The notes under the pieces: model-generated
Seen by the model: only the letters and a program-made list of their open reading frames with translations
Told to the model about the DNA's origin: nothing
The model's database searches: none
Virus record (IMG/VR): IMGVR_UViG_3300028840_001395
Span: 186,001 to 250,000 of that record
Length of the DNA: 64,000 nucleotides
Direction: 5' to 3' (one strand)
Part shown: positions 1 through 64,000 of the stretch, piece after piece
How the letters are laid out: the number at the start of each line of letters is the position of its first letter
Numbering within the stretch: the stretch's first letter is position 1
Program-made: the position numbers and the translations under genes

Positions 1-48
1 GATCAGAGCGGCCACGCGCTTCATCGTCTTGAGCAGTGATTCGTCCAT
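1..48 (-). CDS. Hypothetical protein, 5' end only (MDESLLKTMKRVAALI...), runs off the window
   Basis: ATG at 48 and open frame to the window edge. Confidence 0.45.
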   Translation of the reverse strand, partial: MDESLLKTMKRVAALI

Positions 49-95
49 GATCTTCCTCGACGTAGTGGTTCTACAAGGCCATCCCTATAGGGCAA

Positions 96-890
96 TCAAG
101 GGGCAATCGCCCTGGGACTCACCTTGACCGGATCCTCACTGAGCCGAAGATGGTCAAAGATCGCCTTGATGTAGAGCCGCTTGAGCAACTTCTGGGCTCG
201 CTCGATGAAGGTGTCGTCCGACCCCCGGAACGTGATCTCGCCCTTCCGAGACAAGGTGTCCGTCCCGACCATAATCCTGTAGGCCCACTGGAAAGGCTGT
301 TCACCCATGAAGCGGTTGTGAATCCGGCCCACGACGTTACCTTCGACGGCTCCGTTGACCTTGAACAGCATCGAGACGGGCTTGGTCGTGTCGTCGGTGT
401 GGTTGAACATCCACTTGACGGTCATGTCGTCAGCCACGTAGCGGATGATCTCCTGCGGGGCCTTCCCGCACTGGCGGAGGACTTCCAACGCCCCTCGAAT
501 CATGGCGTCGTTGTGGTGTCCCTGGTAGCCGTCCGGGAACAGGTCTGCCGGATCCATCATGCCGATCAACGTCTGCTGGGCCAGTTGGGCGATGCTCTCC
601 CAGATGTAGGACAGCCAACCGATGAGGTCGGCCTCGGTACGGGGCCTGTACGCGTCGAGACGCTTCGCAGCCTCGACGTTCCAGCGCCAGCGACCACCCG
701 CCTTCCACTCGACGCGGGCGACGTGGCTGGTCAGGTCGGTGTGCAGCAGGATGAAGTGCTTGCCGACGCGGAACGCCTCCGCGCCCTCCTTGTATTGATT
801 CTTGTCGAACAGGGCGGTGCCGTCGTCTTTCTCGGCTCCAGGGAAGATGCTCCGGATGATACGACCACCCTCGTCCATTCGGATGGTCAT
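96..890 (-). CDS. Hypothetical protein (~264 aa)
   Basis: Long ORF with GC3-rich codons; start MTIRMDEGG overlaps the stop of the upstream gene. Confidence 0.75.
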   Translation of the reverse strand: MTIRMDEGGRIIRSIFPGAEKDDGTALFDKNQYKEGAEAFRVGKHFILLHTDLTSHVARVEWKAGGRWRWNVEAAKRLDAYRPRTEADLIGWLSYIWESIAQLAQQTLIGMMDPADLFPDGYQGHHNDAMIRGALEVLRQCGKAPQEIIRYVADDMTVKWMFNHTDDTTKPVSMLFKVNGAVEGNVVGRIHNRFMGEQPFQWAYRIMVGTDTLSRKGEITFRGSDDTFIERAQKLLKRLYIKAIFDHLRLSEDPVKVSPRAIAP

Positions 891-1603
891 TGCTCCGCCC
901 TCCACAGGCTGTCGAGGCGCTCGATCTCCGGCTTGGTGATCTGGCCCGTCAGGCGGCTGTTCTCCCGCTGGTCCTTGTACATATCCGCCCACTGGGGGTC
1001 GGACTCCGCCTTCTCCTCCGGGTCTGCCAGACCCTCATCTACCGCCGCCTCCATCGGGGACTGGGGACAACGCCAGCCGTTCTCATCCGTGAGCATCCAC
1101 AGGAGCTTCTGGCGCTCCTCGGGATCCTTGACGTGCTTGATGTCGGCTTCCATCAGGATTGGCCATGCTTCGCCGCAGTCGTAGCACATGTAGGGCACTG
1201 GCTTGGTGACGTGCCCGTTGGTGATGCTCCGGCACGTCCGGCGGCGTCCGCCCCGCAGCGCGAGCCAGTTGAGGATGACCCGCTCCCACTCCCACTCGGG
1301 GCCACTCACGCTGTAGTTGAAGCCGATCTTGGTCGTGCCCTTGCCGTCGTGGTAGAAGATCTCCTTCGGCCCGACACAGAGGATGCTGGACGTATCCCCC
1401 CGCTGGATGGACGCACGGACATCATCCAGGGTGCCCCCGTTGTCGAGGATATGGCCATACATGAAGTTGGTTTCGGCCCACCTCTGGAAGTGCTCGCTCT
1501 CGGCCAGGATCTCCGTCCAGGGGCGCATGTGTTCGCGCAGGAAGGCGGCGAACAGGTCGCGGGCCTTCTTCGACTTCATGGTCACAGAGATCGAGTAGCC
1601 CAT
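887..1603 (-). CDS. Hypothetical protein (238 aa)
   Basis: ORF directly downstream of a motif promoter and a GGAGG RBS. Confidence 0.8.
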   Translation of the reverse strand: MGYSISVTMKSKKARDLFAAFLREHMRPWTEILAESEHFQRWAETNFMYGHILDNGGTLDDVRASIQRGDTSSILCVGPKEIFYHDGKGTTKIGFNYSVSGPEWEWERVILNWLALRGGRRRTCRSITNGHVTKPVPYMCYDCGEAWPILMEADIKHVKDPEERQKLLWMLTDENGWRCPQSPMEAAVDEGLADPEEKAESDPQWADMYKDQRENSRLTGQITKPEIERLDSLWRAEQ

Positions 1604-1619
1604 GTGGACACCTCCACGT

Positions 1620-1648
1620 AGACTACTCCGAAGGCAGGTCCGATAAGC
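1620..1648 (-). promoter_or_regulatory. Phage motif promoter copy 1
   Basis: GCTTAT-N17-TAGTCT followed by GTGGAGG RBS and ATG. Confidence 0.8.
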
Positions 1649-1651
1649 CCC

Positions 1652-1930
1652 CTACTTGATGCCCTTGAGCGCCTCACGCGCCTGCTCCTGGCATCTCCGC
1701 AACGCCTGGATGGCGAAGGTCCCGTCACTGGCCTTGACCAGATCGTCCTCTCGGGCGATCTCCTGAAGGGCATCTCGCATCTTCTCGTACTGCCGGGCCT
1801 GAATCCAGCGGCCCATGCCCGGCTTGGCCCGTGCCTTCTGCTCCTCGGGAGTCAGCGCACCGAACTTCGCAGTCCCCCAGTTGCAGTCTGCGACCCAGTA
1901 GTTCCACAGGACTCGGAGCCAGTAGCGCAT
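1652..1930 (-). CDS. Hypothetical protein
   Basis: MRYWLRVLWNY...; coupled to the upstream gene by TGATG. Confidence 0.65.
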   Translation of the reverse strand: MRYWLRVLWNYWVADCNWGTAKFGALTPEEQKARAKPGMGRWIQARQYEKMRDALQEIAREDDLVKASDGTFAIQALRRCQEQAREALKGIK

Positions 1931-2118
1931 CACTTCACCCTGTTGGGGCCGAGCAGCTTGCCGATGAGCCTCTCGGTCTTCTCGTCCAGCGTCCCTGGCT
2001 CGTCCTCGTAGAGCAGCCCGGCCAGACCCCGGAGCAGATTCTGCTTCTCCTCGGGGGTCATCCACTTGACCCTGGCCCGGAGCCGGGCGGATGCCTTCTT
2101 CTTGGGCTTCTCGGCCAT
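1930..2118 (-). CDS. Small hypothetical protein
   Basis: MAEKPKKKASA...; TGATG coupling at both ends. Confidence 0.6.
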   Translation of the reverse strand: MAEKPKKKASARLRARVKWMTPEEKQNLLRGLAGLLYEDEPGTLDEKTERLIGKLLGPNRVK

Positions 2119-2618
2119 CAGACCTTGCCCTTCCCGGCCCGCTTGAGTTCCTCGAACTGCTCGACCGTTAGGTCGGTGTTGTCCCACCCTCTCTCCGCAC
2201 AGTAGTCCCGGATGAAGTCGGTGCGCTCCTGCTGGACTTCCTCGCGGGTCTTGAAGTGTCGGGCCTCGGGCGGGTGAGCAAGCTCCTCGTCAGTCGGGTC
2301 GGCCTCTCCACAGCCGAGCTTCATCACCTTGAGCTTCTCCGAGGTCGGCACCTCGTCCCGATGGTAGGCGAGGTAGTGGATGCAGAGGGAGTTGGTCTCC
2401 AGGCCGTTGGGGAGCACGTAGTCGCACGAGGAACTGGGGATGTCACAGCCGGTCTTGTCGCAGCCGGTGCAGCCGTGGAACCCGAGCCACTGGGTTCCCA
2501 TCTCGGCCTGGCGCAACGCTGCCGCCATCTTGCGGGTCAGGCCGTCGATCACAGGCATGTCGGACGGGGGTTGCTGGGGTTCGATGTACAGGACGTGCTG
2601 GTCGTCGGTGTTGATCAC
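2118..2618 (-). CDS. Cys/His-containing hypothetical protein
   Basis: GTG start INTDDQ...; HGCTGC and CIHYLAYHR motifs. Confidence 0.7.
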   Translation of the reverse strand: MINTDDQHVLYIEPQQPPSDMPVIDGLTRKMAAALRQAEMGTQWLGFHGCTGCDKTGCDIPSSSCDYVLPNGLETNSLCIHYLAYHRDEVPTSEKLKVMKLGCGEADPTDEELAHPPEARHFKTREEVQQERTDFIRDYCAERGWDNTDLTVEQFEELKRAGKGKV

Positions 2619-2974
2619 GGGCCACCCCCGATCCCGTCCTTCTGGCGCATCTCCTTGATGTCCACCCAGCGGACGTGCTGACCACACGCGATGCAGTTGT
2701 CGAACTCCAGCAACTGGTAGGGCGGATTCTGGTTGCGAGACACCAGGAACAGACCGTCCTCGCAGAACGGACACTCGACCTTCCAGTCCGACTCGTCCGA
2801 GATCCTCTCCTGGTTGGCGTGCCGGAGGTCGATCACGTTCTCCCCAGCCATGCGCTCCCGGACGGCCTCGTCGGACATATCCACCGGCTCCGGCCCCTGC
2901 TGGTTGGGTTCTGGCTCCACGTCGCTGTTCGCGGGCGCACCGAGGGGCCAGTCGTCGTATCCTCGACCGCTCAT
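2615..2974 (-). CDS. Zn-ribbon hypothetical protein
   Basis: CPFC...CIAC motif pair. Confidence 0.7.
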   Translation of the reverse strand: MSGRGYDDWPLGAPANSDVEPEPNQQGPEPVDMSDEAVRERMAGENVIDLRHANQERISDESDWKVECPFCEDGLFLVSRNQNPPYQLLEFDNCIACGQHVRWVDIKEMRQKDGIGGGP

Positions 2975-3342
2975 CTCCGCCTCCCCGCACCGTCCTTGCC
3001 ATAGTGCTCTACACAGAAGTCGCACTCGTTGGAGCCGCCGTAGTTCTCATCCTCCAACACCTGCTCCGTGAGCCGGTCGAACCACTTCCGAAGGGCGTGC
3101 TCGGGCTGTCGCCGGAACCGAGAGTGCTTGCCTCCCGTCATGTAGCCGTAGCCCGCGATAGACAGACCCCGCATCACGCCGAACGCTTCGGCGTAGTAGC
3201 CGTCCTGCACCCGGAAGGTGATCTTGGTCGTGTCGTCGCCCCGGTTGCGGAGACAGTCCCGGCTCGCGTGCAAGAGCATCTTGACCTCGGTCTCGACCTT
3301 CTTGACCAACCTGGGTGGAATGTCCTTGTACTTGAAGGCCAT
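2971..3342 (-). CDS. Hypothetical protein
   Basis: ORF with RBS, overlapping its neighbour; C-terminal CDFC. Confidence 0.7.
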   Translation of the reverse strand: MAFKYKDIPPRLVKKVETEVKMLLHASRDCLRNRGDDTTKITFRVQDGYYAEAFGVMRGLSIAGYGYMTGGKHSRFRRQPEHALRKWFDRLTEQVLEDENYGGSNECDFCVEHYGKDGAGRRR

Positions 3343-3345
3343 CGG

Positions 3346-3702
3346 CTACCTCCCGTGTTCCTTCTCGAAAGCATCCATCTCTTCGGGCGTCGGTGGCTTG
3401 TCCCGCCACTCGTTGAACAGCGTCGAGGGACAGCCCATCCCGATACCACCCATGTCCGCCTTGGCCTGCTCTTTCTCTCGCCCCTCGGGCATGGACTCCA
3501 GGATCTCGCACCACCACCGCTCATCGTGGTACACGAGGAACTTGCACCGACCGTAGGTAGCCCCGTGGCGGTAGCCCTCCATGCAGGGCTGCGTGTAGCA
3601 GCACCATCCGCAGCCCACACAGGGCTGGATGGGGATGCCGTCTATTGATCCAAGAGGCGCTTCGGGGGAAGGCCCTCGGAAGCCCGTGTCGTGGTCGTCC
3701 AC
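3346..3702 (-). CDS. Cys-rich protein (CxxCxxCC; YkgJ-like Fe-S/Zn candidate), start uncertain
   Basis: CVGCGWCC...C...C...C pattern; no clear ATG immediately before the Cys cluster. Confidence 0.5.
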   Translation of the reverse strand: MDDHDTGFRGPSPEAPLGSIDGIPIQPCVGCGWCCYTQPCMEGYRHGATYGRCKFLVYHDERWWCEILESMPEGREKEQAKADMGGIGMGCPSTLFNEWRDKPPTPEEMDAFEKEHGR

Positions 3703-3866
3703 AACAGGCGAGTCGGGTGCAGTGTCGGGAACCTCTCGCACAGGGCGAGCAGACGCCCCAACAGTTCCGGCTTCCAGTCCGAGGTATCCTCCGGGAATCG
3801 GTGGATGACGTTGCCCTTCTTGTTCAGGATGAGGATCTCGTCCTCGGGGAACAGCTTGTCGAGCAT
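3642..3866 (-). CDS. Small hypothetical protein
   Basis: ORF with RBS (GAGAGAAAG) and ATG. Confidence 0.5.
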   Translation of the reverse strand: MLDKLFPEDEILILNKKGNVIHRFPEDTSDWKPELLGRLLALCERFPTLHPTRLLWTTTTRASEGLPPKRLLDQ

Positions 3867-3935
3867 GGTCTTTCTCTCCCACAGCAGCCGCTCCCATAGC
3901 TGGCTGCTCTGATTCAGTTCTGCTTCAACTTCCAG

Positions 3936-4220
3936 TCAGCGTGCAGTACTAGAATCAGAGCTATCTAGAGTATCCTCCCGATCCCCGTGCCGGTCCTTGA
4001 GCACCATCTCCTGGCCTCCGATCCGCAGCGTGATGGCGTCTGCGGCCTGGAACAGGGCCATGCCGATCTTCTTGAAAGTCGCTGCGGTCGCGACATCCCT
4101 CAGATCCGTTCTCCCCTCCGGGTTCAAGTGAAGGGGGATCTCGATCACCAACATCGGCGGCTCGGGGGCGTTGGCCCCCCACTCCGCCAGCGCCTTGACG
4201 GCTTCCTCGACCTTGCTCAT
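3936..4220 (-). CDS. Hypothetical protein
   Basis: MSKVEEAVKAL...; ATGA overlap. Confidence 0.65.
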   Translation of the reverse strand: MSKVEEAVKALAEWGANAPEPPMLVIEIPLHLNPEGRTDLRDVATAATFKKIGMALFQAADAITLRIGGQEMVLKDRHGDREDTLDSSDSSTAR

Positions 4221-4681
4221 GACAACTCCCACGGCGATGCGAGAATGACCCGCTCCTCGGGGTCAAGTCCCGCTGCCAGTCCTGCGTTCCGAACCCACTC
4301 GGCCATCGCGTCGCAGCCGATGGGCGTCCCCCTTCCCCTCTCCAGGGGCTTGCAGAGGATCGTCTGGCTGTGGCGGCACAGCTCGGGCGGGATGACCACA
4401 AGCACCATCACGTCTATCGGGGGCTGTGTGTAGCCCCCACGCTCGTCCTCATGCCAGTGGGGGTCCTGGTAGCTCATCACGACGCCCTCGTACTCGGGAG
4501 TCATCGGCTTGTTCCGGTCTCGACCCTGCACCGCGCTCTCGATCAACTCCTTCTTGATCCCGAGACTCGCTATCTGGCTACGCTCAAAATCCTTCAGAGC
4601 CTCCTCGAAGCTCTTGATGAGCTTGAACTCTCCCCGCCCGTGGCTCTGGGGTCGCCCCAGGGGCCAGCCGTCAGTCTCCAT
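4217..4681 (-). CDS. Hypothetical protein
   Basis: METDGWPLG...; codon bias, operon context. Confidence 0.65.
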   Translation of the reverse strand: METDGWPLGRPQSHGRGEFKLIKSFEEALKDFERSQIASLGIKKELIESAVQGRDRNKPMTPEYEGVVMSYQDPHWHEDERGGYTQPPIDVMVLVVIPPELCRHSQTILCKPLERGRGTPIGCDAMAEWVRNAGLAAGLDPEERVILASPWELS

Positions 4682-5066
4682 CTTCCTCGTCTTCCATGCA
4701 CGGCAACCGCTGCTGCCCGACCTTCTCCAGCCCGGCGTAGTCGATGGCGTCCGGGTTGCGAACTCGCGGGTCACTCGACGGCTCGACCTTGTTGCCCTCG
4801 TCATCCGTCAAGTCCGAGACGTGAATCCAGCCCCGGTTCTTGGTCACGGCCTGGTCGTCCATCTTGTCGTCGGCGCACTTGGTGAAGCTGGCGTGAACGC
4901 TGATCTCGGCATCTTCGAGGAGGGTTCTGGAATCCTCCTTGATCGCCTCTTCGGCCAGCTTGAGTGTCGCCTTGTCGTTGCCTTGATCCTCGACCCATAC
5001 GTGCATCATCTGGATGTCCACGTCCGGGGTCACGCACACCTTCCGCATGAACTTCTTCTCGGCCAT
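4671..5066 (-). CDS. Acidic hypothetical protein
   Basis: MAEKKFMRK...; GGAGG RBS. Confidence 0.7.
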   Translation of the reverse strand: MAEKKFMRKVCVTPDVDIQMMHVWVEDQGNDKATLKLAEEAIKEDSRTLLEDAEISVHASFTKCADDKMDDQAVTKNRGWIHVSDLTDDEGNKVEPSSDPRVRNPDAIDYAGLEKVGQQRLPCMEDEEDGD

Positions 5067-5071
5067 CGCCC

Positions 5072-5305
5072 TTACCTCCGCAGGTTGGCTGCCTGGGCGA
5101 CGAGCCTGTCCGTAGCATCCTGCTTGGACTCGAACGGAAAAGAGTCCGAATGCGTCGGGATCATGTTCCACGTCGCCGCCCACTTCTTCGTCCTGGGGTG
5201 ACGGGACACGATACCGATGAACTCGCTCCCCCGGAACACGTCATGGGCCTCGACGCCCTGGGCGTCCACCTCGATGCGGAGCTTGAACGTCAACTTGCCG
5301 GGCAT
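5072..5305 (-). CDS. Small hypothetical protein
   Basis: MPGKLTFKLR...; coupled to the upstream gene. Confidence 0.6.
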   Translation of the reverse strand: MPGKLTFKLRIEVDAQGVEAHDVFRGSEFIGIVSRHPRTKKWAATWNMIPTHSDSFPFESKQDATDRLVAQAANLRR

Positions 5306-5799
5306 CACGATCTCCGAACCTCGGAGCCATCGGGCAGGATGACGATCACCTTGCGTGCCCCGCCCGGCGGCTTCTTCCCCAGCTCGCCCGCCGAATACCG
5401 CACCGTGGCCCACGTCCCACCGCCCCGCTTCTGCTTGGGTTCCTCCATCTCCTTCGGACAGGCGATGACCCACACCGACTCGTCCGCGATGTCGTGGTCA
5501 CGGGCCAGGAACTTCTTCGGAGGACGTTCCTCGACCGCGTGGCGGCACTCGGCCCGGAGGTCACGAACGAGCGGCGGGTGGAGAACCACGTCACCGCCGA
5601 AGGCCAGGACGAGCGTGTGGAACTCGGCGTCCGCACCCTCGCAGTCGCCGTGGTGACCCCGGATCGTCCGGTGGTTGAAAGGCTCGACGGAGCCGTCCGG
5701 GGAGCCGCCCGCCGCCATGCGCTGGAAGATCGCTCCCAGCGTGCGAAGCTGGGCCGCAGTGCAGCCCTGGCGAGTCCCGGTGAAACCAATGTCGATCAC
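5305..5799 (-). CDS. SLOG-superfamily (YspA/DprA-like Rossmann fold) protein
   Basis: IGFTGTRQG, HHGDCEGADAEFH, RDHDIADES and GTWATVRY segments typical of SLOG proteins. Confidence 0.7.
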   Translation of the reverse strand: MIDIGFTGTRQGCTAAQLRTLGAIFQRMAAGGSPDGSVEPFNHRTIRGHHGDCEGADAEFHTLVLAFGGDVVLHPPLVRDLRAECRHAVEERPPKKFLARDHDIADESVWVIACPKEMEEPKQKRGGGTWATVRYSAGELGKKPPGGARKVIVILPDGSEVRRS

Positions 5800-5814
5800 G
5801 CATCACCTCCACCT

Positions 5815-5843
5815 AGACTACTCTGTCGGAAGGAGAAATAAGC
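5815..5843 (-). promoter_or_regulatory. Phage motif promoter copy 2
   Basis: GCTTAT-N17-TAGTCT then AGGTGGAGG RBS. Confidence 0.8.
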
Positions 5844-5849
5844 CCCAAG

Positions 5850-6147
5850 AAATGACGAAGCCCGCGCCTGGCGAGTCTTCCGGGGGTCGGAAGAGAGCCT
5901 GCTTGCGCGGGTCTCCGTAGCACCGGCATATCCAGAGAAGTCCAGATATGCCCGGCAGTGCCCTACCGGAGGGCAGTTTGTCTCATCCGGACTGCCCTCG
6001 CACCGACCCCCAGGCGTGTACGACCTCTCGCTCTAGCCTGGGGGCCTAGAACCGTGGGCCGGGACTTGCTAGAACCAGCGACCTCCGTGCAAAAGTAAGG
6101 CACCCTTCGATGAGGTGGGGGTTGGCAGCCCTTCACCTCGTGTGCTT
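5850..6147 (-). ncRNA. Putative structured ncRNA B (~300 nt), class unknown
   Basis: No credible ORF; own TAGTAT-type promoter without RBS; chain of stems (GAGGTG/CACCTC, CCCCCAGGC/GCCTGGGGG, GAGGGCAGT/ACTGCCCTC, CATATC/GATATG, TCTTCCG/CGGAAGA, CCCGCGC/GCGCGGG) ending in TTTCTT. Confidence 0.55.
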
Positions 6148-6154
6148 GACGCCT

Positions 6155-6184
6155 ATACTACTCTGTCCTGACAGAAAAGTAAGC
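6155..6184 (-). promoter_or_regulatory. Phage motif promoter copy 3 (TAGTAT variant, no RBS)
   Basis: GCTTAC-N18-TAGTAT. Confidence 0.75.
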
Positions 6185-6186
6185 CC

Positions 6187-6461
6187 AAGAAAACGCGATG
6201 CCCGCCGTGGTGGGCCTTCACTCAGGAGGGGTTGACGACAGGGAACCGACCACGCTCACGTCGGGAGCCTGCCGCCAGGAAGCCTCCGGCGAGGGAACCT
6301 GGGCGGGCACCGAGGGATGGTTTTGTTTAGGGGGTCATCCACCCCCTCATCAAACGTCGCGCCTCATGGCGCTTTTGAGAATACAATCTTCGGCCTAGAC
6401 CCCCACCTCCATGTCCTGCGGCACCCCGCAAGGCCCCACAGGCGGTCAACCTGGTGGGGCT
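6187..6461 (-). ncRNA. Putative structured ncRNA A (~270 nt), class unknown
   Basis: No credible ORF; own TAGTAT-type promoter; stems GCCCCAC/GTGGGGC, GCGCC/GGCGC, AGGGGGT/ACCCCCT, long-range TGCCCGCC/GGCGGGCA; loop GGTTGAC complementary to distal GTCAACC. Confidence 0.55.
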
Positions 6462-6467
6462 ACACCT

Positions 6468-6497
6468 ATACTACTCTGAAACCGCTGCGATGTAAGC
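6468..6497 (-). promoter_or_regulatory. Phage motif promoter copy 4 (TAGTAT variant, no RBS)
   Basis: GCTTAC-N18-TAGTAT. Confidence 0.75.
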
Positions 6498-6609
6498 CTC
6501 TAAAGATTCTGCGACCCTCGACCGTCACAGTTGGGGCGACAATTTAGAGGCGGGTGGTTTTACTTCTATCGGCGTAGGTATTGTGACAGTGCTATGAAGG
6601 GAGCAGAAT

Positions 6610-7050
6610 ATGAATGACTACAGCATCATCGAGACGAAGCCGGTCAACGTGGCCGTCATCGTCATCTTGTTCATCTTGCTGTTGTGCTTCGCGGGAGCGT
6701 CAGCGGTCTACTACACCAAGAGCCACCTGCTCGAAGTCGAGCTGGCTCACGAGCGCAGTGAGCACTTCAAGATGACCGACAAGGTGGAATACCTGGAACG
6801 CAAGGCCGAAGCCCTCCAGCACAACTACGTTGACCTGATTCTGACTGGCTACGTCCGGGTCGGCCCGAGTGACATGCGAGACCTGGTACAGCAGGCGCAG
6901 CATCTCCGGCAGGCTTCTCGGGAGAACTACCCGACCCATGAGGGTATCGGCGGCGGCGAGGATGAACTGGTCGCGGATCAGCCCAAGAAGGTCAAGCGGA
7001 AGGGGAAGAAGTCCCGCAAGTCCAAGCGCAAGGCCTCCCGCCGCCAGTAG
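6610..7050 (+). CDS. Membrane-anchored coiled-coil protein with basic C-terminal tail
   Basis: N-terminal hydrophobic helix VAVIVILFILLLCFAGA; K/R-rich tail; lone plus-strand gene in a minus-strand block. Confidence 0.7.
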   Translation: MNDYSIIETKPVNVAVIVILFILLLCFAGASAVYYTKSHLLEVELAHERSEHFKMTDKVEYLERKAEALQHNYVDLILTGYVRVGPSDMRDLVQQAQHLRQASRENYPTHEGIGGGEDELVADQPKKVKRKGKKSRKSKRKASRRQ

Positions 7051-8039
7051 AACCCGAACTCACCTTTCCCCACCCGCAGGGTGACGCGCCCGTCAGGCCC
7101 TCTGACGACGATAGCGTGGTCGGTGACCTTCTCCCGCACTCCGGCATAGGCCAGGAGGAGTTTTCGCACTACGGGGGACATGGGGGCGATTCTCGGCGTC
7201 CTGTGGATGGAGTGGAAGTTGAACTTGAGGAACGTCCCTTGGCGCGGGTCGAGGGGCCACGCCTTGACGGGGCCAGCGCCGGACAGCTTCTCGACCAGGA
7301 TGAGCGTGGGCTTCTCGCCCTCGGCCTGGATGATCAGGTCGCCCGGCTCGGCCCGCTGAAGGGCAGCGTTGATGGAGTCCTTGCGCTTGTGGTAGGCATC
7401 GTTCTCGGCCTTGCGCTTGGCCTCCTCCTCCGCATACTTGTACTGGGCGTTGATGCGCTCGAACTCCCGACGCATCTGGAACGCAGCCAACGACACGTTC
7501 TCGCCGTCCCCCTTCGCCTGGTCGCCCCTCTTGGGGTTGTCGTACTTGACGGGCGTGAGCGAGAGCCGGACCCTCCTGAACCTGTCCTCGTAGTGGGTCT
7601 TGCTCGGCGTGCGGTAGCGGATGATGACGGTGCTGCCCTTGGGCATGTTCAGCGCAGCCGCCTCCGACGTGTTGTAGGTCGCGGCGTCGAGGTCAGCGAG
7701 AAGGCGGCGCACCTTCTTGTTGAGCGACCCGCTGGGCTTCCGCTTCCACTTGCACAGCGGGATATCCTCGATGACGTGCTTCCACGCCCCGTGGATAGTG
7801 TCCGCATCCTCACGGGCCTTCTTCCCGTACATGTAGGGATACTGCTTGCCCAGCGCCTTCCCCTTGTGGCTGTTGCGGGGCCACGCCTCGATGCGGAAGG
7901 CCTCCTTCACGTCACCCCGCGCGTCCTTCTGGATGATGCAGATCAGGTCGAGCCGACCCTCGGGCCAGAGCGCCTGGAGCGCCTCGATGACCCGGTAGTC
8001 ATCGTTGATCTTGGCGAGAGCTTCAACCAGCTTGTTCAT
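6978..8039 (-). CDS. Hypothetical protein (353 aa)
   Basis: Long ORF, codon bias, ATGA overlap upstream. Confidence 0.75.
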   Translation of the reverse strand: MNKLVEALAKINDDYRVIEALQALWPEGRLDLICIIQKDARGDVKEAFRIEAWPRNSHKGKALGKQYPYMYGKKAREDADTIHGAWKHVIEDIPLCKWKRKPSGSLNKKVRRLLADLDAATYNTSEAAALNMPKGSTVIIRYRTPSKTHYEDRFRRVRLSLTPVKYDNPKRGDQAKGDGENVSLAAFQMRREFERINAQYKYAEEEAKRKAENDAYHKRKDSINAALQRAEPGDLIIQAEGEKPTLILVEKLSGAGPVKAWPLDPRQGTFLKFNFHSIHRTPRIAPMSPVVRKLLLAYAGVREKVTDHAIVVRGPDGRVTLRVGKGEFGFYWRREALRLDLRDFFPFRLTFLG

Positions 8040-8218
8040 AGCTCCACGTCCTTCGGCTCGAAGTGCGAGCAGACCGGCTCACGGTCGTAGAAGCACTTGG
8101 CGTTGGCGCAGTCCCCGCAGCGGGCCTTCAGGAGTTCTTGAAGCTGGTTGGAGCATTCGCCCAGGACACGCCTCGCCTCGGCGGAATCGAGGCGTTCGAT
8201 CATCTCCTCGCGGGTCAT
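8036..8218 (-). CDS. Small Cys-rich hypothetical protein
   Basis: MTREEMIERL...CGDCANAKC. Confidence 0.6.
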   Translation of the reverse strand: MTREEMIERLDSAEARRVLGECSNQLQELLKARCGDCANAKCFYDREPVCSHFEPKDVEL

Positions 8219-8712
8219 CACGTCCCCTCCCAGCCTTCCCACTCCTTCGGGTCGAGGGTGGCCGGATTCGTGTTCACGACCTTCTCGGCGGGCCAGTACT
8301 CCGGCAGTTCCTCCCACTTCTTGACCCACTCCTTGACCTTCTCCAGGGGGACGCCGTGCTTGTTGCGGGCGGCGGCGACCTCGGGAGCGCACTGGATGTG
8401 GATGACCTCGGCCTGGTAGCCATAGGCCTTTGCCGCCTGGTGGTAGGGCGCAAGCTCGGACATCCGGACGTTGGTGTTGTCCACCACGACGAACTTGTCG
8501 TTGCGGTCGCCGTTGAAGTTGGCCTGGATGACCTCGATGAACTTGCGGCAGCACTTGCCGTGGGCCAGGTCGGGATCCCTGAACTCGTACTCACCGGCCT
8601 CGTTGATGAAGTAGTGATCGGCGGAGCACACCACAGCGTCCGGGAAGTGCTGCTTGCGGTAGTGACTCTTGCCAGCACCGCTGAACCCACGCATGACGAT
8701 GACTCGGAGCAT
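8218..8712 (-). CDS. P-loop kinase, AAA_33/polynucleotide-kinase-like (N4BP2/CNPase N-terminal type)
   Basis: Walker A GFSGAGKS, CSADHYF, VVVDNTN, AARNKHGVP. Confidence 0.8.
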   Translation of the reverse strand: MLRVIVMRGFSGAGKSHYRKQHFPDAVVCSADHYFINEAGEYEFRDPDLAHGKCCRKFIEVIQANFNGDRNDKFVVVDNTNVRMSELAPYHQAAKAYGYQAEVIHIQCAPEVAAARNKHGVPLEKVKEWVKKWEELPEYWPAEKVVNTNPATLDPKEWEGWEGT

Positions 8713-8731
8713 TCGGTTCCTCCGCTCTGCG

Positions 8732-9334
8732 CTACGCTGCCCGCTTCGCTTCGCGGGCCTTGCGCTCGGCCTCCATCTTGGCGATCCGCTGGGCCTTGGT
8801 CATGCCGCCCTGGGTCACGTCGATGTGATCCTCGATGGCCTGCCAGTTGGGCTCCTCGCCACGCAAGTCCACGATGTTGAACAGGGTGACCACCCCGTCG
8901 AGCCACGCGCTGATGTGCATCTGACCCTTGCGGTCGATGGCGTACACGTACTCGATGTCACCCTCGATGTTGTCCTGGGTGATACGCCAGTCGTCCCGCT
9001 CGTTGCGGTCGCCGTGGCAGAAGCACTGCGGGGAACGTGCCCACAGGCGATGGGCCTCGGGGTCGTCCTTCTCGCTGACGAAGTTCCGGTAGCCGATCTC
9101 CAGGTTGAAGTCGGCCACGGGCTCGTCCGGGAGCGAGCTGAGGATGCTGCTCCACCCTCCCTTGTGCTCATTGATCAGCAGCCGGAGCATCGCCATGTGG
9201 TCGCCCTTGAAGTGACCGTGACAGAGGTGCCAGAGCGCCTTGCCCAGCCCCGTGGGGTAGGCGTCGTAGTGGTGGTAGCGCCCGGAGAAGCCCCCCTTCG
9301 GGGTCACGCGAGCAATGCAGCCTCTCGTACTCAT
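8732..9334 (-). CDS. Phage hypothetical protein (MSTR...YHHYDAYPTGLG type)
   Basis: ORF downstream of a motif promoter and RBS; N-terminal pattern recurs in phage proteins. Confidence 0.75.
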   Translation of the reverse strand: MSTRGCIARVTPKGGFSGRYHHYDAYPTGLGKALWHLCHGHFKGDHMAMLRLLINEHKGGWSSILSSLPDEPVADFNLEIGYRNFVSEKDDPEAHRLWARSPQCFCHGDRNERDDWRITQDNIEGDIEYVYAIDRKGQMHISAWLDGVVTLFNIVDLRGEEPNWQAIEDHIDVTQGGMTKAQRIAKMEAERKAREAKRAA

Positions 9335-9350
9335 GTCATTACCTCCACCT

Positions 9351-9379
9351 AGACTACTCTGTGGTCACCACAAGTAAGA
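9351..9379 (-). promoter_or_regulatory. Phage motif promoter copy 5
   Basis: TCTTAC-N17-TAGTCT then AGGTGGAGG. Confidence 0.8.
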
Positions 9380-9556
9380 CCACTCCCGAGGGACACCGAG
9401 ACCGAACACGTCGGGCTTGACCTCGATGGTTCCCCGGCCAGGTCGGGTCATGTGCAGCCACTTGCCCGCCGGGCGCATCTTGGTCACACGCAACGTCTGC
9501 GCGGGCTTGTCGCGCTTGTACTCGTACTCGATCTCGATGGCCTCGCCAGCTCTCAT
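9365..9556 (-). CDS. Small SH3/KOW-like hypothetical protein
   Basis: ATGA overlap; beta-rich sequence. Confidence 0.55.
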   Translation of the reverse strand: MRAGEAIEIEYEYKRDKPAQTLRVTKMRPAGKWLHMTRPGRGTIEVKPDVFGLGVPREWSYLW

Positions 9557-9771
9557 CGGTCAACCTCCGCTGTCCGGCAGACGGCGAGCCGCTGGAGCGA
9601 TCCACCCGGCCTGTCCTCCCGCAGGTCGGTCGAGGCCCGATCCTCGGAGGGGAACAGCAGGCAGACGTAGACGGTGCCCATCTTCCGAGTCCCCACGAAC
9701 GGACAGAACACCCCCGGAGACTCAGCACAGGTGTTCTCGCCACAGCGTACCTTGACCGTCAGAGTCTTCAT
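9553..9771 (-). CDS. Small Cys-rich hypothetical protein
   Basis: MKTLTVKVRCGENTC...CPF...CLL...C. Confidence 0.6.
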   Translation of the reverse strand: MKTLTVKVRCGENTCAESPGVFCPFVGTRKMGTVYVCLLFPSEDRASTDLREDRPGGSLQRLAVCRTAEVDR

Positions 9772-10265
9772 GTCAGATCCTCCCGGAAGGCGTCGATCCA
9801 CCCCGCGACCTTGTTCTTGAACCTCTGACACCGCTTGGAGTAGTGGCGCGGGAAGCGGAAGTAGGCAAGCTGCTGAGCTAGCTCATCCCAGTACGAAGCC
9901 GGGGGAAGTCGCTCGTCGTGCCAGACATTCTTCTCCCGCAGCCGGATGGCGATGCCGATGCGACGCTCCGAGATGTAGTTGACACCGACGCCTCCACCGG
10001 GATGCGGGCGGCGCTTGTGCTCGATGACCTTGACGGGCAGGTCGAAGAACTCGGCAGCGGCGAGCCCCGCTTCCTGTAGCTCCATCAGGATGCCCACGTC
10101 GGCGGGATGGGCCTCACCGATCTTGCCGTCGCCGGTCTTCCAGTCGCCTTCCTTCATCCTGCGGAGCAGGTCGTGACAGGGCTTGCACCAGCCTTTCGTC
10201 CCCGATGCGGAGAGGCGGGCCAGCTTCTTGATGCCGCTGCTACCGCAGTTCTCGCAGTAGGCCAT
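9768..10265 (-). CDS. Hypothetical protein with N-terminal Zn finger
   Basis: MAYCENC...WCKPC; TGATG coupling. Confidence 0.7.
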   Translation of the reverse strand: MAYCENCGSSGIKKLARLSASGTKGWCKPCHDLLRRMKEGDWKTGDGKIGEAHPADVGILMELQEAGLAAAEFFDLPVKVIEHKRRPHPGGGVGVNYISERRIGIAIRLREKNVWHDERLPPASYWDELAQQLAYFRFPRHYSKRCQRFKNKVAGWIDAFREDLT

Positions 10266-11005
10266 CAGTACCAGCCCCCCGCAGTCCCGAAGGAGCGGTA
10301 GCCCTGGCGGCGCAGGGAGCGGTCGAGGCGGCGACGCGCCTTGGTCGCGGCGGCGCTGAACTCCATCGTGACGTAGGAGCCGCCACCGCCCTCGTAGTGC
10401 TTGCACTCGTCGCGGTTGTACTCGTCGTTGCCGACGATCTGGCCCCCGCTGCCCCGCGTCCACTCGATCCGGCGCAGGGCGGCGAACAGCTTCTTGGCGA
10501 ACCAGTGGTCGCGGGCGTTCTCGACCGCGTGGTTGTTCTCGGGCACGTCCCACTCGACCGTGCGCCCCTTGTTGCGGAAGTGGACGCTGGCGTCGGGCAG
10601 GTGGATGTCCGCGTCCTTGGACACGGGCTTGAGATCGAGGGCCAACTTCTTCGGCGTCACCAGCTTGGTCCGGTCGTAGGCCCCCGGCCCGAGCTTGGGG
10701 TCGAAGACGAACAGCAAGCGGCGCATCGTGTCGAACCGCTCGCGGACCTCGTCGCTGGGGCACTCCCAACCCCACGACCGCAGAGTGAAGCCGCAGTGCC
10801 GGTAGAGCGCGGCCTTCTGCTCCTGGAAGCGCTTGTCCCCGCGCTTGCCCTTGGCGGCGGCGCGGAGCTTCGGCACGAGCGCCTTGGCCTCCGCGAGGAT
10901 CCCCTCCTGCTTGGCGTTCCACGCCGCGAGCAGACCCTTGCGGAACGTCGCCCACTCCTTCGCGGGAATCGTGATCGTCCCGCTCTCCCAGCAGTACTTG
11001 GACAT
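10265..11005 (-). CDS. Hypothetical protein (246 aa)
   Basis: Downstream of a motif promoter and AGGAGG RBS. Confidence 0.8.
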   Translation of the reverse strand: MSKYCWESGTITIPAKEWATFRKGLLAAWNAKQEGILAEAKALVPKLRAAAKGKRGDKRFQEQKAALYRHCGFTLRSWGWECPSDEVRERFDTMRRLLFVFDPKLGPGAYDRTKLVTPKKLALDLKPVSKDADIHLPDASVHFRNKGRTVEWDVPENNHAVENARDHWFAKKLFAALRRIEWTRGSGGQIVGNDEYNRDECKHYEGGGGSYVTMEFSAAATKARRRLDRSLRRQGYRSFGTAGGWY

Positions 11006-11023
11006 CGCATCACCTCCTGCCGC

Positions 11024-11052
11024 AGACTACTCTGTCAGCGACGGAAATAAGC
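11024..11052 (-). promoter_or_regulatory. Phage motif promoter copy 6
   Basis: GCTTAT-N17-TAGTCT. Confidence 0.8.
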
Positions 11053-11060
11053 CCCTGCTG

Positions 11061-11225
11061 TCAGCGACCGATGAAGTCGCGGAAGCAGCGGCGGTCGGCG
11101 GCGGAGAGGGCGGCGCGGGCACGGCGACGGGAGACCCGGCGCAAGCGGCCCCGGATCGACACCCAGACGAGCTGACCATCGGGGCGCTGGCACTCGGTCA
11201 CGGTCCCGGTCTTGAAGGCGTCCAT
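11061..11225 (-). CDS. Small basic hypothetical protein (54 aa)
   Basis: MDAFKTGTVTECQRPDG...; AG-rich RBS; translated by hand, not in the ORF track. Confidence 0.5.
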   Translation of the reverse strand: MDAFKTGTVTECQRPDGQLVWVSIRGRLRRVSRRRARAALSAADRRCFRDFIGR

Positions 11226-11264
11226 CTCCCTCTCCCCTCCCCGGTCGCTCCCGTGAGCGACCGG

Positions 11265-11438
11265 CTAGCGGTTCTCGCAGCCGCACTCGTCGCAGTAGCC
11301 GAGGGTGTCGAGCGCGTTGAGGTGCGCTCCGCACTCCTCGCACACGATGATCGTGTGGGCCAGCTCGTCCTCGGTCAGGTCGGCCATCTCCTTGTCCACG
11401 GTCGCGGCCATCTGCTCCCGAGTCATTCCGTTCGCCAT
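11265..11438 (-). CDS. Small Zn-finger protein (57 aa)
   Basis: MANGMTREQ...CEECG...CDECGC; follows a motif promoter and GGAGG. Confidence 0.65.
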   Translation of the reverse strand: MANGMTREQMAATVDKEMADLTEDELAHTIIVCEECGAHLNALDTLGYCDECGCENR

Positions 11439-11460
11439 CGTGTCCTCCCTCCGTTCACCT

Positions 11461-11489
11461 AGACTACTCTGGGCCGGGGCGAAATAAGA
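11461..11489 (-). promoter_or_regulatory. Phage motif promoter copy 7 (left arm of divergent pair)
   Basis: TCTTAT-N17-TAGTCT. Confidence 0.8.
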
Positions 11490-11557
11490 CCCCTATCAAA
11501 AGAAAACGCGCCCGCCCTCGCGCGTAGGGGTATGCCAAAATGGTATAGGCACGGGGG

Positions 11558-11586
11558 TCTTATCTTGAGTCCCGACAGAGTAGTCT
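11558..11586 (+). promoter_or_regulatory. Phage motif promoter copy 8 (right arm of divergent pair)
   Basis: TCTTAT-N17-TAGTCT then AGGTGAGGAG. Confidence 0.8.
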
Positions 11587-11607
11587 AGGTGAGGAGAGGA
11601 GCACGCG

Positions 11608-12114
11608 ATGAACACTCACGAAGCCTACGCCGAGGAAATCCGCCGAGGTGTCTGGGCCGACCCGAACCCCGACCGCTGCGGCTGCAAAGGAACCGGCCTG
11701 TGGGTGTCGGACTTCGACAGCTACCACGAGTGCCCGTTCCACGGCGACCCCGACATCCCCGACCCCGAGTGGGATGACGAGACCCACGGTCCCTGCACCT
11801 TCGACTGGGACGCCCACGAGCGCCGCATCTGCGTGGATGCCTACCGGCACTTCCGCGATCAGGCCGTCGAACTGGGCCTCTCCGCCGAGGTCTTCGAGGC
11901 CATCTGCCGCCGCGACCTGGGAGCGGGCGAGCACACCCCCCGCGAGTGGGTGAACGCCGCCAACGCCGCCGCCGAGGAGCTGGCCCACACCCTGGAGGAA
12001 GCCAACGCCCGCGCCGAGGGCTTCTCCTGCGCCCTGGAGCGCCGCCTCGAAGAGGAGTACGAGATCGAGATGCAGGAGTACGAGGAAGAAGTCCGAGCCA
12101 CGGGTATCCGATAG
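11608..12114 (+). CDS. Acidic Cys/His hypothetical protein
   Basis: ORF after promoter and RBS; CGC...CPFH. Confidence 0.75.
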   Translation: MNTHEAYAEEIRRGVWADPNPDRCGCKGTGLWVSDFDSYHECPFHGDPDIPDPEWDDETHGPCTFDWDAHERRICVDAYRHFRDQAVELGLSAEVFEAICRRDLGAGEHTPREWVNAANAAAEELAHTLEEANARAEGFSCALERRLEEEYEIEMQEYEEEVRATGIR

Positions 12115-12117
12115 GGG

Positions 12118-12146
12118 GCTTACTTCCGGCCCGGTGAGAGTAGTCT
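12118..12146 (+). promoter_or_regulatory. Phage motif promoter copy 9 (ligase N-half)
   Basis: GCTTAC-N17-TAGTCT then GGAGG. Confidence 0.8.
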
Positions 12147-12162
12147 GGTCACGGAGGTTTCG

Positions 12163-13302
12163 ATGGCCAAGTCCAAGATCGAGAAGCTCGCGGCCCTGAT
12201 CGCCAAGGCCAAGGACGCGTACTACAACGGGAAACCCATCATGGGTGACCCCGAGTATGACGCGCTCGAAGACGAGCTGCGGAAGCTCGACCCGAGCAAC
12301 CCCGTCCTGGCGATGGTCGGTGCAGACCCGACCGGGAGCGGCTGGCCCAAGGTCAAGCACGAGATCCCGATGGGGTCGCTCCGCAAGGCCCAGGACTCCG
12401 ACGACATGGACAAGTGGTTCTCGACGCAGAGCGTCAACACGCCGGTCTGTGTCTCCGACAAGCTCGACGGCATCAGCATCGGCCTGCGCTACGAGAAAGG
12501 CAAGCTCGTCCAGGGCTTGACGCGGGGCGACGGCGACACGGGTGAGGACATCACCAGGAACGTCATGCTGATGCAGGGCGCGGTCAAGGTGCTCCCCAAG
12601 ACGGTCAAGGGCAAGCCCCTCCCCGACGTGGTGTACGTGCGGGGCGAGGTGGTGGTCAAGAAGTCCGACTTCGCCGCCAACTTCAAGGGCGACTCCAACC
12701 CGAGGAACACCGCGAGCGGGACGGCCAAGCGCCAGAGTGACCCGAGCAAGTGCAAGCACCTGACCATCCTCGCGTACCAGTGGCTCCCGGACGGCATGGC
12801 CCCGGAGTTCAAGTGCGACGAGTTCCACGCGCTGGTCGAGGCCGGGTTCCAAACCGCCAACTTCAAGGTCTGCAAGAACGCGGCCCAGGTACAGGCCTTC
12901 TACCAGGAGTACGTGGACAAGACCCGCGACTCCCTGGACTACCTGATCGACGGGCTCGTGGTGGACATCGATGACCGGGACGTGCGCGAGGGCAAGGGCA
13001 CCACGGACGGTCGGCCCAAGGGCGCGGTGGCCTACAAGTTCCCGCACGAGAAGAAGCCGACCACGCTCCGGAACATCCGCTGGCAGGTGGGCAACTCGGG
13101 GCGCATCACCCCGGTCGCAGAGTTCGACACCGTGAACCTGGCGGGCGCGAACGTGAGCCAGGCCAGCCTCCACACGGTCGAGCGTGTCAAGAAGTTGAAA
13201 TTGTTCAAGGGATGCCGTATCCTGGTGTCGCGGCGAAATGATGTGATTCCAATGGTGGAGGCAAACCTGGATGAAAACATCAACATCAGCGACTTCGAGT
13301 AG
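12163..13302 (+). CDS. ligA: NAD-dependent DNA ligase, N-terminal half (Ia, adenylation and OB domains)
   Basis: YYNG...DPEYD, KLDG adenylation motif, LTRGDGDTGEDIT, RGEV, DGLVV, AVAYKF, WQVGNSGRITPVA, RNDVIP; stops before the Zn finger. Confidence 0.93.
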   Translation: MAKSKIEKLAALIAKAKDAYYNGKPIMGDPEYDALEDELRKLDPSNPVLAMVGADPTGSGWPKVKHEIPMGSLRKAQDSDDMDKWFSTQSVNTPVCVSDKLDGISIGLRYEKGKLVQGLTRGDGDTGEDITRNVMLMQGAVKVLPKTVKGKPLPDVVYVRGEVVVKKSDFAANFKGDSNPRNTASGTAKRQSDPSKCKHLTILAYQWLPDGMAPEFKCDEFHALVEAGFQTANFKVCKNAAQVQAFYQEYVDKTRDSLDYLIDGLVVDIDDRDVREGKGTTDGRPKGAVAYKFPHEKKPTTLRNIRWQVGNSGRITPVAEFDTVNLAGANVSQASLHTVERVKKLKLFKGCRILVSRRNDVIPMVEANLDENINISDFE

Positions 13303-14098
13303 CTATCTGGTATGCCCCGTCTGCCAGCGTAAGATGCGGTCTATCACCACACAGCACATCAAGAAGCATGGCTTTGAGGATGCGAAGTCATTCAAGAGAC
13401 ACTTCGGACTAGATTCTCTCAAGTGTGATGAGATGCGAGGACGCCAGTCCAAGTTCATGTCGTCACACAACCCCACCGCAGGGAATGGACACACCCCAAC
13501 GTCCATCAAGAAGATGAGGGAACGACGCAAGGGGAAAGGACTCGGTGTGGCCGGGAAGTACGAGAGGACTCCCGAGATACGCCTCAAGATATCGAAGGGT
13601 GTCACCCGAGCATGGGAAAAGGGGAAGAGAGGAAGAGGATGGTACGTTTACGGTCGCAAGGCTGAAAAGAAGGTATGGGTTCGGTCTTCCTGGGAAGAAC
13701 GGGTGGTGAGAGTCTTGGACTCCCATCCCTGTGTCCTTCGGTATGAGGTAGAACCCTTCCAGATTCCTTACTGGCATAACGGAAATCCGCATCGATACAC
13801 CCCTGACTTCTTGGTGATGTTGGAGGGTAACATCAAGGAACTGTGGGAGGTGAAACCACAGGAACTCCTGAATTTGCACCGTAATCCTTCCAAGATTGCT
13901 GCCTTGAATGAGTTTGCGGTAGATCACGGCATCAACACCAGGGTGGTTACTCTTGAGCACATAGAGGGGATGGAGAGACAGGTGGGAATCCAGCCGTGGA
14001 CGGGGGCTGGAGGGCCGTGGGTGAAACCGGATGACCCTGACTTCCGACCCCGAAGCCCCCGAGAACAAAAGGGCTTATCTGACGACTCAGTGGAGTAG
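13271..14098 (+). mobile_element. Free-standing homing-endonuclease-like gene (Zn finger + NUMOD3-like repeats + TnsA-N-like PD-(D/E)XK nuclease) inserted in ligA
   Basis: CPVC...H..HG; HTPTSIKKMRE and RTPEIRLKISK; RSSWE...YEVEPFQIPY...YTPDFLV...EVKP; visibly A/T-richer than flanks; GGAGG RBS inside the ligase 3' end. Confidence 0.8.
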
Positions 14099-14101
14099 TC
14101 T
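14073..14101 (+). promoter_or_regulatory. Phage motif promoter copy 10 (drives ligase C-half; overlaps endonuclease stop)
   Basis: GCTTAT-N17-TAGTCT then GAAGGAG and ATG; the TAG of the -10 box is the endonuclease stop codon. Confidence 0.8.
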
Positions 14102-14115
14102 AGGTGAAGGAGAAG

Positions 14116-14946
14116 ATGATGACCGTGTCAGCAGCGAGAGAGTATTTTGAAGCACCGACCCTCTGCCCCTCCTGCGGGGGCCAGCTCAAGCGGGACGGCG
14201 AGTACCTCATCTGCCCGAACACCGATGGCTGCGAGGCCCAGGCGACCGGCGCTATCAAGCGCTGGTGCAAGAAGATCGACGTGAAGCACGTCGGGGAGAG
14301 CCTCATCGTGGTGCTGGTCGAGGAGGGGCTGGTCAAGGACATCGCAGACCTGTACACGCTCGACCCCGCCGAGGTCGAGAACCTGACGATGGGCGACCGC
14401 CGGGTGGGCGGTACGGGTCGCAAGGCCGTGACCAACCTGCGGAACAAGATGGCCCTCCCGCTGCACGTCTTCGTCGGGAGTCTCGGCATCCCGCTCATCG
14501 GGCGCAGCATGGCCAAGACCATCGTGGACGGCGGTTTCGACAGCCTCTCGAAGATGCTCAAGGCCAAGATCTCCGAGGTCGCCGCCATCCCCGGCGTCGG
14601 CCAGAGCAAGGCCGACAGCTTCGTCAAGGGCTTCACCGCCAAGGCCGGGCTGGTCGCCAAGCTCATCTCGGTCGGCATCGTGGTGCAGAGCGCCACCGGG
14701 CCGCTCAAGGGCAAGGTCTTTTGCCTCACGGGCTTCCGCGACAGCGACCTGACCGAGGCCATCGAGCGGGCGGGTGGCACGGTCAAGTCCAGCGTGAGCA
14801 AGAAGCTGACGCACCTGGTGCTCAAGGATCCGTCCTCGACTTCGGGCAAGGCGAAGAAGGCCCGCGACTACAACAAGCAGGGCGTGGCCGACATCGAACT
14901 GATAGACCCGGACGAGGCGTGGGATCTCGCGGGAGGTCGTCCGTGA
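14116..14946 (+). CDS. ligA: NAD-dependent DNA ligase, C-terminal half (Zn finger, HhH repeats, BRCT)
   Basis: PTLCPSCG...CPNTDGC, IDVKHVGES, SLGIPLIG, IPGVG, LKGKVFCLTG...GGTVKSSVSKKLTHLV. Confidence 0.92.
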   Translation: MMTVSAAREYFEAPTLCPSCGGQLKRDGEYLICPNTDGCEAQATGAIKRWCKKIDVKHVGESLIVVLVEEGLVKDIADLYTLDPAEVENLTMGDRRVGGTGRKAVTNLRNKMALPLHVFVGSLGIPLIGRSMAKTIVDGGFDSLSKMLKAKISEVAAIPGVGQSKADSFVKGFTAKAGLVAKLISVGIVVQSATGPLKGKVFCLTGFRDSDLTEAIERAGGTVKSSVSKKLTHLVLKDPSSTSGKAKKARDYNKQGVADIELIDPDEAWDLAGGRP

Positions 14947-15185
14947 AAGCCGTCCACCGATACATCATCCTGGGCGGGAGCTACGCCGACATGGCCCACC
15001 TCCACACGCTCGCACAGAGCAGCGCGGAGGCCCTCCAGAAGTGGCGCGACCATTTCGGAGACAAGGTAGAGGGCTGGCCCGATCCCCCCGTGGACAACAT
15101 CGACACCGACCGGCCCGACCTGGCCAAACACTGGAAGGGGAACGGATACGATTACTACTACCGGGACAGGGGAGTGTCAGTGTGA
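14943..15185 (+). CDS. Small hypothetical protein
   Basis: GTGA overlap with the ligase stop. Confidence 0.55.
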   Translation: MKAVHRYIILGGSYADMAHLHTLAQSSAEALQKWRDHFGDKVEGWPDPPVDNIDTDRPDLAKHWKGNGYDYYYRDRGVSV

Positions 15186-15433
15186 GCAGCGCACGCACCA
15201 AGGTCAAGCGACTCCCGTGCGGTCTCCTGCTCGTCTACGGGCGTGACCGTCACGGTTGCCCCCACGTCGAGGTCTGCCGGGAAGACAAGAAGTACTCCCG
15301 ACCGGCATACCCCGTCGCCATAGGGCCGAGCCTCACCCTGACCTGGGGCGGCTGGTCGGCCACGGGAATCGACTACGACTCCCCGACCCGATGGGGTTTC
15401 GGGGTCGGTCGCCTGTGGGTCGAGGTGGTGTGA
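15182..15433 (+). CDS. Small hypothetical protein
   Basis: GTGA overlap. Confidence 0.5.
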   Translation: MSSARTKVKRLPCGLLLVYGRDRHGCPHVEVCREDKKYSRPAYPVAIGPSLTLTWGGWSATGIDYDSPTRWGFGVGRLWVEVV

Positions 15434-15744
15434 TGGGCCTCTACCTGCACCCGCCGGGCTTCCTCCCCGAATGGCTCAAGGAGAACGCCATCGAGATCAC
15501 CCGACAGGATGTTCTCGACGCCGACCTGACGGACGAAGATACGCTCCCCGTCTGTCTCGTCCCCAATCCCTACGCCGAGGGTGTGTGGGCCGCAGGGGTC
15601 ATCTACGACGACATCGAGCGCGCGGAGTTCACACGGGAGGATGACCCGCGACCGAAGACCTGGTGGTTGCTCGAAGTGGAGAAGATCAAGGAGTTCGCGG
15701 GGGAAGTCCACCGGCTTACCAGGCGGGGTCCCCGAGTAGTCTAG
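15433..15744 (+). CDS. Hypothetical protein
   Basis: MGLYLHPPG...; TGATG coupling. Confidence 0.65.
   Translation: MGLYLHPPGFLPEWLKENAIEITRQDVLDADLTDEDTLPVCLVPNPYAEGVWAAGVIYDDIERAEFTREDDPRPKTWWLLEVEKIKEFAGEVHRLTRRGPRVV
15714..15742 (+). promoter_or_regulatory. Phage motif promoter copy 11
   Basis: GCTTAC-N17-TAGTCT then GAGGAGG. Confidence 0.8.
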
Positions 15745-15758
15745 GCGAGGAGGAAGAG

Positions 15759-16382
15759 ATGCCAACCCTGAAACGCGAGTGGATCAAGGTAGCCGACCTG
15801 CCGGGCGCTCCGTTCCGGGGAGCCTTCCCGGACTACAAGGCGAAGCTCCTGCCCGTGCAGGCCGGGCAGACCATCCGTGTGCCGAAGGACACCAAGCTGT
15901 TCCGCATGAAGACCGGCGCGTTCCTGTCCAAGCGCACCTACCGGGTCAAGGTCGATCACGTCCTGACCGGATCCGACATGACCCACCTGGGCCACAAGAA
16001 CCGCGTGACCAATCCGCAGCCCCGCTGGCCCGGCTCCGGTGGCTACTGGACCGAGGCCGACATCAATGACGTGGAGGTCGAGGGCGCGTGGGTCTGGTGC
16101 CAGCCCTGGATCGAGCGTGAGCGTGGGTGGGGGGTTCGCCCGGACGGGTACACGCTCCACACGGACAAGGACGGGGCCAAGCGGATGCTCGCCAAGATGC
16201 GGAAGCGTGAGGCCAGCGAAGGCTACAGCGCCGCGAACGTACCGGACGAGTACTCCGAGCCTTCGGGCAAGCCCTACCGCTGCTTCATCACCGACCCCGC
16301 CGAGCTGGCTGCCATCGAGAAGGCCAAGGACGGCGTGTGGGGCAAGAACGGCAACACGACCCCGCCGGAGTGGAGGGACTAG
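15759..16382 (+). CDS. Hypothetical protein
   Basis: MPTLKREW...; promoter and RBS. Confidence 0.75.
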   Translation: MPTLKREWIKVADLPGAPFRGAFPDYKAKLLPVQAGQTIRVPKDTKLFRMKTGAFLSKRTYRVKVDHVLTGSDMTHLGHKNRVTNPQPRWPGSGGYWTEADINDVEVEGAWVWCQPWIERERGWGVRPDGYTLHTDKDGAKRMLAKMRKREASEGYSAANVPDEYSEPSGKPYRCFITDPAELAAIEKAKDGVWGKNGNTTPPEWRD

Positions 16383-16384
16383 CG

Positions 16385-16759
16385 ATGGAACGCCTGCCCC
16401 ACGCGGTCTACCCCGGACACCCACTCGTGGTCGCGCTCTACGCGATGCGTGAGTACCCGAGCGCACGCGAGGCTCTCGCCAGGACGGAACACGGCTGGCC
16501 CGAGATGGTCGGCAACTCGGCCATCCCTGGAGCGGGTGACGGGGCGCACGCGGGAGCGAGACTCCTGCGAGGCATTTGGGAGAACCGGGTTCCCATCCAG
16601 ACGGCCCACCAGGTCGCCCACGGGATATGGGCGGCGATGGTCGGGCCGGGCAGCGGGAACCACGAGGCCAAGTATGAGCCGGGCCTCAAACAGGCCGAGG
16701 AACTCCGCGAACTGTTCGAGGAAACCGCCCGCGAGTGGGACTGGAATCTTCCCGACTAG
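16385..16759 (+). CDS. Hypothetical protein
   Basis: MERLPHAVYPG...; GGAGG RBS. Confidence 0.65.
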   Translation: MERLPHAVYPGHPLVVALYAMREYPSAREALARTEHGWPEMVGNSAIPGAGDGAHAGARLLRGIWENRVPIQTAHQVAHGIWAAMVGPGSGNHEAKYEPGLKQAEELRELFEETAREWDWNLPD

Positions 16760-16762
16760 GGG

Positions 16763-16791
16763 GCTTATTTCTCCCCGCGACAGAGTAGTCT
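16763..16791 (+). promoter_or_regulatory. Phage motif promoter copy 12 (PARP gene)
   Basis: GCTTAT-N17-TAGTCT. Confidence 0.8.
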
Positions 16792-16812
16792 AGGGGAAGG
16801 GAGAACAGGACG

Positions 16813-18489
16813 ATGGCAGAGAAGCTCAAGAGACGCGAGTTCCCGTCCGGCTACAACCCGGACGACTTCGAGTACAAGGGTCGCCCGGCCAACGACCAGG
16901 GCGACTTCGGCGGCGACGTGGGCATCGCGGACATGGCCTGCGTCGATCAGTTCGGAGAGAAGAACGCCAGCAAGTTCTACCACGGCGGCGTCGTCCAGGC
17001 GAACGACGGCACCTGGTTCCTCTACACGGAGTGGGGCCGCTGCAAGCCCGGCAACTCCTGGTCGGGTTCGTCCTGGACGGGCAACGCCCAGGACTTCCAG
17101 TTCGTCCGCTGCGGCTCCGAGGATGAGACCCGCGCCGAGTTCGCCAAGAAGATGGCGAGCAAGAACACCAAGCGCCTGACGCAGATCGACGTGGGCGGCA
17201 AGAAGGTGTGGGCGGGCAAGAAGGGCAAGGACGGCTACATCGTCCAGCAGCTTGCCACCCGCGAGAAGGGCCTCCCCGACGCCCTCCGCATCAAGGACAA
17301 CTCGGGCGTCGGCTCCGCCGCCAACGGTGGCAACGGCAAGACGGCGAAGCCGAAGGCCAAGGGCAAGAAGGCCAAGGCCGCGAAGCCGACCCGCAAGTTC
17401 GACCAGCAGGTCGTGTCCCTCGCTTCGTCGCTGGTCGGCGGCACGCAGACCTACACCCGGTCGCTCTCGGCGGCGTCCGGCGTCACGCCGACGATGAACG
17501 CCATCGAGGAGGTCAGGAACGACCTGATCCCCGCCGCGATGGAGCGCATCAAGACGGTCGGTGACGACGTGAGCGCCCAGGTGCGGGACAACAAGCTCGT
17601 CGCCATCTCCAAGATGGTCGCCGCGATGGTTCCGCGCCCCATCCCGCGCAAGGGCCAGAGCGAGGAGGACGCGATCCTCTCCGGCGGCAACATCCTGGTC
17701 TTGCAGCAGGACTTGGACGCCTTCGAGGCCGCGCTCCTGAACGAGGACTTCGAGCAGGAGGCCCCCGACACCACGGTCAACCCGGACACGCTGCTCAACG
17801 CCCGGCTGTCCTACCTCGACCCCAAGGGTGACGGCAAGTGGGTCGCCCAGGCCTTCGCCAAGATGACCGCCAACCGGCACGGCTACATCCGGGGCCGGAT
17901 GAACGTGCGGCACATCTTCGCCGTCGAGCGCCCCGACCGCGACGCCCGGTTCATGAAGTGCGTCAAGCAGATCGCGGCCAAGCGCAAGGGCCGGTTCAGC
18001 CTGACGGCGAACCTCCAGCCCCGCTCGCGGAACGACCTGAACGGCATCGGGGACGACTATGGCCTGGCGAACGTGGTGCTGGCCATCCACGGCACCCGGC
18101 CCGTCAACATCGCCCCCATCATGGGGACGAACTTCCGACTGCCGCGCAGTCTGCCCGGCGCGCAGATCACCGGGGCCAACTTCGGTCACGGGGTGTACTT
18201 CGCCACGGACTGGAAGAAGTCCTACGGCTACACGGGGCGCGGGTACTGGGGGCACTCGGGCGGCGACATCCGCAACCGAGGGTGCTTCATGTTCCTCTGC
18301 GACATGGCGATGGGCGACCCCTACCGCGCCCCCTCGACCGGCTCATGGAGCCAGCCCCCGCAGGGCAAGGACTCCGTGTTCGGCGTCGGCGGCGACCGAG
18401 GCCACCGGCTGGAGAACGACGAACACGTCATCTTCAACCCGGACTACCAGCGCATCCGCTACCTGGTCGAGTTCGACTGGCTGACCTAG
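16813..18489 (+). CDS. PARP-like ADP-ribosyltransferase: WGR domain + helical regulatory domain + PARP catalytic domain
   Basis: SKFY...LYTEWGR (WGR); IHGT, NFGHGVYFATDWKKSYGY, MFLCDMAMG, DSVFG, NDEHVIFNPDYQRIRYLVEF (H-Y-E triad). Confidence 0.88.
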   Translation: MAEKLKRREFPSGYNPDDFEYKGRPANDQGDFGGDVGIADMACVDQFGEKNASKFYHGGVVQANDGTWFLYTEWGRCKPGNSWSGSSWTGNAQDFQFVRCGSEDETRAEFAKKMASKNTKRLTQIDVGGKKVWAGKKGKDGYIVQQLATREKGLPDALRIKDNSGVGSAANGGNGKTAKPKAKGKKAKAAKPTRKFDQQVVSLASSLVGGTQTYTRSLSAASGVTPTMNAIEEVRNDLIPAAMERIKTVGDDVSAQVRDNKLVAISKMVAAMVPRPIPRKGQSEEDAILSGGNILVLQQDLDAFEAALLNEDFEQEAPDTTVNPDTLLNARLSYLDPKGDGKWVAQAFAKMTANRHGYIRGRMNVRHIFAVERPDRDARFMKCVKQIAAKRKGRFSLTANLQPRSRNDLNGIGDDYGLANVVLAIHGTRPVNIAPIMGTNFRLPRSLPGAQITGANFGHGVYFATDWKKSYGYTGRGYWGHSGGDIRNRGCFMFLCDMAMGDPYRAPSTGSWSQPPQGKDSVFGVGGDRGHRLENDEHVIFNPDYQRIRYLVEFDWLT

Positions 18490-18515
18490 CCCGACAGGGC
18501 TAGGGGGAGGAAGAG

Positions 18516-18692
18516 ATGACCCTGCTCGACGGCTTCTGGTGGCTCTCGACTCCGCGTGCGACGTTCGGTGCCGAGGTCAAGGGCGGCATCGTGACCGAGT
18601 GCCCGATGGACGCCTACCAGGGACAGCCCTTCACCAAGGTACTCACCGAGTTGGTCGCTGGCCCCGGCGAGTTCCGCTGCGCGAGGATCTGA
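18516..18692 (+). CDS. Small hypothetical protein (58 aa)
   Basis: GGAGG RBS; translated by hand. Confidence 0.55.
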   Translation: MTLLDGFWWLSTPRATFGAEVKGGIVTECPMDAYQGQPFTKVLTELVAGPGEFRCARI

Positions 18693-18817
18693 TGGACGCA
18701 AGCTGGACAACCTGGGTGAGCCACTTCGGCGTCGTGATGCTGTTCTTCGTCGGCGTGAGCGTCGGCTACAAGTGGCGCGGGAACGTGGAGCGCAAGCGCC
18801 AGAGGGACGGCAACTGA
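18692..18817 (+). CDS. Small membrane protein
   Basis: Single hydrophobic helix; TGATG coupling. Confidence 0.55.
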   Translation: MDASWTTWVSHFGVVMLFFVGVSVGYKWRGNVERKRQRDGN

Positions 18818-19116
18818 TGGCTGTCATCGCATCTACTCTCACGATCTGCGGGATCGCCATTCTCCTCTGGCTCTCCGGCTATTGGCTCGGTCAGAAGAGC
18901 ACAAAGGACAAGTATCGCCACCCGAAGAAGGTCACCGAGGAGGAGATGCCCATCCTCCACCCGAACAGCGGTCGCTTCTGCCACGTCTGCGGCTGCGACA
19001 CGCACAAGTCCACCGTGTTCCACGACCAAAAGCAGCACGAGATCCCCAAAGCCCGCTACTGCCACATCTGCGGGGCCGGGCCAGGAGAGAACTGCGATGC
19101 AGGACTTCACGGATAG
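18817..19116 (+). CDS. Membrane-anchored double Zn-ribbon protein
   Basis: N-terminal TM helix; CHVCGC and CHICG. Confidence 0.7.
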   Translation: MAVIASTLTICGIAILLWLSGYWLGQKSTKDKYRHPKKVTEEEMPILHPNSGRFCHVCGCDTHKSTVFHDQKQHEIPKARYCHICGAGPGENCDAGLHG

Positions 19117-19408
19117 CCCTGGCTGGCACAACATCCCCAGGCCGCAGAAGATGATCGCGGTCGGTCTGGTGCTCATCGGGCTGTCCCTCGTCTGGTTCGG
19201 CCACCTCACCCCCCTTGGAGACAAGGGACAGAGCCTCGGTACCGACCTGATGCTGTTCGCGGGCATCTACGGGCTAGTGCATGAGCTGGCTGCCACGAAG
19301 AAGCGGCTCCGCAACATCCAACAGGTCATCAAGACCGAGAACGTGAACGTCGCCTGCCAGACGGTCAACATGATAGAGGGGGGCTTGTCGGAGCCTCCAA
19401 AGGAGTAG
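19097..19408 (+). CDS. Two-helix membrane protein
   Basis: Two hydrophobic segments. Confidence 0.6.
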   Translation: MQDFTDSPGWHNIPRPQKMIAVGLVLIGLSLVWFGHLTPLGDKGQSLGTDLMLFAGIYGLVHELAATKKRLRNIQQVIKTENVNVACQTVNMIEGGLSEPPKE

Positions 19409-19411
19409 TCT
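19383..19411 (+). promoter_or_regulatory. Phage motif promoter copy 13 (variant -35)
   Basis: GCTTGT-N17-TAGTCT; the -10 TAG is the upstream stop codon. Confidence 0.7.
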
Positions 19412-19453
19412 AGGAGAACAGGGTGCCAACCCACAGAGGGAGAGGAGATACCT

Positions 19454-20251
19454 ATGGCACAAATGACACCGGATCAGCTCGACCCACACAAGACCTACGG
19501 GCTTTACGAGGTGACCCGCCTGTGCGGGCTGTCGCAGAACCCGTTCTACTACCGAGCGGTTGTGCAAGGAGTAGCCTCGGAGAACTCCAAAGGTCGGATG
19601 GAGATCAAGGGCAAGGACGCGATTCCCCTCCTTCAGGAGTGCCTGAACTCCCCGAAGCGGGCCACGAAGAAGTCGGCGCTGGATGCCCCGATCAACGTGG
19701 ACAAGACCCTCGTGAAGCCGATCTCTTCGGATTCCAAGGTCAAGCACAAGCGACGCATGGTGGCTCCCCTTCCTCCGGGATTCAAGTGCTGGGAGGATGT
19801 GATCAAGGCGGTCCGGGCCACCTTGAACTCCGACCGCTACTACCAGATGAGAGGGCTCAGCAAGAAGTTCGGCATCATGCAAAACGGCATCTTCCTACGT
19901 CCCGAGAACCGGCGTCACGTCCGGGAGAGCGACGGGGAGAAGGTCGTTCGTGGCGATCACGCGAAGCGCATCCTCATCAAGGCGCTCCGTGGCCGGAGCT
20001 ACTTGGGTGCCCAGATGAAGGCGATGAAGGCCCAGAAGAAGGCCCAGAAGTACCAGAAGGACGTGGCCACTCCGCCCGCCGCCCCGAGCCAGCCCTCGAC
20101 CCCGGCCACGCCGAAGGACTCATCGCCCGAGAAGCAGCTCGCCCGGATCACATCCCTCGTCAACGATGTCAGGGAGTATCTCAGCACGGAGCCTCGTGAA
20201 GATGCCCTGATGATCGCCTGTATCCTCAAGAACTACTACGAGAAAGAGTAG
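19454..20251 (+). CDS. Basic hypothetical protein, possible N-terminal HTH
   Basis: YGLYEVTRLCGLSQNPFYYR resembles an HTH; Lys-rich. Confidence 0.65.
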   Translation: MAQMTPDQLDPHKTYGLYEVTRLCGLSQNPFYYRAVVQGVASENSKGRMEIKGKDAIPLLQECLNSPKRATKKSALDAPINVDKTLVKPISSDSKVKHKRRMVAPLPPGFKCWEDVIKAVRATLNSDRYYQMRGLSKKFGIMQNGIFLRPENRRHVRESDGEKVVRGDHAKRILIKALRGRSYLGAQMKAMKAQKKAQKYQKDVATPPAAPSQPSTPATPKDSSPEKQLARITSLVNDVREYLSTEPREDALMIACILKNYYEKE

Positions 20252-20259
20252 GTAGCACA

Positions 20260-21039
20260 ATGAAGATCGAAGACCCCCGCAACGCCCAGGCCATCGCCCA
20301 GTCCCCCGACTGGCGCACCGCCGTCACCGACCTGCTGACCCTGTGGGCCAACGAGAACCGGCCCTTCTCTTCGGGCGAGGTCGCCTCCGCCCTGCGGACG
20401 CACCGGCCCGACCTGCGGTTCAGCGTCCTGTCGGTGGGCGAGCACCTCCGCGACATGTTCTACTCGCAGACGATGCCGCCCTACGCCGGGGGCCAGCCGT
20501 TCCAGGTGCCCCGGCTCACCGAGGGCCTGTACCCGACCCGCACGACCGCCGGAACCGAGGTGTTCGTCTACGCCCCGCAGCCCGACGAGGGCGACTCGCA
20601 CGACTTCGAGGTCTACATCCCCGAGCCGGGCGAGACCATCGCGGACGCCCCGGCCCAGGCCATCCCGCAGACGCAGCAGGCGCAGCAGACCGGCGGGCCG
20701 ACCCCCGTGACCATCTTCGGGGCCAAGGTCGCCAACGCGGACATCAAGGCCAAGGTCCACGACGACAAGCGCCTCTGCGTCCCGCGCTCCGCCTTCGAGC
20801 TGTCCGTCCACCTGGGGGCGCAGCCCATGCGGGGCGGCGAGCCCGTGTACGTCACGATGGAGCCGGACAAGGTGACCGTCAGCCTGTCCGACCCCGGCAA
20901 CGGGGCCAAGCCCTACGACCTGTCGCAGACCAGGGGGCGCGTGCTGTTCCCCTCCCCCGACCCGGCCAAGCCCTTCTCGCCGGGCGCGGTGTTCCAGGTC
21001 AAGGTCGAGAAGGGCGTCCTGACCATCGACCTGCCCTAG
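20260..21039 (+). CDS. Putative DNA-binding protein with C-terminal AbrB/MraZ-like repeats
   Basis: KVHDDKRLCVP...PVYVTMEPDKVTV and TRGRVLFP...FQVKVEKGVLTI swapped-hairpin-like repeats. Confidence 0.55.
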   Translation: MKIEDPRNAQAIAQSPDWRTAVTDLLTLWANENRPFSSGEVASALRTHRPDLRFSVLSVGEHLRDMFYSQTMPPYAGGQPFQVPRLTEGLYPTRTTAGTEVFVYAPQPDEGDSHDFEVYIPEPGETIADAPAQAIPQTQQAQQTGGPTPVTIFGAKVANADIKAKVHDDKRLCVPRSAFELSVHLGAQPMRGGEPVYVTMEPDKVTVSLSDPGNGAKPYDLSQTRGRVLFPSPDPAKPFSPGAVFQVKVEKGVLTIDLP

Positions 21040-21064
21040 CCCACCGCTTCGCGAGGGGGCCACC

Positions 21065-22430
21065 ATGCCCGAGTACGTCCTCAAGATCCTCTTTCGGTTC
21101 GAGGAGATCGATGACGCCGAGGCTCGCGCCGACATGCGCGACATCCTGGCCCGACTCGACCCCGACAGTCATCCCTGCGAGTACACCCTCCGGGCTCTTG
21201 CCCGGAGGCACGGGGGCAAGACCGGGAAGGTCATCGATTCTGGTGTGTTCCCCGAGGAGAAGTGATGAGCTGGTTCCTCGCCATCATCTTCGGAGGGCTG
21301 GTTCTTGGCGTCGTCCTGATCTGCCTGTTCGTGCAGTTGTTCCTCGTCTGGATCCCGCGCTGGCTCCAGCACCGCGACGACAAGAGAGTCATGCAAGTCC
21401 GGCATGAGCGTGAACAGGCCATCCTACAGCGCATTCAGGAGGGCGAATGACCCCCGCCGAAGAGATGCGCCTCCAGTACGCCGAGCGCCGGGCCGAGCGC
21501 CAGAAGCTCAAGCTGATCGACATCCGTGACCGCCTTCGGGCCGCGACCGACCCACACTCCCTCACCAGTGTCCTCATGCTCATCCCCGATGAGATCGACG
21601 CCTTCCTGGCCGAGGAAGTCTGTCCGGGCGAAGGTCCGGTGGACAAGTGCCCGGACTGTGGCGAGCCGTGGTGGACGGTGCAGAAACGGTGCAAGTGCTG
21701 GCCAAAGCATGAGCAGGGTAGAGTGGACGCGGAGGTCAGTGATGAGTGACGGACGCCGGCGATTACTGATTCTGGACGCGATGGCCCGGATGGATGTCAA
21801 GGACAAGCAGACGTTCTCCCAGACCGTGACTGGCCTGGTCAAGATCGTGCCCGAGCTTCTCGCAGGGCGCATCCGGGAGAACGGGCGAGCCCACTTCGTC
21901 TTCGAGGGCGGCGAGGAAGTGTTCCTGACCATGAAGGAACTGATGGGCACCGATGAGCCGGTCGAGCCCACCATCACGGCCCAGGTGATCGAGCTAGGTG
22001 AATGCCACGGCTGCGGGAAGCCCGTGGTGGACGACAAGGGTGCAGCGGAGCCGGACGCCAAGCCCCCGGAAGGAAAGGTCTTTCTGGGGATGCAATACGC
22101 TGTTCGAGGTGACAGAAAGGCGCTGCTCTGTGAGGATTGCTTCGCCAATGGCCTCGTGTGGGCGGCGAAGGGTGCCTTGGGAAAGGTAGAGGTGGGTGAC
22201 TGATGAGGGACTTTCTGACTTCACTATCCGTCAACCAGAAGGTTGCCCTCTACCTGGGTCTGCTGCTGACCACCATCGCCGTCCTGTGGTCTCTCGACTT
22301 CGTGAGCATCACCTACACGTTCAATCCAACGTCCTTCCATTTCCAGATGGGAGGGGTCGGTTCAACGGTGGTAGCCCTTGTGACAGTGATCTTCTGGATT
22401 GGGGGGCATACGCCCAAGGGAGACAAGTGA
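21065..22430 (+). other. Run of five small coupled hypothetical CDSs (21065-21265, 21262-21450 TM, 21447-21749 Zn ribbon, 21742-22203 Zn ribbon, 22203-22430 TM)
   Basis: Contiguous ORFs with ATGA/TGATG overlaps. Confidence 0.6.
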
Positions 22431-23275
22431 TGGGTTGGCTCAGAGACAAGCTCGACGCCTGGTGCCGGAGTCGGCAATTCAACAAGGCGACGGGCAAGAA
22501 GAAGCGGATGCTGTTCTCCAGAATGCGGATGCAGGACTCCACCCTGTTCATCTCCAACAGCAACCTGGGCAGCATCACGGTGGACACCAACAGCAGCACG
22601 GGCTCGACCAACGTGATGATGACCGACCCCGACCGCCCCCGTCCCGAACCGCCCAAGGATGAGCGCATCGAGGTCAACCCCACCGAGGTCGTCGCCTTGC
22701 TGGAGACCGACGTGGATATCCCGCTCGATGACATGGAGGAGAAGCTCGACAAGCTGCGGGAGCGGGCGCTGTTCTACTCGACCACCCTGCACCAGTCCGT
22801 CCCCGCCGAGATCGGTCATGCCATCACCCTGCTTGAAGCCCGCAAGCAGTACACGAAGCTCCAGGCCCACATCCCCTGGCGGACCACGACCAAGGAGAAG
22901 ATCGACGCCCTGTGCAAGAAGTACCGCCTGGAGCATCACGACATCGACCGCTACATCCCCGAGCTTCCCGAGTACGTGGTCGAGGAGGTCGAGCGGTTCA
23001 AGGGTGTCTTCGAGAAGGCCGTCAAGAAGGTCCGGCACACCGACCCGGAGATGAAGCTCTCCCTGATAGCCAAGCCCGAACTGTTCACCAAGCGACCCAA
23101 GGGCGACCCGATTCTTCTCGCCCGGTCGCCCTTCGGCCCGTTCTTCTACGTCCTGTGCGCCTGGGACGAGGAGGTCAACTTCGTGGGCGACCTGCTGGGA
23201 GGCGGCATGACCCACGACATCGTGGACCTCGCGGACGACGAGCACACGGGCGACAACGAGAGTTCCGATGGCTAA
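22430..23275 (+). CDS. Hypothetical protein (~281 aa)
   Basis: MGWLRDKL...; strong codon bias; C-terminal DPILLARSPFG..FYVLCAWD. Confidence 0.75.
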   Translation: MGWLRDKLDAWCRSRQFNKATGKKKRMLFSRMRMQDSTLFISNSNLGSITVDTNSSTGSTNVMMTDPDRPRPEPPKDERIEVNPTEVVALLETDVDIPLDDMEEKLDKLRERALFYSTTLHQSVPAEIGHAITLLEARKQYTKLQAHIPWRTTTKEKIDALCKKYRLEHHDIDRYIPELPEYVVEEVERFKGVFEKAVKKVRHTDPEMKLSLIAKPELFTKRPKGDPILLARSPFGPFFYVLCAWDEEVNFVGDLLGGGMTHDIVDLADDEHTGDNESSDG

Positions 23276-24221
23276 GAAGCGCATCTTCGGGGCCGTCAAC
23301 GAGCACTGCCGGAAGCGGCTGAAGTCCTTCGTGGATGCCTTCGACCCCGAACGGCTCGACTACACCGACTACGGGGAGTCCGAGTCCATCGTCTTGACCC
23401 TGAAGAACGGCAAGCGCGTCAAGCTCAACGCCAACTCCAACACCGTGGACGGGGCCTGGATCACCGTGGACATCCTTGACCCCGTTACGCCGAAGTCGTA
23501 ACGGCGGAGACGTAATGGCCAAGGACAAGGTGCTGGACGTGAAGAAGGGCGGCTTCTCCATCGGTGACGCGGTGATGTTCGAGGACAACCGCTGCAAGGT
23601 CGTCGGCTTCGGCACCCAGACAGAATCCGCCATCGTCCGGGTCACAGTGCCCGGCAACAAGACCGGACGCCGCCTCGCGGTAGCGGTGGTGCCCATCGAC
23701 CAACTGAAGAAGGTCAAGAAGTGAGCAGCGACGCCTACAACAAGTACCTCCAACTGGAAGCCAAGCGGCACGTCATCCTCAAGACCCACAAGGGCACCCA
23801 GGACGAACTCGACGCCCTCGAAGACCCCATCCTCGAAGCAATGGACCCGCTCTGGTGGGAGATGACCGAGGAGGAACGGGCCAGCATCAACGAGGCCACG
23901 AGGAAACGAGCCACCACCCCTCGCACGGATGTCCCGAAGAAGTACACCTGTGCCTGGTGCCGGAAGAAGTTCGTCTCCGAGATCCGACCCCCTCTCCGAC
24001 TCCCGGATGGGGCCAAGCATGGTCGGGTGGGGGTGTCCAACAAGGTCGAGAAGCTGGGCGAGCCCATTGTCATCCAAGGCCATGCCGTGAGCCCCCCTGG
24101 AGGCGCTCTGTTCGAGGGTTCCGAGTTCGCCTGCTCGGTAGAGTGCTACGAGAACCTGACGGGCCAGGAGCCACCGGATGGCGCGACCCATAGCCAAGGT
24201 GCAAGTTCAGACCAGTCTTGA
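23268..24221 (+). other. Three small hypothetical CDSs (23268-23501, 23515-23724 SH3/KOW-like, 23721-24221 with CAWC...CSVEC Zn finger)
   Basis: Contiguous ORFs with overlaps. Confidence 0.6.
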
Positions 24222-25143
24222 CCGCTGGGCCTGGAAACGCCTTCAACGCATCCTGAAACACCGCGAGACCACGAAGAGATACGGCGAGGAATGGCCCAAT
24301 CAATCACTGATTCTGCGCGAGATCGTGCAGGCTTACATGGAGGAACACCCCGAAATGGATCCACACAGCGAAGCCCGGAGTCGTCTGATCGTCGCCCTCG
24401 ACATGCCCCACCGGGACGCCCTGGAGGCTGCCCGGAGGCTCAAAGGTCGTGTCGGAGCCTTCAAGCTCAACTCCGCCTTCGTGGGTGGCGGACCGGAGAT
24501 CCTCGCGGATTTCTTCCAAAACGCCGGACCAGTGTTTCTGGACATGAAGTTCCACGACATCCCCAACACCGTGGCCAACCACGTCACGGCGGTCACGGAG
24601 ATGGGCAGGCACTACCTGGCCGGAAAGCCTGGAGACCCCTATGTCTCGATGATGACCATCCACACGGCGGCAGGCGAAGCGGCGATGAAGGCGGCAATGG
24701 AAGCTGCCCGGAAGGCCGCGACTCACGCGAACCGCCCCCGGCCCAAGATTCTGGGTATCACCGTCCTGACCTCGCTCTCCGCCGAGGACTGCGAGGCGGT
24801 CGGGATGTCCGTCCACGGTGAGACTGATGCCGCTGCCGTCACCGATGTCGTCCTGAAGCGAGCCAAGCTGGCCCGTGACTGTGGCCTGGACGGACTGGTC
24901 TGCTCCGGCAAGGAGGTCGAGGCCGTCCGCGAGGTGGTCGGGGAAGAGATGAAGCTCGTGGTGCCGGGTATCCGTCCGGCTGGGGGGTCGGAAGATGACC
25001 AGGCGAGGGTAGTAACCCCTGAGAAGGCCATCAAGGCCGGGGCAGACTACCTCGTCGTGGGGCGCTCCATCTACGGGGCCAATGACCCCGGCCAAGCCGC
25101 CGATGAGATCGTGGCCCAGATCGCGGAGGCTCTGACCGGATGA
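24178..25143 (+). CDS. pyrF: Orotidine-5'-phosphate decarboxylase with ~60-aa N-terminal ribbon-helix-helix-like extension
   Basis: LIVALD, FKLN, FLDMKFHDIPNTV, ITVLTS, VVPGIRP, DDQARVVTP, GADYLVVGR; alternative internal ATG near 24355. Confidence 0.92.
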   Translation: MARPIAKVQVQTSLDRWAWKRLQRILKHRETTKRYGEEWPNQSLILREIVQAYMEEHPEMDPHSEARSRLIVALDMPHRDALEAARRLKGRVGAFKLNSAFVGGGPEILADFFQNAGPVFLDMKFHDIPNTVANHVTAVTEMGRHYLAGKPGDPYVSMMTIHTAAGEAAMKAAMEAARKAATHANRPRPKILGITVLTSLSAEDCEAVGMSVHGETDAAAVTDVVLKRAKLARDCGLDGLVCSGKEVEAVREVVGEEMKLVVPGIRPAGGSEDDQARVVTPEKAIKAGADYLVVGRSIYGANDPGQAADEIVAQIAEALTG

Positions 25144-25700
25144 GGATCTACATCGACTGTGACGACACCCTGTTCCCGTTCACCAAGGGCATCTTGGAGG
25201 CCTGCAACCGGGAGCATGGGACGAATCTGACAGTGGATGACGTGACCCAGTGGGCGGTCAACCCCGTGCTGCCTCCCGGAGTCCAGTGGTGGGAGTTCAC
25301 GGACAGAGAGGGCTTCTACAGGGACTTGGAGCCGTTGCCCGGTGCCCGAAGCCTGGTGAACGCCGTTCGTGCGTCAGGGAGGCCCTGGGGCTTCCTGACG
25401 AGCCTTCCTGTCAAGCACACCAGCAGCAATCTCATTGAGGAGCGCCGGATCTGCCTCGACAATAGCTTCGCAGTGGACGGACGGGATATCCCGAGCCGCA
25501 GGCTCATCGTGGCCAAGCGCAAGGATCTGGTCGTCCATGAGGGCGACGTGCTGATCGATGACTACATCGAGAACATCAAGGCGGTCGAGGCGGTAGGTGC
25601 AAAGGGCATCCTCGTGAAACAGCCCTCGAATCGTAATACCGCTAGACCGAGATGGACTCTCCCGGAAGTGACAGAGTGGGTGAAACAACTCCCGAGGTGA
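25140..25700 (+). CDS. 5'(3')-deoxyribonucleotidase (HAD, NT5C type)
   Basis: YIDCDDTL, FYRDLEPLPGA, GDVLIDDYIENI. Confidence 0.85.
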   Translation: MRIYIDCDDTLFPFTKGILEACNREHGTNLTVDDVTQWAVNPVLPPGVQWWEFTDREGFYRDLEPLPGARSLVNAVRASGRPWGFLTSLPVKHTSSNLIEERRICLDNSFAVDGRDIPSRRLIVAKRKDLVVHEGDVLIDDYIENIKAVEAVGAKGILVKQPSNRNTARPRWTLPEVTEWVKQLPR

Positions 25701-25704
25701 CCGA

Positions 25705-26361
25705 ATGGGTGGAGAAGCTGCCGAGTCTCCCCTGAAGCCCCTCGCAGACCTCGAAGAGATGACCCAGAATCGGGTCAACGAGGCGCTGCTGGACCTGCTA
25801 CCGGGGAGCCTGATCTCCGAGATAGTGGAGCAGAGAGTCCGGGACTTCATCGGACAGTCCCTCGATGCGATGGTCGAGAAGGCCGTCACCGAGCGTTTCG
25901 AGGAAGCGATGTCCGAGTGGCTGCGGGACGCCGGTTTCACCGACCGCATCGGTGAGATCGGCCAGCAGTTCATCGACAACAACATCCCCAAGGATCGCAT
26001 CGAGCGGGAAACCGAGAAGCGGGTCGCCACCCTCATGGGCGGCAAGGTCGATAAGATGATCTACGCTGCCGTGGAGAAGCGGTTCCAAGAGTGCATTGAC
26101 AACTGGGTGACCAAGAACCTCACCGAGCTTGAGTTCGGAGACAAGTACGAGGATATCGTCGCGGAAGCTGCCCATGAGTATGCCCGTGGGATGGGCCAGA
26201 ATCTCTTGACCAACGTGATGAAGGCATTGCAGATGGTCGGCTCGGGGGTCATCGCCACGGCCAATGCGGCTATGCACGATGACTTAGCCGTTTGCCCGAC
26301 GTGCAAGATCCTGGTCAAGAGCAACGAGCAGTGCCCGATGTGCAAGCAGTATGTCTACTGA
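25705..26361 (+). CDS. Helical hypothetical protein with C-terminal Zn ribbon
   Basis: CPTC...CPMC at the C-terminus. Confidence 0.7.
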   Translation: MGGEAAESPLKPLADLEEMTQNRVNEALLDLLPGSLISEIVEQRVRDFIGQSLDAMVEKAVTERFEEAMSEWLRDAGFTDRIGEIGQQFIDNNIPKDRIERETEKRVATLMGGKVDKMIYAAVEKRFQECIDNWVTKNLTELEFGDKYEDIVAEAAHEYARGMGQNLLTNVMKALQMVGSGVIATANAAMHDDLAVCPTCKILVKSNEQCPMCKQYVY

Positions 26362-26767
26362 CGACACCAGCAACGACGCCGAGATCCAGGGCCTCACGAT
26401 GACCCTGGTGAAGCAGGCATTCCGACACACCTTCCCCGGTGCCCGGTTCAAGCTCACCGACCGCCTGGGTGGCAAGGTGCTCACGTCCGTCATCTGGCAG
26501 TTCGAGGTCGAGCTGTCCGTGACCGAGAGGCCGATCTCCTACGCGGATACGGACGGCGAAGCCACGGTGACGATCACCTTCCGGCCTGCCGCCAAGAGGC
26601 CGACCATCGTGGTTCACCAGGAGAGCACAACGAGTCCGACGCGGGTATGGACTCTGGTGAAGGACACGCGGAAGTACCTGGAGGGCATCGCGGCAGCAAT
26701 CACGATGGCCTGCGAGGAACAGTACTACGACGACACGAATGATGTCCGTGACCTTTTCGGAGAGTGA
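26351..26767 (+). CDS. Hypothetical protein
   Basis: ORF overlapping both neighbours. Confidence 0.65.
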   Translation: MSTDDTSNDAEIQGLTMTLVKQAFRHTFPGARFKLTDRLGGKVLTSVIWQFEVELSVTERPISYADTDGEATVTITFRPAAKRPTIVVHQESTTSPTRVWTLVKDTRKYLEGIAAAITMACEEQYYDDTNDVRDLFGE

Positions 26768-26778
26768 GGGAGAAAGCG

Positions 26779-27609
26779 ATGCCCGATGTCCAGCAGATCC
26801 AGGTCGTATGCCGGTCAATCGACCAGGCCCACTTCAACTTCATCAGGGAGCTGTTCCAGCGGGGGCGCACCTACGTCAACCTGCGGGGCAGCTACGAGGG
26901 TCACCAGCGGCTGGAGTTCGGGTTCATCAACTTGCACCTGACCCATCCGGGCGAGGACACGGTGCCGATTCTGCCCCAGGGTGTCCCGGCGATGAGCACC
27001 CTGGAGGGCAACGAGAAGTACTTCCTCGACAAGCTCATGAATCCCGACCCCGAGCCGAACGAGCAGTACACCTATGGGCGCTTCATCGCCCCGCAGCTCC
27101 CGAAGATCGTCAAGATGCTGCGGGACACGCCGGACACCAACCAGGCCGTCATCTGCATCGGCAACGAGCACAGCGTCGATCAGGAGCATCCGCCCTGTCT
27201 CCGGCTGATCGACTTCCGTGTTCAGGGCGACCGGCTCCACATGTTCGTCTACTTCCGCTCCTGGGATCTCTGGGGTGGCCTCCCCGAGAACCTCGGTGGC
27301 CTGCGACACCTTCAGGAGTACGTCGCCACCGAGATCGACCGGGATGCGGGCGAGCTTCTCGCGGCCAGCAAGGGCCTGCACCTGTACGACATGGCGTGGC
27401 CCGTCGCCTTGATGCGCCTCGCGGACAACATGCCCGACAACTCGGTCATCACCCGGAAGCAGGCCGAACTGGGTGAGGGCTGGATGTCCGTCTGCGCTGC
27501 CTGTGGGGAGTCCATCGCGGAGGGTGAGGGCCACCGGGCGACGCGGCTCAACCCGGAGACGGGGCAGGACGAGTACGTGATGTACTGCAACGCCCACAAG
27601 GAGCCCTAG
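26779..27609 (+). CDS. thyA: Thymidylate synthase family protein (compact type) with C-terminal Zn-finger-like tail
   Basis: YTYG, HPPCLRLIDF (catalytic Cys), FRSWDLWGGLPENL (Asn = dUMP-type specificity), GLHLYD. Confidence 0.8.
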   Translation: MPDVQQIQVVCRSIDQAHFNFIRELFQRGRTYVNLRGSYEGHQRLEFGFINLHLTHPGEDTVPILPQGVPAMSTLEGNEKYFLDKLMNPDPEPNEQYTYGRFIAPQLPKIVKMLRDTPDTNQAVICIGNEHSVDQEHPPCLRLIDFRVQGDRLHMFVYFRSWDLWGGLPENLGGLRHLQEYVATEIDRDAGELLAASKGLHLYDMAWPVALMRLADNMPDNSVITRKQAELGEGWMSVCAACGESIAEGEGHRATRLNPETGQDEYVMYCNAHKEP

Positions 27610-27649
27610 AACCTCTCCGTATCGGGTAGATCTAGTCGGAGGTGAGAAG

Positions 27650-28728
27650 ATGGCACGATGCAACGGGTGTGGGAAGTGGATGGGCGCGTTCGAGACCGCC
27701 ACTTACTGCGATGATTGCCGGGAGGATTCGAGCAATCAATGCTGTTCGGTCTGCGGGAAGCGGGATGATGGTCACCGGAGCGAATGCACCTGCGAGACGA
27801 ACAACTATGACCCGGACTTCGACTGATGGCGACTACACAAGATATCGCAGACCGCATCACTTCGGGACGCCTCTACCCGCTAGGAATTGCTTTGGAGAGA
27901 TGGGGCCAAAGTCGTTGGCCGGATTTCCCAGAGGTTCTGAAATGGCACCCTGACCCAACCCTCAATCGACTTGGGCGGTTGCGTGACTATCTCGTGTTCC
28001 ACTCGATTCAGGCTCCGTTCAAACGTCGCTTCCATGCAACCGTCCTCAACCTCCTGTTGACGGCAGCCTACCGCTTGCAGTTGTTCGGTGTGGCTGATTC
28101 CTACCGACGCAAGTTCTTGCGGAGTGACCAGCCCATCGGCATCCGATAGGAGGGACAGATGGCGACCGAACACCTGCTCTATGAGGGCATCACCTACGAG
28201 GTCGAGGCCCGCTGGGAAGAGTTCAACGGCGGCATCGTCTATCAGGTCGGGGTCATCTTCAAACAGGCACGGAACATCGCTATGGCCCCTCTCCGAGTGA
28301 GCGACCGGGGCAATGACCCCCGTGAGGCGATGCACCATCTGGTGATGCTCATCAACGACCTGAAGCTGGCCGGGGTCTTGAAGAAGATCGAGGGTCGCCA
28401 GGGCCTCTACTTCGACCCCGAGGCTGAGGTGCCCATCGACCTGCAGAACCGAGTCTCTTCGTGAGGGACTGTCATGGGTGAGACCGCCTACCTCCTGTTC
28501 CTCTGTCAGATGACCGACAGACCCCCGTATATCAAGTTCCTCGAAGCGGACGTGTACTCCGAGCGCCACCCCACCACGATGTCCGGCTACGTGTATCTCT
28601 ACCTGTCAGAATCCACCGGCACCTCCTTCAAAGAGGCCAAGGCCAACGTCTTGAAGAAGGCCAAGGCCAGGTGGGGCGATGACTGGGTGCAGGGGGTCTT
28701 GAGCGCCGGGATTGGGGTAATCAGGTAG
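27650..28728 (+). other. Four small hypothetical CDSs (27650-27826 Cys-rich, 27826-28149, 28159-28464, 28474-28728)
   Basis: ORFs with RBSs; first translated by hand (MARCNGCGKW...). Confidence 0.6.
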
Positions 28729-29115
28729 ATGACCCTGAAGTGCCCAGAGTGCGGGGCTCCGATGGAGCTTCGACCCAGCCAGTTCGGCAAGAACCGGGTG
28801 TACTACGCCTGTATCGCGGACGACTGCCGAGGAGCGCACGGGGCACACCCGGACGGGACGCCGTTGGGCAAACCCGCTGACCAGGCGACCAAGCGGATGC
28901 GGATGGCGGCTCATGCGGAGTTCGACAAGCTCTGGAAGCGGGGCGACTTCACCCGCAAGCAGGCCTACGCCTGGATGCAAGAGACGCTGGGGCTGACCAA
29001 GGAGGAGGCGCACATCGCCAACTTCGATATCCCGACCTGCAAGCGGCTCATCGAGGCCGTCTGGGCGAAGCTCGAAGCCAATGATGATTCGATACTCCCC
29101 GACGAGTGGAGGTAG
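28729..29115 (+). CDS. DUF3268-like zinc-finger protein
   Basis: CPECG...YYAC...GAHPDGTPLGKPAD...RMAAHAEFDKLWK...AYAW...HIANFD...C. Confidence 0.75.
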   Translation: MTLKCPECGAPMELRPSQFGKNRVYYACIADDCRGAHGAHPDGTPLGKPADQATKRMRMAAHAEFDKLWKRGDFTRKQAYAWMQETLGLTKEEAHIANFDIPTCKRLIEAVWAKLEANDDSILPDEWR

Positions 29116-29120
29116 CGACG

Positions 29121-29345
29121 ATGGCAGACCTGGCAGACATGATGGATGAGAACTCTGTCCGGCTCGAAGTCGAGGTCATCAAGATGGATGACCAGTCCAT
29201 GCTGGTCGAGTATGAGGGCGAGCAGGAGTGGATTCCCTACAGCCTCATCGAGGAGGAATCCGAGATCACCGAATTTTCCGAGGACGGCGAGGAGGGGGCG
29301 CTGGTCATCCCTCGCTGGAAGGCCGAGGACGTGGGCTTCGTCTAG
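29121..29345 (+). CDS. Small acidic hypothetical protein
   Basis: GGAGG RBS; EWIPYSLI...LVIPRWKA. Confidence 0.65.
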   Translation: MADLADMMDENSVRLEVEVIKMDDQSMLVEYEGEQEWIPYSLIEEESEITEFSEDGEEGALVIPRWKAEDVGFV

Positions 29346-29854
29346 GCCCACCCACGTCCATAGAGCGCACTCATGATCTTTTTCACGCACTGGGACACCG
29401 TATCTTGCGGTGTCAGGCGGAGATCGTGTCCTTTGGGCTTCTCGAAGGGGTCGTCAACCCCGGTGAAGTGAGGGAGATCGCCCCGTCTGGCAGCCTCCCA
29501 CATCCCCTTCACATCACGTTCCTCGCAGACCTCGGTAGGGGCGTCCATCCAGACCAGAATCACCCGGTCGAGCACCCTCTGAATATCTTCGCGGTCCTTC
29601 TCATAGGGTGTGATGTTGGCGGCGACAACACAGATTCCCTGACGGTTGACGACCCCAGCCACCTCACGGACACGCCGGAGGTTCTCCCTGCGGTCAGGCA
29701 AACTGAAGCCCAGGTCAGAACACAACCCTGTCCGCACAGCGTCCCCGTCGAGGGACAAGCACGGGGAGGGAAGAGAGGGAACCAGAACGCGGGCAATCGT
29801 GGTTTTGCCTGAGCATGGAAGGCCCATCAACCAGACGGTGAATCCGTACTTCAC
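29342..29854 (-). CDS. cysC: Adenylyl-sulfate (APS) kinase
   Basis: [52 protein letters not shown]. Confidence 0.93.
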
Positions 29855-30888
29855 TCGGACTCTTTCCCCGCCAACTTCAGGTCGTGGGCCACCATGAGCC
29901 GCACGAGTTCCTCGAACTTGACGGAGGGTGTCCATCCGAGGCTGTCCGCTGCCTTGGAAGCGTCACCCAGTAGCTCCACGACATCCGTGGGCCGGAAGTA
30001 TCTCGGGTCAACCTGAACGCGGACTCGCCCACGTTCGTCAACCCCGTGACGATGAACCCCCTCACCCAAGAACTCCAGGGGCATCCCAGCACACGCGAAC
30101 GCCTCCCGGCAGAAGTCCTCGACCGAGTGGTCCTCACCCGTGGCCAGCACGTAGTCCTCGGGTGCGTCCTGCTGGAGCATCCGCCACATGCCCTCCACGA
30201 ACTCGGGAGCGTATCCCCAGTCCCGGCGGGCAGCCAGGTTACCCAGGTAGAGGCAATCCTGTAGGCCGTGCTTGATGCGACCCACGGCCCGAGTGATCTT
30301 CCGGGTGACGAAGGTCTCGCCTCGACGCTCCGACTCATGGTTGAACAGGATGCCGTTGCAGGCGTAGAGGCCGTAGGCTTCCCGGTAGTTCACCGTCACC
30401 CAGTAAGCGTACAGCTTGGCCGCAGCGTAGGGGCTGCAAGGACGGAAAGGTGTGCTCTCGCTCTGGGGTGACTCCTGCACCTTGCCATACAGCTCCGAGG
30501 TCGAAGCCTGGTAGAAGCGGGTCTTGATTCTGGCGTCCTTGATCGCGTCGAGCAGGCGAATGGTTCCCAGTCCCGTGACTTCAGCGGTGTACTCGGGCAC
30601 CTCGAAGCTGACCTTGACGTGACTCTGCGCCGCCAGGTTGTAAATCTCGTCCGGTTCCAGGCGCTCAATCAGGCGGGAGATGTTCGACCCATCCGTCAGG
30701 TCGCCGTAGTGCAGGAACAGCGTGCGGTCGTTGACGTGGGGGTCTTGATAGAGATGGTCGATGCGAGCCGTGTTGAAGGAGGACGAGCGACGGATGATGC
30801 CGTGAACCTCGTAGCCCTTGGCCAGCAGCAGTTCAGCCAGGTACGATCCGTCCTGGCCGGTGATTCCTGTGATGAGCGCCTTCCTCAT
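29851..30888 (-). CDS. gmd: GDP-mannose 4,6-dehydratase
   Basis: [61 protein letters not shown]. Confidence 0.97.
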
Positions 30889-31793
30889 GCGTGCCTCTTG
30901 AACCAGTCGTAGGTCTTGCGAATGCCGTCCTCCAGCGAGGTCTGTGCCTGCCAGCCCAGATCCCGTAGTCGGCTCACGTCGAGCAGCTTCCGGGGCGTCC
31001 CGTCCGGCATGTCGGTGTCCCAGAGGATGTCACCCTCGTATCCCACCACTTCCTTCAGCAGGGAGGCCAGTTCCGCAATCGTGAGATCTTCACCCACCCC
31101 GACGTTGACGAAGTTGTCCCGTCCGTCCGCATCGAAGTGCTCCATCAGGAACACCAGAGCGTCGGCCAGGTCATCCACGTAGAGGAACTCCCGGCGGGGT
31201 GCCCCCGTCCCCCACAGAGTCACCGAGGGCAATCCTGCGACTTTGGCATCGTGGAAGCGCCGCAGTAGGGCGGGCAGGACGTGGCTCCCGTGGGGGTCGA
31301 AGTTGTCGCCGGGGCCGTAGAGGTTCGTGGGCATCGCGGCGATGAAGTTGGTGCCGTGCTGCCGGTTGTAGCTCTGGCACATCAGGATGCCCGCGATCTT
31401 GGCGATGGCGTAGGCGTCGTTGGTCGGCTCCAGTGGCCCGGTCAGGAGGTGATCTTCTTGCATCGGTTGCGGCGCGAGCTTGGGATAGATGCAGGATGAC
31501 CCGAGGAACAGCAGCTTGCGGACACCGTGGCGATAAGCTGCATCGATCACGTTGGTCTGGATCTGGAGGTTGACCCGAAGGAAGTCCGCCGGGTAGGTGT
31601 CGTTGGCCAGAATCCCGCCCACCTTGGCTGCTGCGAGGAATACACCTTCGGGCTGCTCCTCGGAGAAGAACTCATCCACCGCCTGCGGGTCGGTGAGGTC
31701 GAGCTGGTCACGGTCGCGGACGAGGGGCGGTGTTGGGAGCCTCCGACACAAGGCGGACCCGACGAGGCCCTTATGACCGGCTACATACCACAT
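30885..31793 (-). CDS. fcl: GDP-L-fucose synthase
   Basis: [60 protein letters not shown]. Confidence 0.96.
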
Positions 31794-32482
31794 CACAGGT
31801 CTCGTGGAGCCTGCGGGGCGACCGGTTTCTCCCGGCCCTGTGCCCTCTCCACATCCTTTGCACTGCTCAGCATACACTGGTCACAGTGGAGCGGGAGATC
31901 GCCAATCTTCTCTTTCCAGTCGGGGTTGTCCTCCAGCTTGAGGCCCTTCCCGAGCGGAACACAGCAGGGATAAACGAACCCGTCCAGGCAAATGGTCGTG
32001 GTGTACTTGTTATTGCAGTCTCGTGGGTCTTGCCCAGGAGCCGACCAATGCACCGTCTTGGCCTCGGCTAGCTGGACACGCCCCTCGCAGTAGTGCCGGA
32101 GTTCCTGGATGGTGTGAGTGTTGCTCTTGCATCCTGGGTGGGTCTCGGAGGTGAGGACAGGGACTCGCACGGCATCGAAGTAGTCGAGGATGTCCAAGTG
32201 ATCAAGGATCAGATCCCCGTTGGTGGCCAAGAAGATCTTGTCGTAGGAATAGCCCTCACTGACGGCCTTGACCACCTCCTTCAGGCGAGGGTGAAGCAAA
32301 GGCTCCCCTCCCGTGATGCAGAGGTTGGGGATGTGGCCGATCAGGGGGGCCAGCTTCATGAGGAAATCCACATCCCAGTGCTGCGCCTTCCTGTGAGGGA
32401 TCCGAAAGCTACACGAGGGGCATTTCCTGTTACACGCGGTCGTGATCATCAGAGCCAGCAAGTGGAGGGGTGCTGTAGCCAC
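31793..32482 (-). CDS. Radical SAM protein with short SPASM/twitch-like C-terminal region
   Basis: CNRKCPSC (CxxxCxxC), [15 protein letters not shown]-terminal Cys cluster. Confidence 0.85.
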
Positions 32483-32483
32483 T

Positions 32484-33146
32484 TCAGCCCTCCTCGACAG
32501 GGGCATTGAGATCTTCCACGATGGCTACCACCTCTCGATACAAGAGATGGGCGGCTCCCTTTCCAAGGTGTATTCCATCCTCGGTAAATCCCTCCAAGAT
32601 GGCCCCCTCGGAGTCCACCACCTTGCTCCAGAGATCGCAGTAGCTCACTCCTCGGTTGCGGCATTCCTGCGCCAACAAGTCGTTGACCTTGATCGTCAGT
32701 TCCCGCCGTTCCTCCAAGCTGCCTTCACAGGGGAAATTGCGATTACGGCTGTTCATCGCCGGACTCACACTTAAAACGAATGACTGAGACTTGGTAAGCC
32801 TGGAAAATTCGGTGATGGTGTTCAGGTAAGGATGGACGAGCTTGGGCAGGGTTTCTGATCCCTGCTGTTCTGTGATACGGACGAGATGGCACCGCACATC
32901 AATCTCTCCGGACACCCATGCGATAACACTACCTGGGACAATCCTCGGGAGCCAGTTCCAAGAGTCCTCGCCAATACCTGCTTCCTTGATGGAAGCAAGA
33001 CCTTGAACCCCATCTCGGCCCACCCGGTGCATTGTCACAGGGCCAAGATGATGGACACACCCCTTATTGGCCAGGGGGAGGAACAACTGAGTATGACTAT
33101 CCCCGATAGCATGGAGATTCTGGATTCTGGTGTATTCCTGGCTCAA
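32484..33146 (-). CDS. SGNH/GDSL-like hydrolase (possible O-acyl modifying enzyme)
   Basis: IGDSH, GEIDVRCH, DGIHL; TTG start inferred. Confidence 0.7.
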   Translation of the reverse strand: MSQEYTRIQNLHAIGDSHTQLFLPLANKGCVHHLGPVTMHRVGRDGVQGLASIKEAGIGEDSWNWLPRIVPGSVIAWVSGEIDVRCHLVRITEQQGSETLPKLVHPYLNTITEFSRLTKSQSFVLSVSPAMNSRNRNFPCEGSLEERRELTIKVNDLLAQECRNRGVSYCDLWSKVVDSEGAILEGFTEDGIHLGKGAAHLLYREVVAIVEDLNAPVEEG

Positions 33147-33156
33147 GAGGTACCTC

Positions 33157-33765
33157 TTACTCGAACTTGTAACCGAACCGCTCCAAGTCCTCTGCGAAGA
33201 TCCTCTCCAAGAGCGCCCGTGATTCGTCGTCGTAGTAGTCCCGGTAGTCCTTCTTCCGTTGGGTGATGTTGACGTGGGGGAACTCGATCCTCGGGAGGCC
33301 CATCCGCTTCCGAAGATCGTGGACACAGGTGGGCAGCTCCTCGAACTTGAGCACCACATCCACGATCTGCTGACCATCCTCGTCCGTGACGAACTCGGTC
33401 AGCGTGGCATAGGAGTTGACCCCGTAGACCCGAGGCTCCTTGGTCTTCATCTCGTACCAGCGCAGGTACTCTGCGAGGCTCTTGCCCTGCATGAACTTGT
33501 GGAAGTTGTGGCCCGGCTTCTGGACGATGTAGAAGTAGGTGGAAAGCATCCAGTCGAAGGGATTGCGGACCATCAGGAACTTCAAAGCATCGTTCCACTC
33601 TTGAATCCGGCCCTTCGACTCGAACCACTTCTTCACGTCCCGAGGCAGAACGTGCCCACCCAGGATATCATCGCCACAACCCTCGAACACCTTCCGAAGG
33701 GACATCCCCCCTGTGCGGAAGATGTGGAAGAACAGGTAATTGTCGTCAGCATTGAAAAGAGCCAC
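33157..33765 (-). CDS. Sulfotransferase family 2 protein
   Basis: FFHIFRTGGMSL (PAPS loop), VRNPFDWMLSTY, KFEEL, DYRDYYD, DLERFGYKF. Confidence 0.85.
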   Translation of the reverse strand: MALFNADDNYLFFHIFRTGGMSLRKVFEGCGDDILGGHVLPRDVKKWFESKGRIQEWNDALKFLMVRNPFDWMLSTYFYIVQKPGHNFHKFMQGKSLAEYLRWYEMKTKEPRVYGVNSYATLTEFVTDEDGQQIVDVVLKFEELPTCVHDLRKRMGLPRIEFPHVNITQRKKDYRDYYDDESRALLERIFAEDLERFGYKFE

Positions 33766-33806
33766 GGGTATATCCTTTCGGGTTCTCGGTCAGTTTGTCG
33801 TCCACC

Positions 33807-34541
33807 TTACTTCCGAATGAGCACGAACCCTGCACTCAGATAGGGACGCCTCGCTGACGGAAGGCTGTTGGTCTGTATGTCATCGTAGAACTCCCGAGCC
33901 TGCTCCCGATACGCCTCGGTGTCCGGCAGATCGGTCGGCTCGGCTACCGTGGCCAAGTCCTCCACGGCTGCGAACAGATCACGGAAAGCGTCCGCATCGA
34001 AGTTGAACTGCTCGGGCCAACTTTGGTGGGGTTCCGGCCACTCCCCTTGCTGGTAGTAAGTGGCCACCTCAAAGGCCGGGACAGTCACCACGAGGGGAGC
34101 ACCGGGCTTCAGGAGTGACAGCAGGTTCCTGACGATTCGCAGAATCTTGTCCCAGTCGTTGTGCTCGATGGCACTGAGGCTCAGGATGCCATCGAAGGAG
34201 CCGGGGTCAAGCATGGGAGTATCTTCCAGATCCGATTGGATCAGGGTGGCCCGAGTGATGCAGTCCTGGTGGTGATGCCCTGGCTTGACATCGACGTTCA
34301 CAGCTTCGCCGTAGTTCTCAGCCAGGAAGTGCTGCATCGAACTCTGACCACCTCCAGCATCCATCACACGGGCCTTGTCGTGCGGCTGCTGGACGTAGGT
34401 AGCCAGCTTCTCACAAGCCCAGGAGTACTCTGCCGTGTAGGGCCAACGATCTGGCCACTTATACCCAGGACGCCGCTTCTCTCGAATCACAGCATGTTGC
34501 TGAAGAACGTCTTCCACACGGTAGTCGAGGGGGATAAGCAT
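33807..34541 (-). CDS. Class I SAM-dependent methyltransferase
   Basis: RVMDAGGG, FDGILSLSAIEH, LLKPGAPLVVTVP. Confidence 0.8.
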   Translation of the reverse strand: MLIPLDYRVEDVLQQHAVIREKRRPGYKWPDRWPYTAEYSWACEKLATYVQQPHDKARVMDAGGGQSSMQHFLAENYGEAVNVDVKPGHHHQDCITRATLIQSDLEDTPMLDPGSFDGILSLSAIEHNDWDKILRIVRNLLSLLKPGAPLVVTVPAFEVATYYQQGEWPEPHQSWPEQFNFDADAFRDLFAAVEDLATVAEPTDLPDTEAYREQAREFYDDIQTNSLPSARRPYLSAGFVLIRK

Positions 34542-34546
34542 GAGAT

Positions 34547-37500
34547 TTACCTCTTGATTCCGAGAAGATTCAGAGAGACGGTGTCGTAGGATGACCAGTC
34601 CCTCACCGCCTTGATCTCCGGTACTTCGTTACTCTTCCATTCCTTGATATCCTTGAACCCTGCTGCGATCAGCAGCTTGGTCAGGGACTCCTTCACGAAG
34701 GTCTGCTTGTGGCGGTCGGGTTCCTCCGCCGCCTTGCGGAAGTCTCCGAACAGGGGAGCGTTGGGGTCTTTTCCGAACTTGTGCGACTCGACGCAGTTGG
34801 CCACGATGAGTCGCAGATCAGGAACCGCGACCCGAAGGATACCTCCAGGACGTAGCGCCTGGTGCCAGTTCCGTAGGATGTCGAGGGTTTCCTCGGCGTA
34901 GAAGTGCTCAAGGACATGGCAGGCGTAGATCTCGGAATAGGCCGCGCTCGGGAGAGCTTCGTGGGCGTCGAGCACCTGATCGACTGCCGGGCCGGGCCTC
35001 AAGTCCGTGTTGATGTAGCCCTTGATGTGCTTGTCGCCACAGGCGATGTGGAGCTTCAGTTCTTTCTGGGGCGGGGTGGGTTCCACGATGTCTACCTCGG
35101 GAATCGAGACAGTTTCATGGTTTCCGGTTGGGAGCGCCAAGCCCCTCTGTCGGCGTTCCTCCCGGACGATGGCGAGAAGTTGTTCCATTGCAACGTCCCA
35201 CGTCCAGTGGTCACGGGCCAGTTCGTATCCGGCCTGCTGAATGACAGCCCTGTCCGCATCCCGTTCGGGTCTCAACCAGTCCCGGAGTAGCTCGACAAGC
35301 TCCTCGTTGTCCTTCCAGATGACGCAGTTGACCCCATCTTGCAGACCGTAGCCTTCCATGTCATCGAAGTACTGGACGGCACAGAAGCCCTTGGTGATGA
35401 GGGAGTCGGGAAGTCGGTCGGAAGTGTAGCGGCGGAGCTTCTGGAAGAGGGACTGCACGACCACGACGCGGGCGACGGAATGAAGCTCTGCACGCCGAGC
35501 CCGTGCGATAAACGGGTGTGATAGGATGGGCTGGCGGAGCTTGTTCCAGGAATGTCCGTAGCAGACATACATCCCCGGAAGGGCCTTCTCGATGTCCAGC
35601 GCCATCTGAACGCGAGGTGCCACCCCCGGCCCCTTGTGGAACCCAGTGTGAGGAGACCCTGTGAAGCAGGCCTTCCCAGCCGCTTTCCAGTCCTTCGGAT
35701 TCCCCTGACGAGGCCCGTTGACGGTGGTGTCCGTCCCGATAATATGGTGCCCAGTCTTGGCCCGGACACCCATCTCTCTGAGCTTCTCGGCGTAGGTACA
35801 CTCCGACGAGAGGAACAGGTCAAGTTCCTTGCACTGATCTGCCTGCCACGCCTCAACCGGCTCGTCAATGTCCGTCCGGACATCCCCCGTCCACGACACG
35901 ATGAGGCAGTTCGGAGGGGCGAGCTTCCGCATCTGACGGATGATGCCCGAGTTGAAAGCCCTGTTCCCCTGCACCTGCATCCAGATCAGAGTTGGCTGGT
36001 GCGTCCTGATCAGCTCATAGACCTCTTCATACATCCGATTGAGACCGACCTTCTGCCTTCGTTCGTTCCAACGGATCGTCTGATATGGCCCCATCCTTGC
36101 CAAAGCCAGACAGTGACCATGTTGGGCTTCATGCGACCCGGCAAGAGAGACGTGCAGGACTCTCTCGGGAGGCCCGGCTTCAATCGGTGACCGCCGGTGA
36201 GGCATCCCCCGCTTAGGGTTGTACACGTTGGGCCAACCCATCGGGTCTCGGGTGATAGGCCTCGCGTACTTCTTGTTGTATTTCTTATGCCACGCATCCC
36301 GGTGCTTATTGAGGCGCGTTGAGTTGGCTTCCCTGTTGGGATCGTCCAGAGTCTCATTCACCAGGTCGATGAGCGTCACATCAGGCTTACGCTCCATCTT
36401 CCAACCCAGCCGATGTCCTCGCAGCCCCCAGGCCGAGTCTCCCCCGTAGGTGTGATGTGTCCGGGTGTTTTCGTCGCCCCAGAAGGCCCCGAAGCCTTCC
36501 GCGATGATGTCCTCGCACATCTCCCGGCGAGCAACGACCTGGTTGGGGTGAGGAAGACCAGGGGCTTGAGGGAAGTCCATCTTCATGTAGGTCTTACCCC
36601 GGTCACGGCTCATGTGAAAAGCCACGGCCCCGAGAGTTGGGTCGGAGTCCAGGTGCCGTATCGCGTTCGCTATCGACTTCCCTTCGATGATGATGTCGTC
36701 GTTGATCTGACAGATGAACCTGCCCTTGGACGCTTCATACGCCCGGTTGAAAGCCGGAATCGCCCCCTCCATCCCTCCCAGGATGGGCCGGATATCAGAC
36801 TGCTCCTTCATCCACGTCATGGATGTGTCGGACTCATCGCCGTAGGCGATGACGATCTCGTAGGTGTAGTCGGAATCCTTGAGGCTCTCGCGGACAGATG
36901 CCACGCATTCCTTGAGCATCTCCGGTCGGTTGACTGTTCCCAGAATCACCGAGCAGTCGATAGGAGCCGCCGTGACCATGCGAGAGATATCCCGCTGCAG
37001 ATCAGGATGGAGGGGGGGAGGGGCAGGCTCGGGGATAACCTCGGGAGGCTTCTGTGGATGCCTGTTCTTCCACTTTCGCACGGAGTCCCGCATCGGCTTC
37101 CGACCGATGCGGGAAGGAGCTTCCTCGACCGGAACCGGAGGCTGATCCCCCCGGAGAGACTTCAGGAGCTTCCTCATGTCCTCCGGAATGTCCTCTGCAT
37201 CATCGAGGCTACCCTGACCGATGATCTCGAAGGAGCCCTTGCGTGAACGACCTTCTCGCTCCAACACCGCCCGGTTCCAGATGTTGTCCGCGTGCTGCAA
37301 GCAGACGATGAGGTCGATCTCCTTGGTGATATCCTTGAACACCGGGCGGGTGTTCATCCCCTTGCGGAAAGCTGCGGCCATCGGGCCGTCTTTGCCCCGT
37401 GCCCGCTCCGGCCAACCCCCGACCTTGCGGAGATGCTCTCCTGCGAAGGAGATGCTCGTCCCGATGAGTCCCTGCTCGGCCCGGCCTGTCCACCGCATCA

Positions 37501-38524
37501 CCCGATCTTCGGCCAGCGCGTAGAACAAAACCTCCGCGACACCCGACCAGTGAGCACCCTCATCGTGAGCCCGACAGGCTGCAGCCAGGCGACCGATGGG
37601 CTGGATGTCGTCATCGTCAGCCAAGAGCACCAGGTCAACGGTCGGACCCGCCGCCTGAAGAATGGCGTTGAGCTTCGAGGTCACCGTCTGACTGGTCACC
37701 TCAACGTAGCGCACCCGCTCCATCTTCTGCACGAGGCCCTTGCCTGCATCGGTGGGCTCCCCACCGACCAGAATCTCGTAGTCCCAACCCGCAGGCACAG
37801 TCTGCTGCTGAAGTCGCTTCAGGCAGGCTTCGAGCAACTTGGGGCGATGGGTCGTGGCGACGAAGAACGCAGCCCTCTTGCTACGAGTGGGCTTGGTCTG
37901 TCTTGGACTGGGCTTGACGGTGGGTGTCACCTTGGGGGCAGTTTGGGGCTTCGGCTTGGGCTTCTTCTTGGGAGCAGGGACCGTCCGGTCAACAAGGCTT
38001 CGGGCCACTCGATAGGTGGCGAGGTTCTTGATATTGGGCCATTCCCGCAAGTACTGCTCGGAGACCATGTAGCAGTGGTCGAGCTTCCCCGCGTTCTCCA
38101 AGGCCACCACGGGCTGGGGGAGGATATCCTTCGCTTCCGCCTCCCCTACCAGATTCAGAGCACCCAGCTTGTCCGGGGAGAGCTTGCCCCACGTCTTGAT
38201 CGCGCTGGCGAAGAAGTGTTGCGGGAGCGTCAGGCCCGAATGCAAGAAGAAGTTGTAGTCGGCAGGGTGGTCAGCCCACTTCTGATGGCACCACTCCCGG
38301 TACACGGGGGCTGACAGCTTCCGCTTGGACAGGAAGTAGCCCCACCCCTGCTTCTGGATGATCTTCCAGGCCGCGCTGAAGTCGCTCTTGAGCGCATTGT
38401 TGCAGACGATGACGTGAACCTGATAGAGCCGGGTCAACGTCTCCAGGTGGGCCAGCAGATTCTTGAGCCCGTTGGCCCCACTCCCTGCCGACACGAGGAT
38501 GGAGATCGAAGGCTTCTTGGTCAT
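34547..38524 (-). CDS. Giant multidomain glycosyltransferase (about three GT2-like domains + GT-B/CgeB-like domain + C-terminal methyltransferase), ~1325 aa
   Basis: SILVS; VATTHRP...LADDDD; SVILGTVNRP...QINDD; TSDRLPDSL...WTWD; KLHIACG...YINTD...CHVLEHF...LRPGGILRVAVPD. Confidence 0.85.
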   Translation of the reverse strand: MTKKPSISILVSAGSGANGLKNLLAHLETLTRLYQVHVIVCNNALKSDFSAAWKIIQKQGWGYFLSKRKLSAPVYREWCHQKWADHPADYNFFLHSGLTLPQHFFASAIKTWGKLSPDKLGALNLVGEAEAKDILPQPVVALENAGKLDHCYMVSEQYLREWPNIKNLATYRVARSLVDRTVPAPKKKPKPKPQTAPKVTPTVKPSPRQTKPTRSKRAAFFVATTHRPKLLEACLKRLQQQTVPAGWDYEILVGGEPTDAGKGLVQKMERVRYVEVTSQTVTSKLNAILQAAGPTVDLVLLADDDDIQPIGRLAAACRAHDEGAHWSGVAEVLFYALAEDRVMRWTGRAEQGLIGTSISFAGEHLRKVGGWPERARGKDGPMAAAFRKGMNTRPVFKDITKEIDLIVCLQHADNIWNRAVLEREGRSRKGSFEIIGQGSLDDAEDIPEDMRKLLKSLRGDQPPVPVEEAPSRIGRKPMRDSVRKWKNRHPQKPPEVIPEPAPPPLHPDLQRDISRMVTAAPIDCSVILGTVNRPEMLKECVASVRESLKDSDYTYEIVIAYGDESDTSMTWMKEQSDIRPILGGMEGAIPAFNRAYEASKGRFICQINDDIIIEGKSIANAIRHLDSDPTLGAVAFHMSRDRGKTYMKMDFPQAPGLPHPNQVVARREMCEDIIAEGFGAFWGDENTRTHHTYGGDSAWGLRGHRLGWKMERKPDVTLIDLVNETLDDPNREANSTRLNKHRDAWHKKYNKKYARPITRDPMGWPNVYNPKRGMPHRRSPIEAGPPERVLHVSLAGSHEAQHGHCLALARMGPYQTIRWNERRQKVGLNRMYEEVYELIRTHQPTLIWMQVQGNRAFNSGIIRQMRKLAPPNCLIVSWTGDVRTDIDEPVEAWQADQCKELDLFLSSECTYAEKLREMGVRAKTGHHIIGTDTTVNGPRQGNPKDWKAAGKACFTGSPHTGFHKGPGVAPRVQMALDIEKALPGMYVCYGHSWNKLRQPILSHPFIARARRAELHSVARVVVVQSLFQKLRRYTSDRLPDSLITKGFCAVQYFDDMEGYGLQDGVNCVIWKDNEELVELLRDWLRPERDADRAVIQQAGYELARDHWTWDVAMEQLLAIVREERRQRGLALPTGNHETVSIPEVDIVEPTPPQKELKLHIACGDKHIKGYINTDLRPGPAVDQVLDAHEALPSAAYSEIYACHVLEHFYAEETLDILRNWHQALRPGGILRVAVPDLRLIVANCVESHKFGKDPNAPLFGDFRKAAEEPDRHKQTFVKESLTKLLIAAGFKDIKEWKSNEVPEIKAVRDWSSYDTVSLNLLGIKR

Positions 38525-39546
38525 CAGAACCAATCCAGGCCGAACACGGCGTTGCGGACTTCATCCCAGTAGGCGAACTCTCGACACTCATCCAAGGAGT
38601 ACGTCTTGCGAAGCTCCGACCCGAACGTCGTGATGCGGGCCAACAGCCCAAGCTCGTTCTGGAAGTGCCACCACTCGGCTCCGCCCGCGTTGCCCGAAGT
38701 GAAGAAGCTCCGCCGGGCGCGGATGCGGTTGAAGCCGTGCTTGAGGGCGACATCGGTGAAGCTGAAGAACACCCCCTGCACCCGCTTGGTTGTCGGGATG
38801 TGGACGGTATTGCCCCCCGAGTCCTTCTGCTCGATGACCTGCCATGCCTCGATGGTCATCTTACCACCGGCCACGGAGCCGCCGTAGAGCTTCTTGATGA
38901 GCGCATCCTTGTCCAACGAGGACCGGCACCAGACCTCCCAGTGTCGGTCGGAGTGCGGGTCGGCTTCGATGATGTAGGGGTCTGTCTCGGGATCGGCCAT
39001 CCCTGACAAGGGAGCGAGGTCGAAGGCCCGTCCGACATAGTGGAAGGACTTCTTCGAGCGGTTGGCGTTCGACCCCGCCGTGAGCAACCTCCGGCCACCC
39101 GCCGAGGTGACGATGCCACCGAGGTCGTGAACCTCGTCATAGAGGGCCTGGTAGAAGGGTGCGATGTCTGACCGGAGAACGGTGCCCTCGTTGCCCTGGC
39201 CGTTGAACTGGTCAGCCGGGCAGGCGGGCCAGTAGGGCTTGGTCAGGTTGAGCTGGCTGCCGTCATCGTCGCTCGGCTCGATCTCGGTATCGGGGGTCAC
39301 ATCTACGTTGTAGTCGATGTGGTAGGCTGCTCCCCCGTCGCCCAGAGCGAAGTTGTAGGCCGAAAGGGTGCTGTCCCCCACCTCACCATCCGAAAGGAGC
39401 CCAGAGGCCGTCTGGAAGGCGCTGACGGCTCTTTCTGTCCCCTCTCCGAACACCCCATCTGCGATGCCGGGATGATAGCCCAGGTAGGCGAGTCCTAGCT
39501 GGAGGTTGCGGACATCCTCTCCGCGTGATCCTATCCTCAGAATCAT
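38524..39546 (-). CDS. Peptidoglycan-binding + M15-like zinc peptidase (endolysin or virion lysin)
   Basis: PG_binding_1 pattern LRIGSRGEDVRNLQ...DGVFGEGTERAVSAFQ...DGEVG; SFHYVGRAFD and EWWHFQ. Confidence 0.85.
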   Translation of the reverse strand: MILRIGSRGEDVRNLQLGLAYLGYHPGIADGVFGEGTERAVSAFQTASGLLSDGEVGDSTLSAYNFALGDGGAAYHIDYNVDVTPDTEIEPSDDDGSQLNLTKPYWPACPADQFNGQGNEGTVLRSDIAPFYQALYDEVHDLGGIVTSAGGRRLLTAGSNANRSKKSFHYVGRAFDLAPLSGMADPETDPYIIEADPHSDRHWEVWCRSSLDKDALIKKLYGGSVAGGKMTIEAWQVIEQKDSGGNTVHIPTTKRVQGVFFSFTDVALKHGFNRIRARRSFFTSGNAGGAEWWHFQNELGLLARITTFGSELRKTYSLDECREFAYWDEVRNAVFGLDWF

Positions 39547-39621
39547 GGCCCCTCCACGGTCGATTCTATCTACCGATACGCGATAGACAAATCACCATAC
39601 CACCGAGGGGCTTGTGAGGGG

Positions 39622-39936
39622 TCAGTTGATGTGGAAATGAACCTCGACCCGTCGAGGCTCGGGACGGGTCTCTCGTTCGATCCAGTTGATGAGCGTCCCC
39701 CTGTACATGGACATCAGTTCGGCGGCGTCCTCCCAGGTGCCACCGGCCTGCTCCACGTCCCGCACGAAGTCCAGAGCTTGTTGGCGGGTCTTGTCGTGGT
39801 AACGGCATCGACGGCCCCGCGACCGGGCCTCCTTGGCGATGCGCTTCATCTTGACCAGGAACCGAAGGTGCTCCGTTGCGTCCATCCGAACCTCCTCTGT
39901 ATAGACTTCGGGGTGTTGCAGGTGGCGTGCCATCAC
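39622..39936 (-). CDS. Small hypothetical protein, possible HTH, probably leaderless
   Basis: TATAAT just upstream of GTG/ATG; WEDAAELMSMYRGTLINW resembles an HTH. Confidence 0.6.
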   Translation of the reverse strand: MMARHLQHPEVYTEEVRMDATEHLRFLVKMKRIAKEARSRGRRCRYHDKTRQQALDFVRDVEQAGGTWEDAAELMSMYRGTLINWIERETRPEPRRVEVHFHIN

Positions 39937-40152
39937 TATTATATGCTCCCCACCCCCGTATTGATTGCAGTTTTTTCAAGTCGCCCGCTTAGCCTCATGG
40001 CGTTTACCACAGAGTAAATGGCGATTGACTCCAGAGTAAACACCCGTCCCGAAGTCGGGTATGGCTGATACAAGCCCATCTTAGCTATAGTGCCGGGCCG
40101 TCTCAGGGTCACCCCCTTGGCACACCAGGGGAGCGTCTGAGCCAAAGAAAGT

Positions 40153-40731
40153 TCAGGTGAGGTCGCGGGCGTCCCGCAGCTTGTCGAGGGTGTCCTGCAT
40201 CAGATCTACGGCCTTCTGGCTCCGGCCCTGTCGCAGAATGTAGGACGGGTGGTAGGCCGCGAGGAGAGGAATATCTCCCGCGTCGAGGTAGGTCAGATCC
40301 GTCCGCCGGGCCAGTGACCCCATCGTCGTGAACTGAAGAGACAGACGGCAGCCGGAGAAGCGACCCAGGGTGATGATGGCAGCGGGCTTGATGACCTGGA
40401 TTTGTTGTTCCAGGTAGGGCAGGCAGGCGACAAGCTCGCCGGACTCAGGGTCTCGGTTGCCGGGCGGACGGCACTTGAGCATGTTGGCGATGAATACGTG
40501 GTTCCGGCTCATCCCGGCCTTCTTCAAGAGCTTGTCGAGCAGATGCCCCGACCGGCCCACGAAGGGGAGGCCCTGCTCATCCTCATCCTTGCCCGGAGCC
40601 TCGCCCACAATCATGATGCCTGCAGCGTCGTTGCCCGCTCCGAACACGGGGTTGGTTCGGGTCGCGTGGAGCGGGCAGCGGGTACAGACGGCTATCGCCG
40701 TGTCGATCTCCTTGAGTGACTCGGGCATCAC
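40153..40731 (-). CDS. Uracil-DNA glycosylase family 4 (4Fe-4S)
   Basis: [34 protein letters not shown]. Confidence 0.92.
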
Positions 40732-41546
40732 TTGGCCCCTTCCACTTCGAGCCAGTTGCCGTTCTCATCCATCATCTTCATCTTACCCACCACCGAATCG
40801 TAGTAGAGGTCGCCAGGCTTCGCCCCAGTCGGGTCGGAAAGGACATTGGCGGTCTTCGGGAACGGCTGAAGATTTACCGGGAATTTCTTGGGTTTCGGTG
40901 GCTCCCACCCCCTCGTCCGGATGTCCCCGTTGTTCTTGAGCAGGTCGAGCGCACCCTCCCTGGTCATCTCGAACAGAAACTCATCGTCCTCCGCGAAGGC
41001 GTGATACTTGGCCGGGGCTGCCGTTGATTCCCAGGAGCAGTCTATCAGCCGGATCTCCCGCACCATCGAGAACGGCCCCTCGGCCCGGCGGATAGCCCGT
41101 GTCTTCCAGAGAACATCCTCGTAGGCACGGGCCTGGATGCGACGGGTGCCCCCGACCATCCCAACCACCTGGCCCTGGCTGTTCTTGTTCGTGCTGAAGT
41201 AGGCGGAGTGCCCCTGCGAAGCGAGCACCGTCAGGCTGTTGCGGCGCTCCCAGGCCGTTGCGTGCCCGAGGTTCGCCAGAATGTCGTTCAGGAGGTCTTG
41301 GAGCTTGCGCTCTATCTGGTGGTCAGGGGCGACGATGAGGACATCCTCCTGCGCCATGCGGAGAGCAGCCGAGACAAGCATCCAGGTCGTGGCCCCGATC
41401 CCTCGGAACTGGTAGGCCATCGTCCCCCGGCGAGGGTCGGGATCCTTGGGGTCAATGATGCCTTCACGATTGAACGCGAGCCGATTCTGGATGAACGTGT
41501 CGAGGGGGGTGAGACCCAGGCTCTCATAGGCCTGGTCGAGGGTCAT
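40728..41546 (-). CDS. Hypothetical protein, paralogue of 41549-42124
   Basis: [16 protein letters not shown]...[14 protein letters not shown]. Confidence 0.75.
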
Positions 41547-41548
41547 GC

Positions 41549-42124
41549 TCAAGGTGCCTCCCACCCGACCGTCTGGATGTCCTCATTCATCCGAATGAGG
41601 TCGAGGGCACCACTTCCAGTCAGCTCGAAGAGAAACCCACCGTCCCCACCGAAGGCGAGGAACTGGTCACGGCCTGGCTCATCCCACGGGGCGCTCTTTC
41701 GCCGGATCTCGTGGATTCTCCCGAACGGCCCCCGTTCGGCCTTCAGGGTGGCCTTGGCCTTCCAGTCGTAGTCGTGGAACTTCGGGCCGAAGAAAGGCCG
41801 CTCTCCTCGACCGTTGCTACAGAAGGCCCGGCTGTTGTTTACCGACTTGAGGCACCTGACATCCATCCCCTTGTCCCAGGAAGCGAAGTAACCCAACCCC
41901 TTGAGAATGCGGCGCAACGGGTTCAAGAGGTCTTCTCCATTGGGGTCAATCAGGAGCACACTGCCCCTTCTCATCTTCAAGGCGGCGGACACCAGCATCC
42001 AGGTCGTGGCCCCGATGCCCTGGTGGAACGGTCGCCCGTCTCTTCGGTTCCAGGAGGCCCTCTGCTCGATGAAGTCATCGAGGGGTGTCAGACCGAGCTT
42101 GCGGTAGGCCTCGTGGAGAGTCAT
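41549..42124 (-). CDS. Hypothetical protein, paralogue of 40728-41546
   Basis: MTLHEAYRKLGLTPLD...[14 protein letters not shown]. Confidence 0.75.
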   Translation of the reverse strand: MTLHEAYRKLGLTPLDDFIEQRASWNRRDGRPFHQGIGATTWMLVSAALKMRRGSVLLIDPNGEDLLNPLRRILKGLGYFASWDKGMDVRCLKSVNNSRAFCSNGRGERPFFGPKFHDYDWKAKATLKAERGPFGRIHEIRRKSAPWDEPGRDQFLAFGGDGGFLFELTGSGALDLIRMNEDIQTVGWEAP

Positions 42125-42136
42125 GCCCCTACTACC

Positions 42137-42715
42137 CTATCCAAGCAGATCCTTTACCGGGTGAATCCGCTCTTGCTTGAATAGAGGATACCCGGCCTTC
42201 CAGTCTTCGAGGAAGGACGCAGACATCTCGGTGTCGATCAGACGCTCGATGACCGTCCGGCGAGGGACATCGAAGCCGAAGTAGACCCAGCCTTCGGGGA
42301 TGACCCCGATGATGCGGTCCGGCAGGCGACCTCGGTGATTCGGCTCCTCGGTGCGCCAGGTCAAGTCCACCACCTTGCCGTTGATGGCCAGCCAAGCGTG
42401 CAACACGGGCATTCCTGCCGGGCCACAGGCATAGCCCTCGCAGTAGGTCAGGGTCTCGGCCTGGTCGTAGAACAGGAGCACCTGAGCGTTGTAGAAGCAC
42501 TCCCCCAGCTTGAACCGCTTGCCCCAGTTGTCCACAGCGGCGAAGACCTGCTTGCGCTCCTCGGCGGTCAGGGGCGCGGACAGATACTCGTGACCACGGT
42601 CGAGGAGGTAATCCTCGGCACCGAGATAGTTGTATCCCTTCGGGGGATTCATGATATACCGCTTCATCTCAAGGATGGCCCGGAGGAAGTCACGGAGCCG
42701 GTCAGCCTGGGTCAC
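42137..42715 (-). CDS. Hypothetical protein (CFYNA...YCEG...HAW, transglutaminase-like triad candidate)
   Basis: GECFYNA, EGYA, LHAWL, VVDLT; AGGAGG RBS and GTG start. Confidence 0.65.
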   Translation of the reverse strand: MTQADRLRDFLRAILEMKRYIMNPPKGYNYLGAEDYLLDRGHEYLSAPLTAEERKQVFAAVDNWGKRFKLGECFYNAQVLLFYDQAETLTYCEGYACGPAGMPVLHAWLAINGKVVDLTWRTEEPNHRGRLPDRIIGVIPEGWVYFGFDVPRRTVIERLIDTEMSASFLEDWKAGYPLFKQERIHPVKDLLG

Positions 42716-44050
42716 CTTGAGTCCTCCTTGCGACGCTCCCAGCCTCAATCATCTGACGGGCGCGAGCAAGTTCGTCGCAAGGCCCCAGGCGCTCGTCCTC
42801 GGTCACGGCGGATTCCATGTCATCGAAGTACAGCTTCTCGTCACAGTTGATGAGAGTCATCCATCCCTCCAACGGACGGAACTGCCAGATGGGGCTACAA
42901 AAAACCCTCCCATCCTTCATCTTGACGAGGGTGTCGTGCATGTATCCTCCCGATCAGTGCAAGCCCTGCTCCCGTCGCTTCTGGAGTTCGACGTTGATCT
43001 CGGCCAAGAGGTAGTCGGTGTCGGGGATCTTGACGGTGGCCCGCTGGAGCCTGCGCCGCCATCGCCGCAGCTCGTCGCTGGAGTGCCTGATCACGACGCG
43101 ACACACCACGTCGCGGGTGTAGCCGCAGGCCTCGTTGAACACGCGCTCATGCCTGTCCGCAAGGCCGTCCGTGTCGGTGACCCAACACCGGAGGACGCGC
43201 TCCAGCACGTCCTTGGCGCTCTGAAGCTCGATGCCCTTGATCAGGACAGCATCCCGGACGAGTCTCTCGACCTCGGCCTGGGTGTAGGTGCGTTCGTCAG
43301 CCATCGCCGTCCATCTCCTTCTGGGCCTCTGCGACGCCCTTCGCATAAGCCCGGATGTAGGTCAGGATGGCGTTGAGCTTGTCGTTGATACCCACGAGCA
43401 GCAGGATGGTGACGGTCCAGGCGAACCCGACCAGGAAGCCCCGGAGGCCCACGTCGAGAACCCACCAGCCCACCGCGAGTCCCACGGCCAGGGCAACGAT
43501 GGTACCGAGGACCATCAGGATGCCGTTCTTGATGCGCTCACGCAGGTACATCTTGGCTCCCCCTCTCAATCCCGGCCCCCTTGAGCCAGCCGTTCTCCCA
43601 CTGCCGGTGCTTGCGGGTGCCGGGCTTGTGGGGGTTGATGTCCTCCATCATCACGAGGCAGATGTCGCGGCTCCGACCCTCGAACAGCCCGAACTTGGCC
43701 AGCTCGTGGTAGGCCGCTTCGCCCTTCTTGGTTGCCCGGTTGGACAGTCGGTCGAGCATGGTCATCCCTCACTCCCCCCGTCGCGGGTTGCCGGGGCAAC
43801 CGCTGCAGTAGCCCTCGCAGCCACCCTCACCGCCGCAGATGCCAGCCGCCCAGAACAGACCACGCGGGGCGCGGGCGGGCTCGCGGGCCATCGCGGCATC
43901 CACGGCCATCTCGGCGGCGGTGTCCGCGTCCACGCCGTTCGCCACCAGCTCGGCGGCGACCTCATCCCACGGGCGGCTGTCCTGTGCCATCCTCGCGCTC
44001 CTTTCCGGGGTGGTGACGGCCCTTGCCCGCTCAGGCTCGGTAACTGTCAC
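42702..44050 (-). other. Five small hypothetical CDSs (42702-42941, 42954-43304, 43297-43551 two-TM, 43538-43765, 43769-44050)
   Basis: Contiguous ORFs downstream of promoter copy 14. Confidence 0.6.
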
Positions 44051-44065
44051 TCTCCCCCGTTGTCT

Positions 44066-44094
44066 AGACTACTCTGTCACCGACCGGGATAAGC
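44066..44094 (-). promoter_or_regulatory. Phage motif promoter copy 14
   Basis: GCTTAT-N17-TAGTCT. Confidence 0.8.
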
Positions 44095-44325
44095 CGTTCC
44101 CTCGGCCCACTCGCGGTAGCGGTCGAGCTGCGCCTCGGCCTCCGCGATGGCCTGCTCCAGGGTCAGCCAGGGAGGCACCCCGGTGTCGTCGCCGTCGCGG
44201 AGCAGCCGCAGGTCGTGCTCGGTCTCGGCCACGCACTCCCAGGGGGTCGGCGCGTCGAAGTTGAGCGGCTCCCGCCGCATGTCCTCACGCGCATCTGCGA
44301 TCTCGGCTCCGAACACGTTCATCAT
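44077..44325 (-). CDS. Small acidic hypothetical protein
   Basis: Promoter and GAGGAGG RBS. Confidence 0.65.
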   Translation of the reverse strand: MMNVFGAEIADAREDMRREPLNFDAPTPWECVAETEHDLRLLRDGDDTGVPPWLTLEQAIAEAEAQLDRYREWAEGTAYPGR

Positions 44326-44340
44326 CTTTCCTCCTCACCT

Positions 44341-44369
44341 AGACTACTCTGGGCCAGAGAGAAATAAGA
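44341..44369 (-). promoter_or_regulatory. Phage motif promoter copy 15 (left arm of divergent pair)
   Basis: TCTTAT-N17-TAGTCT. Confidence 0.8.
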
Positions 44370-44411
44370 CCCTTCTTTTCAAAAGAAATCGCGCATATTC
44401 GCGCGTGAGGG

Positions 44412-44440
44412 TCTTATCTCGGGCTGCAGGGGAGTAGTCT
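44412..44440 (+). promoter_or_regulatory. Phage motif promoter copy 16 (right arm of divergent pair)
   Basis: TCTTAT-N17-TAGTCT. Confidence 0.8.
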
Positions 44441-44458
44441 AGGTGAGGCAAGAGGAGG

Positions 44459-44968
44459 ATGACGATGAGCTGGGATGACGACTGGGATGAGTGGGACGAG
44501 GCCGGTGACTTTCACTGGGTCAAGTGCTCCCACTGCGGGTGGTCGGGCAAGACGGATGGCGACCCCGAGTGTGGCTGCTACGACCGTCACGGCGAGTCCG
44601 AGCCCCGTGAGCCGGACGAGTCCTGCGAGTGCGGGGCGTGCCGGTGGGAGGACATCGAGTACAACCCGACCTGCACCGAGTGCGGGACGGGGCCGCTCAC
44701 CGAGGGCATCTACCGCACCTCGACCCACACGGCCCGCAAGCACTTCTACGCGGGTTCCCCCAACATCGAGATCCGCCCCGGCGACCGCTACCGCAAGACG
44801 GTCAGCCGGGACTTCTACCCCGGTGGGGCGTGGGGTCCCTGGCACCTCCACCGGAAACGCATCTCCAAGGGCTGGGGCTGGGCCGACCAGCACACGGTCG
44901 AGCCGAAGCCCTCGGGCTGGGACGAGCAACGGGCGTGGGACGGACACCCGCTCGGAGATTCCGCATGA
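44459..44968 (+). CDS. Cys-rich hypothetical protein
   Basis: CSHC, CGC, CECGAC, CTEC; GAGGAGG RBS. Confidence 0.7.
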   Translation: MTMSWDDDWDEWDEAGDFHWVKCSHCGWSGKTDGDPECGCYDRHGESEPREPDESCECGACRWEDIEYNPTCTECGTGPLTEGIYRTSTHTARKHFYAGSPNIEIRPGDRYRKTVSRDFYPGGAWGPWHLHRKRISKGWGWADQHTVEPKPSGWDEQRAWDGHPLGDSA

Positions 44969-46231
44969 CCGACCTCCCCCGAACTCGTGACGCCATTGCG
45001 GCCTACGACCGCGAGTGGGCCAAACCCACCAAGAGCTATGCGAAGCTCGAAGAACTGGGCGAGGCGGTCGGCATCGCCTTCGGTGAGGACACCAAGGAGT
45101 TCAACAACCCGGCCAACTGCCGGGCGCTCGTGCGACCCGGCCCGCCGATTCCAGGGCCAGGGTTCGAGCTGTCCTTCGTCCGGAGGATGGTCAAGAGATG
45201 GGTGGAGGGCCGATGACCCGCAAAGGAAATCCCGGAGATACCTGCCCCGTCTGTCGGGGTGGAGGCCACTACCTGCACATCGAGCGCTGGGAGTCCGGCG
45301 AGATCATGTGGGACGGCTTCATCGAATGCGAGAACTGCGACGGCATCGGGGTCGTCCCTGATGACGAGGAGGAGATCGAATGAGCGACGGAGCATCTATC
45401 CCCCGCTGGCCCTACGACTGCGACAACTGCAAGTTCAACTGGAACTGCGGCCCTCGCGCCCGCTGCAACTACACCTACCACATCGATGACAAGGAAGCGG
45501 GCCAGCTCAACCGCTTCGGGCAGGCCCACAAGATGAAACCCACGCCCCCGGCCCGACTGCGGGCTGTTCGGCGTATTGTAAAGAAGATGCGGGAGGAGCG
45601 GGGATACGCATGACCATCGAGGAAGCTCTCCAGTGGTGCATGGACAACGGAGTCGAACTCGGCTTCGGGACGCACCCGCACGACGGGTCACCCACGGTCT
45701 CGATGCGACACGGCATCATCACACGGGACTGGGAGCCAGGCACCTCGGCGGAGAAGATCATCCGGCTCGTGAAGCGAGCAACGAGGGACGATTGACCACG
45801 ATGGCGAAGAGATGGAGTGACGGGGACTGGATCGACTTCTTCGTCCTGCGGTTCCTGCCCGTTGTGGGCATCCTGCTCGGGGGCATCACCCTCTGGGCAC
45901 TCGGGGTAACCATCAAGACGGTCTTCTGGGCACTCGGAGGGTGACGCTGATGCACAGATTCCTGATGGAAAGCAAGTACGGCGGTGTGATCATCGCCTCC
46001 TTCGGGGCCATTCTGATCGCGGGCTTCCTCACTCTCGTCACCTACCTGCATGAGGCCCGCCAGGAGAGACAGGCTCGTCGGATGGAGATGCTGAATCTGT
46101 CCCTTGACATCCTGCTGGACTCCGCGAAGCATGAGCAGGAGCGCAAGGAGAAGCTCAAGGAGATCAAGGCCAACCAGCACCCCTTCCAGGAGTTCTGGGA
46201 CGCACCCTATCAGAAGGGCGGAGGCGACTGA
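44965..46231 (+). other. Six small hypothetical CDSs (44965-45216, 45213-45383 Zn finger, 45380-45613, 45610-45795, 45801-45944 TM, 45941-46231 TM)
   Basis: Contiguous ORFs with ATGA/GTGA overlaps. Confidence 0.6.
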
Positions 46232-47052
46232 TGGGCATCCGGGTCAACAAGGTCATCGGCTACGGGGTGAAGAACCTCAAGCCCGATGACCCCCGCGTCG
46301 ATTGGAAGGAGCTTCACCATCCCGAGCGCCGTGAGAAGCGATACGACACGGACATGTCCCAGTTCATCCGCTGGCTCCAACGCAAGAAGGTTCAGGAGCG
46401 CCTGATGGCACTGAACCTGCGGGAGTATCCTGGCATCGATGACGGGATGCGACGCTTCATCGAGACTGACATCAAGTTCCTCATCCAGAACATCAAGACC
46501 CAGATGAAGAACAGCCCAACCGCGTGGCTCTACCTGCGAGGTGGCCCTTCAGCGTGTCTTGTCCACGAGGGCGAAGGCAGCAAGCAGAACGTGATGGTGT
46601 TCCTCCAGCCCGATTGCCCGGACTGGCACCGGCACGACGACATCATGGACTACTACGAGGAGACCAGGAGCGACGGCCCAAGTAGCCGCGTGGTGGACTT
46701 GACGAACCGAGGGGGCATCCACCCCTACAACAGCGCCATGATTCGCTTCAGGAAGCCCTCCAAGGGCGTCTACGAGGGTCAGAAGAAGCCCTTCGAGAGC
46801 AAGCACGACCTCCGGGTGGATGAACACGGTCTCGTCTCGATGGGTGTCGGCACCTACAACCAGTTGGTCGGTCGCTGGGACCCCAAGATGAAACCGTGGG
46901 CCAAGGGGAAGTTCCTGGCCCACCTCCGGCGGTCGTGGAGACCGAAGGTGCCTCTCGGTGTGCTCGCTGTGATGCTCTGGCACGACTGCTTTCCGAACCT
47001 GGAGAAGTTCATCGATGACCTCCGACCCATGATCTACGTCTGGTGGGGTTGA
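46231..47052 (+). CDS. Hypothetical protein (273 aa)
   Basis: MGIRVNKVIGYG...RPMIYVWWG; TGATG coupling. Confidence 0.75.
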   Translation: MGIRVNKVIGYGVKNLKPDDPRVDWKELHHPERREKRYDTDMSQFIRWLQRKKVQERLMALNLREYPGIDDGMRRFIETDIKFLIQNIKTQMKNSPTAWLYLRGGPSACLVHEGEGSKQNVMVFLQPDCPDWHRHDDIMDYYEETRSDGPSSRVVDLTNRGGIHPYNSAMIRFRKPSKGVYEGQKKPFESKHDLRVDEHGLVSMGVGTYNQLVGRWDPKMKPWAKGKFLAHLRRSWRPKVPLGVLAVMLWHDCFPNLEKFIDDLRPMIYVWWG

Positions 47053-47054
47053 CC

Positions 47055-47231
47055 ATGTGGGAGGGACTACGGCGCTGGGTGGTCGTGTTGATGGGCATCT
47101 TCTGGATGCTAGCTGCTGCTGTCTATCTGACGACGGAGAAGGCTCACGTTGTCTCGGGCGTCACGCTCTTGGTTGCGGGAGCCTTGACTGTGGGCATCGG
47201 GTTCCTGATGGCGGAGTGGGAGTCTAGGTGA
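47055..47231 (+). CDS. Small two-TM membrane protein
   Basis: Two hydrophobic helices. Confidence 0.6.
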   Translation: MWEGLRRWVVVLMGIFWMLAAAVYLTTEKAHVVSGVTLLVAGALTVGIGFLMAEWESR

Positions 47232-48124
47232 ACATCAAGAATCTCCGACCGGGTGTCCGCGTCCGGGTGCAGCACGGCCTCGATCATCGAAAGGCACCCC
47301 CGACCGGACAGTCCTACATCGACGCACGAGAGCCGCACGAGGGGTGCATCGGACTCATTGTCAGCACCTACGATGAAGAGGGCCGTGCTGCCTGGGTGCG
47401 CTTCGATGACGGGGTGGACGCGCCATTCTGGTTTTACGAGCTTGACCATGCCCCTCATTCAGCGCAAGTGTCCGAAGATACTGGATGGGAAGGAAATCCA
47501 CCGGGGAGCTGTCAGAATGACGACCTCCCGAGCGTCACAGAGGGCATGGAGGAAGAAACCATGCCTGAGATTCACATTCACGACTTCGTTCGCCGCCAGA
47601 CCCCCGACAGCCGGTTCTCCCACTGGCTCCTGTCCGACGAGGAGCTTCTCGACCGCATCTACCAGGGCTGGGACAAGCGCCAGCAGGGCTACCGGGATGG
47701 TGTCATCCTCGTGCCTGTGGACCCCGAGGGCTTCTTCACGGGCGTCGTGACGCTCCAGGAGGGTGACAAGCTGCGGGGCTCGTTCGTCCCCCGCCAGAAG
47801 GGTGAAGACCCCCGCAAGCAGACCTCGCTCGACTCCGGCAAGTCCGACGTGGCCAGTCGGAAGCCTCCCGCCGTGGCGGTCGATATCGTGCTCTACCGGG
47901 ACGACGTGCTGGCCGAGGACGGCGACGACACGGGCCACGAGTGGAACATCATCTCGGTCAACGCCAATCCCGTGGAAGGGACTGTGCCCATGTCTCCGGG
48001 CACCCTGATGGCCAACCACTTCCACGACTCGGGCGGCACTCAGACGGACATGAGCGACGAGGAGTTCGTCAAGGCCCTCCGCGAGGCGTACTTCTTCTGG
48101 AAGGACAAGGCCTTCATCGGCTGA
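47228..48124 (+). CDS. DUF3228-like protein (domain from 47561) with in-frame N-terminal SH3/KOW-like domain
   Basis: FVRRQ...SRFSH, GYRDGVILVPV, GEDPRK, VLAED, NHFHDSGGT, FWKDKA; internal GGAGG + ATG at 47561. Confidence 0.65.
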   Translation: MNIKNLRPGVRVRVQHGLDHRKAPPTGQSYIDAREPHEGCIGLIVSTYDEEGRAAWVRFDDGVDAPFWFYELDHAPHSAQVSEDTGWEGNPPGSCQNDDLPSVTEGMEEETMPEIHIHDFVRRQTPDSRFSHWLLSDEELLDRIYQGWDKRQQGYRDGVILVPVDPEGFFTGVVTLQEGDKLRGSFVPRQKGEDPRKQTSLDSGKSDVASRKPPAVAVDIVLYRDDVLAEDGDDTGHEWNIISVNANPVEGTVPMSPGTLMANHFHDSGGTQTDMSDEEFVKALREAYFFWKDKAFIG

Positions 48125-48160
48125 TCATGGGGTATCATAGGTGAACCGAGGAGGTTCACC

Positions 48161-48796
48161 ATGTACGCCGTGTTCGATGGGATCGATGGTTCGGGCAAGG
48201 ACACCCAGCGCGACCTGCTCCGCATCAAGCTCCGCACCCACAAAGACCAGACTTCGCTCTGCCTCAACGAGCCTGACGAGGCCAACCCCATCGGAAGGCT
48301 CATCCGGCAACTCTTGAAGTCCGGAGAACTTCCCGAGAGTCACGCCCCTCTCTTCGTGGCCGACCGCATCGCGCTCCAGACACTGACTATTGGCCCGGCG
48401 CTCAAGGCCGGGGATTCTGTCCTCTGTTCCCGCAGCTTCCTCTCGACCCTGGTGTATCAGCAGGAGAACTGGCCACTCGACTGGCTGTTCGACCTGCACC
48501 GGGAGTTGCCGATCAAGCCCGACTTCGTGTTCATCCTCGACATCGACCCCAAGGAGAGCCTGGAACGCGCCCAGAAGCGTCCGGGTCACATGGAGTACTA
48601 CGAGAAGCTCCCCATCCAAGAGCGGAACCGGGAGAGATACAAGGCTCTGGTGGACGACTCTCGCTTGCAAGACCTCCTGGCACCGGGCGGCAAGGCTGTT
48701 CTCCTTGACGCCAGTGGGTCGAAGTGGCAAGTCCACAAGCGCGTGCTCGAAGCGATGGGGTGGCACGAAGCCGCAGCGGAGATCATCGATGGGTAA
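48161..48796 (+). CDS. tmk: Thymidylate (dTMP) kinase
   Basis: FDGIDGSGKDTQ, LFVADR, SRSFLSTLVYQ, PDFVFILDIDP. Confidence 0.9.
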   Translation: MYAVFDGIDGSGKDTQRDLLRIKLRTHKDQTSLCLNEPDEANPIGRLIRQLLKSGELPESHAPLFVADRIALQTLTIGPALKAGDSVLCSRSFLSTLVYQQENWPLDWLFDLHRELPIKPDFVFILDIDPKESLERAQKRPGHMEYYEKLPIQERNRERYKALVDDSRLQDLLAPGGKAVLLDASGSKWQVHKRVLEAMGWHEAAAEIIDG

Positions 48797-49319
48797 GAAG
48801 AACAAGGCCCGGAACGCCCAGAAGAAACGCCAGAAATCGGCACTCAAGGATGCTCGCCGCCGGGCTGCCCAGAAACCCAAGCCCCAAGGGTCCAAGAAGC
48901 CCACCGTCACCGAAGAGATGTTCCCCGAAGAGGATCTGGTGTTCTGGCTGGCTCACGGTGTCAACTACCTCGTATCCGACTACGAAAACGCGACCTGGAC
49001 GCCGATGTTCGAGGAGATCTACGAGGGGGCCAAGCTCACGCCGGAGGACATCGCCAAGGCCATCGTGGACAAGTTCGGGGAGTCCTACGAGAAGTGGCCT
49101 CCGGAGGGCGAGGCTGCTCTGGCTTGGTCGGTTCAGCCGAGGGAGACCGTCTACATCTACTTCCTGGAGATCCTGCGTCGGCTGCGGGAGAAGAAGTACT
49201 CTCGGGAGCAGTCCGGGAAGCTGGCTGTGAGTCCGCACAACGGCGTCGTCTGGGGGGTGTTCCGCATGGTCGAGAAGGAGATGTCGGAACGCCGGAAGAA
49301 GAGAGAGGGCAAGGCATGA
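48789..49319 (+). CDS. Hypothetical protein with basic N-terminus
   Basis: MGKKNKARNAQKK... Confidence 0.7.
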   Translation: MGKKNKARNAQKKRQKSALKDARRRAAQKPKPQGSKKPTVTEEMFPEEDLVFWLAHGVNYLVSDYENATWTPMFEEIYEGAKLTPEDIAKAIVDKFGESYEKWPPEGEAALAWSVQPRETVYIYFLEILRRLREKKYSREQSGKLAVSPHNGVVWGVFRMVEKEMSERRKKREGKA

Positions 49320-49576
49320 CCGACCGGGACGGTGTGTTGGAGGTGCTGGCCGAGGCGGATGCGCTACTGGTGGATGGCTTCGAGGGTGCCCTCATCGGCT
49401 ACTGCCAGCAGTTCAACAAGACGGTGGCGCTCTACGACTATGACAAGTGCATCAAGATTCTGATGCAGCGGGATGGCATGGACTGGGATAGTGCCGTCGA
49501 GTTCTTCGAGTTCAACACGCTGGGGGCCTACGTGGGGGAGAAGACTCCCGCTTTTGCTACGCTGATCACGGTCTAG
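49316..49576 (+). CDS. Phage hypothetical protein (DGFEGALIG...FNTLGAYVGEKTP type)
   Basis: Pattern recurs in many phage genomes. Confidence 0.75.
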   Translation: MTDRDGVLEVLAEADALLVDGFEGALIGYCQQFNKTVALYDYDKCIKILMQRDGMDWDSAVEFFEFNTLGAYVGEKTPAFATLITV

Positions 49577-49619
49577 CTCGGTTCTCTCCCTATCCGGCTC
49601 CCCCTGTGAGGAGGCTGTG

Positions 49620-49796
49620 ATGGCCAAGCGACGTTGCTGGCTGTGGCATCGATGGCAGGTCGTGGGAGAACGCGGGCCTGACCGCTACGAAGAGTGCAAG
49701 GACTGTGGCCTTCGACGGGTTCGGAAGTTCAAGATGGTCGAGTCACCTATCGACAAGGACTGGCTCTCTGGAAGAAAGGAAACCCTCGATGACTGA
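49620..49796 (+). CDS. Small Zn-binding protein (58 aa)
   Basis: CWLWH...CKDC; GAGGAGG RBS; translated by hand. Confidence 0.6.
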   Translation: MAKRRCWLWHRWQVVGERGPDRYEECKDCGLRRVRKFKMVESPIDKDWLSGRKETLDD

Positions 49797-50352
49797 CAAG
49801 GAAAAGCTCCTCAGCCTCCTGAAGACCCTCTCCTACAAGGAAGGCACCTTCACCCTGAAGTCCGGGCGGGAGTCCGACTTCTACATCGACTGTCGCCTGA
49901 CCTCGTTCCATCCCGAAGGCAGCTTCCTCTGTGGCGTCGAGATGCACGAGATCATCCAGACACACTTCCCCGACGCGGTGGCCGTCGCGGGGGTGCCCAC
50001 CGGGGCCATCCCCCTGGCCACCTCGGTCACCAATCGCAGCTACCAGATCGGCAAGCGTCCGCTGCCCCAGATCGGTATCCGCAAGGATGCCAAGGCCCAC
50101 GGCAATGACCCCGGCTCCCTGCTGATCAACCACAAGCAGTTCGATGAAGGGGCCGAGGTCGTCCTTCTGGAAGACGTGACCACCACGGGCGGTAGCGTCC
50201 TCAAGGCGGCGGCGATTCTGGAAGCGGCAGGCTTCGAGGTCATCGGCATCATCGTCCTGGTAGACCGCCAGGAGGGGTCGCGGGAGACCATCGAGCACGC
50301 GGGCTACGACATGGAGGCCGTGTTCACCCGGAAGGACGTGAAGGGCGAGTGA
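49789..50352 (+). CDS. pyrE: Orotate phosphoribosyltransferase
   Basis: FTLKSGRESDFYIDCR, GVPTGAIP, IRKDAKAHG, VLLEDVTTTGGS (PRPP motif), LVDRQEG. Confidence 0.93.
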   Translation: MTDKEKLLSLLKTLSYKEGTFTLKSGRESDFYIDCRLTSFHPEGSFLCGVEMHEIIQTHFPDAVAVAGVPTGAIPLATSVTNRSYQIGKRPLPQIGIRKDAKAHGNDPGSLLINHKQFDEGAEVVLLEDVTTTGGSVLKAAAILEAAGFEVIGIIVLVDRQEGSRETIEHAGYDMEAVFTRKDVKGE

Positions 50353-51119
50353 CCCTCGTTGAGGCCATCAAGCACGCCGAAGAGATTGGGGCGGGAGACT
50401 GCGCCTGTGCAGCCGAGCACGTCCAACTCGCGGGGTGGCTCCGAGAGCTACGGACGGCACGGGTCAAGCTCGACCTGGCCGATGAGCTGATCGGGGACTT
50501 CTGTGACTACCAGTGCGACCGGGCCGAAGAGAACGGTGGCGACCCGTGCCCCGAGATTCTGGACGACGACGGCGAGCCTATGTTCGAGGATCCAGACGAC
50601 TGGTGCCCCTTCTGCCGGGCGCGGGACTGGGTAGGGACAGAGTGACATGGCACCGCTGATCGAGATCTGGGCGGATTTCAACGCCAAGCTGGAAGATGAG
50701 CGCATCAGCCTGATGACCCGAGGCTCCCAGGCAGCGATCAACGACTACTGGCGTGAGGGGAACGCGGTCGGCAACAAGGTGTTCCTCTGCGACGGCGAGA
50801 TCGGTTGCGTGGCCATCATCGAGGAAGCCGAACCCGGTTACCTGGTGGGTCGGCCCATCACCCCCTACATGGACGTGAACGACTGATGGCACTCGTAGAA
50901 CCCCGCATCATCAAGCTCACAGAGGACGTGCCCGATGCCTTTCGGGGCGAGATCATCCCCATCGACACGGTGGGCGAGATTCTGGTTCGGGAGTGGGTGG
51001 CTGGTCGGCAGGTCTGGTTCGTGGAGTTCGTGGTGGTCACTTCGGTAGGCAGCGAGGTCACGATGCACGCGGACGTGTTCCCCGATCAGGCTGTCTTGTT
51101 CGACCCAGGGGATGATTAG
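50349..51119 (+). other. Three small hypothetical CDSs (50349-50645 Cys-rich, 50647-50886, 50886-51119)
   Basis: Contiguous coupled ORFs. Confidence 0.6.
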
Positions 51120-51274
51120 AGGGTGAAGTCGATCACGGCGATGCCCCGCTCCGGCTCCTCGTCCTCCAGCGCCTCCGGCGGCGGCTCGGGAAGCGGGAGC
51201 TGCAGGGTGGGCTGATTCTCCGCCGGGCGATCCTCCCGGCGGAGCTTGTCCAGTCGGTCTTTCCACCAGGTCAT
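51116..51274 (-). CDS. 52-aa Pro/acidic protein (PTLQLPLP...EEPERGIAVIDF)
   Basis: Own motif promoter and GAGGAGG RBS; resembles small proteins I associate with myxobacteria. Confidence 0.7.
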   Translation of the reverse strand: MTWWKDRLDKLRREDRPAENQPTLQLPLPEPPPEALEDEEPERGIAVIDFTL

Positions 51275-51293
51275 CGAGCACCTCCTCTCATCT

Positions 51294-51322
51294 AGACTAC
51301 TCTGTCGAACCCCGAAGTAAGA
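51294..51322 (-). promoter_or_regulatory. Phage motif promoter copy 17 (back-to-back pair)
   Basis: TCTTAC-N17-TAGTCT. Confidence 0.8.
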
Positions 51323-51327
51323 CGGGG

Positions 51328-51356
51328 GCTTACTCGCGTGCGGAATGGAGTAGTCT
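51328..51356 (+). promoter_or_regulatory. Phage motif promoter copy 18 (back-to-back pair)
   Basis: GCTTAC-N17-TAGTCT. Confidence 0.8.
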
Positions 51357-51373
51357 GGGTGTGGAGGTGCCAC

Positions 51374-52240
51374 ATGCCCAAGTATGGCAACATCCCGACC
51401 CGGCTCAAGGTGTTCCTGCGGGCGGCTATCCAGTTCAAGCGGCCCCACGGGGACGCAGTGCAGTGCTGTCCGGCCTTCGTGACCGACCTGGACAGGCCCA
51501 AGACCCACGACACCGCCCGCCGATGGGCGGGTCGTGCCCAGTACAACCCCTCCTACGCGGTGGTCTACCCGAACACCAAGGTCGAGGGATTGGGGCAGGA
51601 CAACAAGCCCATCCCCAGCGTCACGTTGGTCGGTACGGACGCCCGGCAAGAGGGTGGCTTCGCCTTCAAGGTGGTGACCCCGGAGGGCTGGCTCGTGGAC
51701 CTCCGCAAGGAGGAGTTCTACGAGGTGCTGTTCAAGAAGGGCATCCCCAAGTCCGGCAAGATGGTGGGGCCGTTCCAGTGGGTCGTCAACGGCAGCCAGA
51801 TGCGGCTCACGCTGGTCGGGTCGAGGCTCTACAAGGAGATCGAGGAACTGTCCAAGATCCGCAAGAAGCCTCGGAAGGGCAAGCTCGGGATTCGTGACCT
51901 CGAAGTCGGGGGAGTCTACACGAGCCAGGGTGGCAACAACTACGGATGCGATGCCGTCTTCCTGGGCCGTGCCCGCTTCGACGGCAAGCTCAAGTGCGCC
52001 TGGGTCTACGTCGCCGGGCACTACAGCTCGGTAGCCGGGTATCAGACGGCCTACCAGCGGGCGCTCAAGGAGGGGTGGAATCGGCCCGTTGTGGTCCTGA
52101 CCAGCGGTTGCTCCTACACGGAGTGCGTTGGTAAGGTGGATCTGAAGCCGAACCCGCGTGAGTCTCCGATGACGGAGCACGTCGAGTTCCAGGACGGCTA
52201 CGGGACGAAGCTGTATCGCCCCCGAGTGACGGAGTGGTAG
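51374..52240 (+). CDS. Hypothetical protein (~288 aa)
   Basis: Promoter and GGAGG RBS; FKVVTPEGWLVDLR...F.WV..GSQMRL. Confidence 0.75.
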   Translation: MPKYGNIPTRLKVFLRAAIQFKRPHGDAVQCCPAFVTDLDRPKTHDTARRWAGRAQYNPSYAVVYPNTKVEGLGQDNKPIPSVTLVGTDARQEGGFAFKVVTPEGWLVDLRKEEFYEVLFKKGIPKSGKMVGPFQWVVNGSQMRLTLVGSRLYKEIEELSKIRKKPRKGKLGIRDLEVGGVYTSQGGNNYGCDAVFLGRARFDGKLKCAWVYVAGHYSSVAGYQTAYQRALKEGWNRPVVVLTSGCSYTECVGKVDLKPNPRESPMTEHVEFQDGYGTKLYRPRVTEW

Positions 52241-52242
52241 AG

Positions 52243-52713
52243 ATGGACATCAAATCCAAGGGCAAGTACCCGTCGAACGCACTGTCGAACTTCGCCCCGC
52301 ATCCGTTCTACCTGGACGGCATCCTGTGCAACTCGATGGAGGGGTTCCTCCAGTCGCTCAAGTTCGACAAGCCGCACATCCAGGCTGAAGTCTGCAAGCT
52401 GACGGGTCTGGCGGCGAAGAAGCGTGGGTCGAAGCGCACCAAGACCTGGCAGAAGGTACAGAGGCTCTGGTGGCAGGGACAGATCTACGACCGGCACGGA
52501 GAGAGCTACCAGCGGCTGCTCGACCGGGCCTACGCTGCTTTGGCCAAGAACGAGAAGTTCAAGAAGGCCCTCCTCGCCACGGGTGACGCCGTGCTGACCC
52601 ACAGCATCGGGCACTCCAACGCCCGTCAGACTATCCTGACCGAGCGGGAGTTCGTCCGGCGGCTCATGGCAATGCGGAAGGTTCTCCAGTGGAAGGAGGA
52701 GGCCGAGGGATGA
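52243..52713 (+). CDS. NADAR-family protein (T4 gp30.3/YbiA-like ADP-ribosylhydrolase fold)
   Basis: ALSNFAPHPFYLDG...SMEGFLQSLK, LWWQG, NEKFKKALLATG, ILTEREF. Confidence 0.82.
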   Translation: MDIKSKGKYPSNALSNFAPHPFYLDGILCNSMEGFLQSLKFDKPHIQAEVCKLTGLAAKKRGSKRTKTWQKVQRLWWQGQIYDRHGESYQRLLDRAYAALAKNEKFKKALLATGDAVLTHSIGHSNARQTILTEREFVRRLMAMRKVLQWKEEAEG

Positions 52714-53003
52714 AGCCCGCACGCATCAAGTTCCTGACCGCCGAGGAGGGTGGCCGGAAGGCTCCCCCACAACACGACAGGCCCTTCAACTACCGGACTC
52801 ACGCGGGGCCGACAACCGACCACAACGACGCCTCGTGGACGCTCGTAGTCGAGTTCGAGAAGAATCCAGGGGCCGGGCAGTGGGAGGACTGCACGGTCAA
52901 CTACCTGGCCTACAACCATCCCAAGTGCCCGCCGCTGACGCCGGGCACCGAGCTTTTCTTGTTCGAGGGCTACAGGATCGTGGCGCTCGTCAAGGTGGCC
53001 TGA
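52710..53003 (+). CDS. Stand-alone EF-Tu domain III-like protein
   Basis: FLTAEEGGRKAP...YR...LTPGTELFLFEGYRIVA matches the EF-Tu C-terminal pattern LSKDEGGRHTP...FAIREGGRTVG. Confidence 0.6.
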   Translation: MKPARIKFLTAEEGGRKAPPQHDRPFNYRTHAGPTTDHNDASWTLVVEFEKNPGAGQWEDCTVNYLAYNHPKCPPLTPGTELFLFEGYRIVALVKVA

Positions 53004-53485
53004 TGCGCCAGAAGCTCATCTTCCTCGACATCGACGGGGTGCTGAACAACTCCGGCTGGTGGGAGAAGCTCTACGCCGATCAGTCACAGAGTCCCTATCT
53101 GTTCGACCCCCAGAACGTCACGTCCCTCAACATGATCCTCGACCAGACCGGAGCGAACATCGTGATCTCGTCGGCCTGGCGGCACGGCAAGAAGCTCAAC
53201 TGGCTCAAGAAACACCTGCGGAAGCAAGGCGTCCGAGGTCACGTCCTCGGTGTCACACCCGATGGCTGGAACATCAAGAGCTTCCCCGAAAACTGGGTTC
53301 GGGGTCACGAGATCGAACTCTGGCTCAAGAGGCATACGGACGGGAAGGCCGTGTTCGTCATTCTGGATGACGACGATGACATGGGGCCGCTGATGGACCG
53401 GCTCGTCCAGACGGATATGAAGTACGGGCTGACGCCGGAACTGGCGGCGAAAGCGACCCGGATGCTCAAGGGGGTGACCTGGTGA
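53003..53485 (+). CDS. HAD phosphatase, Swiss-Army-Knife RNA-repair type (HAD_SAK_2)
   Basis: IFLDIDGVL, IVISSAWR, RGHEIELWL, FVILDD, VQTD..YGLT. Confidence 0.85.
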   Translation: MRQKLIFLDIDGVLNNSGWWEKLYADQSQSPYLFDPQNVTSLNMILDQTGANIVISSAWRHGKKLNWLKKHLRKQGVRGHVLGVTPDGWNIKSFPENWVRGHEIELWLKRHTDGKAVFVILDDDDDMGPLMDRLVQTDMKYGLTPELAAKATRMLKGVTW

Positions 53486-53922
53486 GCGAACCCACGACCT
53501 CGGAAGAGATGCGGGTCAAGCTGGTCGAGCTATATCAGGCGATGTACAGCTTGACGGAGCCGGAGTGTGCCTGCGAGTGCAAGATTCCCCGCTCCTGCTG
53601 CTCTCCCGAGTACTGCGAGATGACCATCTCCCATGCGAAGGAGAGGTGGGGTGTCGAGTTGGTGAGGACGGCCCACGCCCGGCTGCCCTTGATGGGGGAC
53701 AAGGGTTGCGTGGCTGCCCCGCACTTGCGACCGATGTGTACCTTGCACACTTGCACGATCAACTCCCTCGGTTTCAAGCCCAACGACCCCGAGTGGAACG
53801 ACAAGTACTTCGACCTGCGGGGTCAGATCGATGCCCTGGAGTACAATCTGACGTGCGAACTGGAGCGCGTCAAGTCCGAAGATTCTGGGCCTCGTCCGGA
53901 TACTTCTTCAGCAGCGCCCTGA
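53482..53922 (+). CDS. Cys-rich hypothetical protein
   Basis: CACECK..SCCSPEYC...C..APHLRPMCTLHTC. Confidence 0.7.
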   Translation: MSEPTTSEEMRVKLVELYQAMYSLTEPECACECKIPRSCCSPEYCEMTISHAKERWGVELVRTAHARLPLMGDKGCVAAPHLRPMCTLHTCTINSLGFKPNDPEWNDKYFDLRGQIDALEYNLTCELERVKSEDSGPRPDTSSAAP

Positions 53923-54340
53923 GCTGTTCCCGCTCCCGCCGCTCCCGCTGCTCCGCCAGTCGCTTCGCCACCCGCTGACGCTCCCGCTCTTCCCGCTCCT
54001 TCTTCTCCTTGGCTTCGGCACGGGCCTTGGTCTCCCACTCGTCGCTCCACAGATCCTCGATGTCGAAGGTCTCGGTGTAGTAGTCATAGTCACCGCAGCG
54101 CCCGTACTCCTTCCACTCGATGGTGATCCAGCCATCCTCGTCGTGGAAGTCGAGGCTGCCGTCCTCATCATCGTCGGCCAGGTTCGAGATGTTGATGTAG
54201 CCGTGGTCGTAGTCCGGGTCGAACTCGCTCCGCAGGTCCACGTAGTCCTGGATCATGTCGGTCAGTTCCCAGGTCGCCTCGTCCTTCTCGCGGGACTCCT
54301 TGAGGGCCTGGAGCACTTCCTGCTTGGTTGCGATAGCCAT
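53870..54340 (-). CDS. Acidic coiled-coil hypothetical protein
   Basis: MAIATKQEV...; TGATG coupling. Confidence 0.7.
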   Translation of the reverse strand: MAIATKQEVLQALKESREKDEATWELTDMIQDYVDLRSEFDPDYDHGYINISNLADDDEDGSLDFHDEDGWITIEWKEYGRCGDYDYYTETFDIEDLWSDEWETKARAEAKEKKEREERERQRVAKRLAEQRERREREQLRALLKKYPDEAQNLRT

Positions 54341-54570
54341 CACTTCACCCCCGCCTTCTGCATGTTGCCCTCGGAGGTGATCACGAGCATCTTCTTCGGA
54401 ATCAAGGCCTCGAACACCCCGCGCTTGCTTTTGAAGCTCAGGCAGTGGGAGGCCCGTTCCTCGGTGATCGGCTGGCCCCCCTTGTCCTTCTCGCAGTAGC
54501 AGAGGGAGCCTTCCTTCCACCAGCACTTCCAGCAGCACACCGGGAGGCCCTTGTAGGTCGAGATAGCCAT
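54340..54570 (-). CDS. Small Cys-rich hypothetical protein
   Basis: MAISTYKG..CCWKC...CYC...C. Confidence 0.65.
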   Translation of the reverse strand: MAISTYKGLPVCCWKCWWKEGSLCYCEKDKGGQPITEERASHCLSFKSKRGVFEALIPKKMLVITSEGNMQKAGVK

Positions 54571-55256
54571 CACGCCACCTCCGACTTCAGCTTCGTCTCG
54601 GCCTCGCGGAGCGCGACCTCCGCAGCCTTGACCTCGGCCTCGGCCCGCTCCAGGGCGGACTCGCACCGCTGGAGGTTGTCCTGCTCCCGCTTGACGGCGG
54701 ACTCCTTGTACTGCAGCGTGCTCTTGGCGTTCAACGCCCGGCGGCGAGCGGTCATCAACTCGTTCTTGGCCTTGGTCAGCCGGGCTGCCTCCTCGAAGGC
54801 AGCCCCCACCTTGGTCGCGGACACGTCCCCGGCGTCGAACCAGAGCTTGATGGCGGACAGCACCATGTCCTTGCTCGGGCCACCGTAGTAGAAGGCGTAC
54901 TCCGCGATCAGCTTCGGGTCGGGCTTGTTGTCCTCGCGGCACTTGCTCTCCATCTGCTTGTAGGTGCGGCCCCGCAGGTAGCCGTAGGCCAGCAGCCGGT
55001 GGCGGCGCTGACGGCCTCCCTGCTGCCCGTGGTCGCGCCAGACGCTCTCCTGCTTCCACAGCTCGTTGAGCTTCCGCTTGTGGTTGCCCTTGTCCTTGAA
55101 GCCCTTGTCACCCCGCTCCCACAGGTCGTGGTACTGCTGCTTGGCCTTGGCGGAGCCACGGCGGGCCAGGGTGGTCACAGCGGCACTGTACTTGATCTGG
55201 GCCTTGAGGCGGGCCACCCAGTTCCAGTATGCGGTCTTGTCGGTCTTGGTATCCAT
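54570..55256 (-). CDS. Hypothetical protein (RHRLLAYGYLRGRTY motif, C-terminal coiled coil)
   Basis: CAGGAGG RBS; motif recurs in phage proteins. Confidence 0.75.
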   Translation of the reverse strand: MDTKTDKTAYWNWVARLKAQIKYSAAVTTLARRGSAKAKQQYHDLWERGDKGFKDKGNHKRKLNELWKQESVWRDHGQQGGRQRRHRLLAYGYLRGRTYKQMESKCREDNKPDPKLIAEYAFYYGGPSKDMVLSAIKLWFDAGDVSATKVGAAFEEAARLTKAKNELMTARRRALNAKSTLQYKESAVKREQDNLQRCESALERAEAEVKAAEVALREAETKLKSEVA

Positions 55257-55385
55257 CTCACGTTCCTCCTGAAACACGAATAGCGTTAGTCCTTCGAGGG
55301 AACCAACGCTACTAGGAGGACCGCGAGCCTATGGCGGGTGTCGGCCCTACGTGAAGCTGGTGTAGTAGTTCTTCATCACGCCCCC

Positions 55386-55414
55386 ATAGTAGGGGCCTTC
55401 TGGCCCCGTGTCAA
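55386..55414 (-). promoter_or_regulatory. Host sigma70-type promoter
   Basis: TTGACA-N17-TACTAT, near-consensus. Confidence 0.75.
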
Positions 55415-55929
55415 GATCCTTCTCCGCCTTCCATGACCGCCAGCATCGACCGGAACGTCGCCCCATCGTCCGTGGGGCCAGGAACGAGAACCTCTTTCCA
55501 GTTCGAGCCTATCTGCTTGATGACCCCCAACCGGAACTTGATGATGGCCTTGGCCTCGACCTGGCGGATGCGCTCACGGGTCAGGTTGAACAGCTCACCC
55601 ACCTTCTCCAAGGTGAGGCCATCTGGATTCCTCTCGGCCACGTCGAGGACACAGCTCTCCCCTCCGATGTGCTCTCCCGCTTCGACCTCGGGGAAGTTCG
55701 GCATGATGGAGCCAGCGTGGCTCACGTCGAGGTAGAGGTTGTACTTGCAGGTGACGTAGGGACAGGGCCGAACCCCGTGCCTGCAATGCGCCCGGAGACG
55801 GGGGAGATGACGGGGTGTCCTCGGCCCCTGGAGAGGTTCTTCGTTGTTGACCGGGATGGTCTTCTTGAACTTGCGTTTCGGGTTCATCTCGGGATCGATC
55901 TGAAGTGCTGTGGCTCCTTCTTCCATCAC
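55411..55929 (-). CDS. Stand-alone sigma-70 region 4 HTH protein with Cys-containing N-terminal domain
   Basis: LTLEKVGELFNLTRERIRQVEAKAI (sigma region 4.2); RPCPYVTCKYNLYLDV...CVLDVAE; no sigma region 2. Confidence 0.85.
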   Translation of the reverse strand: MMEEGATALQIDPEMNPKRKFKKTIPVNNEEPLQGPRTPRHLPRLRAHCRHGVRPCPYVTCKYNLYLDVSHAGSIMPNFPEVEAGEHIGGESCVLDVAERNPDGLTLEKVGELFNLTRERIRQVEAKAIIKFRLGVIKQIGSNWKEVLVPGPTDDGATFRSMLAVMEGGEGS

Positions 55930-55942
55930 TTCCTCACGTTCA

Positions 55943-56033
55943 TGGTCGCTCCGACAGGAATCGAACCTGCGATGCGGGTGTCACCCCGAGCGGATTTAGA
56001 GTCCGCCTCCTTCGACCACTCGGACACGGAGCG
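55943..56033 (-). tRNA. Amber-suppressor tRNA (anticodon CUA), class II, encoded CCA
   Basis: CGCTCCG/CGGAGCG acceptor + A73 + CCA; D arm TCC-GAGTGGTCGAA-GGA; GCGGA-CTCTAAA-TCCGC; 19-nt variable arm; GCAGG-TTCGATT-CCTGT. Confidence 0.9.
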
Positions 56034-56043
56034 ATTGAAGTGT

Positions 56044-56258
56044 GGCGCGTGACAGGAGTCGAACCTGCATAACCCTCCCCACAAGGGGGAAGGCAAAGAA
56101 GAGGCCAGGCCTGGTCAAGAGAGGGGCCTGCGACATCCACGCCGAGCGGGCCTAGCAGGCCCGTGTCCCGACTCATCCCATCTGCATGGCGATCCACCAT
56201 GCGTGCCCTTCTTCTCCCCCGGTTAAAGCGGGGGGCCTCACCGTTGGGCTACACGCGC
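56044..56258 (-). tRNA. Ochre-anticodon (UUA) tRNA-Gln-like RNA with 148-nt insertion in the variable region
   Basis: GCGCGTG/CACGCGC acceptor; GCC-CAACGGTGA-GGC D arm; CCCCG-CTTTAAC-CGGGG anticodon arm; GCAGG-TTCGACT-CCTGT T arm; no canonical encoded CCA (C73-ACA). Confidence 0.65.
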
Positions 56259-56268
56259 ACTGTCCTCT

Positions 56269-56297
56269 ATACTACTCTCTAAGGCGGGAGGATAAGC
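56269..56297 (-). promoter_or_regulatory. Phage motif promoter copy 19 (TAGTAT variant, tRNA operon)
   Basis: GCTTAT-N17-TAGTAT, 10 nt upstream of the first tRNA base. Confidence 0.8.
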
Positions 56298-56779
56298 CCA
56301 GGAGCATCGAAGTGGGCCATCCCCCCATCCCACCAGCCTACCCGAGCCTTGAACGCAGGATAGCCCTTTCTTATGTCCATGTCACCCGATTTCTTGCGGA
56401 TCAGGTCATTCGCGTAGGCCGGAACCACCCCCGTGGCCGTCGAGACTGTGACGTGGGGAGTCCGGCCCGCTACAGTCCGGAACTTCGTGGGAGGTTTCAC
56501 AATGAGCACCTGGGCCTTCTCATCCGAGACCTCCCCGACCACCTTGACCGCGACCGACTTGCCCCACGGGAGACTGTGGGGCCTTGTCTCTTCGCCGTCC
56601 TTGAAGTGCCAGATGGTCATGTGGTGAGCGAGTCTGACAGGGAAGCTCGGGGGAAAGGCCCGAAGGAGTCGTTGGCGGTCTTGGGAGGCGATGAACAGGG
56701 CGATGTAGATCACGCCATCGTCGGGGTGTCCAGCAACACGTCGCAGCCACCTGGCCGCGACTCGGTTGGCTGCTATCAC
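56279..56779 (-). CDS. 2H phosphoesterase (cyclic phosphodiesterase, tRNA-ligase CPD-like)
   Basis: Two Hx(T/S) motifs: AHHMTI and PHVTVST. Confidence 0.75.
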   Translation of the reverse strand: MIAANRVAARWLRRVAGHPDDGVIYIALFIASQDRQRLLRAFPPSFPVRLAHHMTIWHFKDGEETRPHSLPWGKSVAVKVVGEVSDEKAQVLIVKPPTKFRTVAGRTPHVTVSTATGVVPAYANDLIRKKSGDMDIRKGYPAFKARVGWWDGGMAHFDAPGLILPP

Positions 56780-57198
56780 GTAGTACCCGGCGGAGTGGGG
56801 ATCACCGAGGTTTCAAGCCAGTATCTCTTGACATCCTTCAGAAGGTTCTCCAGGTCACCATAGTTGATCGGCTTGACCACGTAGGAGTTCGCCCCATCGT
56901 AGAAAGACTGGAAGATGTCCGCCTCCAGCTTCGAGGTCGTCATCACGATCACCGGGATGTGGCGCAAGCTCGGATCATTCCGGATTTCCCGGAGGGCTTC
57001 CTGGCCGTCCATCAAGGGCATCTGCAAGTCGAGCATGACCACATCGGGTAACTTGCCCGACCGGAGACGCTCCAAGAGCTTCTGACCGTTCTCGACCCGC
57101 TCGACTTGAAGCGAGCAGTCGCAGTCCTTCATCGCTTCCTGAATGAGAACCCAGTCCTCACGATCATCTTCGGCAAAAAGAACCAGCGGGTCACTCAT
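56776..57198 (-). CDS. Single-domain response regulator (Rcp1/CheY-like)
   Basis: LFAEDD, PDVVMLDLQMPLMDG, IPVIVMTTS, GANSYVVKP. Confidence 0.93.
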   Translation of the reverse strand: MSDPLVLFAEDDREDWVLIQEAMKDCDCSLQVERVENGQKLLERLRSGKLPDVVMLDLQMPLMDGQEALREIRNDPSLRHIPVIVMTTSKLEADIFQSFYDGANSYVVKPINYGDLENLLKDVKRYWLETSVIPTPPGTT

Positions 57199-58288
57199 TG
57201 TGGGACTCCGGGGTCAAAGGGATTCTGATAATGAACGCAGCGCCGACGCCAGGTTCACCGCGAGCTTCGATGGTCGCCCCATACTGCTCAAGCAGACGAC
57301 GACAGAGGGCCAAACCAATACCCGTACCGGGATAGTCAAAGCGGGTGTGCAGCCTCGTGAACACCTCGAAGATCTTGTCCGCGTGCCCCTGGTCGAAACC
57401 AATGCCATTGTCCTGAACCACCACCACCGCGTCGTCTCCCTCGACGGTGCCGTGAATCTTGATCACCAAGGGGCGTTCGGGGTGGCGGAACTTGAGTGCA
57501 TTGGACAGGAGATTGGCGAACACCTGCCGAATCTGCATCGTATGGGCATGGACGGTCGGAAGTTCCCCCACCACGACCTCGGCGTTCGCCTCCTGCACCC
57601 TCAACTCAAGGTCTTGCAGGGCTTCCCGCAGCACACGACCCAGATCGACCACCATGAGAGGTACGTCGGTGTATCCAGCCCGTGCGTAGCTCAGCAGGTT
57701 ATCGATGAGATGGGACATCCGTTCTGTGGCCGAGAGCATCACCTGGAGATATTCGGCCCCGCGTTGGTCTATCTGGTCACTATACTTCTCTGTGAGGATC
57801 TTCCCGAACCCCTTGATCTTGTTCAAAGGTTCCCGGAGGTCGTGAGAGGCAGCATAGGCGAAGCTCTGGAGGGCTCGGTTGGAGGACTCAAGTTGCTTGG
57901 TGCGCTCCTGAACAGCATCTTCGAGCTTCTTCTGGGCCTTCTTCTGCTCGGACACATCCCTGATCACAACGATCACCTCGTTGTCTCCCGAGGCAGAGAA
58001 GCGGGCCTCGAACACACAGTCGGGGAACTCGTCCAGGGTGTATTCCCAGAGCAGGACTTCGCCGGTCTCCAAAGCTCCGAGGATGTAGTGCATCGCCTGT
58101 TCAGTGAACTCGGCGTCAAAGATCTCACCGACGGTCCGACCCACATACTCACTCGGAGAGACAAGCGACGGAACCTTCCCGACATGGGTGTCGAGGAATC
58201 GACCTTCTCGATTGAGCAGGTGGAGCATGTCCGGAGTTGCCCGAACGAATGCTCGGTAACGAGCCTCAATCGTGGTCAAGTGATCCAT
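57191..58288 (-). CDS. PAS-domain sensor histidine kinase (HisKA + HATPase_c)
   Basis: N-terminal PAS; ASHDLREPL (H box); NLLSNALKF; DNGIG; GTGIGLALC. Confidence 0.93.
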   Translation of the reverse strand: MDHLTTIEARYRAFVRATPDMLHLLNREGRFLDTHVGKVPSLVSPSEYVGRTVGEIFDAEFTEQAMHYILGALETGEVLLWEYTLDEFPDCVFEARFSASGDNEVIVVIRDVSEQKKAQKKLEDAVQERTKQLESSNRALQSFAYAASHDLREPLNKIKGFGKILTEKYSDQIDQRGAEYLQVMLSATERMSHLIDNLLSYARAGYTDVPLMVVDLGRVLREALQDLELRVQEANAEVVVGELPTVHAHTMQIRQVFANLLSNALKFRHPERPLVIKIHGTVEGDDAVVVVQDNGIGFDQGHADKIFEVFTRLHTRFDYPGTGIGLALCRRLLEQYGATIEARGEPGVGAAFIIRIPLTPESHNE

Positions 58289-59073
58289 CCCGACCCCGAC
58301 GCACTCACCATGCTCTTGAGGTCTTTCAAGTCCTTGAGCTTGTCCACGTTGAGTGCATCGAGCAGGAGTACGAACAGAACAGCGACGAGCACCAAGCACA
58401 GGAACATGACGATGGCGGCGACGGGATGGGCACCAATCCACTCAAGTGCCCACTTCCAGGCAGACTTGTTGGCGTTCTTGACCTCCTCCAGAATCGCATC
58501 GTGCTGGGTCTTGTCCTCCTCGGCCCGACGCTTCATCCCCTGGGAGAAGTCACGTCGAAGCTCTGACATCTCCTGAGAGGTCTTGGTCTGGGCCTGGACG
58601 GACTCTCGGGTCAACCCCACAAGCTGCTCGATGAGAACTCCGACACCGGGCGCACCGTCACCATTCTGGCGGCGCTTCTCCTGCACCCCGATGGCATAGA
58701 GGCAAGTGCGCTCCAGCAGGTCGCCCCCAAAGGTGCCCTTCTCCAGATACTCGACAGCCCCGATGTCCATTGCCTGAAGCTGAAGGTTCCGGTCTCCATG
58801 ACTGGTCACGATGATGACAGGAGTATGGAAGTGCAGCTCGTGGAGCTTGCGGAGAAACGTGATGCCGTCACTGTCCGGCAGCTTGTAGTCGAGGAGGACT
58901 ACATCGTAGCGGTGATGCGTCTGCTGGAGTTGGTAGAAGCCTTCCTGTGCCGTGTGCGCGTCGTCAACGACGAACTTCGCTCGGCTGGCGTCCTCTAGCA
59001 GATCCCGGATGAGACGGCAATCGTCCTGATCGTCATCAATCACCAAGACCCGGACGGTCAAAGGAGAAGGCAT
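58276..59073 (-). CDS. Response regulator receiver fused to a coiled coil and C-terminal TM helix
   Basis: LVIDDDQDD, VLLDYKLPDSDG, IIVTSHG, YLEKG; then coiled coil and VAAIVMFLCLVLVAVLFVLLL. Confidence 0.85.
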   Translation of the reverse strand: MPSPLTVRVLVIDDDQDDCRLIRDLLEDASRAKFVVDDAHTAQEGFYQLQQTHHRYDVVLLDYKLPDSDGITFLRKLHELHFHTPVIIVTSHGDRNLQLQAMDIGAVEYLEKGTFGGDLLERTCLYAIGVQEKRRQNGDGAPGVGVLIEQLVGLTRESVQAQTKTSQEMSELRRDFSQGMKRRAEEDKTQHDAILEEVKNANKSAWKWALEWIGAHPVAAIVMFLCLVLVAVLFVLLLDALNVDKLKDLKDLKSMVSASGSGWIT

Positions 59074-59095
59074 CTAAGTCCACCCCGCACCCCTG

Positions 59096-60133
59096 TCAGG
59101 AGCAGTAGGAAAGCTGCTTGGTCAGGTAGCGGTTGAGGTTCGTGAGCGCCCGGAACAGCGTGCGACTGTCGTCCACCGTCGCATGAATGGCCTTTTCGAG
59201 ATAGTTGTCGATCTTCCGGGCCATCGTGCTGTCCTGGCGAGCGACCTTGGCAAGCAAGACCGAAGCCCGGTCAAGGGCAGTCTGGATGGCCTCCGCATCC
59301 GGCTCATAGCCGCCCTTGATGAGATCCATCGCCGTGCTGATCTCGACCTGAAGCTGCTTCAGGCCAGGGATGCACACGGTCACGCTCTGGGTGCCCCAGC
59401 CGAAGCCCACGTCGCGGGCCAGACCCACCGGGTACTCGCCCTGGGGCAGCTTCTTGCCGTCCACCGGGGAGACATGGTTGCGACCGAAGGCGTCCACGTA
59501 GCCGTGGCTCACGCGCTTGGCGTAGTGCTTCTGAAGCTCACGCTTGGCCATGTTGAGGTCAGGGAACCAGAATCGCTGGTCGGTATCGAACTTGGCCCCG
59601 TCGATGCGACCCGTTGCGCCGGAGTCCGTCATCGCGCCCCAGCGCCGGATGACCTTGAAGCCACCCTCGTCCGGGACGACCATGCCCTCGTAGAACTTCG
59701 ACTTGTTCTTCGCGGCATCGATCAGGTAGACCATGAAAGCCTCACCCGCCTTGACCTTGTTCCGGTTCAGGCCCTCCCGTTGCAGGATCGGCTTGTGGGC
59801 CACCTTGCGGAGCAGGGCATACTTCTCCATGCAGGTCAGGCCCGCCCACTTCTGGACGGTCATGCCCTGCTTCTGGTAGCAGAAGCACGCGATCTTCGCG
59901 GCCTCGACGGCTTCGAGGCGCATCTCATGGGCCTGCTTGAGCAGTGGGATGAGGTGCTGCCGGGTCTCCGGGTTATCGGAGGCGCACTTCTGCATCTCAG
60001 CCAGCAGACCCGACTCCTGGGCCTCGCTCAGCTCCACGAACTCATCCTGGTCGAACACGTCCAGGTAGGGCTGATCGGGGGTCATCGTCTGGTGCTTCTT
60101 CTTGGCACCGATTTCCTGGGGGTCAAAGTCCAT
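59096..60133 (-). CDS. WGR-domain protein (non-catalytic)
   Basis: KNKSKFYEGMVV...KVIRRWGA...KRVSHGY in the centre; helical flanks. Confidence 0.65.
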   Translation of the reverse strand: MDFDPQEIGAKKKHQTMTPDQPYLDVFDQDEFVELSEAQESGLLAEMQKCASDNPETRQHLIPLLKQAHEMRLEAVEAAKIACFCYQKQGMTVQKWAGLTCMEKYALLRKVAHKPILQREGLNRNKVKAGEAFMVYLIDAAKNKSKFYEGMVVPDEGGFKVIRRWGAMTDSGATGRIDGAKFDTDQRFWFPDLNMAKRELQKHYAKRVSHGYVDAFGRNHVSPVDGKKLPQGEYPVGLARDVGFGWGTQSVTVCIPGLKQLQVEISTAMDLIKGGYEPDAEAIQTALDRASVLLAKVARQDSTMARKIDNYLEKAIHATVDDSRTLFRALTNLNRYLTKQLSYCS

Positions 60134-60195
60134 CACATCCTCCCGCAAGGGTATTCGTCTCCACCCCTACGGAAATATCAAAGCCCTACCGAGAA

Positions 60196-60699
60196 TCAGA
60201 TGGTGAGGAAGTCGAAATCGTCCTCGTCTTCGTCGTCTTCCCCGAGGAGGTTCTCCACGGTCTCCTTGGACTTCGGCGGCAGCTTGTCATTGAGATACGC
60301 CTCAAGCTCGGCCAGGTCGAACTCGTCATCCTCTGTCTCTTCCGGCAGACCGGGTGTGGATACGGTCGAGAAGCCGCACATCTGGGTGATGGCGGCGGAG
60401 ATGCCGAGGAGGTGCTTCTTGAGTTCTTGCAGCACCACCCGGAGAGCAATGGGGTCGCAGAAGTCCTCCTTGTGCATCCACAGAAGGCAGTTCCCGTGTG
60501 TGTCCGTCTTGGCCTTCATGTAGGCGGCAATGCCCTTGCCACGAGCACTCCCTCGCTGGACATTGGTTAAGACCGCGATTTCAATGATAATCTCACCGAT
60601 CTCGATGGTGTCTATCCAGCCGGTCTTGAACTCCTCACGGGATACCACGGCTCCGGGGAAGAACTCCTGCATCTCGGTATCGAAGGTTCGTCTATCCAT
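60196..60699 (-). CDS. Hypothetical protein with acidic tail
   Basis: MDRRTFDTE...; AGGAG RBS. Confidence 0.7.
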   Translation of the reverse strand: MDRRTFDTEMQEFFPGAVVSREEFKTGWIDTIEIGEIIIEIAVLTNVQRGSARGKGIAAYMKAKTDTHGNCLLWMHKEDFCDPIALRVVLQELKKHLLGISAAITQMCGFSTVSTPGLPEETEDDEFDLAELEAYLNDKLPPKSKETVENLLGEDDEDEDDFDFLTI

Positions 60700-60775
60700 G
60701 CTCCTACTACCCTTTTTCTGGCAAGGGGGCTCCCCCTCCGTCCGATAGGGTATCAGAGGGGAAGGAGGTGCAAGC

Positions 60776-61564
60776 ATGAGCACCGCAGCAGTCGATACGA
60801 ACACTGGCGACGTGAAGATGGCCTCCGTTCTCTCCGAGATCGGTGACCTCGATCAGGGCACCCTCGTATCCGCCCGGCTCAAGAAGAAGGGCGTGCAGCG
60901 GGGCCAGGCAGGCTCCAAGGTCGTGTACGATGACGACTTCGTTCACGTCCTGATCTGGAGTGGCTTCCACTACCAGGCGCTGGTCGAGCGTTCCTTCAAG
61001 AAACTCCACCAGTTGTGGGGCAAGGGCGACCTGGCCACCAAGCTCATCGAGGCGACCCGCAACAAGGGTCAGCTCGGGGTCACCGTGGGCGACGTGACCA
61101 CGGCCATCCAGGAGGTCGAGGACGCCCTCCTCAAGGTCATCCGGTCCGGCCAGAAAACCGAGTCCATCTACGCCGAAGAGATTGAGCAGCCCATCTCGGT
61201 CTGGACCCCGCTGGAGGTGGGCGGCAAGCGCATCCGGGGAGCCAAGGTCTATGACGGGGCGGGTGACCCGAACAACCCGCGTGCGCCCAAGCCGGGCACC
61301 GTGTACATCGACGGCGTGAAGCTCGGGGAGAAGATTCTGACCCCCGCGCCGAACGGTTCCTGGAAGCCCAAGCAGAAGGCCAAGACGGTCGCCAAGGACA
61401 TCCTGCGGTCGTGGCTGCCCATCGGGCTGTACGTCCGCTACGCGCTGGAGAAGGAGCGGCTGCTCGACGTGAAGGTCGGGGATGAGGCCGGTCAGTTCGC
61501 CAAGTCCGAAGGCGTGCCGGTGGATCCGATGGCGGTCAAGTCGCTGTTCAAGATCGCCCCCTAG
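60776..61564 (+). CDS. Hypothetical protein (262 aa)
   Basis: AAGGAGG RBS; strong codon bias. Confidence 0.8.
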   Translation: MSTAAVDTNTGDVKMASVLSEIGDLDQGTLVSARLKKKGVQRGQAGSKVVYDDDFVHVLIWSGFHYQALVERSFKKLHQLWGKGDLATKLIEATRNKGQLGVTVGDVTTAIQEVEDALLKVIRSGQKTESIYAEEIEQPISVWTPLEVGGKRIRGAKVYDGAGDPNNPRAPKPGTVYIDGVKLGEKILTPAPNGSWKPKQKAKTVAKDILRSWLPIGLYVRYALEKERLLDVKVGDEAGQFAKSEGVPVDPMAVKSLFKIAP

Positions 61565-62334
61565 CTGTCGGGGTCGTCGGGATCTTCGACCTCGATGAAC
61601 GTGCCCCCGTCGTAGGCGTCGTTCAGCGTCACCTCATCGACAATCTTGTCCATGTCGATCTCCGACACCAGACGCTCGCTCTCCTCGCGCCAGAGCTTCT
61701 CCTTGGCGTCAGCGTGACAGGGAGGACTCACGGCCAGCCACACGTCATCCTGCTCGCAGATGTGCTTGGCCTCCTTGAGTGACTCGGCGGGAGCCAGGGG
61801 CAGGTTGTTGTTGCAGTCGTCATCGAACACGCGCCAGCAGAGGATCGCTTCCTCCCCCTCGACCACGAGATGCGTGATGATGGTCTCGAAGTCCTTATCC
61901 TCTCCGGGAACGATGTAGATCATCCGGTGGTAGTGCAGGTTGGCGTCGATGCCTTCCAGCACCCCCGGAGGGATGGTCATCCAGCCCCGGTCGAGAGGGA
62001 TCTGTCCGTTCATGCAGCCCTCGATCTCTTCCAGCGCCTTTGCCCGCTTGGCTTCCTGGCGCTCGACGCCTTCGGCCACATACTCCAGTAGCGTCTTGCC
62101 CCGTAGACGGGCGACGATGAACATGACCACGAACAAGGGCCAGCGAATGAACGCTCCGAGAGCCTTCATCAAGGGGATACCCCCCTCGGACTCGCCCAAG
62201 ACCTTACGGAGCCAGTCACGGAAGCTCGCGCCCCTCGATTGGACGAGGGCGACCTCGAACAAGATCACTGTGGGCAGCGCGAAGGTGCCCACGAAGAGAT
62301 ACCCGAGTGAGATATTGAGGAAGGTGTCCATCAT
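61561..62334 (-). CDS. Membrane protein with soluble C-terminal domain
   Basis: Two N-terminal hydrophobic helices. Confidence 0.7.
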   Translation of the reverse strand: MMDTFLNISLGYLFVGTFALPTVILFEVALVQSRGASFRDWLRKVLGESEGGIPLMKALGAFIRWPLFVVMFIVARLRGKTLLEYVAEGVERQEAKRAKALEEIEGCMNGQIPLDRGWMTIPPGVLEGIDANLHYHRMIYIVPGEDKDFETIITHLVVEGEEAILCWRVFDDDCNNNLPLAPAESLKEAKHICEQDDVWLAVSPPCHADAKEKLWREESERLVSEIDMDKIVDEVTLNDAYDGGTFIEVEDPDDPDS

Positions 62335-62762
62335 TCCTCCGCACTTTGGCGGCGGCGCATCACCAGGAGGGCGTCACGCTTCTTGTTGATGCTCTCGATG
62401 GCCTGTTGCATCTTCGTCCAGACCGAGGCGTTGTCCGAGTGAATCCGGATCTCGTCCGGTATCACGTCCAGGTTCTCGTGGACGGCGATCTGCTCCTCCA
62501 ACCACGTCAACACGTCGTAGCCCGTGCGGCCTTCGGGGTCTGGTGTCCCGAACCCGTAGCAGCCACCCAGGTCGTGATCGAGCGAGAGGATGCCGACCTC
62601 GCCGGTCTCCAGCATGGCGATGGTGTCGGCCACAGACCGAACCACGAGCCAGGTCGTCGGTGAATCCTTGATGTACTCGGGCGGATGCTCGACCCACACG
62701 CCCTTGTCGTCCGGCACACCCCGGATGTCGTCCAGGTAGACGTTGACCTTGTTGTCACCCAT
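62331..62762 (-). CDS. Cyclic-phosphate-processing receiver domain protein (RNA-repair associated)
   Basis: VYLDDIR, W.VVRS, LSLDHDLG, TGYDVLTW, IRIHSDN. Confidence 0.8.
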   Translation of the reverse strand: MGDNKVNVYLDDIRGVPDDKGVWVEHPPEYIKDSPTTWLVVRSVADTIAMLETGEVGILSLDHDLGGCYGFGTPDPEGRTGYDVLTWLEEQIAVHENLDVIPDEIRIHSDNASVWTKMQQAIESINKKRDALLVMRRRQSAEE

Positions 62763-62788
62763 AACGCTCAACCCTCCCTGGCTCTATT

Positions 62789-63250
62789 CTACACGGCAAC
62801 CTTGCGACGTTCCAGTTCCGCCAAGATCGCCTCCAGGGGCACCTCCCGCAGCCCGTAGGGGTCGAGAGGCTCGTCGGGGTCGGTGAGGCACGCCTGGAAG
62901 CTCTCGGCCTCCTTCACGGCGGTCTTCGGTCCCTTGGAGGGCATCAGGACGAGCTTGTCCGCGTGAACCTCGGTGATGACCCCCCACATCCGGTCGCGGC
63001 TGCGTCGGCCCCCGCCCGAGATGTAGTCCCCGGCGAACTCGACCGGGACTCCGGGTTTGGCCCACTCGGGAATCAGGTAGTAGAAGTCGTCCCCCCGCGC
63101 CTTGTCTGCGAAGTGGCGCTTGAGGCCACCGGGGGCGGTCGGGTCGATGGCGATCTTGGCCCACCAGTTCTTGCCCCGCTTGTGGTTCTCCCACTTGGGA
63201 ACCTCGGTCAGTGCGCCGTGCTCGATGGCCAGGGTGATGGTGTCGCTCAT
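62789..63250 (-). CDS. Hypothetical protein
   Basis: MSDTITLAIE...GKNWWAKI. Confidence 0.7.
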   Translation of the reverse strand: MSDTITLAIEHGALTEVPKWENHKRGKNWWAKIAIDPTAPGGLKRHFADKARGDDFYYLIPEWAKPGVPVEFAGDYISGGGRRSRDRMWGVITEVHADKLVLMPSKGPKTAVKEAESFQACLTDPDEPLDPYGLREVPLEAILAELERRKVAV

Positions 63251-63429
63251 CGCCCGATCCCCTTGAAGTTGTAGTTGCCCGCCCGGATTGCCGCCTCGTC
63301 GGCCCTCCGTGCCTCCTCGAAGCGCGGATCCTCCCGCTCCTTGTCGGAGCAGTCGAGGCAGATCTCCTGGGTGTTGAACATCGACATGATGTGGCAGCTT
63401 GTCTCTTTCCCGCATCGCTGGCAGCGCAT
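63247..63429 (-). CDS. Small Zn-finger protein
   Basis: CQRC...SMFNTQEICLDC...E..HP-like pattern. Confidence 0.7.
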   Translation of the reverse strand: MRCQRCGKETSCHIMSMFNTQEICLDCSDKEREDPRFEEARRADEAAIRAGNYNFKGIGR

Positions 63430-63442
63430 CGTGACCTCCCGG

Positions 63443-64000
63443 CTAGCTCGCGTTGGCCTTGCGGAAGCGGTCGTAGCACTCGGACTCGGTGACCTCGCGG
63501 CCCAGCTCCTTGAACAGCGCCCGGAGCGCCCGGTTGTAGGCGGTGGACCGGCGCTGGACCTCGGAGCGGCTGCACTCGCCGTCGCAGGTCAGGTTCTCGG
63601 GCGACAGGTTCCCGTACACCCGGTCGATGTCATCGAGGATGTCATCCTCGTCGCGCTTGCCGGTGAGCGGGGTCACGTCGCTGCGCTTGGGGGTCCGGGT
63701 CTCGCCCGTGGTGAGCAGGAGCCGGACGCGCCCGTCGCCCAGGAAGCCCTCGACCGTGCCGGTCTCGGTGCCGTTGAAGGGGTTGGTGTAGGTCACCCGG
63801 TCGCCCACCTTGAAGTCGTGGTTCGCGCCGCCGTCCGCGTCGGGCAGGTTCGGAACCACCTGGGAGACCATCATCTTGTAGCGGCCCCCGCGAGCCCCCT
63901 CCACCAGGATGGGGTACTTGCGGTTGCGGGGCTTGAGCCCCGTGATGGTGAACTCGCGCCCCTCGCACTGGAACTTCGCGCCGAAGTGCTCGGGCTTGAG
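63443..64000 (-). CDS. Hypothetical protein, 5' end outside window; SH3-like module + NLSPENLTCDGE motif domain
   Basis: Open frame to the window edge; FKVGDRVT SH3-like segment. Confidence 0.7.
   Translation of the reverse strand, partial: LKPEHFGAKFQCEGREFTITGLKPRNRKYPILVEGARGGRYKMMVSQVVPNLPDADGGANHDFKVGDRVTYTNPFNGTETGTVEGFLGDGRVRLLLTTGETRTPKRSDVTPLTGKRDEDDILDDIDRVYGNLSPENLTCDGECSRSEVQRRSTAYNRALRALFKELGREVTESECYDRFRKANAS

Follow-up and report, generated by a model that had tools for sequence, protein, structure and literature searches.

A PARP-family enzyme gene of a huge marine phage and the predicted DNA-binding partner gene that accompanies it in phages and marine myxobacteria

The DNA analysed here (the window) is a stretch of 64,000 nucleotides, positions 186,001 to 250,000 of the IMG/VR viral contig IMGVR_UViG_3300028840_001395, to which it is 100% identical; the contig has 435,804 bp, and the match supports a phage origin, the carrier being, at about 436 kb, a huge marine phage. 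On the forward strand an open reading frame at 16813-18489, which starts with ATG and stops with TAG, encodes a protein of 558 aa, and an assembly check found this frame intact and with the same sequence in contigs of three DNA runs. The first-pass annotation, made from the letters alone, had read it as a phage-encoded PARP1-like enzyme with a WGR domain, a helical region and a catalytic domain of the H-Y-E type, and had named three Pfam families as a check. Of these the catalytic family PF00644 is matched well above threshold (aa 344-526, 59.1 bits where 26.7 is the cut-off, E 5e-16) and is the sole significant match of the protein to any ADP-ribosyltransferase (ART) family, WGR (PF05406) stays below the Pfam threshold (13.6 bits against 22, E 0.073) and the PARP regulatory domain (PF02877) gives no match. 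A phmmer search of the PDB returned PARP1, PARP2 and PARP4 at E ~2e-6, and the sole significant PHROG match is phrog_23333, labelled 'polymerase'.

The reading frame begins with a conserved N-terminal extension and the WGR domain (16813-17298, aa 1-162), ending in an invariant LATRxxGLPD at aa 147-156, and continues into a basic, disordered linker rich in Ala, Lys and Pro (17299-17400, aa 163-196) with a net charge of +10 and a pLDDT below 50 at aa 165-186; in 35 relatives the sequence of this linker varies while its net charge is always positive (median +5). It is followed by a helical regulatory (HD-like) domain (17401-17892, aa 197-360), with an invariant DLDxF at aa 300-304 and model helices at aa 198-350, and by the ART domain together with the TAG stop (17893-18489, aa 361-558), to which the PF00644 match belongs. 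The catalytic motifs recognised in the first pass, HGT (aa 426-428), GVYFA (aa 460-464) and NDEHVIF (aa 535-541), are all present, and their triad residues H426, Y462 and E537 are invariant in the alignment of 35 sequences, as are G427, K469, S470, Y473, H356 and the WGR motif W74-G75-R76. At the NAD+ site, H426, G427, Y462, S470, Y473 and E537 are the equivalents of PARP1 H862, G863, Y896, S904, Y907 and E988.

Profile alignment (read with a numbering offset of 516) makes the family collinear with the WGR motif, the helical domain and the ART domain of PARP1, in that order, with W74-G75-R76 placed on W589-G590-R591, H356 on H826 and profile positions 227-371 on the helical domain (domain i-E-value 0.34). 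The AF2 model (pLDDT 81.8, pTM 0.77) has the PARP fold: its residues 8-558 align on residues 536-1009 of PARP1 in 4dqy_C, the WGR-HD-ART fragment on a DNA break, with Z 21.9 over 397 residues, and Foldseek matches to PARP1 WGR-HD-ART structures reach E 1e-18 to 1e-20. The model also superposes on the full-length models of PARP2 and PARP3. VIA-align pairs model residues 190-558 with PARP1 661-1009 at Z ~22, and within alignments of Z 22 the helices at aa 198-350 superpose on PARP1 661-785, whereas the ART fold by itself matches the ART domains of PARP4 and PARP1 at Z 22-24 (rmsd 2.4-2.8 A, 207-220 residues). In sequence the protein is only 15-23% identical to solved PARPs, and two loops adjoining the active site (aa 445-454 and aa 477-482) are modelled at low confidence. 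The WGR domain and helical region claimed in the first pass are therefore upheld, the former by the invariant motif and the structure alignment in spite of its sub-threshold score, the latter by profile alignment and model superposition in spite of the missing Pfam match. The 558-aa protein is a PARP-family (H-Y-E) enzyme whose three domains are arranged as in the DNA-dependent PARP1/2/3 clade. The gene encodes an intact and probably active ADP-ribosyltransferase, which, by homology, may be activated by DNA breaks.

The triad had also been taken as the signature of a polymerising enzyme, and here the first reading went too far: polymer formation requires H-Y-E but takes more than this triad, as PARP3 and PARP4 possess it and only mono-ADP-ribosylate (PMC10711553). 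Among the determinants of elongation given in the same paper (PARP1 K903, H826 and M890), the first two are kept in the phage family as the invariant K469 and H356, and the third is lost, the corresponding position 456 being N or A. The L-Y-N-E context of PARP1 is likewise absent, the family having x-N-D-E before the catalytic Glu with N535 and D536 invariant. With two elongation residues kept and one lost, the sequence of this enzyme is compatible with polymer formation as well as with the transfer of single units.

Upstream of the gene and on the same strand lies a bipartite promoter-like motif (16764-16794), made up of CTTATTT (16764-16770), a 16-nt spacer and GAGTAGTCTAGG with TAGTCT (16786-16791); its end is 19 nt upstream of the ATG, with a Shine-Dalgarno-like GGGAAGGGAG in between. 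The window has 11 copies of its 17-mer CGACAGAGTAGTCTAGG (16778-16794) at no more than three mismatches, against 0.11 copies expected, and 16 of its 12-nt core at no more than one mismatch, every copy being located upstream of a gene and in the orientation of that gene. The 'motif promoter' of the first-pass annotation is thus real as a repeated element, and this placement suggests that it may act as a promoter. The PARP gene lies within a block of non-structural genes that share this one motif.

Also upstream, on the forward strand, is the NAD-dependent DNA ligase (LigA), for which the first pass had correctly given a BRCT-bearing gene about 1.9 kb away (it ends at 14946, 1,867 bp before the PARP gene) and had missed that the ligase is split into two reading frames. 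The N-terminal half, with the adenylation and OB domains, is at 12163-13302 (PF01653, E 2e-49; PF03120, E 1e-20) and the C-terminal half, with the Zn finger, HhH and BRCT regions (BRCT, HHH_5 and HHH_2 matches), at 14104-14946, preceded at 14092 by a separate copy of the promoter-like core. They correspond to residues 9-385 and 390-651 of an intact ligase of 652 aa adjoining the PARP gene in locus L004. The halves are in the same frame, and their joining by read-through or an intein was considered and rejected, as the intervening frame holds many stops of all three kinds. LigA is found within 10 kb of the PARP gene in seven loci (the window, L004, L006, L017, L019, L070 and L073; the order in L073 is PARP, LigA, a small ORF and the partner gene described below), and it is a genomic associate in the window's clade only; the association could be inherited synteny.

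Other neighbours are connected with ADP-ribose or with nucleic acid ends. In seven loci of a distant clade an ADP-ribosylglycohydrolase gene (PF03747, E 6e-42), absent from the first-pass account, is located 3-8 kb downstream of the PARP gene. A tblastn search with the enzyme of that clade found none in the window, and a pattern scan of IMG/VR, a pattern-dependent approach that does not prove absence, did not return the window's contig. The window does have genes for cREC and gp30.3/NADAR-like proteins, whose predicted activity is the processing of ADP-ribose derivatives. RtcB genes lie near the PARP gene in L004, L017 and L072, and L004 also has an RNA ligase gene.

A conserved neighbour, likewise overlooked in the first pass, is a gene downstream on the same strand (20260-21039), hereafter the partner, whose product of 259 aa has a winged helix (aa ~14-106), a linker and an MraZ/AbrB-like beta domain (aa ~150-259) and is predicted to bind DNA. 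Of 39 viral loci, 23 have a partner downstream of the PARP gene, and in all 13 bacterial loci the partner follows the PARP gene directly; in the reverse test, a PARP gene was found upstream of the partner homologue in four cases out of four. The remaining 16 viral loci, among them one entire sub-clade, have no partner within 10 kb. The linkage spans PARP identities of 30-100% and both viral and cellular contexts that have no other flanking genes in common. The PARP and partner genes adjoin or overlap one another in L011, L037, L034 and all bacterial loci, whereas in the window they are 1.8 kb apart and the partner has its own promoter-like motif. PARP and the winged-helix/AbrB-like partner are possibly a new two-gene module.

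The two viral partner sub-families are homologous (hhalign 97%, E 1e-10), and the AF2 model of the window's partner has a pLDDT of 90.5. By fold it is matched weakly, by an AbrB-family AFDB cluster (E 1e-3, TM 0.48), MraZ 1n0e (Z 5.4) and Fur/Zur winged helices (Z ~5), and Foldseek gives no match in the PDB. Pfam PF04014 (MazE_antitoxin) matches a distant member (26.2 bits against a cut-off of 24.7) and not the window's copy, and a protein-atlas look-up yielded sub-threshold leads only (0.74; HARE-HTH and DUF families). Complex prediction for PARP and partner returned a score of 0.00 and thus no answer, which is evidence neither for nor against direct binding. Two further genes were considered and set aside: the A4 family gene (277 aa), which adjoins PARP in the third viral sub-clade, is rejected as a divergent partner by an hhalign probability of 4%, and a third conserved gene of the Nannocystaceae loci (393 aa), with an acidic low-complexity N-terminus and no Pfam match, does not occur in the phage loci and is a mere neighbour.

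The PARP-like family comprises at least 360 metagenomic members, many of them on contigs of 200-620 kb. More than 120 relatives are conserved over the full length at 53-89% identity and remoter full-length relatives at 30-40%, as is expected from selection on all three domains. The GenBank phage collection contained no DNA nearly identical to the window; cultured-phage proteins match only the C-terminal 25-47% of the PARP-like protein, at 26-39% identity, and the only full-length match in the collection is in an unannotated 595-kb uncultured phage (37% identity). Outside the family, the hits of an exhaustive search are mostly proteins of about 400-470 aa that can be aligned over the last ~140 residues only. 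The chromosomal copies of the Nannocystaceae form one clade nested within viral diversity, and the synteny of PARP and partner is kept across genera, which fits a stable cellular function. The tree is compatible with phages as the source of the bacterial copies, so that these may have been acquired from phages, and they also hint at the host range of the carrier phages.

The mechanism we consider most likely, with a probability of roughly 0.5, is an ADP-ribosylation activated by DNA discontinuities which serves phage DNA replication or repair together with the partner; its enzyme activity, DNA dependence, target and biological role are what we infer from homology and context. The WGR domain, with the aid of the basic linker, would bind a DNA discontinuity such as a nick, gap or end; this binding would free the NAD+ site from its blocking by the helical domain; and the ART domain would then move ADP-ribose from NAD+ onto itself and onto DNA-bound targets. 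The partner would most likely be a dedicated target or a DNA-targeting or regulatory subunit, and the pair would mark or regulate nicked or broken replicating phage DNA alongside the NAD-dependent ligase and nucleotide-metabolism genes. In the related clade, the adjacent ADP-ribosylglycohydrolase would make such a mark reversible. WGR-PARPs of Herpetosiphon and C. difficile are active in vitro, the Herpetosiphon enzyme in a DNA-dependent manner (PMC8120803, PMC4245714); as a counterpoint, PARP4 is a WGR-HD-ART protein that need not be DNA-activated or fully autoinhibited. The first-pass annotation had listed DNA repair, host takeover and NAD+ depletion without ranking them. That Nannocystaceae keep stable chromosomal copies alongside the same partner speaks against pure host takeover and for a DNA-linked regulatory or repair role, which is favoured here.

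An alternative that we judge unlikely, though better placed than those that follow, is that PARP and partner form a conflict module in which a toxic, NAD+-consuming or ADP-ribosylating effector is held by an AbrB/MazE-like antitoxin or sensor, serving bacteria in abortive infection and huge phages in superinfection exclusion or in competition with other phages. It would suit this reading that the two-gene unit is common to bacterial chromosomes and phages, that the bacterial clade falls inside viral diversity and that the partner has a MazE/AbrB-type domain, and ARTs are frequent in toxin-antitoxin and defence systems (PMC9503650). However, PADLOC hits for PARP and partner are at noise level (E 0.002-0.005) and related proteins have none, NCBIfam gives no match, and the partner is a downstream protein of ~260 aa with two DNA-binding-type domains where antitoxins are small and encoded upstream. 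The Nannocystaceae unit, moreover, is syntenic and apparently vertical across genera rather than patchy.

Host takeover, in which the enzyme would modify host proteins (RNA polymerase, translation factors or nucleoid proteins, for example) so as to redirect the cell early in infection, in the manner of T4 Alt, ModA and ModB, is the default reading for phage PARTs in PMC7824862, and the position of the gene in the non-structural block sharing one motif agrees with it. It is nevertheless improbable, as takeover makes no sense in the bacterial chromosomes where the same pair is stable, the WGR-HD regulatory apparatus is conserved although constitutive takeover ARTs have none, and no head-packaging gene is fused or linked as in the injected ARTs described.

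We attach a similarly low probability to the modification of nucleic acid ends, whereby phosphorylated DNA or RNA termini would be ADP-ribosylated and so capped or marked, in a set with LigA, RtcB and RNA ligase. In vitro, DNA break termini are known acceptors for PARP1, PARP2 and PARP3, and the recurrence of LigA beside the PARP gene, the RtcB and RNA ligase neighbours and the gp30.3/NADAR-like and cREC proteins of the window are in keeping with it. Yet the sequence does not tell nucleic-acid and protein acceptors apart, only a few loci have RtcB or RNA ligase, and the gp30.3/NADAR-like gene is 34 kb from the PARP gene and of a kind that is common in large phages anyway. Finally, that the protein is a decayed or non-catalytic PARP homologue, such as a DNA- or NAD-binding scaffold, is scarcely credible, for although its low identity to solved PARPs and the two poorly modelled loops would allow it, all NAD+-site residues and the catalytic Glu are invariant in the family and the reading frame is intact and identical in the contigs of three DNA runs.

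A wider reading of the favoured mechanism, which we offer tentatively, is that PARP and partner constitute a two-component ADP-ribosylation switch, a lesion-sensing writer with a DNA-bound substrate or cofactor, reversible where an ADP-ribosylglycohydrolase lies beside it, by which huge phages control replication, repair or transcription of their own, very large genomes. If true, this would be a previously undescribed switch common to huge phages and Nannocystaceae and the counterpart, among prokaryotes and viruses, of PARP-chromatin signalling. Eukaryotic DNA-damage biology has PARP signalling as one of its cornerstones, whereas to our knowledge the roles of PARPs in bacteria and phages are essentially unknown; we know of only two bacterial PARP enzymes that have been assayed, and a literature search found no assayed phage PARP enzyme. 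An abundant, full-length and conserved family with a partner, and in some clades an eraser, would therefore lend itself to experiments, as a minimal set of writer, partner, eraser and DNA with which PARP-type signalling outside eukaryotes can be studied. Enhygromyxa and Plesiocystis, marine myxobacteria that can be cultured, provide through their chromosomal copies a genetic handle which the uncultured huge phages do not.

Phage PARPs as such, and the idea that a PARP acts with LigA in repair, are already published. In PMC7824862, PMC9503650 and PMC11662467, PARP-family ARTs are catalogued in the jumbo phages Xanthomonas phage XacN1 and Klebsiella phage vB_KpM_FBKp34, 'PARP1' with LigA is reported in gut NAD-jumbo phages and the repair reading with the NAD-dependent ligase is proposed; a term search of passages of these papers returned no mention of a conserved partner or an adjacent ADP-ribosylglycohydrolase. 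The predicted DNA-binding partner, common to huge phages and marine myxobacteria, is the previously unremarked element.

Among known systems, the phage protein shares with PARP1, PARP2 and PARP3 the order of WGR, helical domain and ART, the superposition on PARP1 536-1009 and on the PARP2 and PARP3 models, and, with PARP1, H-Y-E and the equivalents of G863, K903, S904, Y907, H826 and W589-G590-R591. In contrast with PARP1 it has no zinc fingers, BRCT domain or basic N-terminal tail and carries its basic disordered linker between WGR and HD, M890 is replaced by N or A, and the Y-N-E context has become N-D-E. Unlike these eukaryotic enzymes, it is viral or bacterial, and downstream of its gene lies that of a dedicated partner with no relationship to HPF1 or histones.

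The bacterial PARPs of Herpetosiphon aurantiacus and Clostridioides difficile CD160 are likewise prokaryotic WGR-(helical)-ART proteins with H-Y-E, and the helical domain, seen in models, is often missed by Pfam (PMC5966428), just as in the phage family. They are thought to have spread by horizontal transfer (PMC4245714), and the PARP of Plesiocystis pacifica was already listed by Perina et al. 2014. Many bacterial PARPs have Y-G-R where the phage family keeps W-G-R, and their published association is with PARG or ARH3-like erasers rather than with a winged-helix/AbrB partner.

PARP4 (vault PARP), which also has H-Y-E, WGR and HD, is the best single-domain structural match (ART, Z 24.2). It has Asn at the position of PARP1 M890, where the phage family has N or A, and the window's protein resembles it in being acidic three positions ahead of the catalytic Glu, at a site that varies across the family. 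PARP4, however, lacks the equivalents of K903 and H826, both of which the phage family has, and transfers single units only, with no activation by nucleic acid. T4 Alt, ModA and ModB are phage-encoded, NAD+-using ADP-ribosyltransferases as well, but they belong to the R-S-E clade, have neither WGR nor HD and act in host takeover as injected or early enzymes, whereas the window's protein, with its H-Y-E triad and PF00644 as its only significant ART match, is unrelated to that type, as the first-pass annotation had stated.

The ORF at 16813..18489 (+ strand), which encodes 558 aa from an ATG start to a TAG stop exactly as placed by the first-pass annotation, yields a protein that sequence and structural modelling together assign to the PARP family. 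The motifs quoted for it are found at aa 426-428 (HGT), 460-464 (GVYFA) and 535-541 (NDEHVIF), and its termini (MAEKLKRREFP... and ...EFDWLT) match those of homologues in the family alignment; since both protein ends coincide in this way, the gene boundaries can be considered sound. The Pfam search that had been suggested for confirming a WGR-regulatory-catalytic layout was successful for the catalytic domain only, with PF00644 scoring 59.1 bits (cut-off 26.7), whereas the WGR model reached 13.6 bits against a threshold of 22 and PARP_reg gave no match, the same shortfall having been described for most bacterial PARPs (PMC5966428). The missing parts are recovered by more sensitive comparisons: phmmer matches to PARP1, PARP2 and PARP4 catalytic domains in the PDB (E about 2e-6) improve to 4e-11 with a profile of 35 family members, and this profile aligns with the PARP1 WGR-CAT fragment in three collinear pieces corresponding to the WGR motif, helical domain and ART domain.

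Structure prediction does give the expected PARP fold. The confident AlphaFold2 model (pLDDT 81.8, pTM 0.77) consists of an N-terminal domain rich in beta structure (aa 1-160), a disordered linker (aa 165-186), a helical domain (aa 198-350) and an ART domain (aa 364-555). Its best PDB matches by Foldseek (E 1e-18 to 1e-20) are complexes of PARP1 WGR-CAT with a DNA double-strand break and of PARP2 with a bridged break, VIA-align superposes residues 8-558 on PARP1 536-1009 (Z 21.9, 397 residues aligned) and the ART domain alone on PARP4 and PARP1 (Z 22-24), and alignments with the Swiss-Prot AlphaFold models (PARP1, PARP2 and PARP3) cover query residues about 17-557.

PARP1 numbering (construct numbering plus a constant offset of 516, verified at W589-G590-R591 and H862) could then be transferred to the window protein, in which W589-G590-R591 correspond to W74-G75-R76, H826 to H356, H862-G863 to H426-G427, Y896 to Y462, K903-S904 to K469-S470, Y907 to Y473 and E988 to E537. 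Across an alignment of 35 sequences W74, G75, R76, H356, H426, Y462, K469, Y473 and E537 are invariant and G427 nearly so. The H-Y-E triad, which had been taken as the signature of a polymerising enzyme, is therefore present and invariant, but on its own it is insufficient for that assignment, as PARP3 and PARP4 possess it and perform mono-ADP-ribosylation only (PMC10711553). Among the acceptor-site determinants named by Frigon and Pascal (K903, H826, M890 and the L985-Y986 region; PMC10711553), the equivalents of K903 and H826 are kept in the family, whereas the M890 position is occupied by N or A (N also in PARP4) and the Y-N-E of PARP1 is replaced by an invariant N-D-E; because of this mixture the sequence cannot decide between poly- and mono-ADP-ribosylation. 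The linker between the WGR and helical domains is variable in sequence and net positive in 35/35 relatives (median +5, +10 in the window protein), so that it may have a non-specific affinity for DNA or be a region of automodification. Six members of alignment A1, the family alignment (P0026, P0040, P0044, P0054, P0065 and P0088), carry a Cys-rich insert of ~35 aa (SCxKC...CxCGG) in the ART domain between PPxx and DSVFG, at a site following window aa about 516, which looks like a zinc ribbon; in this alignment the window protein is without it.

The window is 100% identical to part of the 435,804-bp viral contig IMGVR_UViG_3300028840_001395 (window position 6813 being position 192813 of the contig), and its G+C content is 62-67%, with a GC3 of 0.96 in the PARP gene. 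Three public DNA runs, taken from seawater and sediment metagenomes of 2018 and 2021, yield contigs with zero differences over the PARP gene and the upstream ligase region, an agreement which confirms the assembly and is not independent support, since the window's own source sample may be among these runs. A microbial-mat metagenome (run X4) contains short contigs of ~570-720x word depth matching 18287-18600, 15595-15726 and 12900-13050, one of them with 5 differences in 203 nt from the PARP 3' end, and a close relative of the phage, or of its PARP gene, seems to be very abundant there. In the GenBank phage collection there is no DNA similar to the window, and the only full-length match to the PARP protein (37% identity) is in an unannotated 595-kb uncultured phage; the cultured phages Klebsiella FBKp34, Xanthomonas XacN1 and Stenotrophomonas CM1 and RAS14 match its C-terminal quarter to half only.

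A word-indexed search retrieved 362 relatives, more than 120 of them full-length (53-89% identity), all metagenomic, labelled at most "hypothetical protein" and in several cases located on contigs of 375-444 kb. Exhaustive searching gave 64 cluster representatives with E below 1e-30, some of them full-length at 33-40% identity; past these 64, the matches were mostly proteins of ~400-470 aa aligned just over the last ~140 residues. IMG/VR holds 35 loci of the family, 17 on contigs longer than 200 kb (the largest 619 kb). Among species-representative genomes there are 13 full-length copies (49-56% identity), every one in Myxococcota, the carriers including the cultured Plesiocystis pacifica SIR-1, three Enhygromyxa salina strains and Nannocystaceae bacterium ST9, in which the gene lies on a 6.98-Mb contig. 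When a quick maximum-likelihood tree is rooted on the short relatives that match the C-terminus only, the bacterial proteins form one group nested inside the diversity of viral contigs, a suggestion only as to the direction of transfer between phage and bacterium, and the window protein falls in a well-supported viral clade of seven members.

All-against-all clustering of ORFs from 39 viral loci revealed only one family, apart from PARP and its antisense shadows, that is shared repeatedly by divergent loci. It comprises proteins of ~270 aa and is represented in the window at 20260-21039 (+); a second family of ~230 aa, found downstream of PARP in a distant clade, is its whole-length homologue (hhalign 97%, E 1e-10, with reciprocal HMM matches). 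Counting both families, this partner lies downstream of PARP on the same strand in 23/39 viral loci, abutting or overlapping it in three (L011, L034 and L037), and immediately downstream in 13/13 bacterial loci. The reverse also holds: for four of four partner homologues on long contigs, chosen without reference to PARP, a PF00644 gene lies at a distance of 0-5 kb upstream. The partner family, with 211 matches, is about the size of the PARP family, and at least 12 of its top 120 matches share their longest contig with a PARP match. Because the other flanks differ, this linkage does not result from shared ancestry of whole regions. The partner model is confident (pLDDT 90.5), with an N-terminal winged helix resembling Fur, Zur and PadR-type domains (Z about 5) and a C-terminal beta domain that is matched best by MraZ (Z 5.4) and by an AbrB-family AFDB cluster (E 1e-3); a distant member also exceeds the Pfam MazE_antitoxin threshold. 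These weak but mutually consistent fold assignments point to a protein with two DNA-binding-type domains. In a sub-clade without the partner (L020, L022, L026-L028, L035, L036 and L039) the place just downstream of PARP is taken by a ~277-aa family lacking any Pfam match, which was rejected as a divergent partner (hhalign 4%) and has a 24%-identical homologue in the window at 46231-47052 (+).

Other genes also recur near PARP. Seven loci of one distant clade have an ADP-ribosylglycohydrolase gene (PF03747, E 6e-42) at 3-8 kb downstream of PARP, constituting a writer-eraser pairing there; none was found within the window. NAD-dependent DNA ligase occurs within 10 kb of PARP in the window and in L004, L006, L017, L019, L070 and L073 (in L073 in the order PARP, LigA, small ORF, partner), a link restricted to the window's clade and weaker as evidence than that of the partner; L004, L017 and L072 also encode RtcB, with an RNA ligase present too in L004. 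The window ligase (12163-14946, +) is split into ORFs 12163..13302 and 14104..14946, equivalent to residues 9-385 and 390-651 of the intact L004 homologue (652 aa), with a clean break between the OB domain and Zn finger and the same arrangement in the contigs of the three DNA runs. Between the halves an 828-bp ORF in a different frame encodes a TnsA/endonuclease-I-like nuclease (PF08722, E 8e-13) and looks like the insertion of a free-standing mobile endonuclease. Joining of the halves by read-through is impossible owing to the many stops in the intervening frame, and a separate promoter-like core, at 14092, precedes the second half.

That core belongs to a promoter-like motif, CTTAT(T/C)T, 16 nt and (A/G)GAGTAGTCTAGG, with 16 sites between 5812 and 56267, just 5' of genes and in the same orientation (e.g., 11573-11589, 12137, 16778-16794, 19398-19414, 44063 and 51291), and 11 copies of a 17-mer of it are present where 0.11 would be expected. 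Copies of the motif stand before the PARP gene, before each half of the ligase and before the two-gene unit ending with the partner, and the motif could be read by a sigma-70 region-4 protein (55411-55929, -). The + strand genes from 11.6 to 29 kb (ligase, PARP, partner, OMP decarboxylase, NT5C-type nucleotidase and thymidylate-synthase-like protein) form, as annotated, a DNA and nucleotide-metabolism block; OMP decarboxylase, NT5C-type 5'-nucleotidase, thymidylate-synthase-like, uracil-DNA glycosylase superfamily and AAA_33 P-loop kinase genes (24178-27609, +; 40153-40731, -; 8218-8712, -) make up a predicted nucleotide-metabolism and repair set. Further candidate members of an NAD+/ADP-ribose network are a T4 gp30.3-family protein (52234-52713, +; PF08010, E 2.6e-57), which also matches NADAR weakly (E 4e-4), a protein with a cREC_REC cyclic-phosphate-processing receiver domain (62331-62771, -; E 3e-21) and a phosphoribosyltransferase-domain protein (49705-50352, +; E 5e-11), the gp30.3 and cREC families being predicted processors of ADP-ribose derivatives. 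A tandem pair of nucleotide-sugar epimerase-like genes (phrog_540) and, after them, a 1,328-aa ORF (29851-31877 and 34547-39546, -) look like a glycan-modification or cell-wall-related block: the ORF has a weak PHROG methyltransferase match, the adjoining 340-aa protein matches endolysin families over its N-terminal 60-70 aa, and glycosyltransferase and methyltransferase Pfam matches come from a window-wide batch scan not tied to the 1,328-aa ORF individually. A tRNA of 91 nt (55943-56033, -; labelled Pyl by ARAGORN), which has the anticodon CUA and a long variable arm, looks like an amber-suppressor candidate, yet TAG ends 16 of the 52 confident ORFs, including the PARP and partner genes. This combination is reminiscent of the stage-specific stop-codon recoding proposed for large phages. 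The window also encodes a second WGR-domain protein (59096-60148, -; 349 aa; PF05406, 27.6 bits at aa 138-218, above threshold), which has a KFY...RWGA core and is without an ART domain; standalone WGR proteins of jumbo phages have been interpreted as transcription factors (PMC7824862).

The best-supported reading is that of an ADP-ribosyltransferase activated by DNA discontinuities and working with a DNA-binding partner on phage DNA that is being replicated or is damaged. Its demonstrated elements are the PARP fold, the residues, their conservation and the gene linkage with the partner. By analogy with PARP1/2/3 and with the Herpetosiphon enzyme, which is DNA-dependent (PMC8120803, PMC4245714), DNA would activate the enzyme by relieving autoinhibition by the helical domain, and the gene context suggests that the partner may be its target or cofactor and that the two may act in repair or replication. 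The same pairing, with one distant partner homologue above the MazE_antitoxin threshold, could be read as a toxin-antitoxin-like conflict module, and the enzyme could serve in host takeover; the main argument against both is provided by stable, syntenic bacterial copies, the pair being chromosomal and syntenic in the cultured marine myxobacteria Plesiocystis pacifica SIR-1 and Enhygromyxa salina (three strains), whose loci belong to the Myxococcota set L040-L052 (L043, L044, L047, L048, L051 and others). An enzyme modifying nucleic-acid ends is a further rival, and a dead enzyme, opposed by the invariant triad, is very unlikely. The Plesiocystis and Enhygromyxa copies offer a culturable system, and they hint at Nannocystaceae-like hosts for the carrier phages; such myxobacteria are plausible hosts of this phage because of its marine source, 62% G+C and PARP kinship.

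In comparison with known systems, PARP homologues of bacteria and dsDNA viruses, Plesiocystis included, have been catalogued since 2005-2014 (PMC4245714), jumbo-phage PARTs were noted by Iyer et al. in 2021 and 2022 (PMC7824862, PMC9503650), and phage DNA repair directed by a jumbo-phage "PARP1" and NAD-dependent ligase was proposed in 2024 (PMC11662467), so that the enzyme itself adds a divergent representative to a group already described. Term look-up in open-access full text found no mention of the conserved partner, of the adjacent glycohydrolase of one clade or of myxobacterial copies nested in huge-phage diversity, and what appears to be mainly new relative to these systems is the partner gene linked to the PARP gene.

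What the first reader, a model, noticed from the sequence alone, without database searches (positions are those of the whole stretch)
29342..39546. Self-contained sulfated, fucosylated, methylated glycan pathway translationally coupled to a peptidoglycan peptidase
Seen: one minus-strand run of lysin, 1325-aa multi-GT/methyltransferase (TGATG overlap with the lysin stop), methyltransferase, sulfotransferase, SGNH, radical SAM, fcl, gmd, cysC; no motif promoter inside. Known: Gmd+Fcl make GDP-L-fucose; CysC makes PAPS, the sulfotransferase donor; giant viruses (e.g. PBCV-1 A064R, a GT+methyltransferase fusion) glycosylate their capsids with such enzymes. Inference: a late operon that builds a sulfated fucan-like glycan on the virion or remodels the host surface. 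Donor synthesis plus sulfation in a bacteriophage is unusual.
Basis: partly seen in the sequence, partly recalled or inferred. Interest (0 to 1): 0.7.

Follow-up and report, generated by a model that had tools for sequence, protein, structure and literature searches.

The report
Huge-phage operon for a sulfated glycan
A 436-kb uncultured marine or sediment phage carries, directly behind its cell-wall-cutting enzyme gene, a tightly packed 10-kb operon of soluble enzymes that should build a methylated, fucose-type, sulfated sugar chain inside the infected cell, most likely on its own particles; giant algal viruses and mycobacteriophages glycosylate their virions, but I found no report of sulfation in phages.

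Summary
Nine minus-strand genes (29342-39546) form one tightly coupled unit: a peptidoglycan-binding LAS/M15 peptidase, a 1325-aa multi-glycosyltransferase/methyltransferase, a methyltransferase, a sulfotransferase, an SGNH enzyme, a radical-SAM enzyme, fcl, gmd and an APS kinase. The largest intergenic gap is 41 nt and four junctions overlap. The genome is a complete 435.8-kb phage. Contigs from three metagenomes span both borders without a difference, so this is not a misassembly.

"Self-contained" is wrong: the phage has no ATP sulfurylase and no GDP-mannose pyrophosphorylase, so it needs host APS and GDP-mannose.

Related uncultured phages keep the same lysin-then-glycosyltransferase order with a colinear but variable gene set, so this is a variable glycan island in a conserved position. 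The sulfotransferase and APS kinase were not seen in the colinear part of the one distant relative that could be read. The core glycosyltransferase was found almost only in phage-like contigs. In unrelated small phages it sits in head or tail gene modules.

No operon protein has a membrane segment, and the genome encodes no flippase-like protein, so the acceptor must be cytoplasmic. Best guess is virion proteins (about 0.45). Rivals are phage DNA (a divergent ThyA homolog is adjacent) and host lipid-linked glycans.

It is a new variant of a known kind.

The parts
39563..39590 (-). Sigma-70-like promoter candidate (TTGTCT-16-TAGAAT) 17 nt upstream of the lysin start. It is the only minus-strand match in or near the operon.
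   Evidence: The number of such sites in the scanned region is not above chance, so this is a positional lead only.
38524..39546 (-). Lysin-like protein (340 aa): N-terminal PG_binding_1 domain (aa 8-63) plus a C-terminal LAS/M15-type Zn peptidase domain (aa ~100-338) with an SxHxxGxAxD ... ExWH motif. It has no signal peptide or membrane segment.
   Evidence: Pfam. 29-sequence alignment A1 with S167, Y170, A174, W293, H294 invariant and H169, D176, E291 at 90% or more. The profile aligns to 1lbu. AF2 model pLDDT 90. VIA Z 6.0-6.8 to LdcB, VanX, VanY and Ply500. No TM segment. It is the only PG_binding_1 protein in the genome, and no SLT or T4-lysozyme family was found.
34547..38524 (-). 1325-aa soluble multi-domain glycosyltransferase/methyltransferase. 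Its start overlaps the lysin stop (TGATG).
37154..38524 (-). N-terminal module of the 1325-aa protein (aa 1-457): one or two GT-A-like domains (Glyco_tranf_2_3, below Pfam's cut-off). It is homologous to the separate glycosyltransferase genes that follow the lysin in related phages.
   Evidence: Pfam E=3e-4. 33-34% identity to the post-lysin GTs of L018 and L019. Language-model features resemble viral GT2 clusters, (a lead only).
35135..36982 (-). Core GT2 + Glyco_trans_1_2 module (aa 515-1130) with an invariant NDD motif. It was found almost only in phage-like contigs and moves between unrelated phages.
   Evidence: Pfam. Alignment A2. 75% identity to L014, 60% to L015, 54% to L007, 49% to L006. 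dN/dS 0.13.
34550..35065 (-). C-terminal class-I SAM methyltransferase domain (aa 1154-1325). In most homologs this domain lies N-terminal of the GT2 domain or is a separate gene.
   Evidence: Pfam. Domain order from tblastn coordinates.
33807..34541 (-). Second SAM-dependent methyltransferase (244 aa).
   Evidence: Pfam. Motif I (VMDAGGG). 35-56% identical partners next to the GT in L002, L007, L015 and L019.
33157..33765 (-). Sulfotransfer_2-family (carbohydrate-type) sulfotransferase, 202 aa.
   Evidence: PF03567, 36.6 bits against a cut-off of 22. phrog_3347. Only 14 homologs; the RNPF..S 3'-PAPS motif is invariant, and the 5'-PSB loop reads HIFRTGG (Arg where distant members have Lys). 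76% identical copy next to the GT in L014.
32484..33146 (-). SGNH/GDSL-family esterase or acyltransferase (220 aa, TTG start), with GDS (block I) and DGIH (block V).
   Evidence: Pfam weak, below the cut-off. Motifs in the translation. 46-48% identical homologs after the GT in L006 and L019. dN/dS 0.21.
31793..32482 (-). Small radical-SAM enzyme (229 aa; CNRKCPSC cluster motif plus a C-terminal Cys-rich stretch), of unknown reaction. Its stop overlaps the fcl start (TGATG).
   Evidence: Pfam and NCBIfam generic hits only. The nearest Atlas clusters are small viral radical-SAM families. 51% identical homolog directly before the fcl/gmd fusion in L019, 32-33% in L015, 39% in L006.
30885..31793 (-). 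GDP-L-fucose synthase-like enzyme (fcl), 302 aa.
   Evidence: NF047922, 476 bits against a cut-off of 500. Epimerase Pfam hit.
29851..30888 (-). GDP-mannose 4,6-dehydratase (gmd), 345 aa.
   Evidence: TIGR01472, 557 bits against a cut-off of 415. 83% identical to the sister phage and 76-81% to bacterial MAG proteins (the named ones are Myxococcota).
29342..29854 (-). Adenylyl-sulfate (APS) kinase (cysC), 170 aa. It is the last gene of the operon, and its end meets the end of a convergent plus-strand gene.
   Evidence: TIGR00455, 154.7 bits against a cut-off of 138.7. P-loop and LDGD motifs.

Best explanation
This is a real, phage-owned operon that builds a decorated oligosaccharide in the cytoplasm of the infected cell.

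How it works (inferred from the families unless marked):
- The host supplies GDP-mannose and APS.
- Phage Gmd and Fcl convert GDP-mannose to a GDP-6-deoxyhexose, most likely GDP-L-fucose.
- Phage CysC converts APS to PAPS.
- The 1325-aa protein, with two firm and up to four glycosyltransferase domains plus a methyltransferase domain, assembles and O-methylates a short glycan.
- The second methyltransferase, the sulfotransferase and the SGNH enzyme then add methyl, sulfate and (de)acyl decorations.
- The conserved small radical-SAM enzyme, always close to the sugar genes, performs an unknown step on the sugar or nucleotide sugar.

Acceptor: every enzyme is soluble and the phage encodes no initiating lipid-phosphate transferase, flippase, polymerase or ABC exporter. 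The acceptor must therefore be reachable from the cytoplasm. I take it to be virion proteins made at the same time.

Timing: the operon is probably transcribed with the lysin gene, which would make it late.

Evolution: the locus is a variable glycan island fixed downstream of the lysin gene in a family of uncultured large phages. The sulfation pair (sulfotransferase plus APS kinase) appears to be an addition in this lineage.

Shown here: gene identities, operon structure, conservation, soluble nature, and dependence on the host.

Inferred: sugar identity, order of steps, timing, and the acceptor.
For: - Families and curated thresholds support the gene identities.
- Tight coupling between genes.
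- The genome is a complete phage with direct terminal repeats, about 70 tRNAs and a tmRNA.
- Contigs of three runs span both borders with no differences and even depth.
- Codon usage is typical of the genome for most operon genes (SGNH and cysC are lower).
- dN/dS is 0.13-0.21 for four cassette genes.
- No TM segment in any operon protein, and no genome protein with four or more TM segments.
- The lysin-then-GT order, and partly the upstream UDG, are conserved in related phage contigs (neighbouring genes 44-64% identical). The operon is colinear in L019: lysin, GTs, MT domain, GT2+GT1_2, SGNH, MT, rSAM, fcl/gmd fusion..
- The core GT is nearly confined to phage-like contigs: 13 proteins in 5.8 billion, one locus in 185,579 species genomes, three IMG/VR contigs..
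- In unrelated small phages the core GT lies after terminase and portal (L014, together with the sulfotransferase), after head protease and a capsid-like protein (L007), and after P2-type baseplate and tail-fibre genes (L006)..
- A further phage-like contig pairs a Glyco_trans_1_2 gene, this sulfotransferase family and a methyltransferase.
- A distant viral contig keeps GT, APS kinase, MT, gmd and fcl together.
- Precedents: PBCV-1 A064R/A061L and Megavirinae clusters with sulfate-metabolism genes (PMC9614988); glycans on mycobacteriophage capsid and tail-tube proteins (as summarised in PMC12619734).
Against: - No direct evidence of expression, of timing or of any glycan. No RNA run holds the sequence.
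- In this phage the operon lies among nucleotide-metabolism and DNA genes (ThyA homolog, NT5C, OMP decarboxylase, UDG, ligase), roughly 75 kb or more from the cluster of very large, presumably structural genes that starts near genome position 300 kb.
- A position inside structural modules in other phages is weak evidence, because DNA-modification clusters have also been reported there (abstract of 10.1101/2023.12.21.572611).
- The sulfotransferase has Arg, not Lys, in the PAPS-binding loop, and Trp where distant members have Arg. Activity is therefore unproven.
- Fcl scores just below its equivalog cut-off.
- No known fucosyltransferase family was recognised.
- The sister phage appears to lack fcl and cysC, so the chemistry differs even between close relatives.
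Confidence: 0.5

Rival explanations
1. The glycan is put on phage DNA. The adjacent divergent thymidylate-synthase homolog would make 5-hydroxymethyl-dUMP. The phage DNA would then carry 5-hmU, and the operon would glycosylate and further decorate that hydroxyl, giving a hypermodified base that blocks host nucleases.
For: - A ThyA homolog (26764-27609) lies about 1.7 kb beyond the end of the operon, and a ThyA-family gene plus NT5C also follow the operon in the sister phage.
- It is the only ThyA/ThyX-family gene in the genome.
- It keeps the catalytic Cys and the Asn177 equivalent (uracil type), but has His147Leu, Gln165Phe and a non-matching N-terminal half.
- Its best matches among cultured phages include PaMx11/Epa5-type phages, which make thymidine hypermodifications from 5-hmdU (PMC8989533), and Erwinia phages that I recall as ViI-like.
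- NT5C, thymidylate kinase, OMP decarboxylase and UDG are neighbours.
- Phage GTs do build mono- to tri-saccharides on DNA bases (PMC13326640; 10.1101/2023.12.21.572611).
- A radical-SAM enzyme acts on DNA in phage M6 (PMC8989533).
Against: - The 5-hydroxycytosine synthase signature D169N is not present (against PMC13326640).
- No C5 DNA methyltransferase is encoded.
- The operon's kinase scores above the curated APS-kinase cut-off, so it is not a 5-hmU DNA kinase, and it sits in one operon with a sulfotransferase. No other 5-hmU DNA kinase and no aGPT-Pplase was searched for in the genome.
- The cassette's homologs in L006, L007, L014 and L015 have no ThyA, TET or nucleotide genes in the called neighbourhoods.
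- Methylated, sulfated multi-sugar chains on DNA are unknown, and extra negative charge and bulk would work against dense packaging (inference).
- The ThyA homolog may simply supply dTMP.
Confidence: 0.15
2. The enzymes remodel a host envelope glycan. They would act at the cytoplasmic face on host undecaprenyl-linked O-antigen, capsule or exopolysaccharide intermediates, which the host's own ABC transporter or flippase then exports. This would change the cell surface during infection, for example to block superinfection or to keep released virions from sticking.
For: - Multi-domain soluble glycosyltransferases combined with methyltransferases are typical of ABC-transporter-dependent O-antigen synthesis (from my own knowledge: WbdA/WbdD of E. 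coli O9a).
- gmd, fcl and sulfation genes are classic surface-polysaccharide genes.
- In L006 the cassette sits after the tail-fibre genes. From my own knowledge this is a common cargo position in P2-like phages.
- gmd is 76-81% identical to bacterial homologs.
Against: - No initiating transferase, exporter or any polytopic membrane protein is encoded in the phage.
- The core GT is essentially absent from 185,579 bacterial and archaeal species genomes. The single hit is a phage-like contig. That is unexpected if the GT acted on a host polysaccharide scaffold.
- The genome looks like a large lytic phage, and surface conversion is mainly a trait of temperate phages (from my own knowledge). No lysogeny genes were searched for.
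- The island is conserved at a fixed place across a phage family with very different GC contents, which probably means different hosts.
Confidence: 0.2
3. The conserved lysin-glycosyltransferase pairing is functional rather than regulatory. Either the M15 protein itself is the glycosylated substrate, or the pathway acts on peptidoglycan precursors.
For: - The lysin gene is followed within -1 to +4 nt by a glycosyltransferase gene in this phage, in L018 and in L019. In the sister phage a 244-aa gene of unknown family holds the lysin's position and overlaps the GT by 1 nt.
- Lysin identity between these phages is only 42-43% and the GT content varies.
- The M15 domain carries a family-specific beta-hairpin insertion (aa ~229-262) of unknown role.
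Against: - Shared ancestry of these phages explains the synteny.
- The same GT cassette occurs without any called lysin neighbour in L006, L007, L014 and L015.
- The sister phage's 244-aa protein has no PG_binding_1 domain on record.
- Endolysins with an N-terminal PG-binding domain are ordinary in large phages of Gram-negative hosts, for example phiKZ gp144, which is among the structural matches.
Confidence: 0.08
4. The block is a host fragment misassembled into the phage contig.
For: gmd and fcl are close to bacterial homologs. In run X3 the assembly breaks inside gmd/fcl, where short words are shared with other organisms.
Against: - A single Logan contig in X1 (97.6 kb) and one in X2 (22 kb) cover 26800-42500 with no differences and flat depth. 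The X3 contigs bridge both borders.
- The exact GT protein is on five contigs.
- The sister phage has the same flanks, UDG on one side and ThyA on the other, around a homologous operon.
- Codon usage is phage-like.
Confidence: 0.01

Closest known systems
Chlorovirus PBCV-1 capsid glycosylation: A064R (GT-GT-methyltransferase), A061L (second methyltransferase), virus-encoded GMD and GMER (A064R and A061L from PMC9614988; virus-encoded GMD/GMER and the cytoplasmic location from my own knowledge)
   Same: A virus-encoded, soluble machinery. One polypeptide combines several glycosyltransferase domains with a methyltransferase domain. A separate second methyltransferase is present. The virus makes its own GDP-6-deoxyhexose through Gmd and Fcl/GMER. 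The glycans carry methylated deoxy-sugars.
   Different: The host is a eukaryote and the virus is an NCLDV. No sequence homology was demonstrated here; there is only a language-model resemblance of the N-terminal part to NCLDV GT2 clusters. PBCV-1 has no sulfotransferase, APS kinase, SGNH or radical-SAM partner. The PBCV-1 acceptor (major capsid protein Vp54) is proven; here it is not.
Megavirinae fibril-glycosylation gene clusters containing sulfate-metabolism genes (Moumouvirus australiensis Ma457/Ma461; Tupanvirus R499 SAT/APS kinase; PMC9614988)
   Same: A viral glycan gene cluster that combines multi-domain glycosyltransferases, methyltransferases and PAPS-pathway genes. The content is variable and clade-specific. 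Sulfation is predicted from the genes only.
   Different: These are giant viruses of amoebae. Tupanvirus carries the sulfurylase step as well, whereas this phage has only the kinase. No dedicated carbohydrate sulfotransferase is mentioned in the passages I read. No homology was tested.
   Same: Phage-encoded glycosyltransferases decorate capsid and tail-tube subunits in the cytoplasm. This shows that tailed phages can glycosylate their own virions.
   Different: No match between this GT and any of 50,697 phage records. Those clusters are much smaller, and I know of no sugar-nucleotide synthesis, sulfation, SGNH or radical-SAM genes in them. The hosts are Actinobacteria.
Phage DNA sugar-hypermodification clusters (arabinosyl-5-hydroxycytosine of RB69/DLP3, hexosyl-5hoC of RL38JI, PMC13326640; 5hmC glycosylation clusters, 10.1101/2023.12.21.572611)
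   Same: A phage cluster with several glycosyltransferases plus nucleotide-sugar synthesis, next to a thymidylate-synthase homolog and nucleotide kinases or phosphatases.
   Different: The diagnostic D169N of 5hoC synthases is absent, and there is no C5 methyltransferase. The GTs described there are single-domain GT-B enzymes; here the protein is a 1325-aa multi-domain enzyme. Methyl, sulfate and acyl decorations are not known on DNA glycans.
Bacterial ABC-transporter-dependent O-antigen assembly (multi-domain WbdA with the WbdD methyltransferase terminator) and Bacillus spore-crust glycosylation (CgeB, a Glyco_trans_1_2 protein). Both are recalled from my own knowledge and were not tested.
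   Same: Soluble or peripheral multi-domain glycosyltransferases work with methyltransferases at the cytoplasmic side. CgeB-type domains decorate a protein shell assembled inside a cell.
   Different: The bacterial systems have a lipid-linked primer and an exporter. None is encoded here, and the core GT is missing from bacterial genomes.

Membership tests
GDP-L-fucose de novo pathway (Gmd + Fcl) | GDP-mannose 4,6-dehydratase scoring at equivalog level | tested here: met
   TIGR01472, 556.7 bits against a cut-off of 415.
GDP-L-fucose de novo pathway (Gmd + Fcl) | GDP-L-fucose synthase scoring at equivalog level | tested here: inconclusive
   NF047922, 476.4 bits against a cut-off of 500, matched over the full length. 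A related GDP-6-deoxyhexose reductase/epimerase is not excluded.
GDP-L-fucose de novo pathway (Gmd + Fcl) | Own supply of GDP-mannose (ManC-type nucleotidyltransferase) | tested here: not met
   No PF00483 match in the complete genome; the control rang in 14 of 14 genomes.
PAPS synthesis (sulfate activation) | APS kinase | tested here: met
   TIGR00455, 154.7 bits against a cut-off of 138.7. P-loop and LDGD motifs are present.
PAPS synthesis (sulfate activation) | ATP sulfurylase (Sat or CysDN) | tested here: not met
   No PF01747 and no PF01507 match in the genome.
Carbohydrate sulfotransferases (Pfam Sulfotransfer_2) | Family profile match above the curated cut-off | tested here: met
   PF03567, 36.6 bits against a cut-off of 22. 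phrog_3347, E=1.6e-11.
Carbohydrate sulfotransferases (Pfam Sulfotransfer_2) | PAPS-binding motifs (5'-PSB loop with Lys; 3'-PB R-x-P...S) | tested here: inconclusive
   RNPF..S is invariant. The 5'-PSB loop reads HIFRTGG, with Arg in the five closest sequences, P0165-P0169 (also in P0173), and Lys in the more distant ones. Trp replaces the second Arg of the 3'-PB motif.
LAS / MEROPS M15 peptidoglycan peptidases (VanY, LdcB, Ply500 type) | Zn-ligand and catalytic motifs H-x6-D and E-x-x-H | tested here: met
   The SxHxxGxAxD ... ExWH residues are conserved in 90-100% of 29 homologs. The motif definition is from my own knowledge.
LAS / MEROPS M15 peptidoglycan peptidases (VanY, LdcB, Ply500 type) | LAS fold | tested here: met
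   In the model (pLDDT 90), aa ~100-338 align only to LAS enzymes apart from PG-binding domains: LdcB Z 6.8, VanX 6.7, VanY 6.6, Ply500 6.0, LysB4 5.5, Hedgehog N-domain 5.1. The Z values are modest. The profile also aligns to 1lbu residues 9-163.
LAS / MEROPS M15 peptidoglycan peptidases (VanY, LdcB, Ply500 type) | Match to a curated M15 family model | tested here: not met
   No Pfam M15 model matches the window protein. One of the 29 homologs hits Peptidase_M15_3 at E=0.007.
Virus-encoded virion glycosylation (PBCV-1 or mycobacteriophage type) | Glycan covalently attached to virion structural proteins | not testable with these tools
   This needs virions and glycoproteomics.
Virus-encoded virion glycosylation (PBCV-1 or mycobacteriophage type) | Soluble virus-encoded GTs with no dependence on a secretory or export pathway | tested here: met
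   No TM segments in the operon proteins and no polytopic protein in the genome (Kyte-Doolittle scan).
Phage DNA sugar hypermodification clusters | Enzyme that creates a hydroxyl-bearing base (5hoC synthase with D169N; C5-MT plus TET; or dUMP/dCMP hydroxymethylase) | tested here: inconclusive
   D169N is not met and Asn177 is kept. There is no C5-MT. The TET search was uninformative because the control was silent. A divergent dUMP-type ThyA homolog is present and could be a hydroxymethylase.
Cell-surface polysaccharide pathways (Wzx/Wzy or ABC dependent) | Initiating polyprenyl-phosphate transferase and an exporter or flippase encoded with the GTs | tested here: not met
   No predicted protein with four or more TM segments among 449 called genes. 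The specific Pfam families were not searched one by one.

The most novel reading that the evidence does not exclude
A family of uncultured large marine and sediment phages carries a fast-evolving 'serotype locus', a glycan island fixed behind the lysin gene. In this member it coats the virion with a sulfated, methylated, fucose-containing glycan. That would be the first sulfated glycoconjugate made by a bacteriophage. Such a polyanionic coat resembles marine sulfated polysaccharides. It could govern adsorption to particles, escape from grazers or host receptors, or recognition by host defences. The cassette that builds it moves between unrelated phage morphotypes.
Probability: 0.3. Interest if true: 0.8.

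Novelty: new variant of a known kind. Interest (0 to 1): 0.62.

Why it matters
Virus-made glycans are established for giant viruses of eukaryotes and, recently, for mycobacteriophages. They affect antigenicity, stability and host recognition.

This locus would extend that to huge environmental phages and add three things:
- A full decoration tool-kit in one operon: methyl, sulfate, acyl and an unknown radical-SAM step.
- Partial metabolic self-supply: GDP-6-deoxyhexose and PAPS.
- A population-genetic pattern. The island sits at a fixed anchor next to the lysin gene, its content varies, and one cassette is shared with unrelated phages. This pattern resembles bacterial O-antigen loci and suggests diversifying selection on the phage's own surface.

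I found no report of sulfation by phage enzymes in the searchable literature.

The core GT2 + Glyco_trans_1_2 enzyme, found almost only in phage-like contigs, and the small viral radical-SAM enzyme are uncharacterised families with clear partners, so they are tractable targets for biochemistry.

If DNA turns out to be the acceptor instead, a sulfated glycosyl base would be a new class of DNA hypermodification. Either outcome is informative.

Tried and rejected
- Single-sequence AlphaFold model of the lysin: useless (pLDDT 33). It was repeated with a 29-sequence alignment.
- Sequence search of the 1325-aa protein against PDB chains: nothing significant.
- Megablast of the whole operon, tblastn of the GT, the sulfotransferase and the M15 domain against 50,697 phage records: no matches.
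- Single-protein scan of IMG/VR with the GT: nothing. The alignment-based scan found three contigs.
- APS-kinase hits in Ralstonia phage RsoM2USA and in the 462-kb uncultured phage LR756500 have no glycan context that I could recognise. Not pursued.
- Cluster look-up for organism names of the lysin and gmd homologs gave no names.
- No DNA was available for the sister contig or for the 111-kb sulfotransferase contig. Only their gene tables were used.
- The Freeman et al. 2023 paper is not in the library.
- The Tet_JBP family search was uninformative because its control was silent.
- No RNA-seq run holds the sequence, so expression and timing could not be examined.
- Host identity was not resolved. 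The only hints are Myxococcota among the named best gmd matches and a lysin architecture typical of phages of Gram-negative hosts.
- An alternative genetic code was considered because of a CUA-anticodon tRNA, and rejected. TAG ends 163 of 449 called genes, and coding density is 90.5% under the standard code.
- The misassembly hypothesis was rejected.

Full report
**What the window is.** The window is bases 186001-250000 of a 435,804-bp IMG/VR virus record with direct terminal repeats, rated complete. The genome has about 62% GC and carries about 70 tRNA genes and a tmRNA. My rough gene call gives 449 genes covering 90.5% of the sequence under the standard code. The stop codons are TGA 249, TAG 163 and TAA 37. 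It is therefore a huge tailed-phage-type genome that reads with the standard code. Three public runs hold the sequence: two sediment metagenomes and one seawater metagenome.

**Checking the observation.** After choosing starts by overlap and Shine-Dalgarno context, the genes are:
- lysin-like gene, 38524-39546
- 1325-aa glycosyltransferase, 34547-38524
- methyltransferase, 33807-34541
- sulfotransferase, 33157-33765
- SGNH, 32484-33146
- radical SAM, 31793-32482
- fcl, 30885-31793
- gmd, 29851-30888
- cysC, 29342-29854

Junctions are -1 nt (TGATG), 5, 41, 10, 1, -1 (TGATG), -4 (ATGA) and -4 (GTGA). No sigma-70-like site lies on the minus strand inside the run. One lies at 39590-39563, just before the lysin gene, though the number of such sites in the region is at chance level. 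gmd and the APS kinase pass NCBI's equivalog cut-offs. fcl falls just short, 476 against 500. The SGNH protein has the GDS and DxxH blocks, the radical-SAM protein has CX3CX2C, the methyltransferase has motif I, and CysC has the P-loop and LDGD.

**The 'lysin'.** Pfam sees only the N-terminal PG_binding_1 domain. An exhaustive HMMER search found many full-length homologs of about 320 aa. In an alignment of 29 of them, the residues of an SxHxxGxAxD ... ExWH pattern are invariant or nearly so. From my own knowledge this is the metal-binding and catalytic signature of VanY/M15 (LAS) peptidases. The profile aligns to the Streptomyces Zn DD-peptidase 1lbu through the first motif. With the alignment, AlphaFold gives pLDDT 90. 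Apart from PG-binding domains, the structural matches to aa ~100-338 are all LAS enzymes: LdcB, VanX, VanY, VanXY, Ply500, LysB4, Hedgehog N-domain and MepA, with Z 4.6-6.8. 'Peptidoglycan peptidase' is therefore supported. It is the only PG_binding_1 protein in the genome, and no SLT or T4-lysozyme family member was found. That makes it the best endolysin candidate, although other lysin families were not searched.

**Not a misassembly, and not a fresh host fragment.** Single Logan contigs from two runs cover 26800-42500 with no differences and flat depth. In the third run, contigs bridge both borders and break only inside gmd/fcl, where short words are shared with other organisms. The exact GT protein occurs on five contigs. 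Codon usage of the lysin, gmd, fcl and the sulfotransferase is typical of the genome; only SGNH (z = -2.4) and cysC (z = -1.6) are low. Four cassette genes have dN/dS of 0.13-0.21 against relatives, and the lysin 0.47.

**Not self-contained.** The complete genome has no ATP sulfurylase of either type and no NTP_transferase (with positive controls). It has only one GT2-matching gene. The phage therefore tops up two host pathways, APS to PAPS and GDP-mannose to a GDP-6-deoxyhexose, rather than running them from scratch.

**Anatomy of the 1325-aa protein.**
- aa 1-457 contain one weakly supported GT-A domain, and possibly a second one.
- aa 515-1130 are a GT2 domain plus a Glyco_trans_1_2 domain, with many invariant residues including an NDD motif.
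- aa 1154-1325 are a class-I methyltransferase domain.

Relatives show that this protein is a fusion. In L018 and L019, the genes that follow the lysin match aa 5-457 at 33-34% identity. In L019 a separate 170-aa gene matches the methyltransferase domain at 70%, and the next gene matches aa 518-1135 at 40%. In most homologs the methyltransferase domain precedes the GT2 domain. Only here and in L014 does it follow.

**Conservation: the main new result.**

*Sister phage.* A sister phage (44-kb contig, GT 63% identical) has this order: UDG, a 244-aa gene of unknown family in the lysin's place, the GT, two methyltransferases, two sulfotransferases, a 173-aa gene, gmd, and then a convergent ThyA-family gene and NT5C.

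*More distant relatives.* These share neighbouring genes at 44-64% identity. They also place a 42-43% identical lysin directly before glycosyltransferase genes.
- In L019 the operon is colinear with this one: lysin, GT2, GT2, a 331-aa gene, the MT domain, GT2+GT1_2, SGNH (48%), MT (35%), radical SAM (51%) and an fcl/gmd fusion. No sulfotransferase or APS kinase appears in the part that could be read.
- L018 (47% GC) has UDG, the lysin, a different 1162-aa multi-GT, and a GT-D-like/ATP-grasp gene.

So the locus is a variable glycan island at a conserved position in a phage family, and the sulfation pair looks like a lineage-specific addition.

*Unrelated phages.* The core GT cassette also occurs elsewhere:
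- L014: after Terminase_6N and a P22/SU10-type portal, 75% identical and followed by a 76% identical sulfotransferase.
- L007: after a head protease and a capsid-like protein.
- L006: after P2-type baseplate and tail-fibre genes, with SGNH, MT and radical SAM.
- L015: with radical SAM, GT1_2 and MT.
- The 72-kb IMG/VR contig L002/L013: with APS kinase, MT, gmd and fcl.

*Rarity.* The core GT has 13 homologs in 5.8 billion proteins. It has one locus in 185,579 species genomes, and that locus is the phage-like L006 contig. It has none among 50,697 phage records. The sulfotransferase has 14 homologs. One lies in a phage-like 111-kb contig, which carries Acb2/Tad1- and Tad2-like genes, next to a Glyco_trans_1_2 gene and a methyltransferase.

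**Where the glycan goes.** None of the operon proteins has a predicted membrane segment. No called protein in the genome has four or more. The phage therefore brings no primer transferase, flippase, polymerase or exporter, and the acceptor must be accessible in the cytoplasm.

I favour virion proteins, for four reasons:
- The cassette was found almost only in phage-like contigs.
- It recurs inside head or tail modules of unrelated small phages.
- It is co-transcribed with the likely endolysin.
- The gene logic closely matches PBCV-1 (A064R GT-GT-MT, second methyltransferase A061L, own GMD/GMER) and the Megavirinae clusters that include sulfate-metabolism genes (PMC9614988). Tailed-phage virion glycosylation is also established in mycobacteriophages (as cited in PMC12619734).

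This is an inference. In this genome the operon sits among DNA and nucleotide genes, not structural genes.

**The DNA rival.** The neighbouring ThyA homolog is the only ThyA/ThyX gene in the genome.
- It retains the catalytic Cys and the uracil-specifying Asn.
- It lacks the D169N change that marks 5-hydroxycytosine synthases (PMC13326640).
- It differs at the His147 and Gln165 equivalents.
- Its best cultured-phage matches include PaMx11-type phages, which derive thymidine hypermodifications from 5-hmdU, and Erwinia phages that I recall as ViI-like (PMC8989533).

With NT5C, thymidylate kinase, OMP decarboxylase and UDG nearby, a 5-hmdU pathway is conceivable, and its hydroxyl could be glycosylated.

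Against this:
- There is no C5 methyltransferase.
- The kinase in the operon is a bona fide APS kinase.
- The cassette's other genomic contexts lack nucleotide genes.
- Bulky anionic glycans on DNA are unprecedented.

I give this about 0.15. Remodelling of host lipid-linked glycans gets about 0.2, and a direct functional tie to the lysin or peptidoglycan about 0.08.

**Verdict.** The locus is best filed as a new variant of virus-encoded glycosylation machinery. It is notable for its sulfation module, for its radical-SAM and SGNH partners, for a core glycosyltransferase found almost only in phage-like contigs, and for being a variable island anchored next to the lysin gene in a family of uncultured large phages. 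The acceptor, the sugar identity, the timing and the host remain to be shown.

Noticed in passing
window 55943-56033 (-): A 91-nt tRNA with a CUA anticodon (called tRNA-Pyl by ARAGORN), which is an amber-suppressor-type tRNA. It stands alone, far from the two big tRNA arrays at genome positions 85-123 kb. Yet TAG ends 163 of 449 called genes and coding density is 90.5% under the standard code, so genome-wide recoding is not indicated. Stage-specific or gene-specific read-through was not examined.
   Followed up: partly
window 26764-27609 (+), with 25140-25700, 24178-25143, 48161-48796 and 40153-40731: The only ThyA-family gene of the phage is highly divergent. Only profile positions 111-215 match. 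The catalytic Cys and the Asn177 equivalent are kept, with His147Leu and Gln165Phe. It sits with NT5C, OMP decarboxylase, thymidylate kinase and a family-4 UDG. It may be a dUMP hydroxymethylase, which would mean non-canonical thymidine in the DNA.
   Followed up: partly
window 12163-14946 (+): The NAD-dependent DNA ligase is split. The adenylation and OB domains lie at 12163-13302 and the HhH and BRCT domains at 14104-14946. An ORF between them (13271-14098) encodes a TnsA-like/endonuclease-I-type nuclease. The sister phage has one 657-aa ligase. This looks like a homing-endonuclease-type insertion. Whether it is an intron, an intein or a true split gene was not examined.
   Followed up: partly
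window 16813-18489 (+), 59096-60148 (-) and 52234-52713 (+): A 558-aa protein has a PARP catalytic domain, a 350-aa protein has a WGR domain, and a T4 gp30.3/NADAR-like protein is also present. Together these suggest ADP-ribosylation and its reversal are encoded by the phage.
   Followed up: no
window 39622-39885 (-) and 39990-40060: A small gene (87 aa, weak HTH_23 match) lies between UDG and the lysin gene. Upstream of it are a TATAAT-like box and two copies of TTTACTCTG about 24 nt apart. This may be a local regulator with its operator or promoter.
   Followed up: no
window 40728-41564 (-) and 41549-42124 (-): Two adjacent genes are paralogs that share an N-terminal block (..LGLTPLD.FI.. 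and [14 protein letters not shown]). Neither has a Pfam or PHROG match.
   Followed up: no
window 29342-29345: The operon's last gene (cysC) and the convergent plus-strand gene 29106-29345 end on overlapping bases, so no intergenic space is left for a terminator. The only terminator-like hits nearby lie inside coding sequence.
   Followed up: no
L019 20089-20972 and beyond (ENA ERZ4201018 contig): In a related phage, the fcl-like and gmd-like domains are fused into one 642-aa protein that directly follows the radical-SAM gene. This supports a functional link between the radical-SAM enzyme and GDP-6-deoxyhexose chemistry.
   Followed up: partly
genome C1:90688-91048 and 85246-122868: A phage-encoded tmRNA (tag ANDEAVLQAA) lies next to two arrays that hold nearly a full tRNA set, including several ARAGORN calls with odd anticodon loops.
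   Followed up: no
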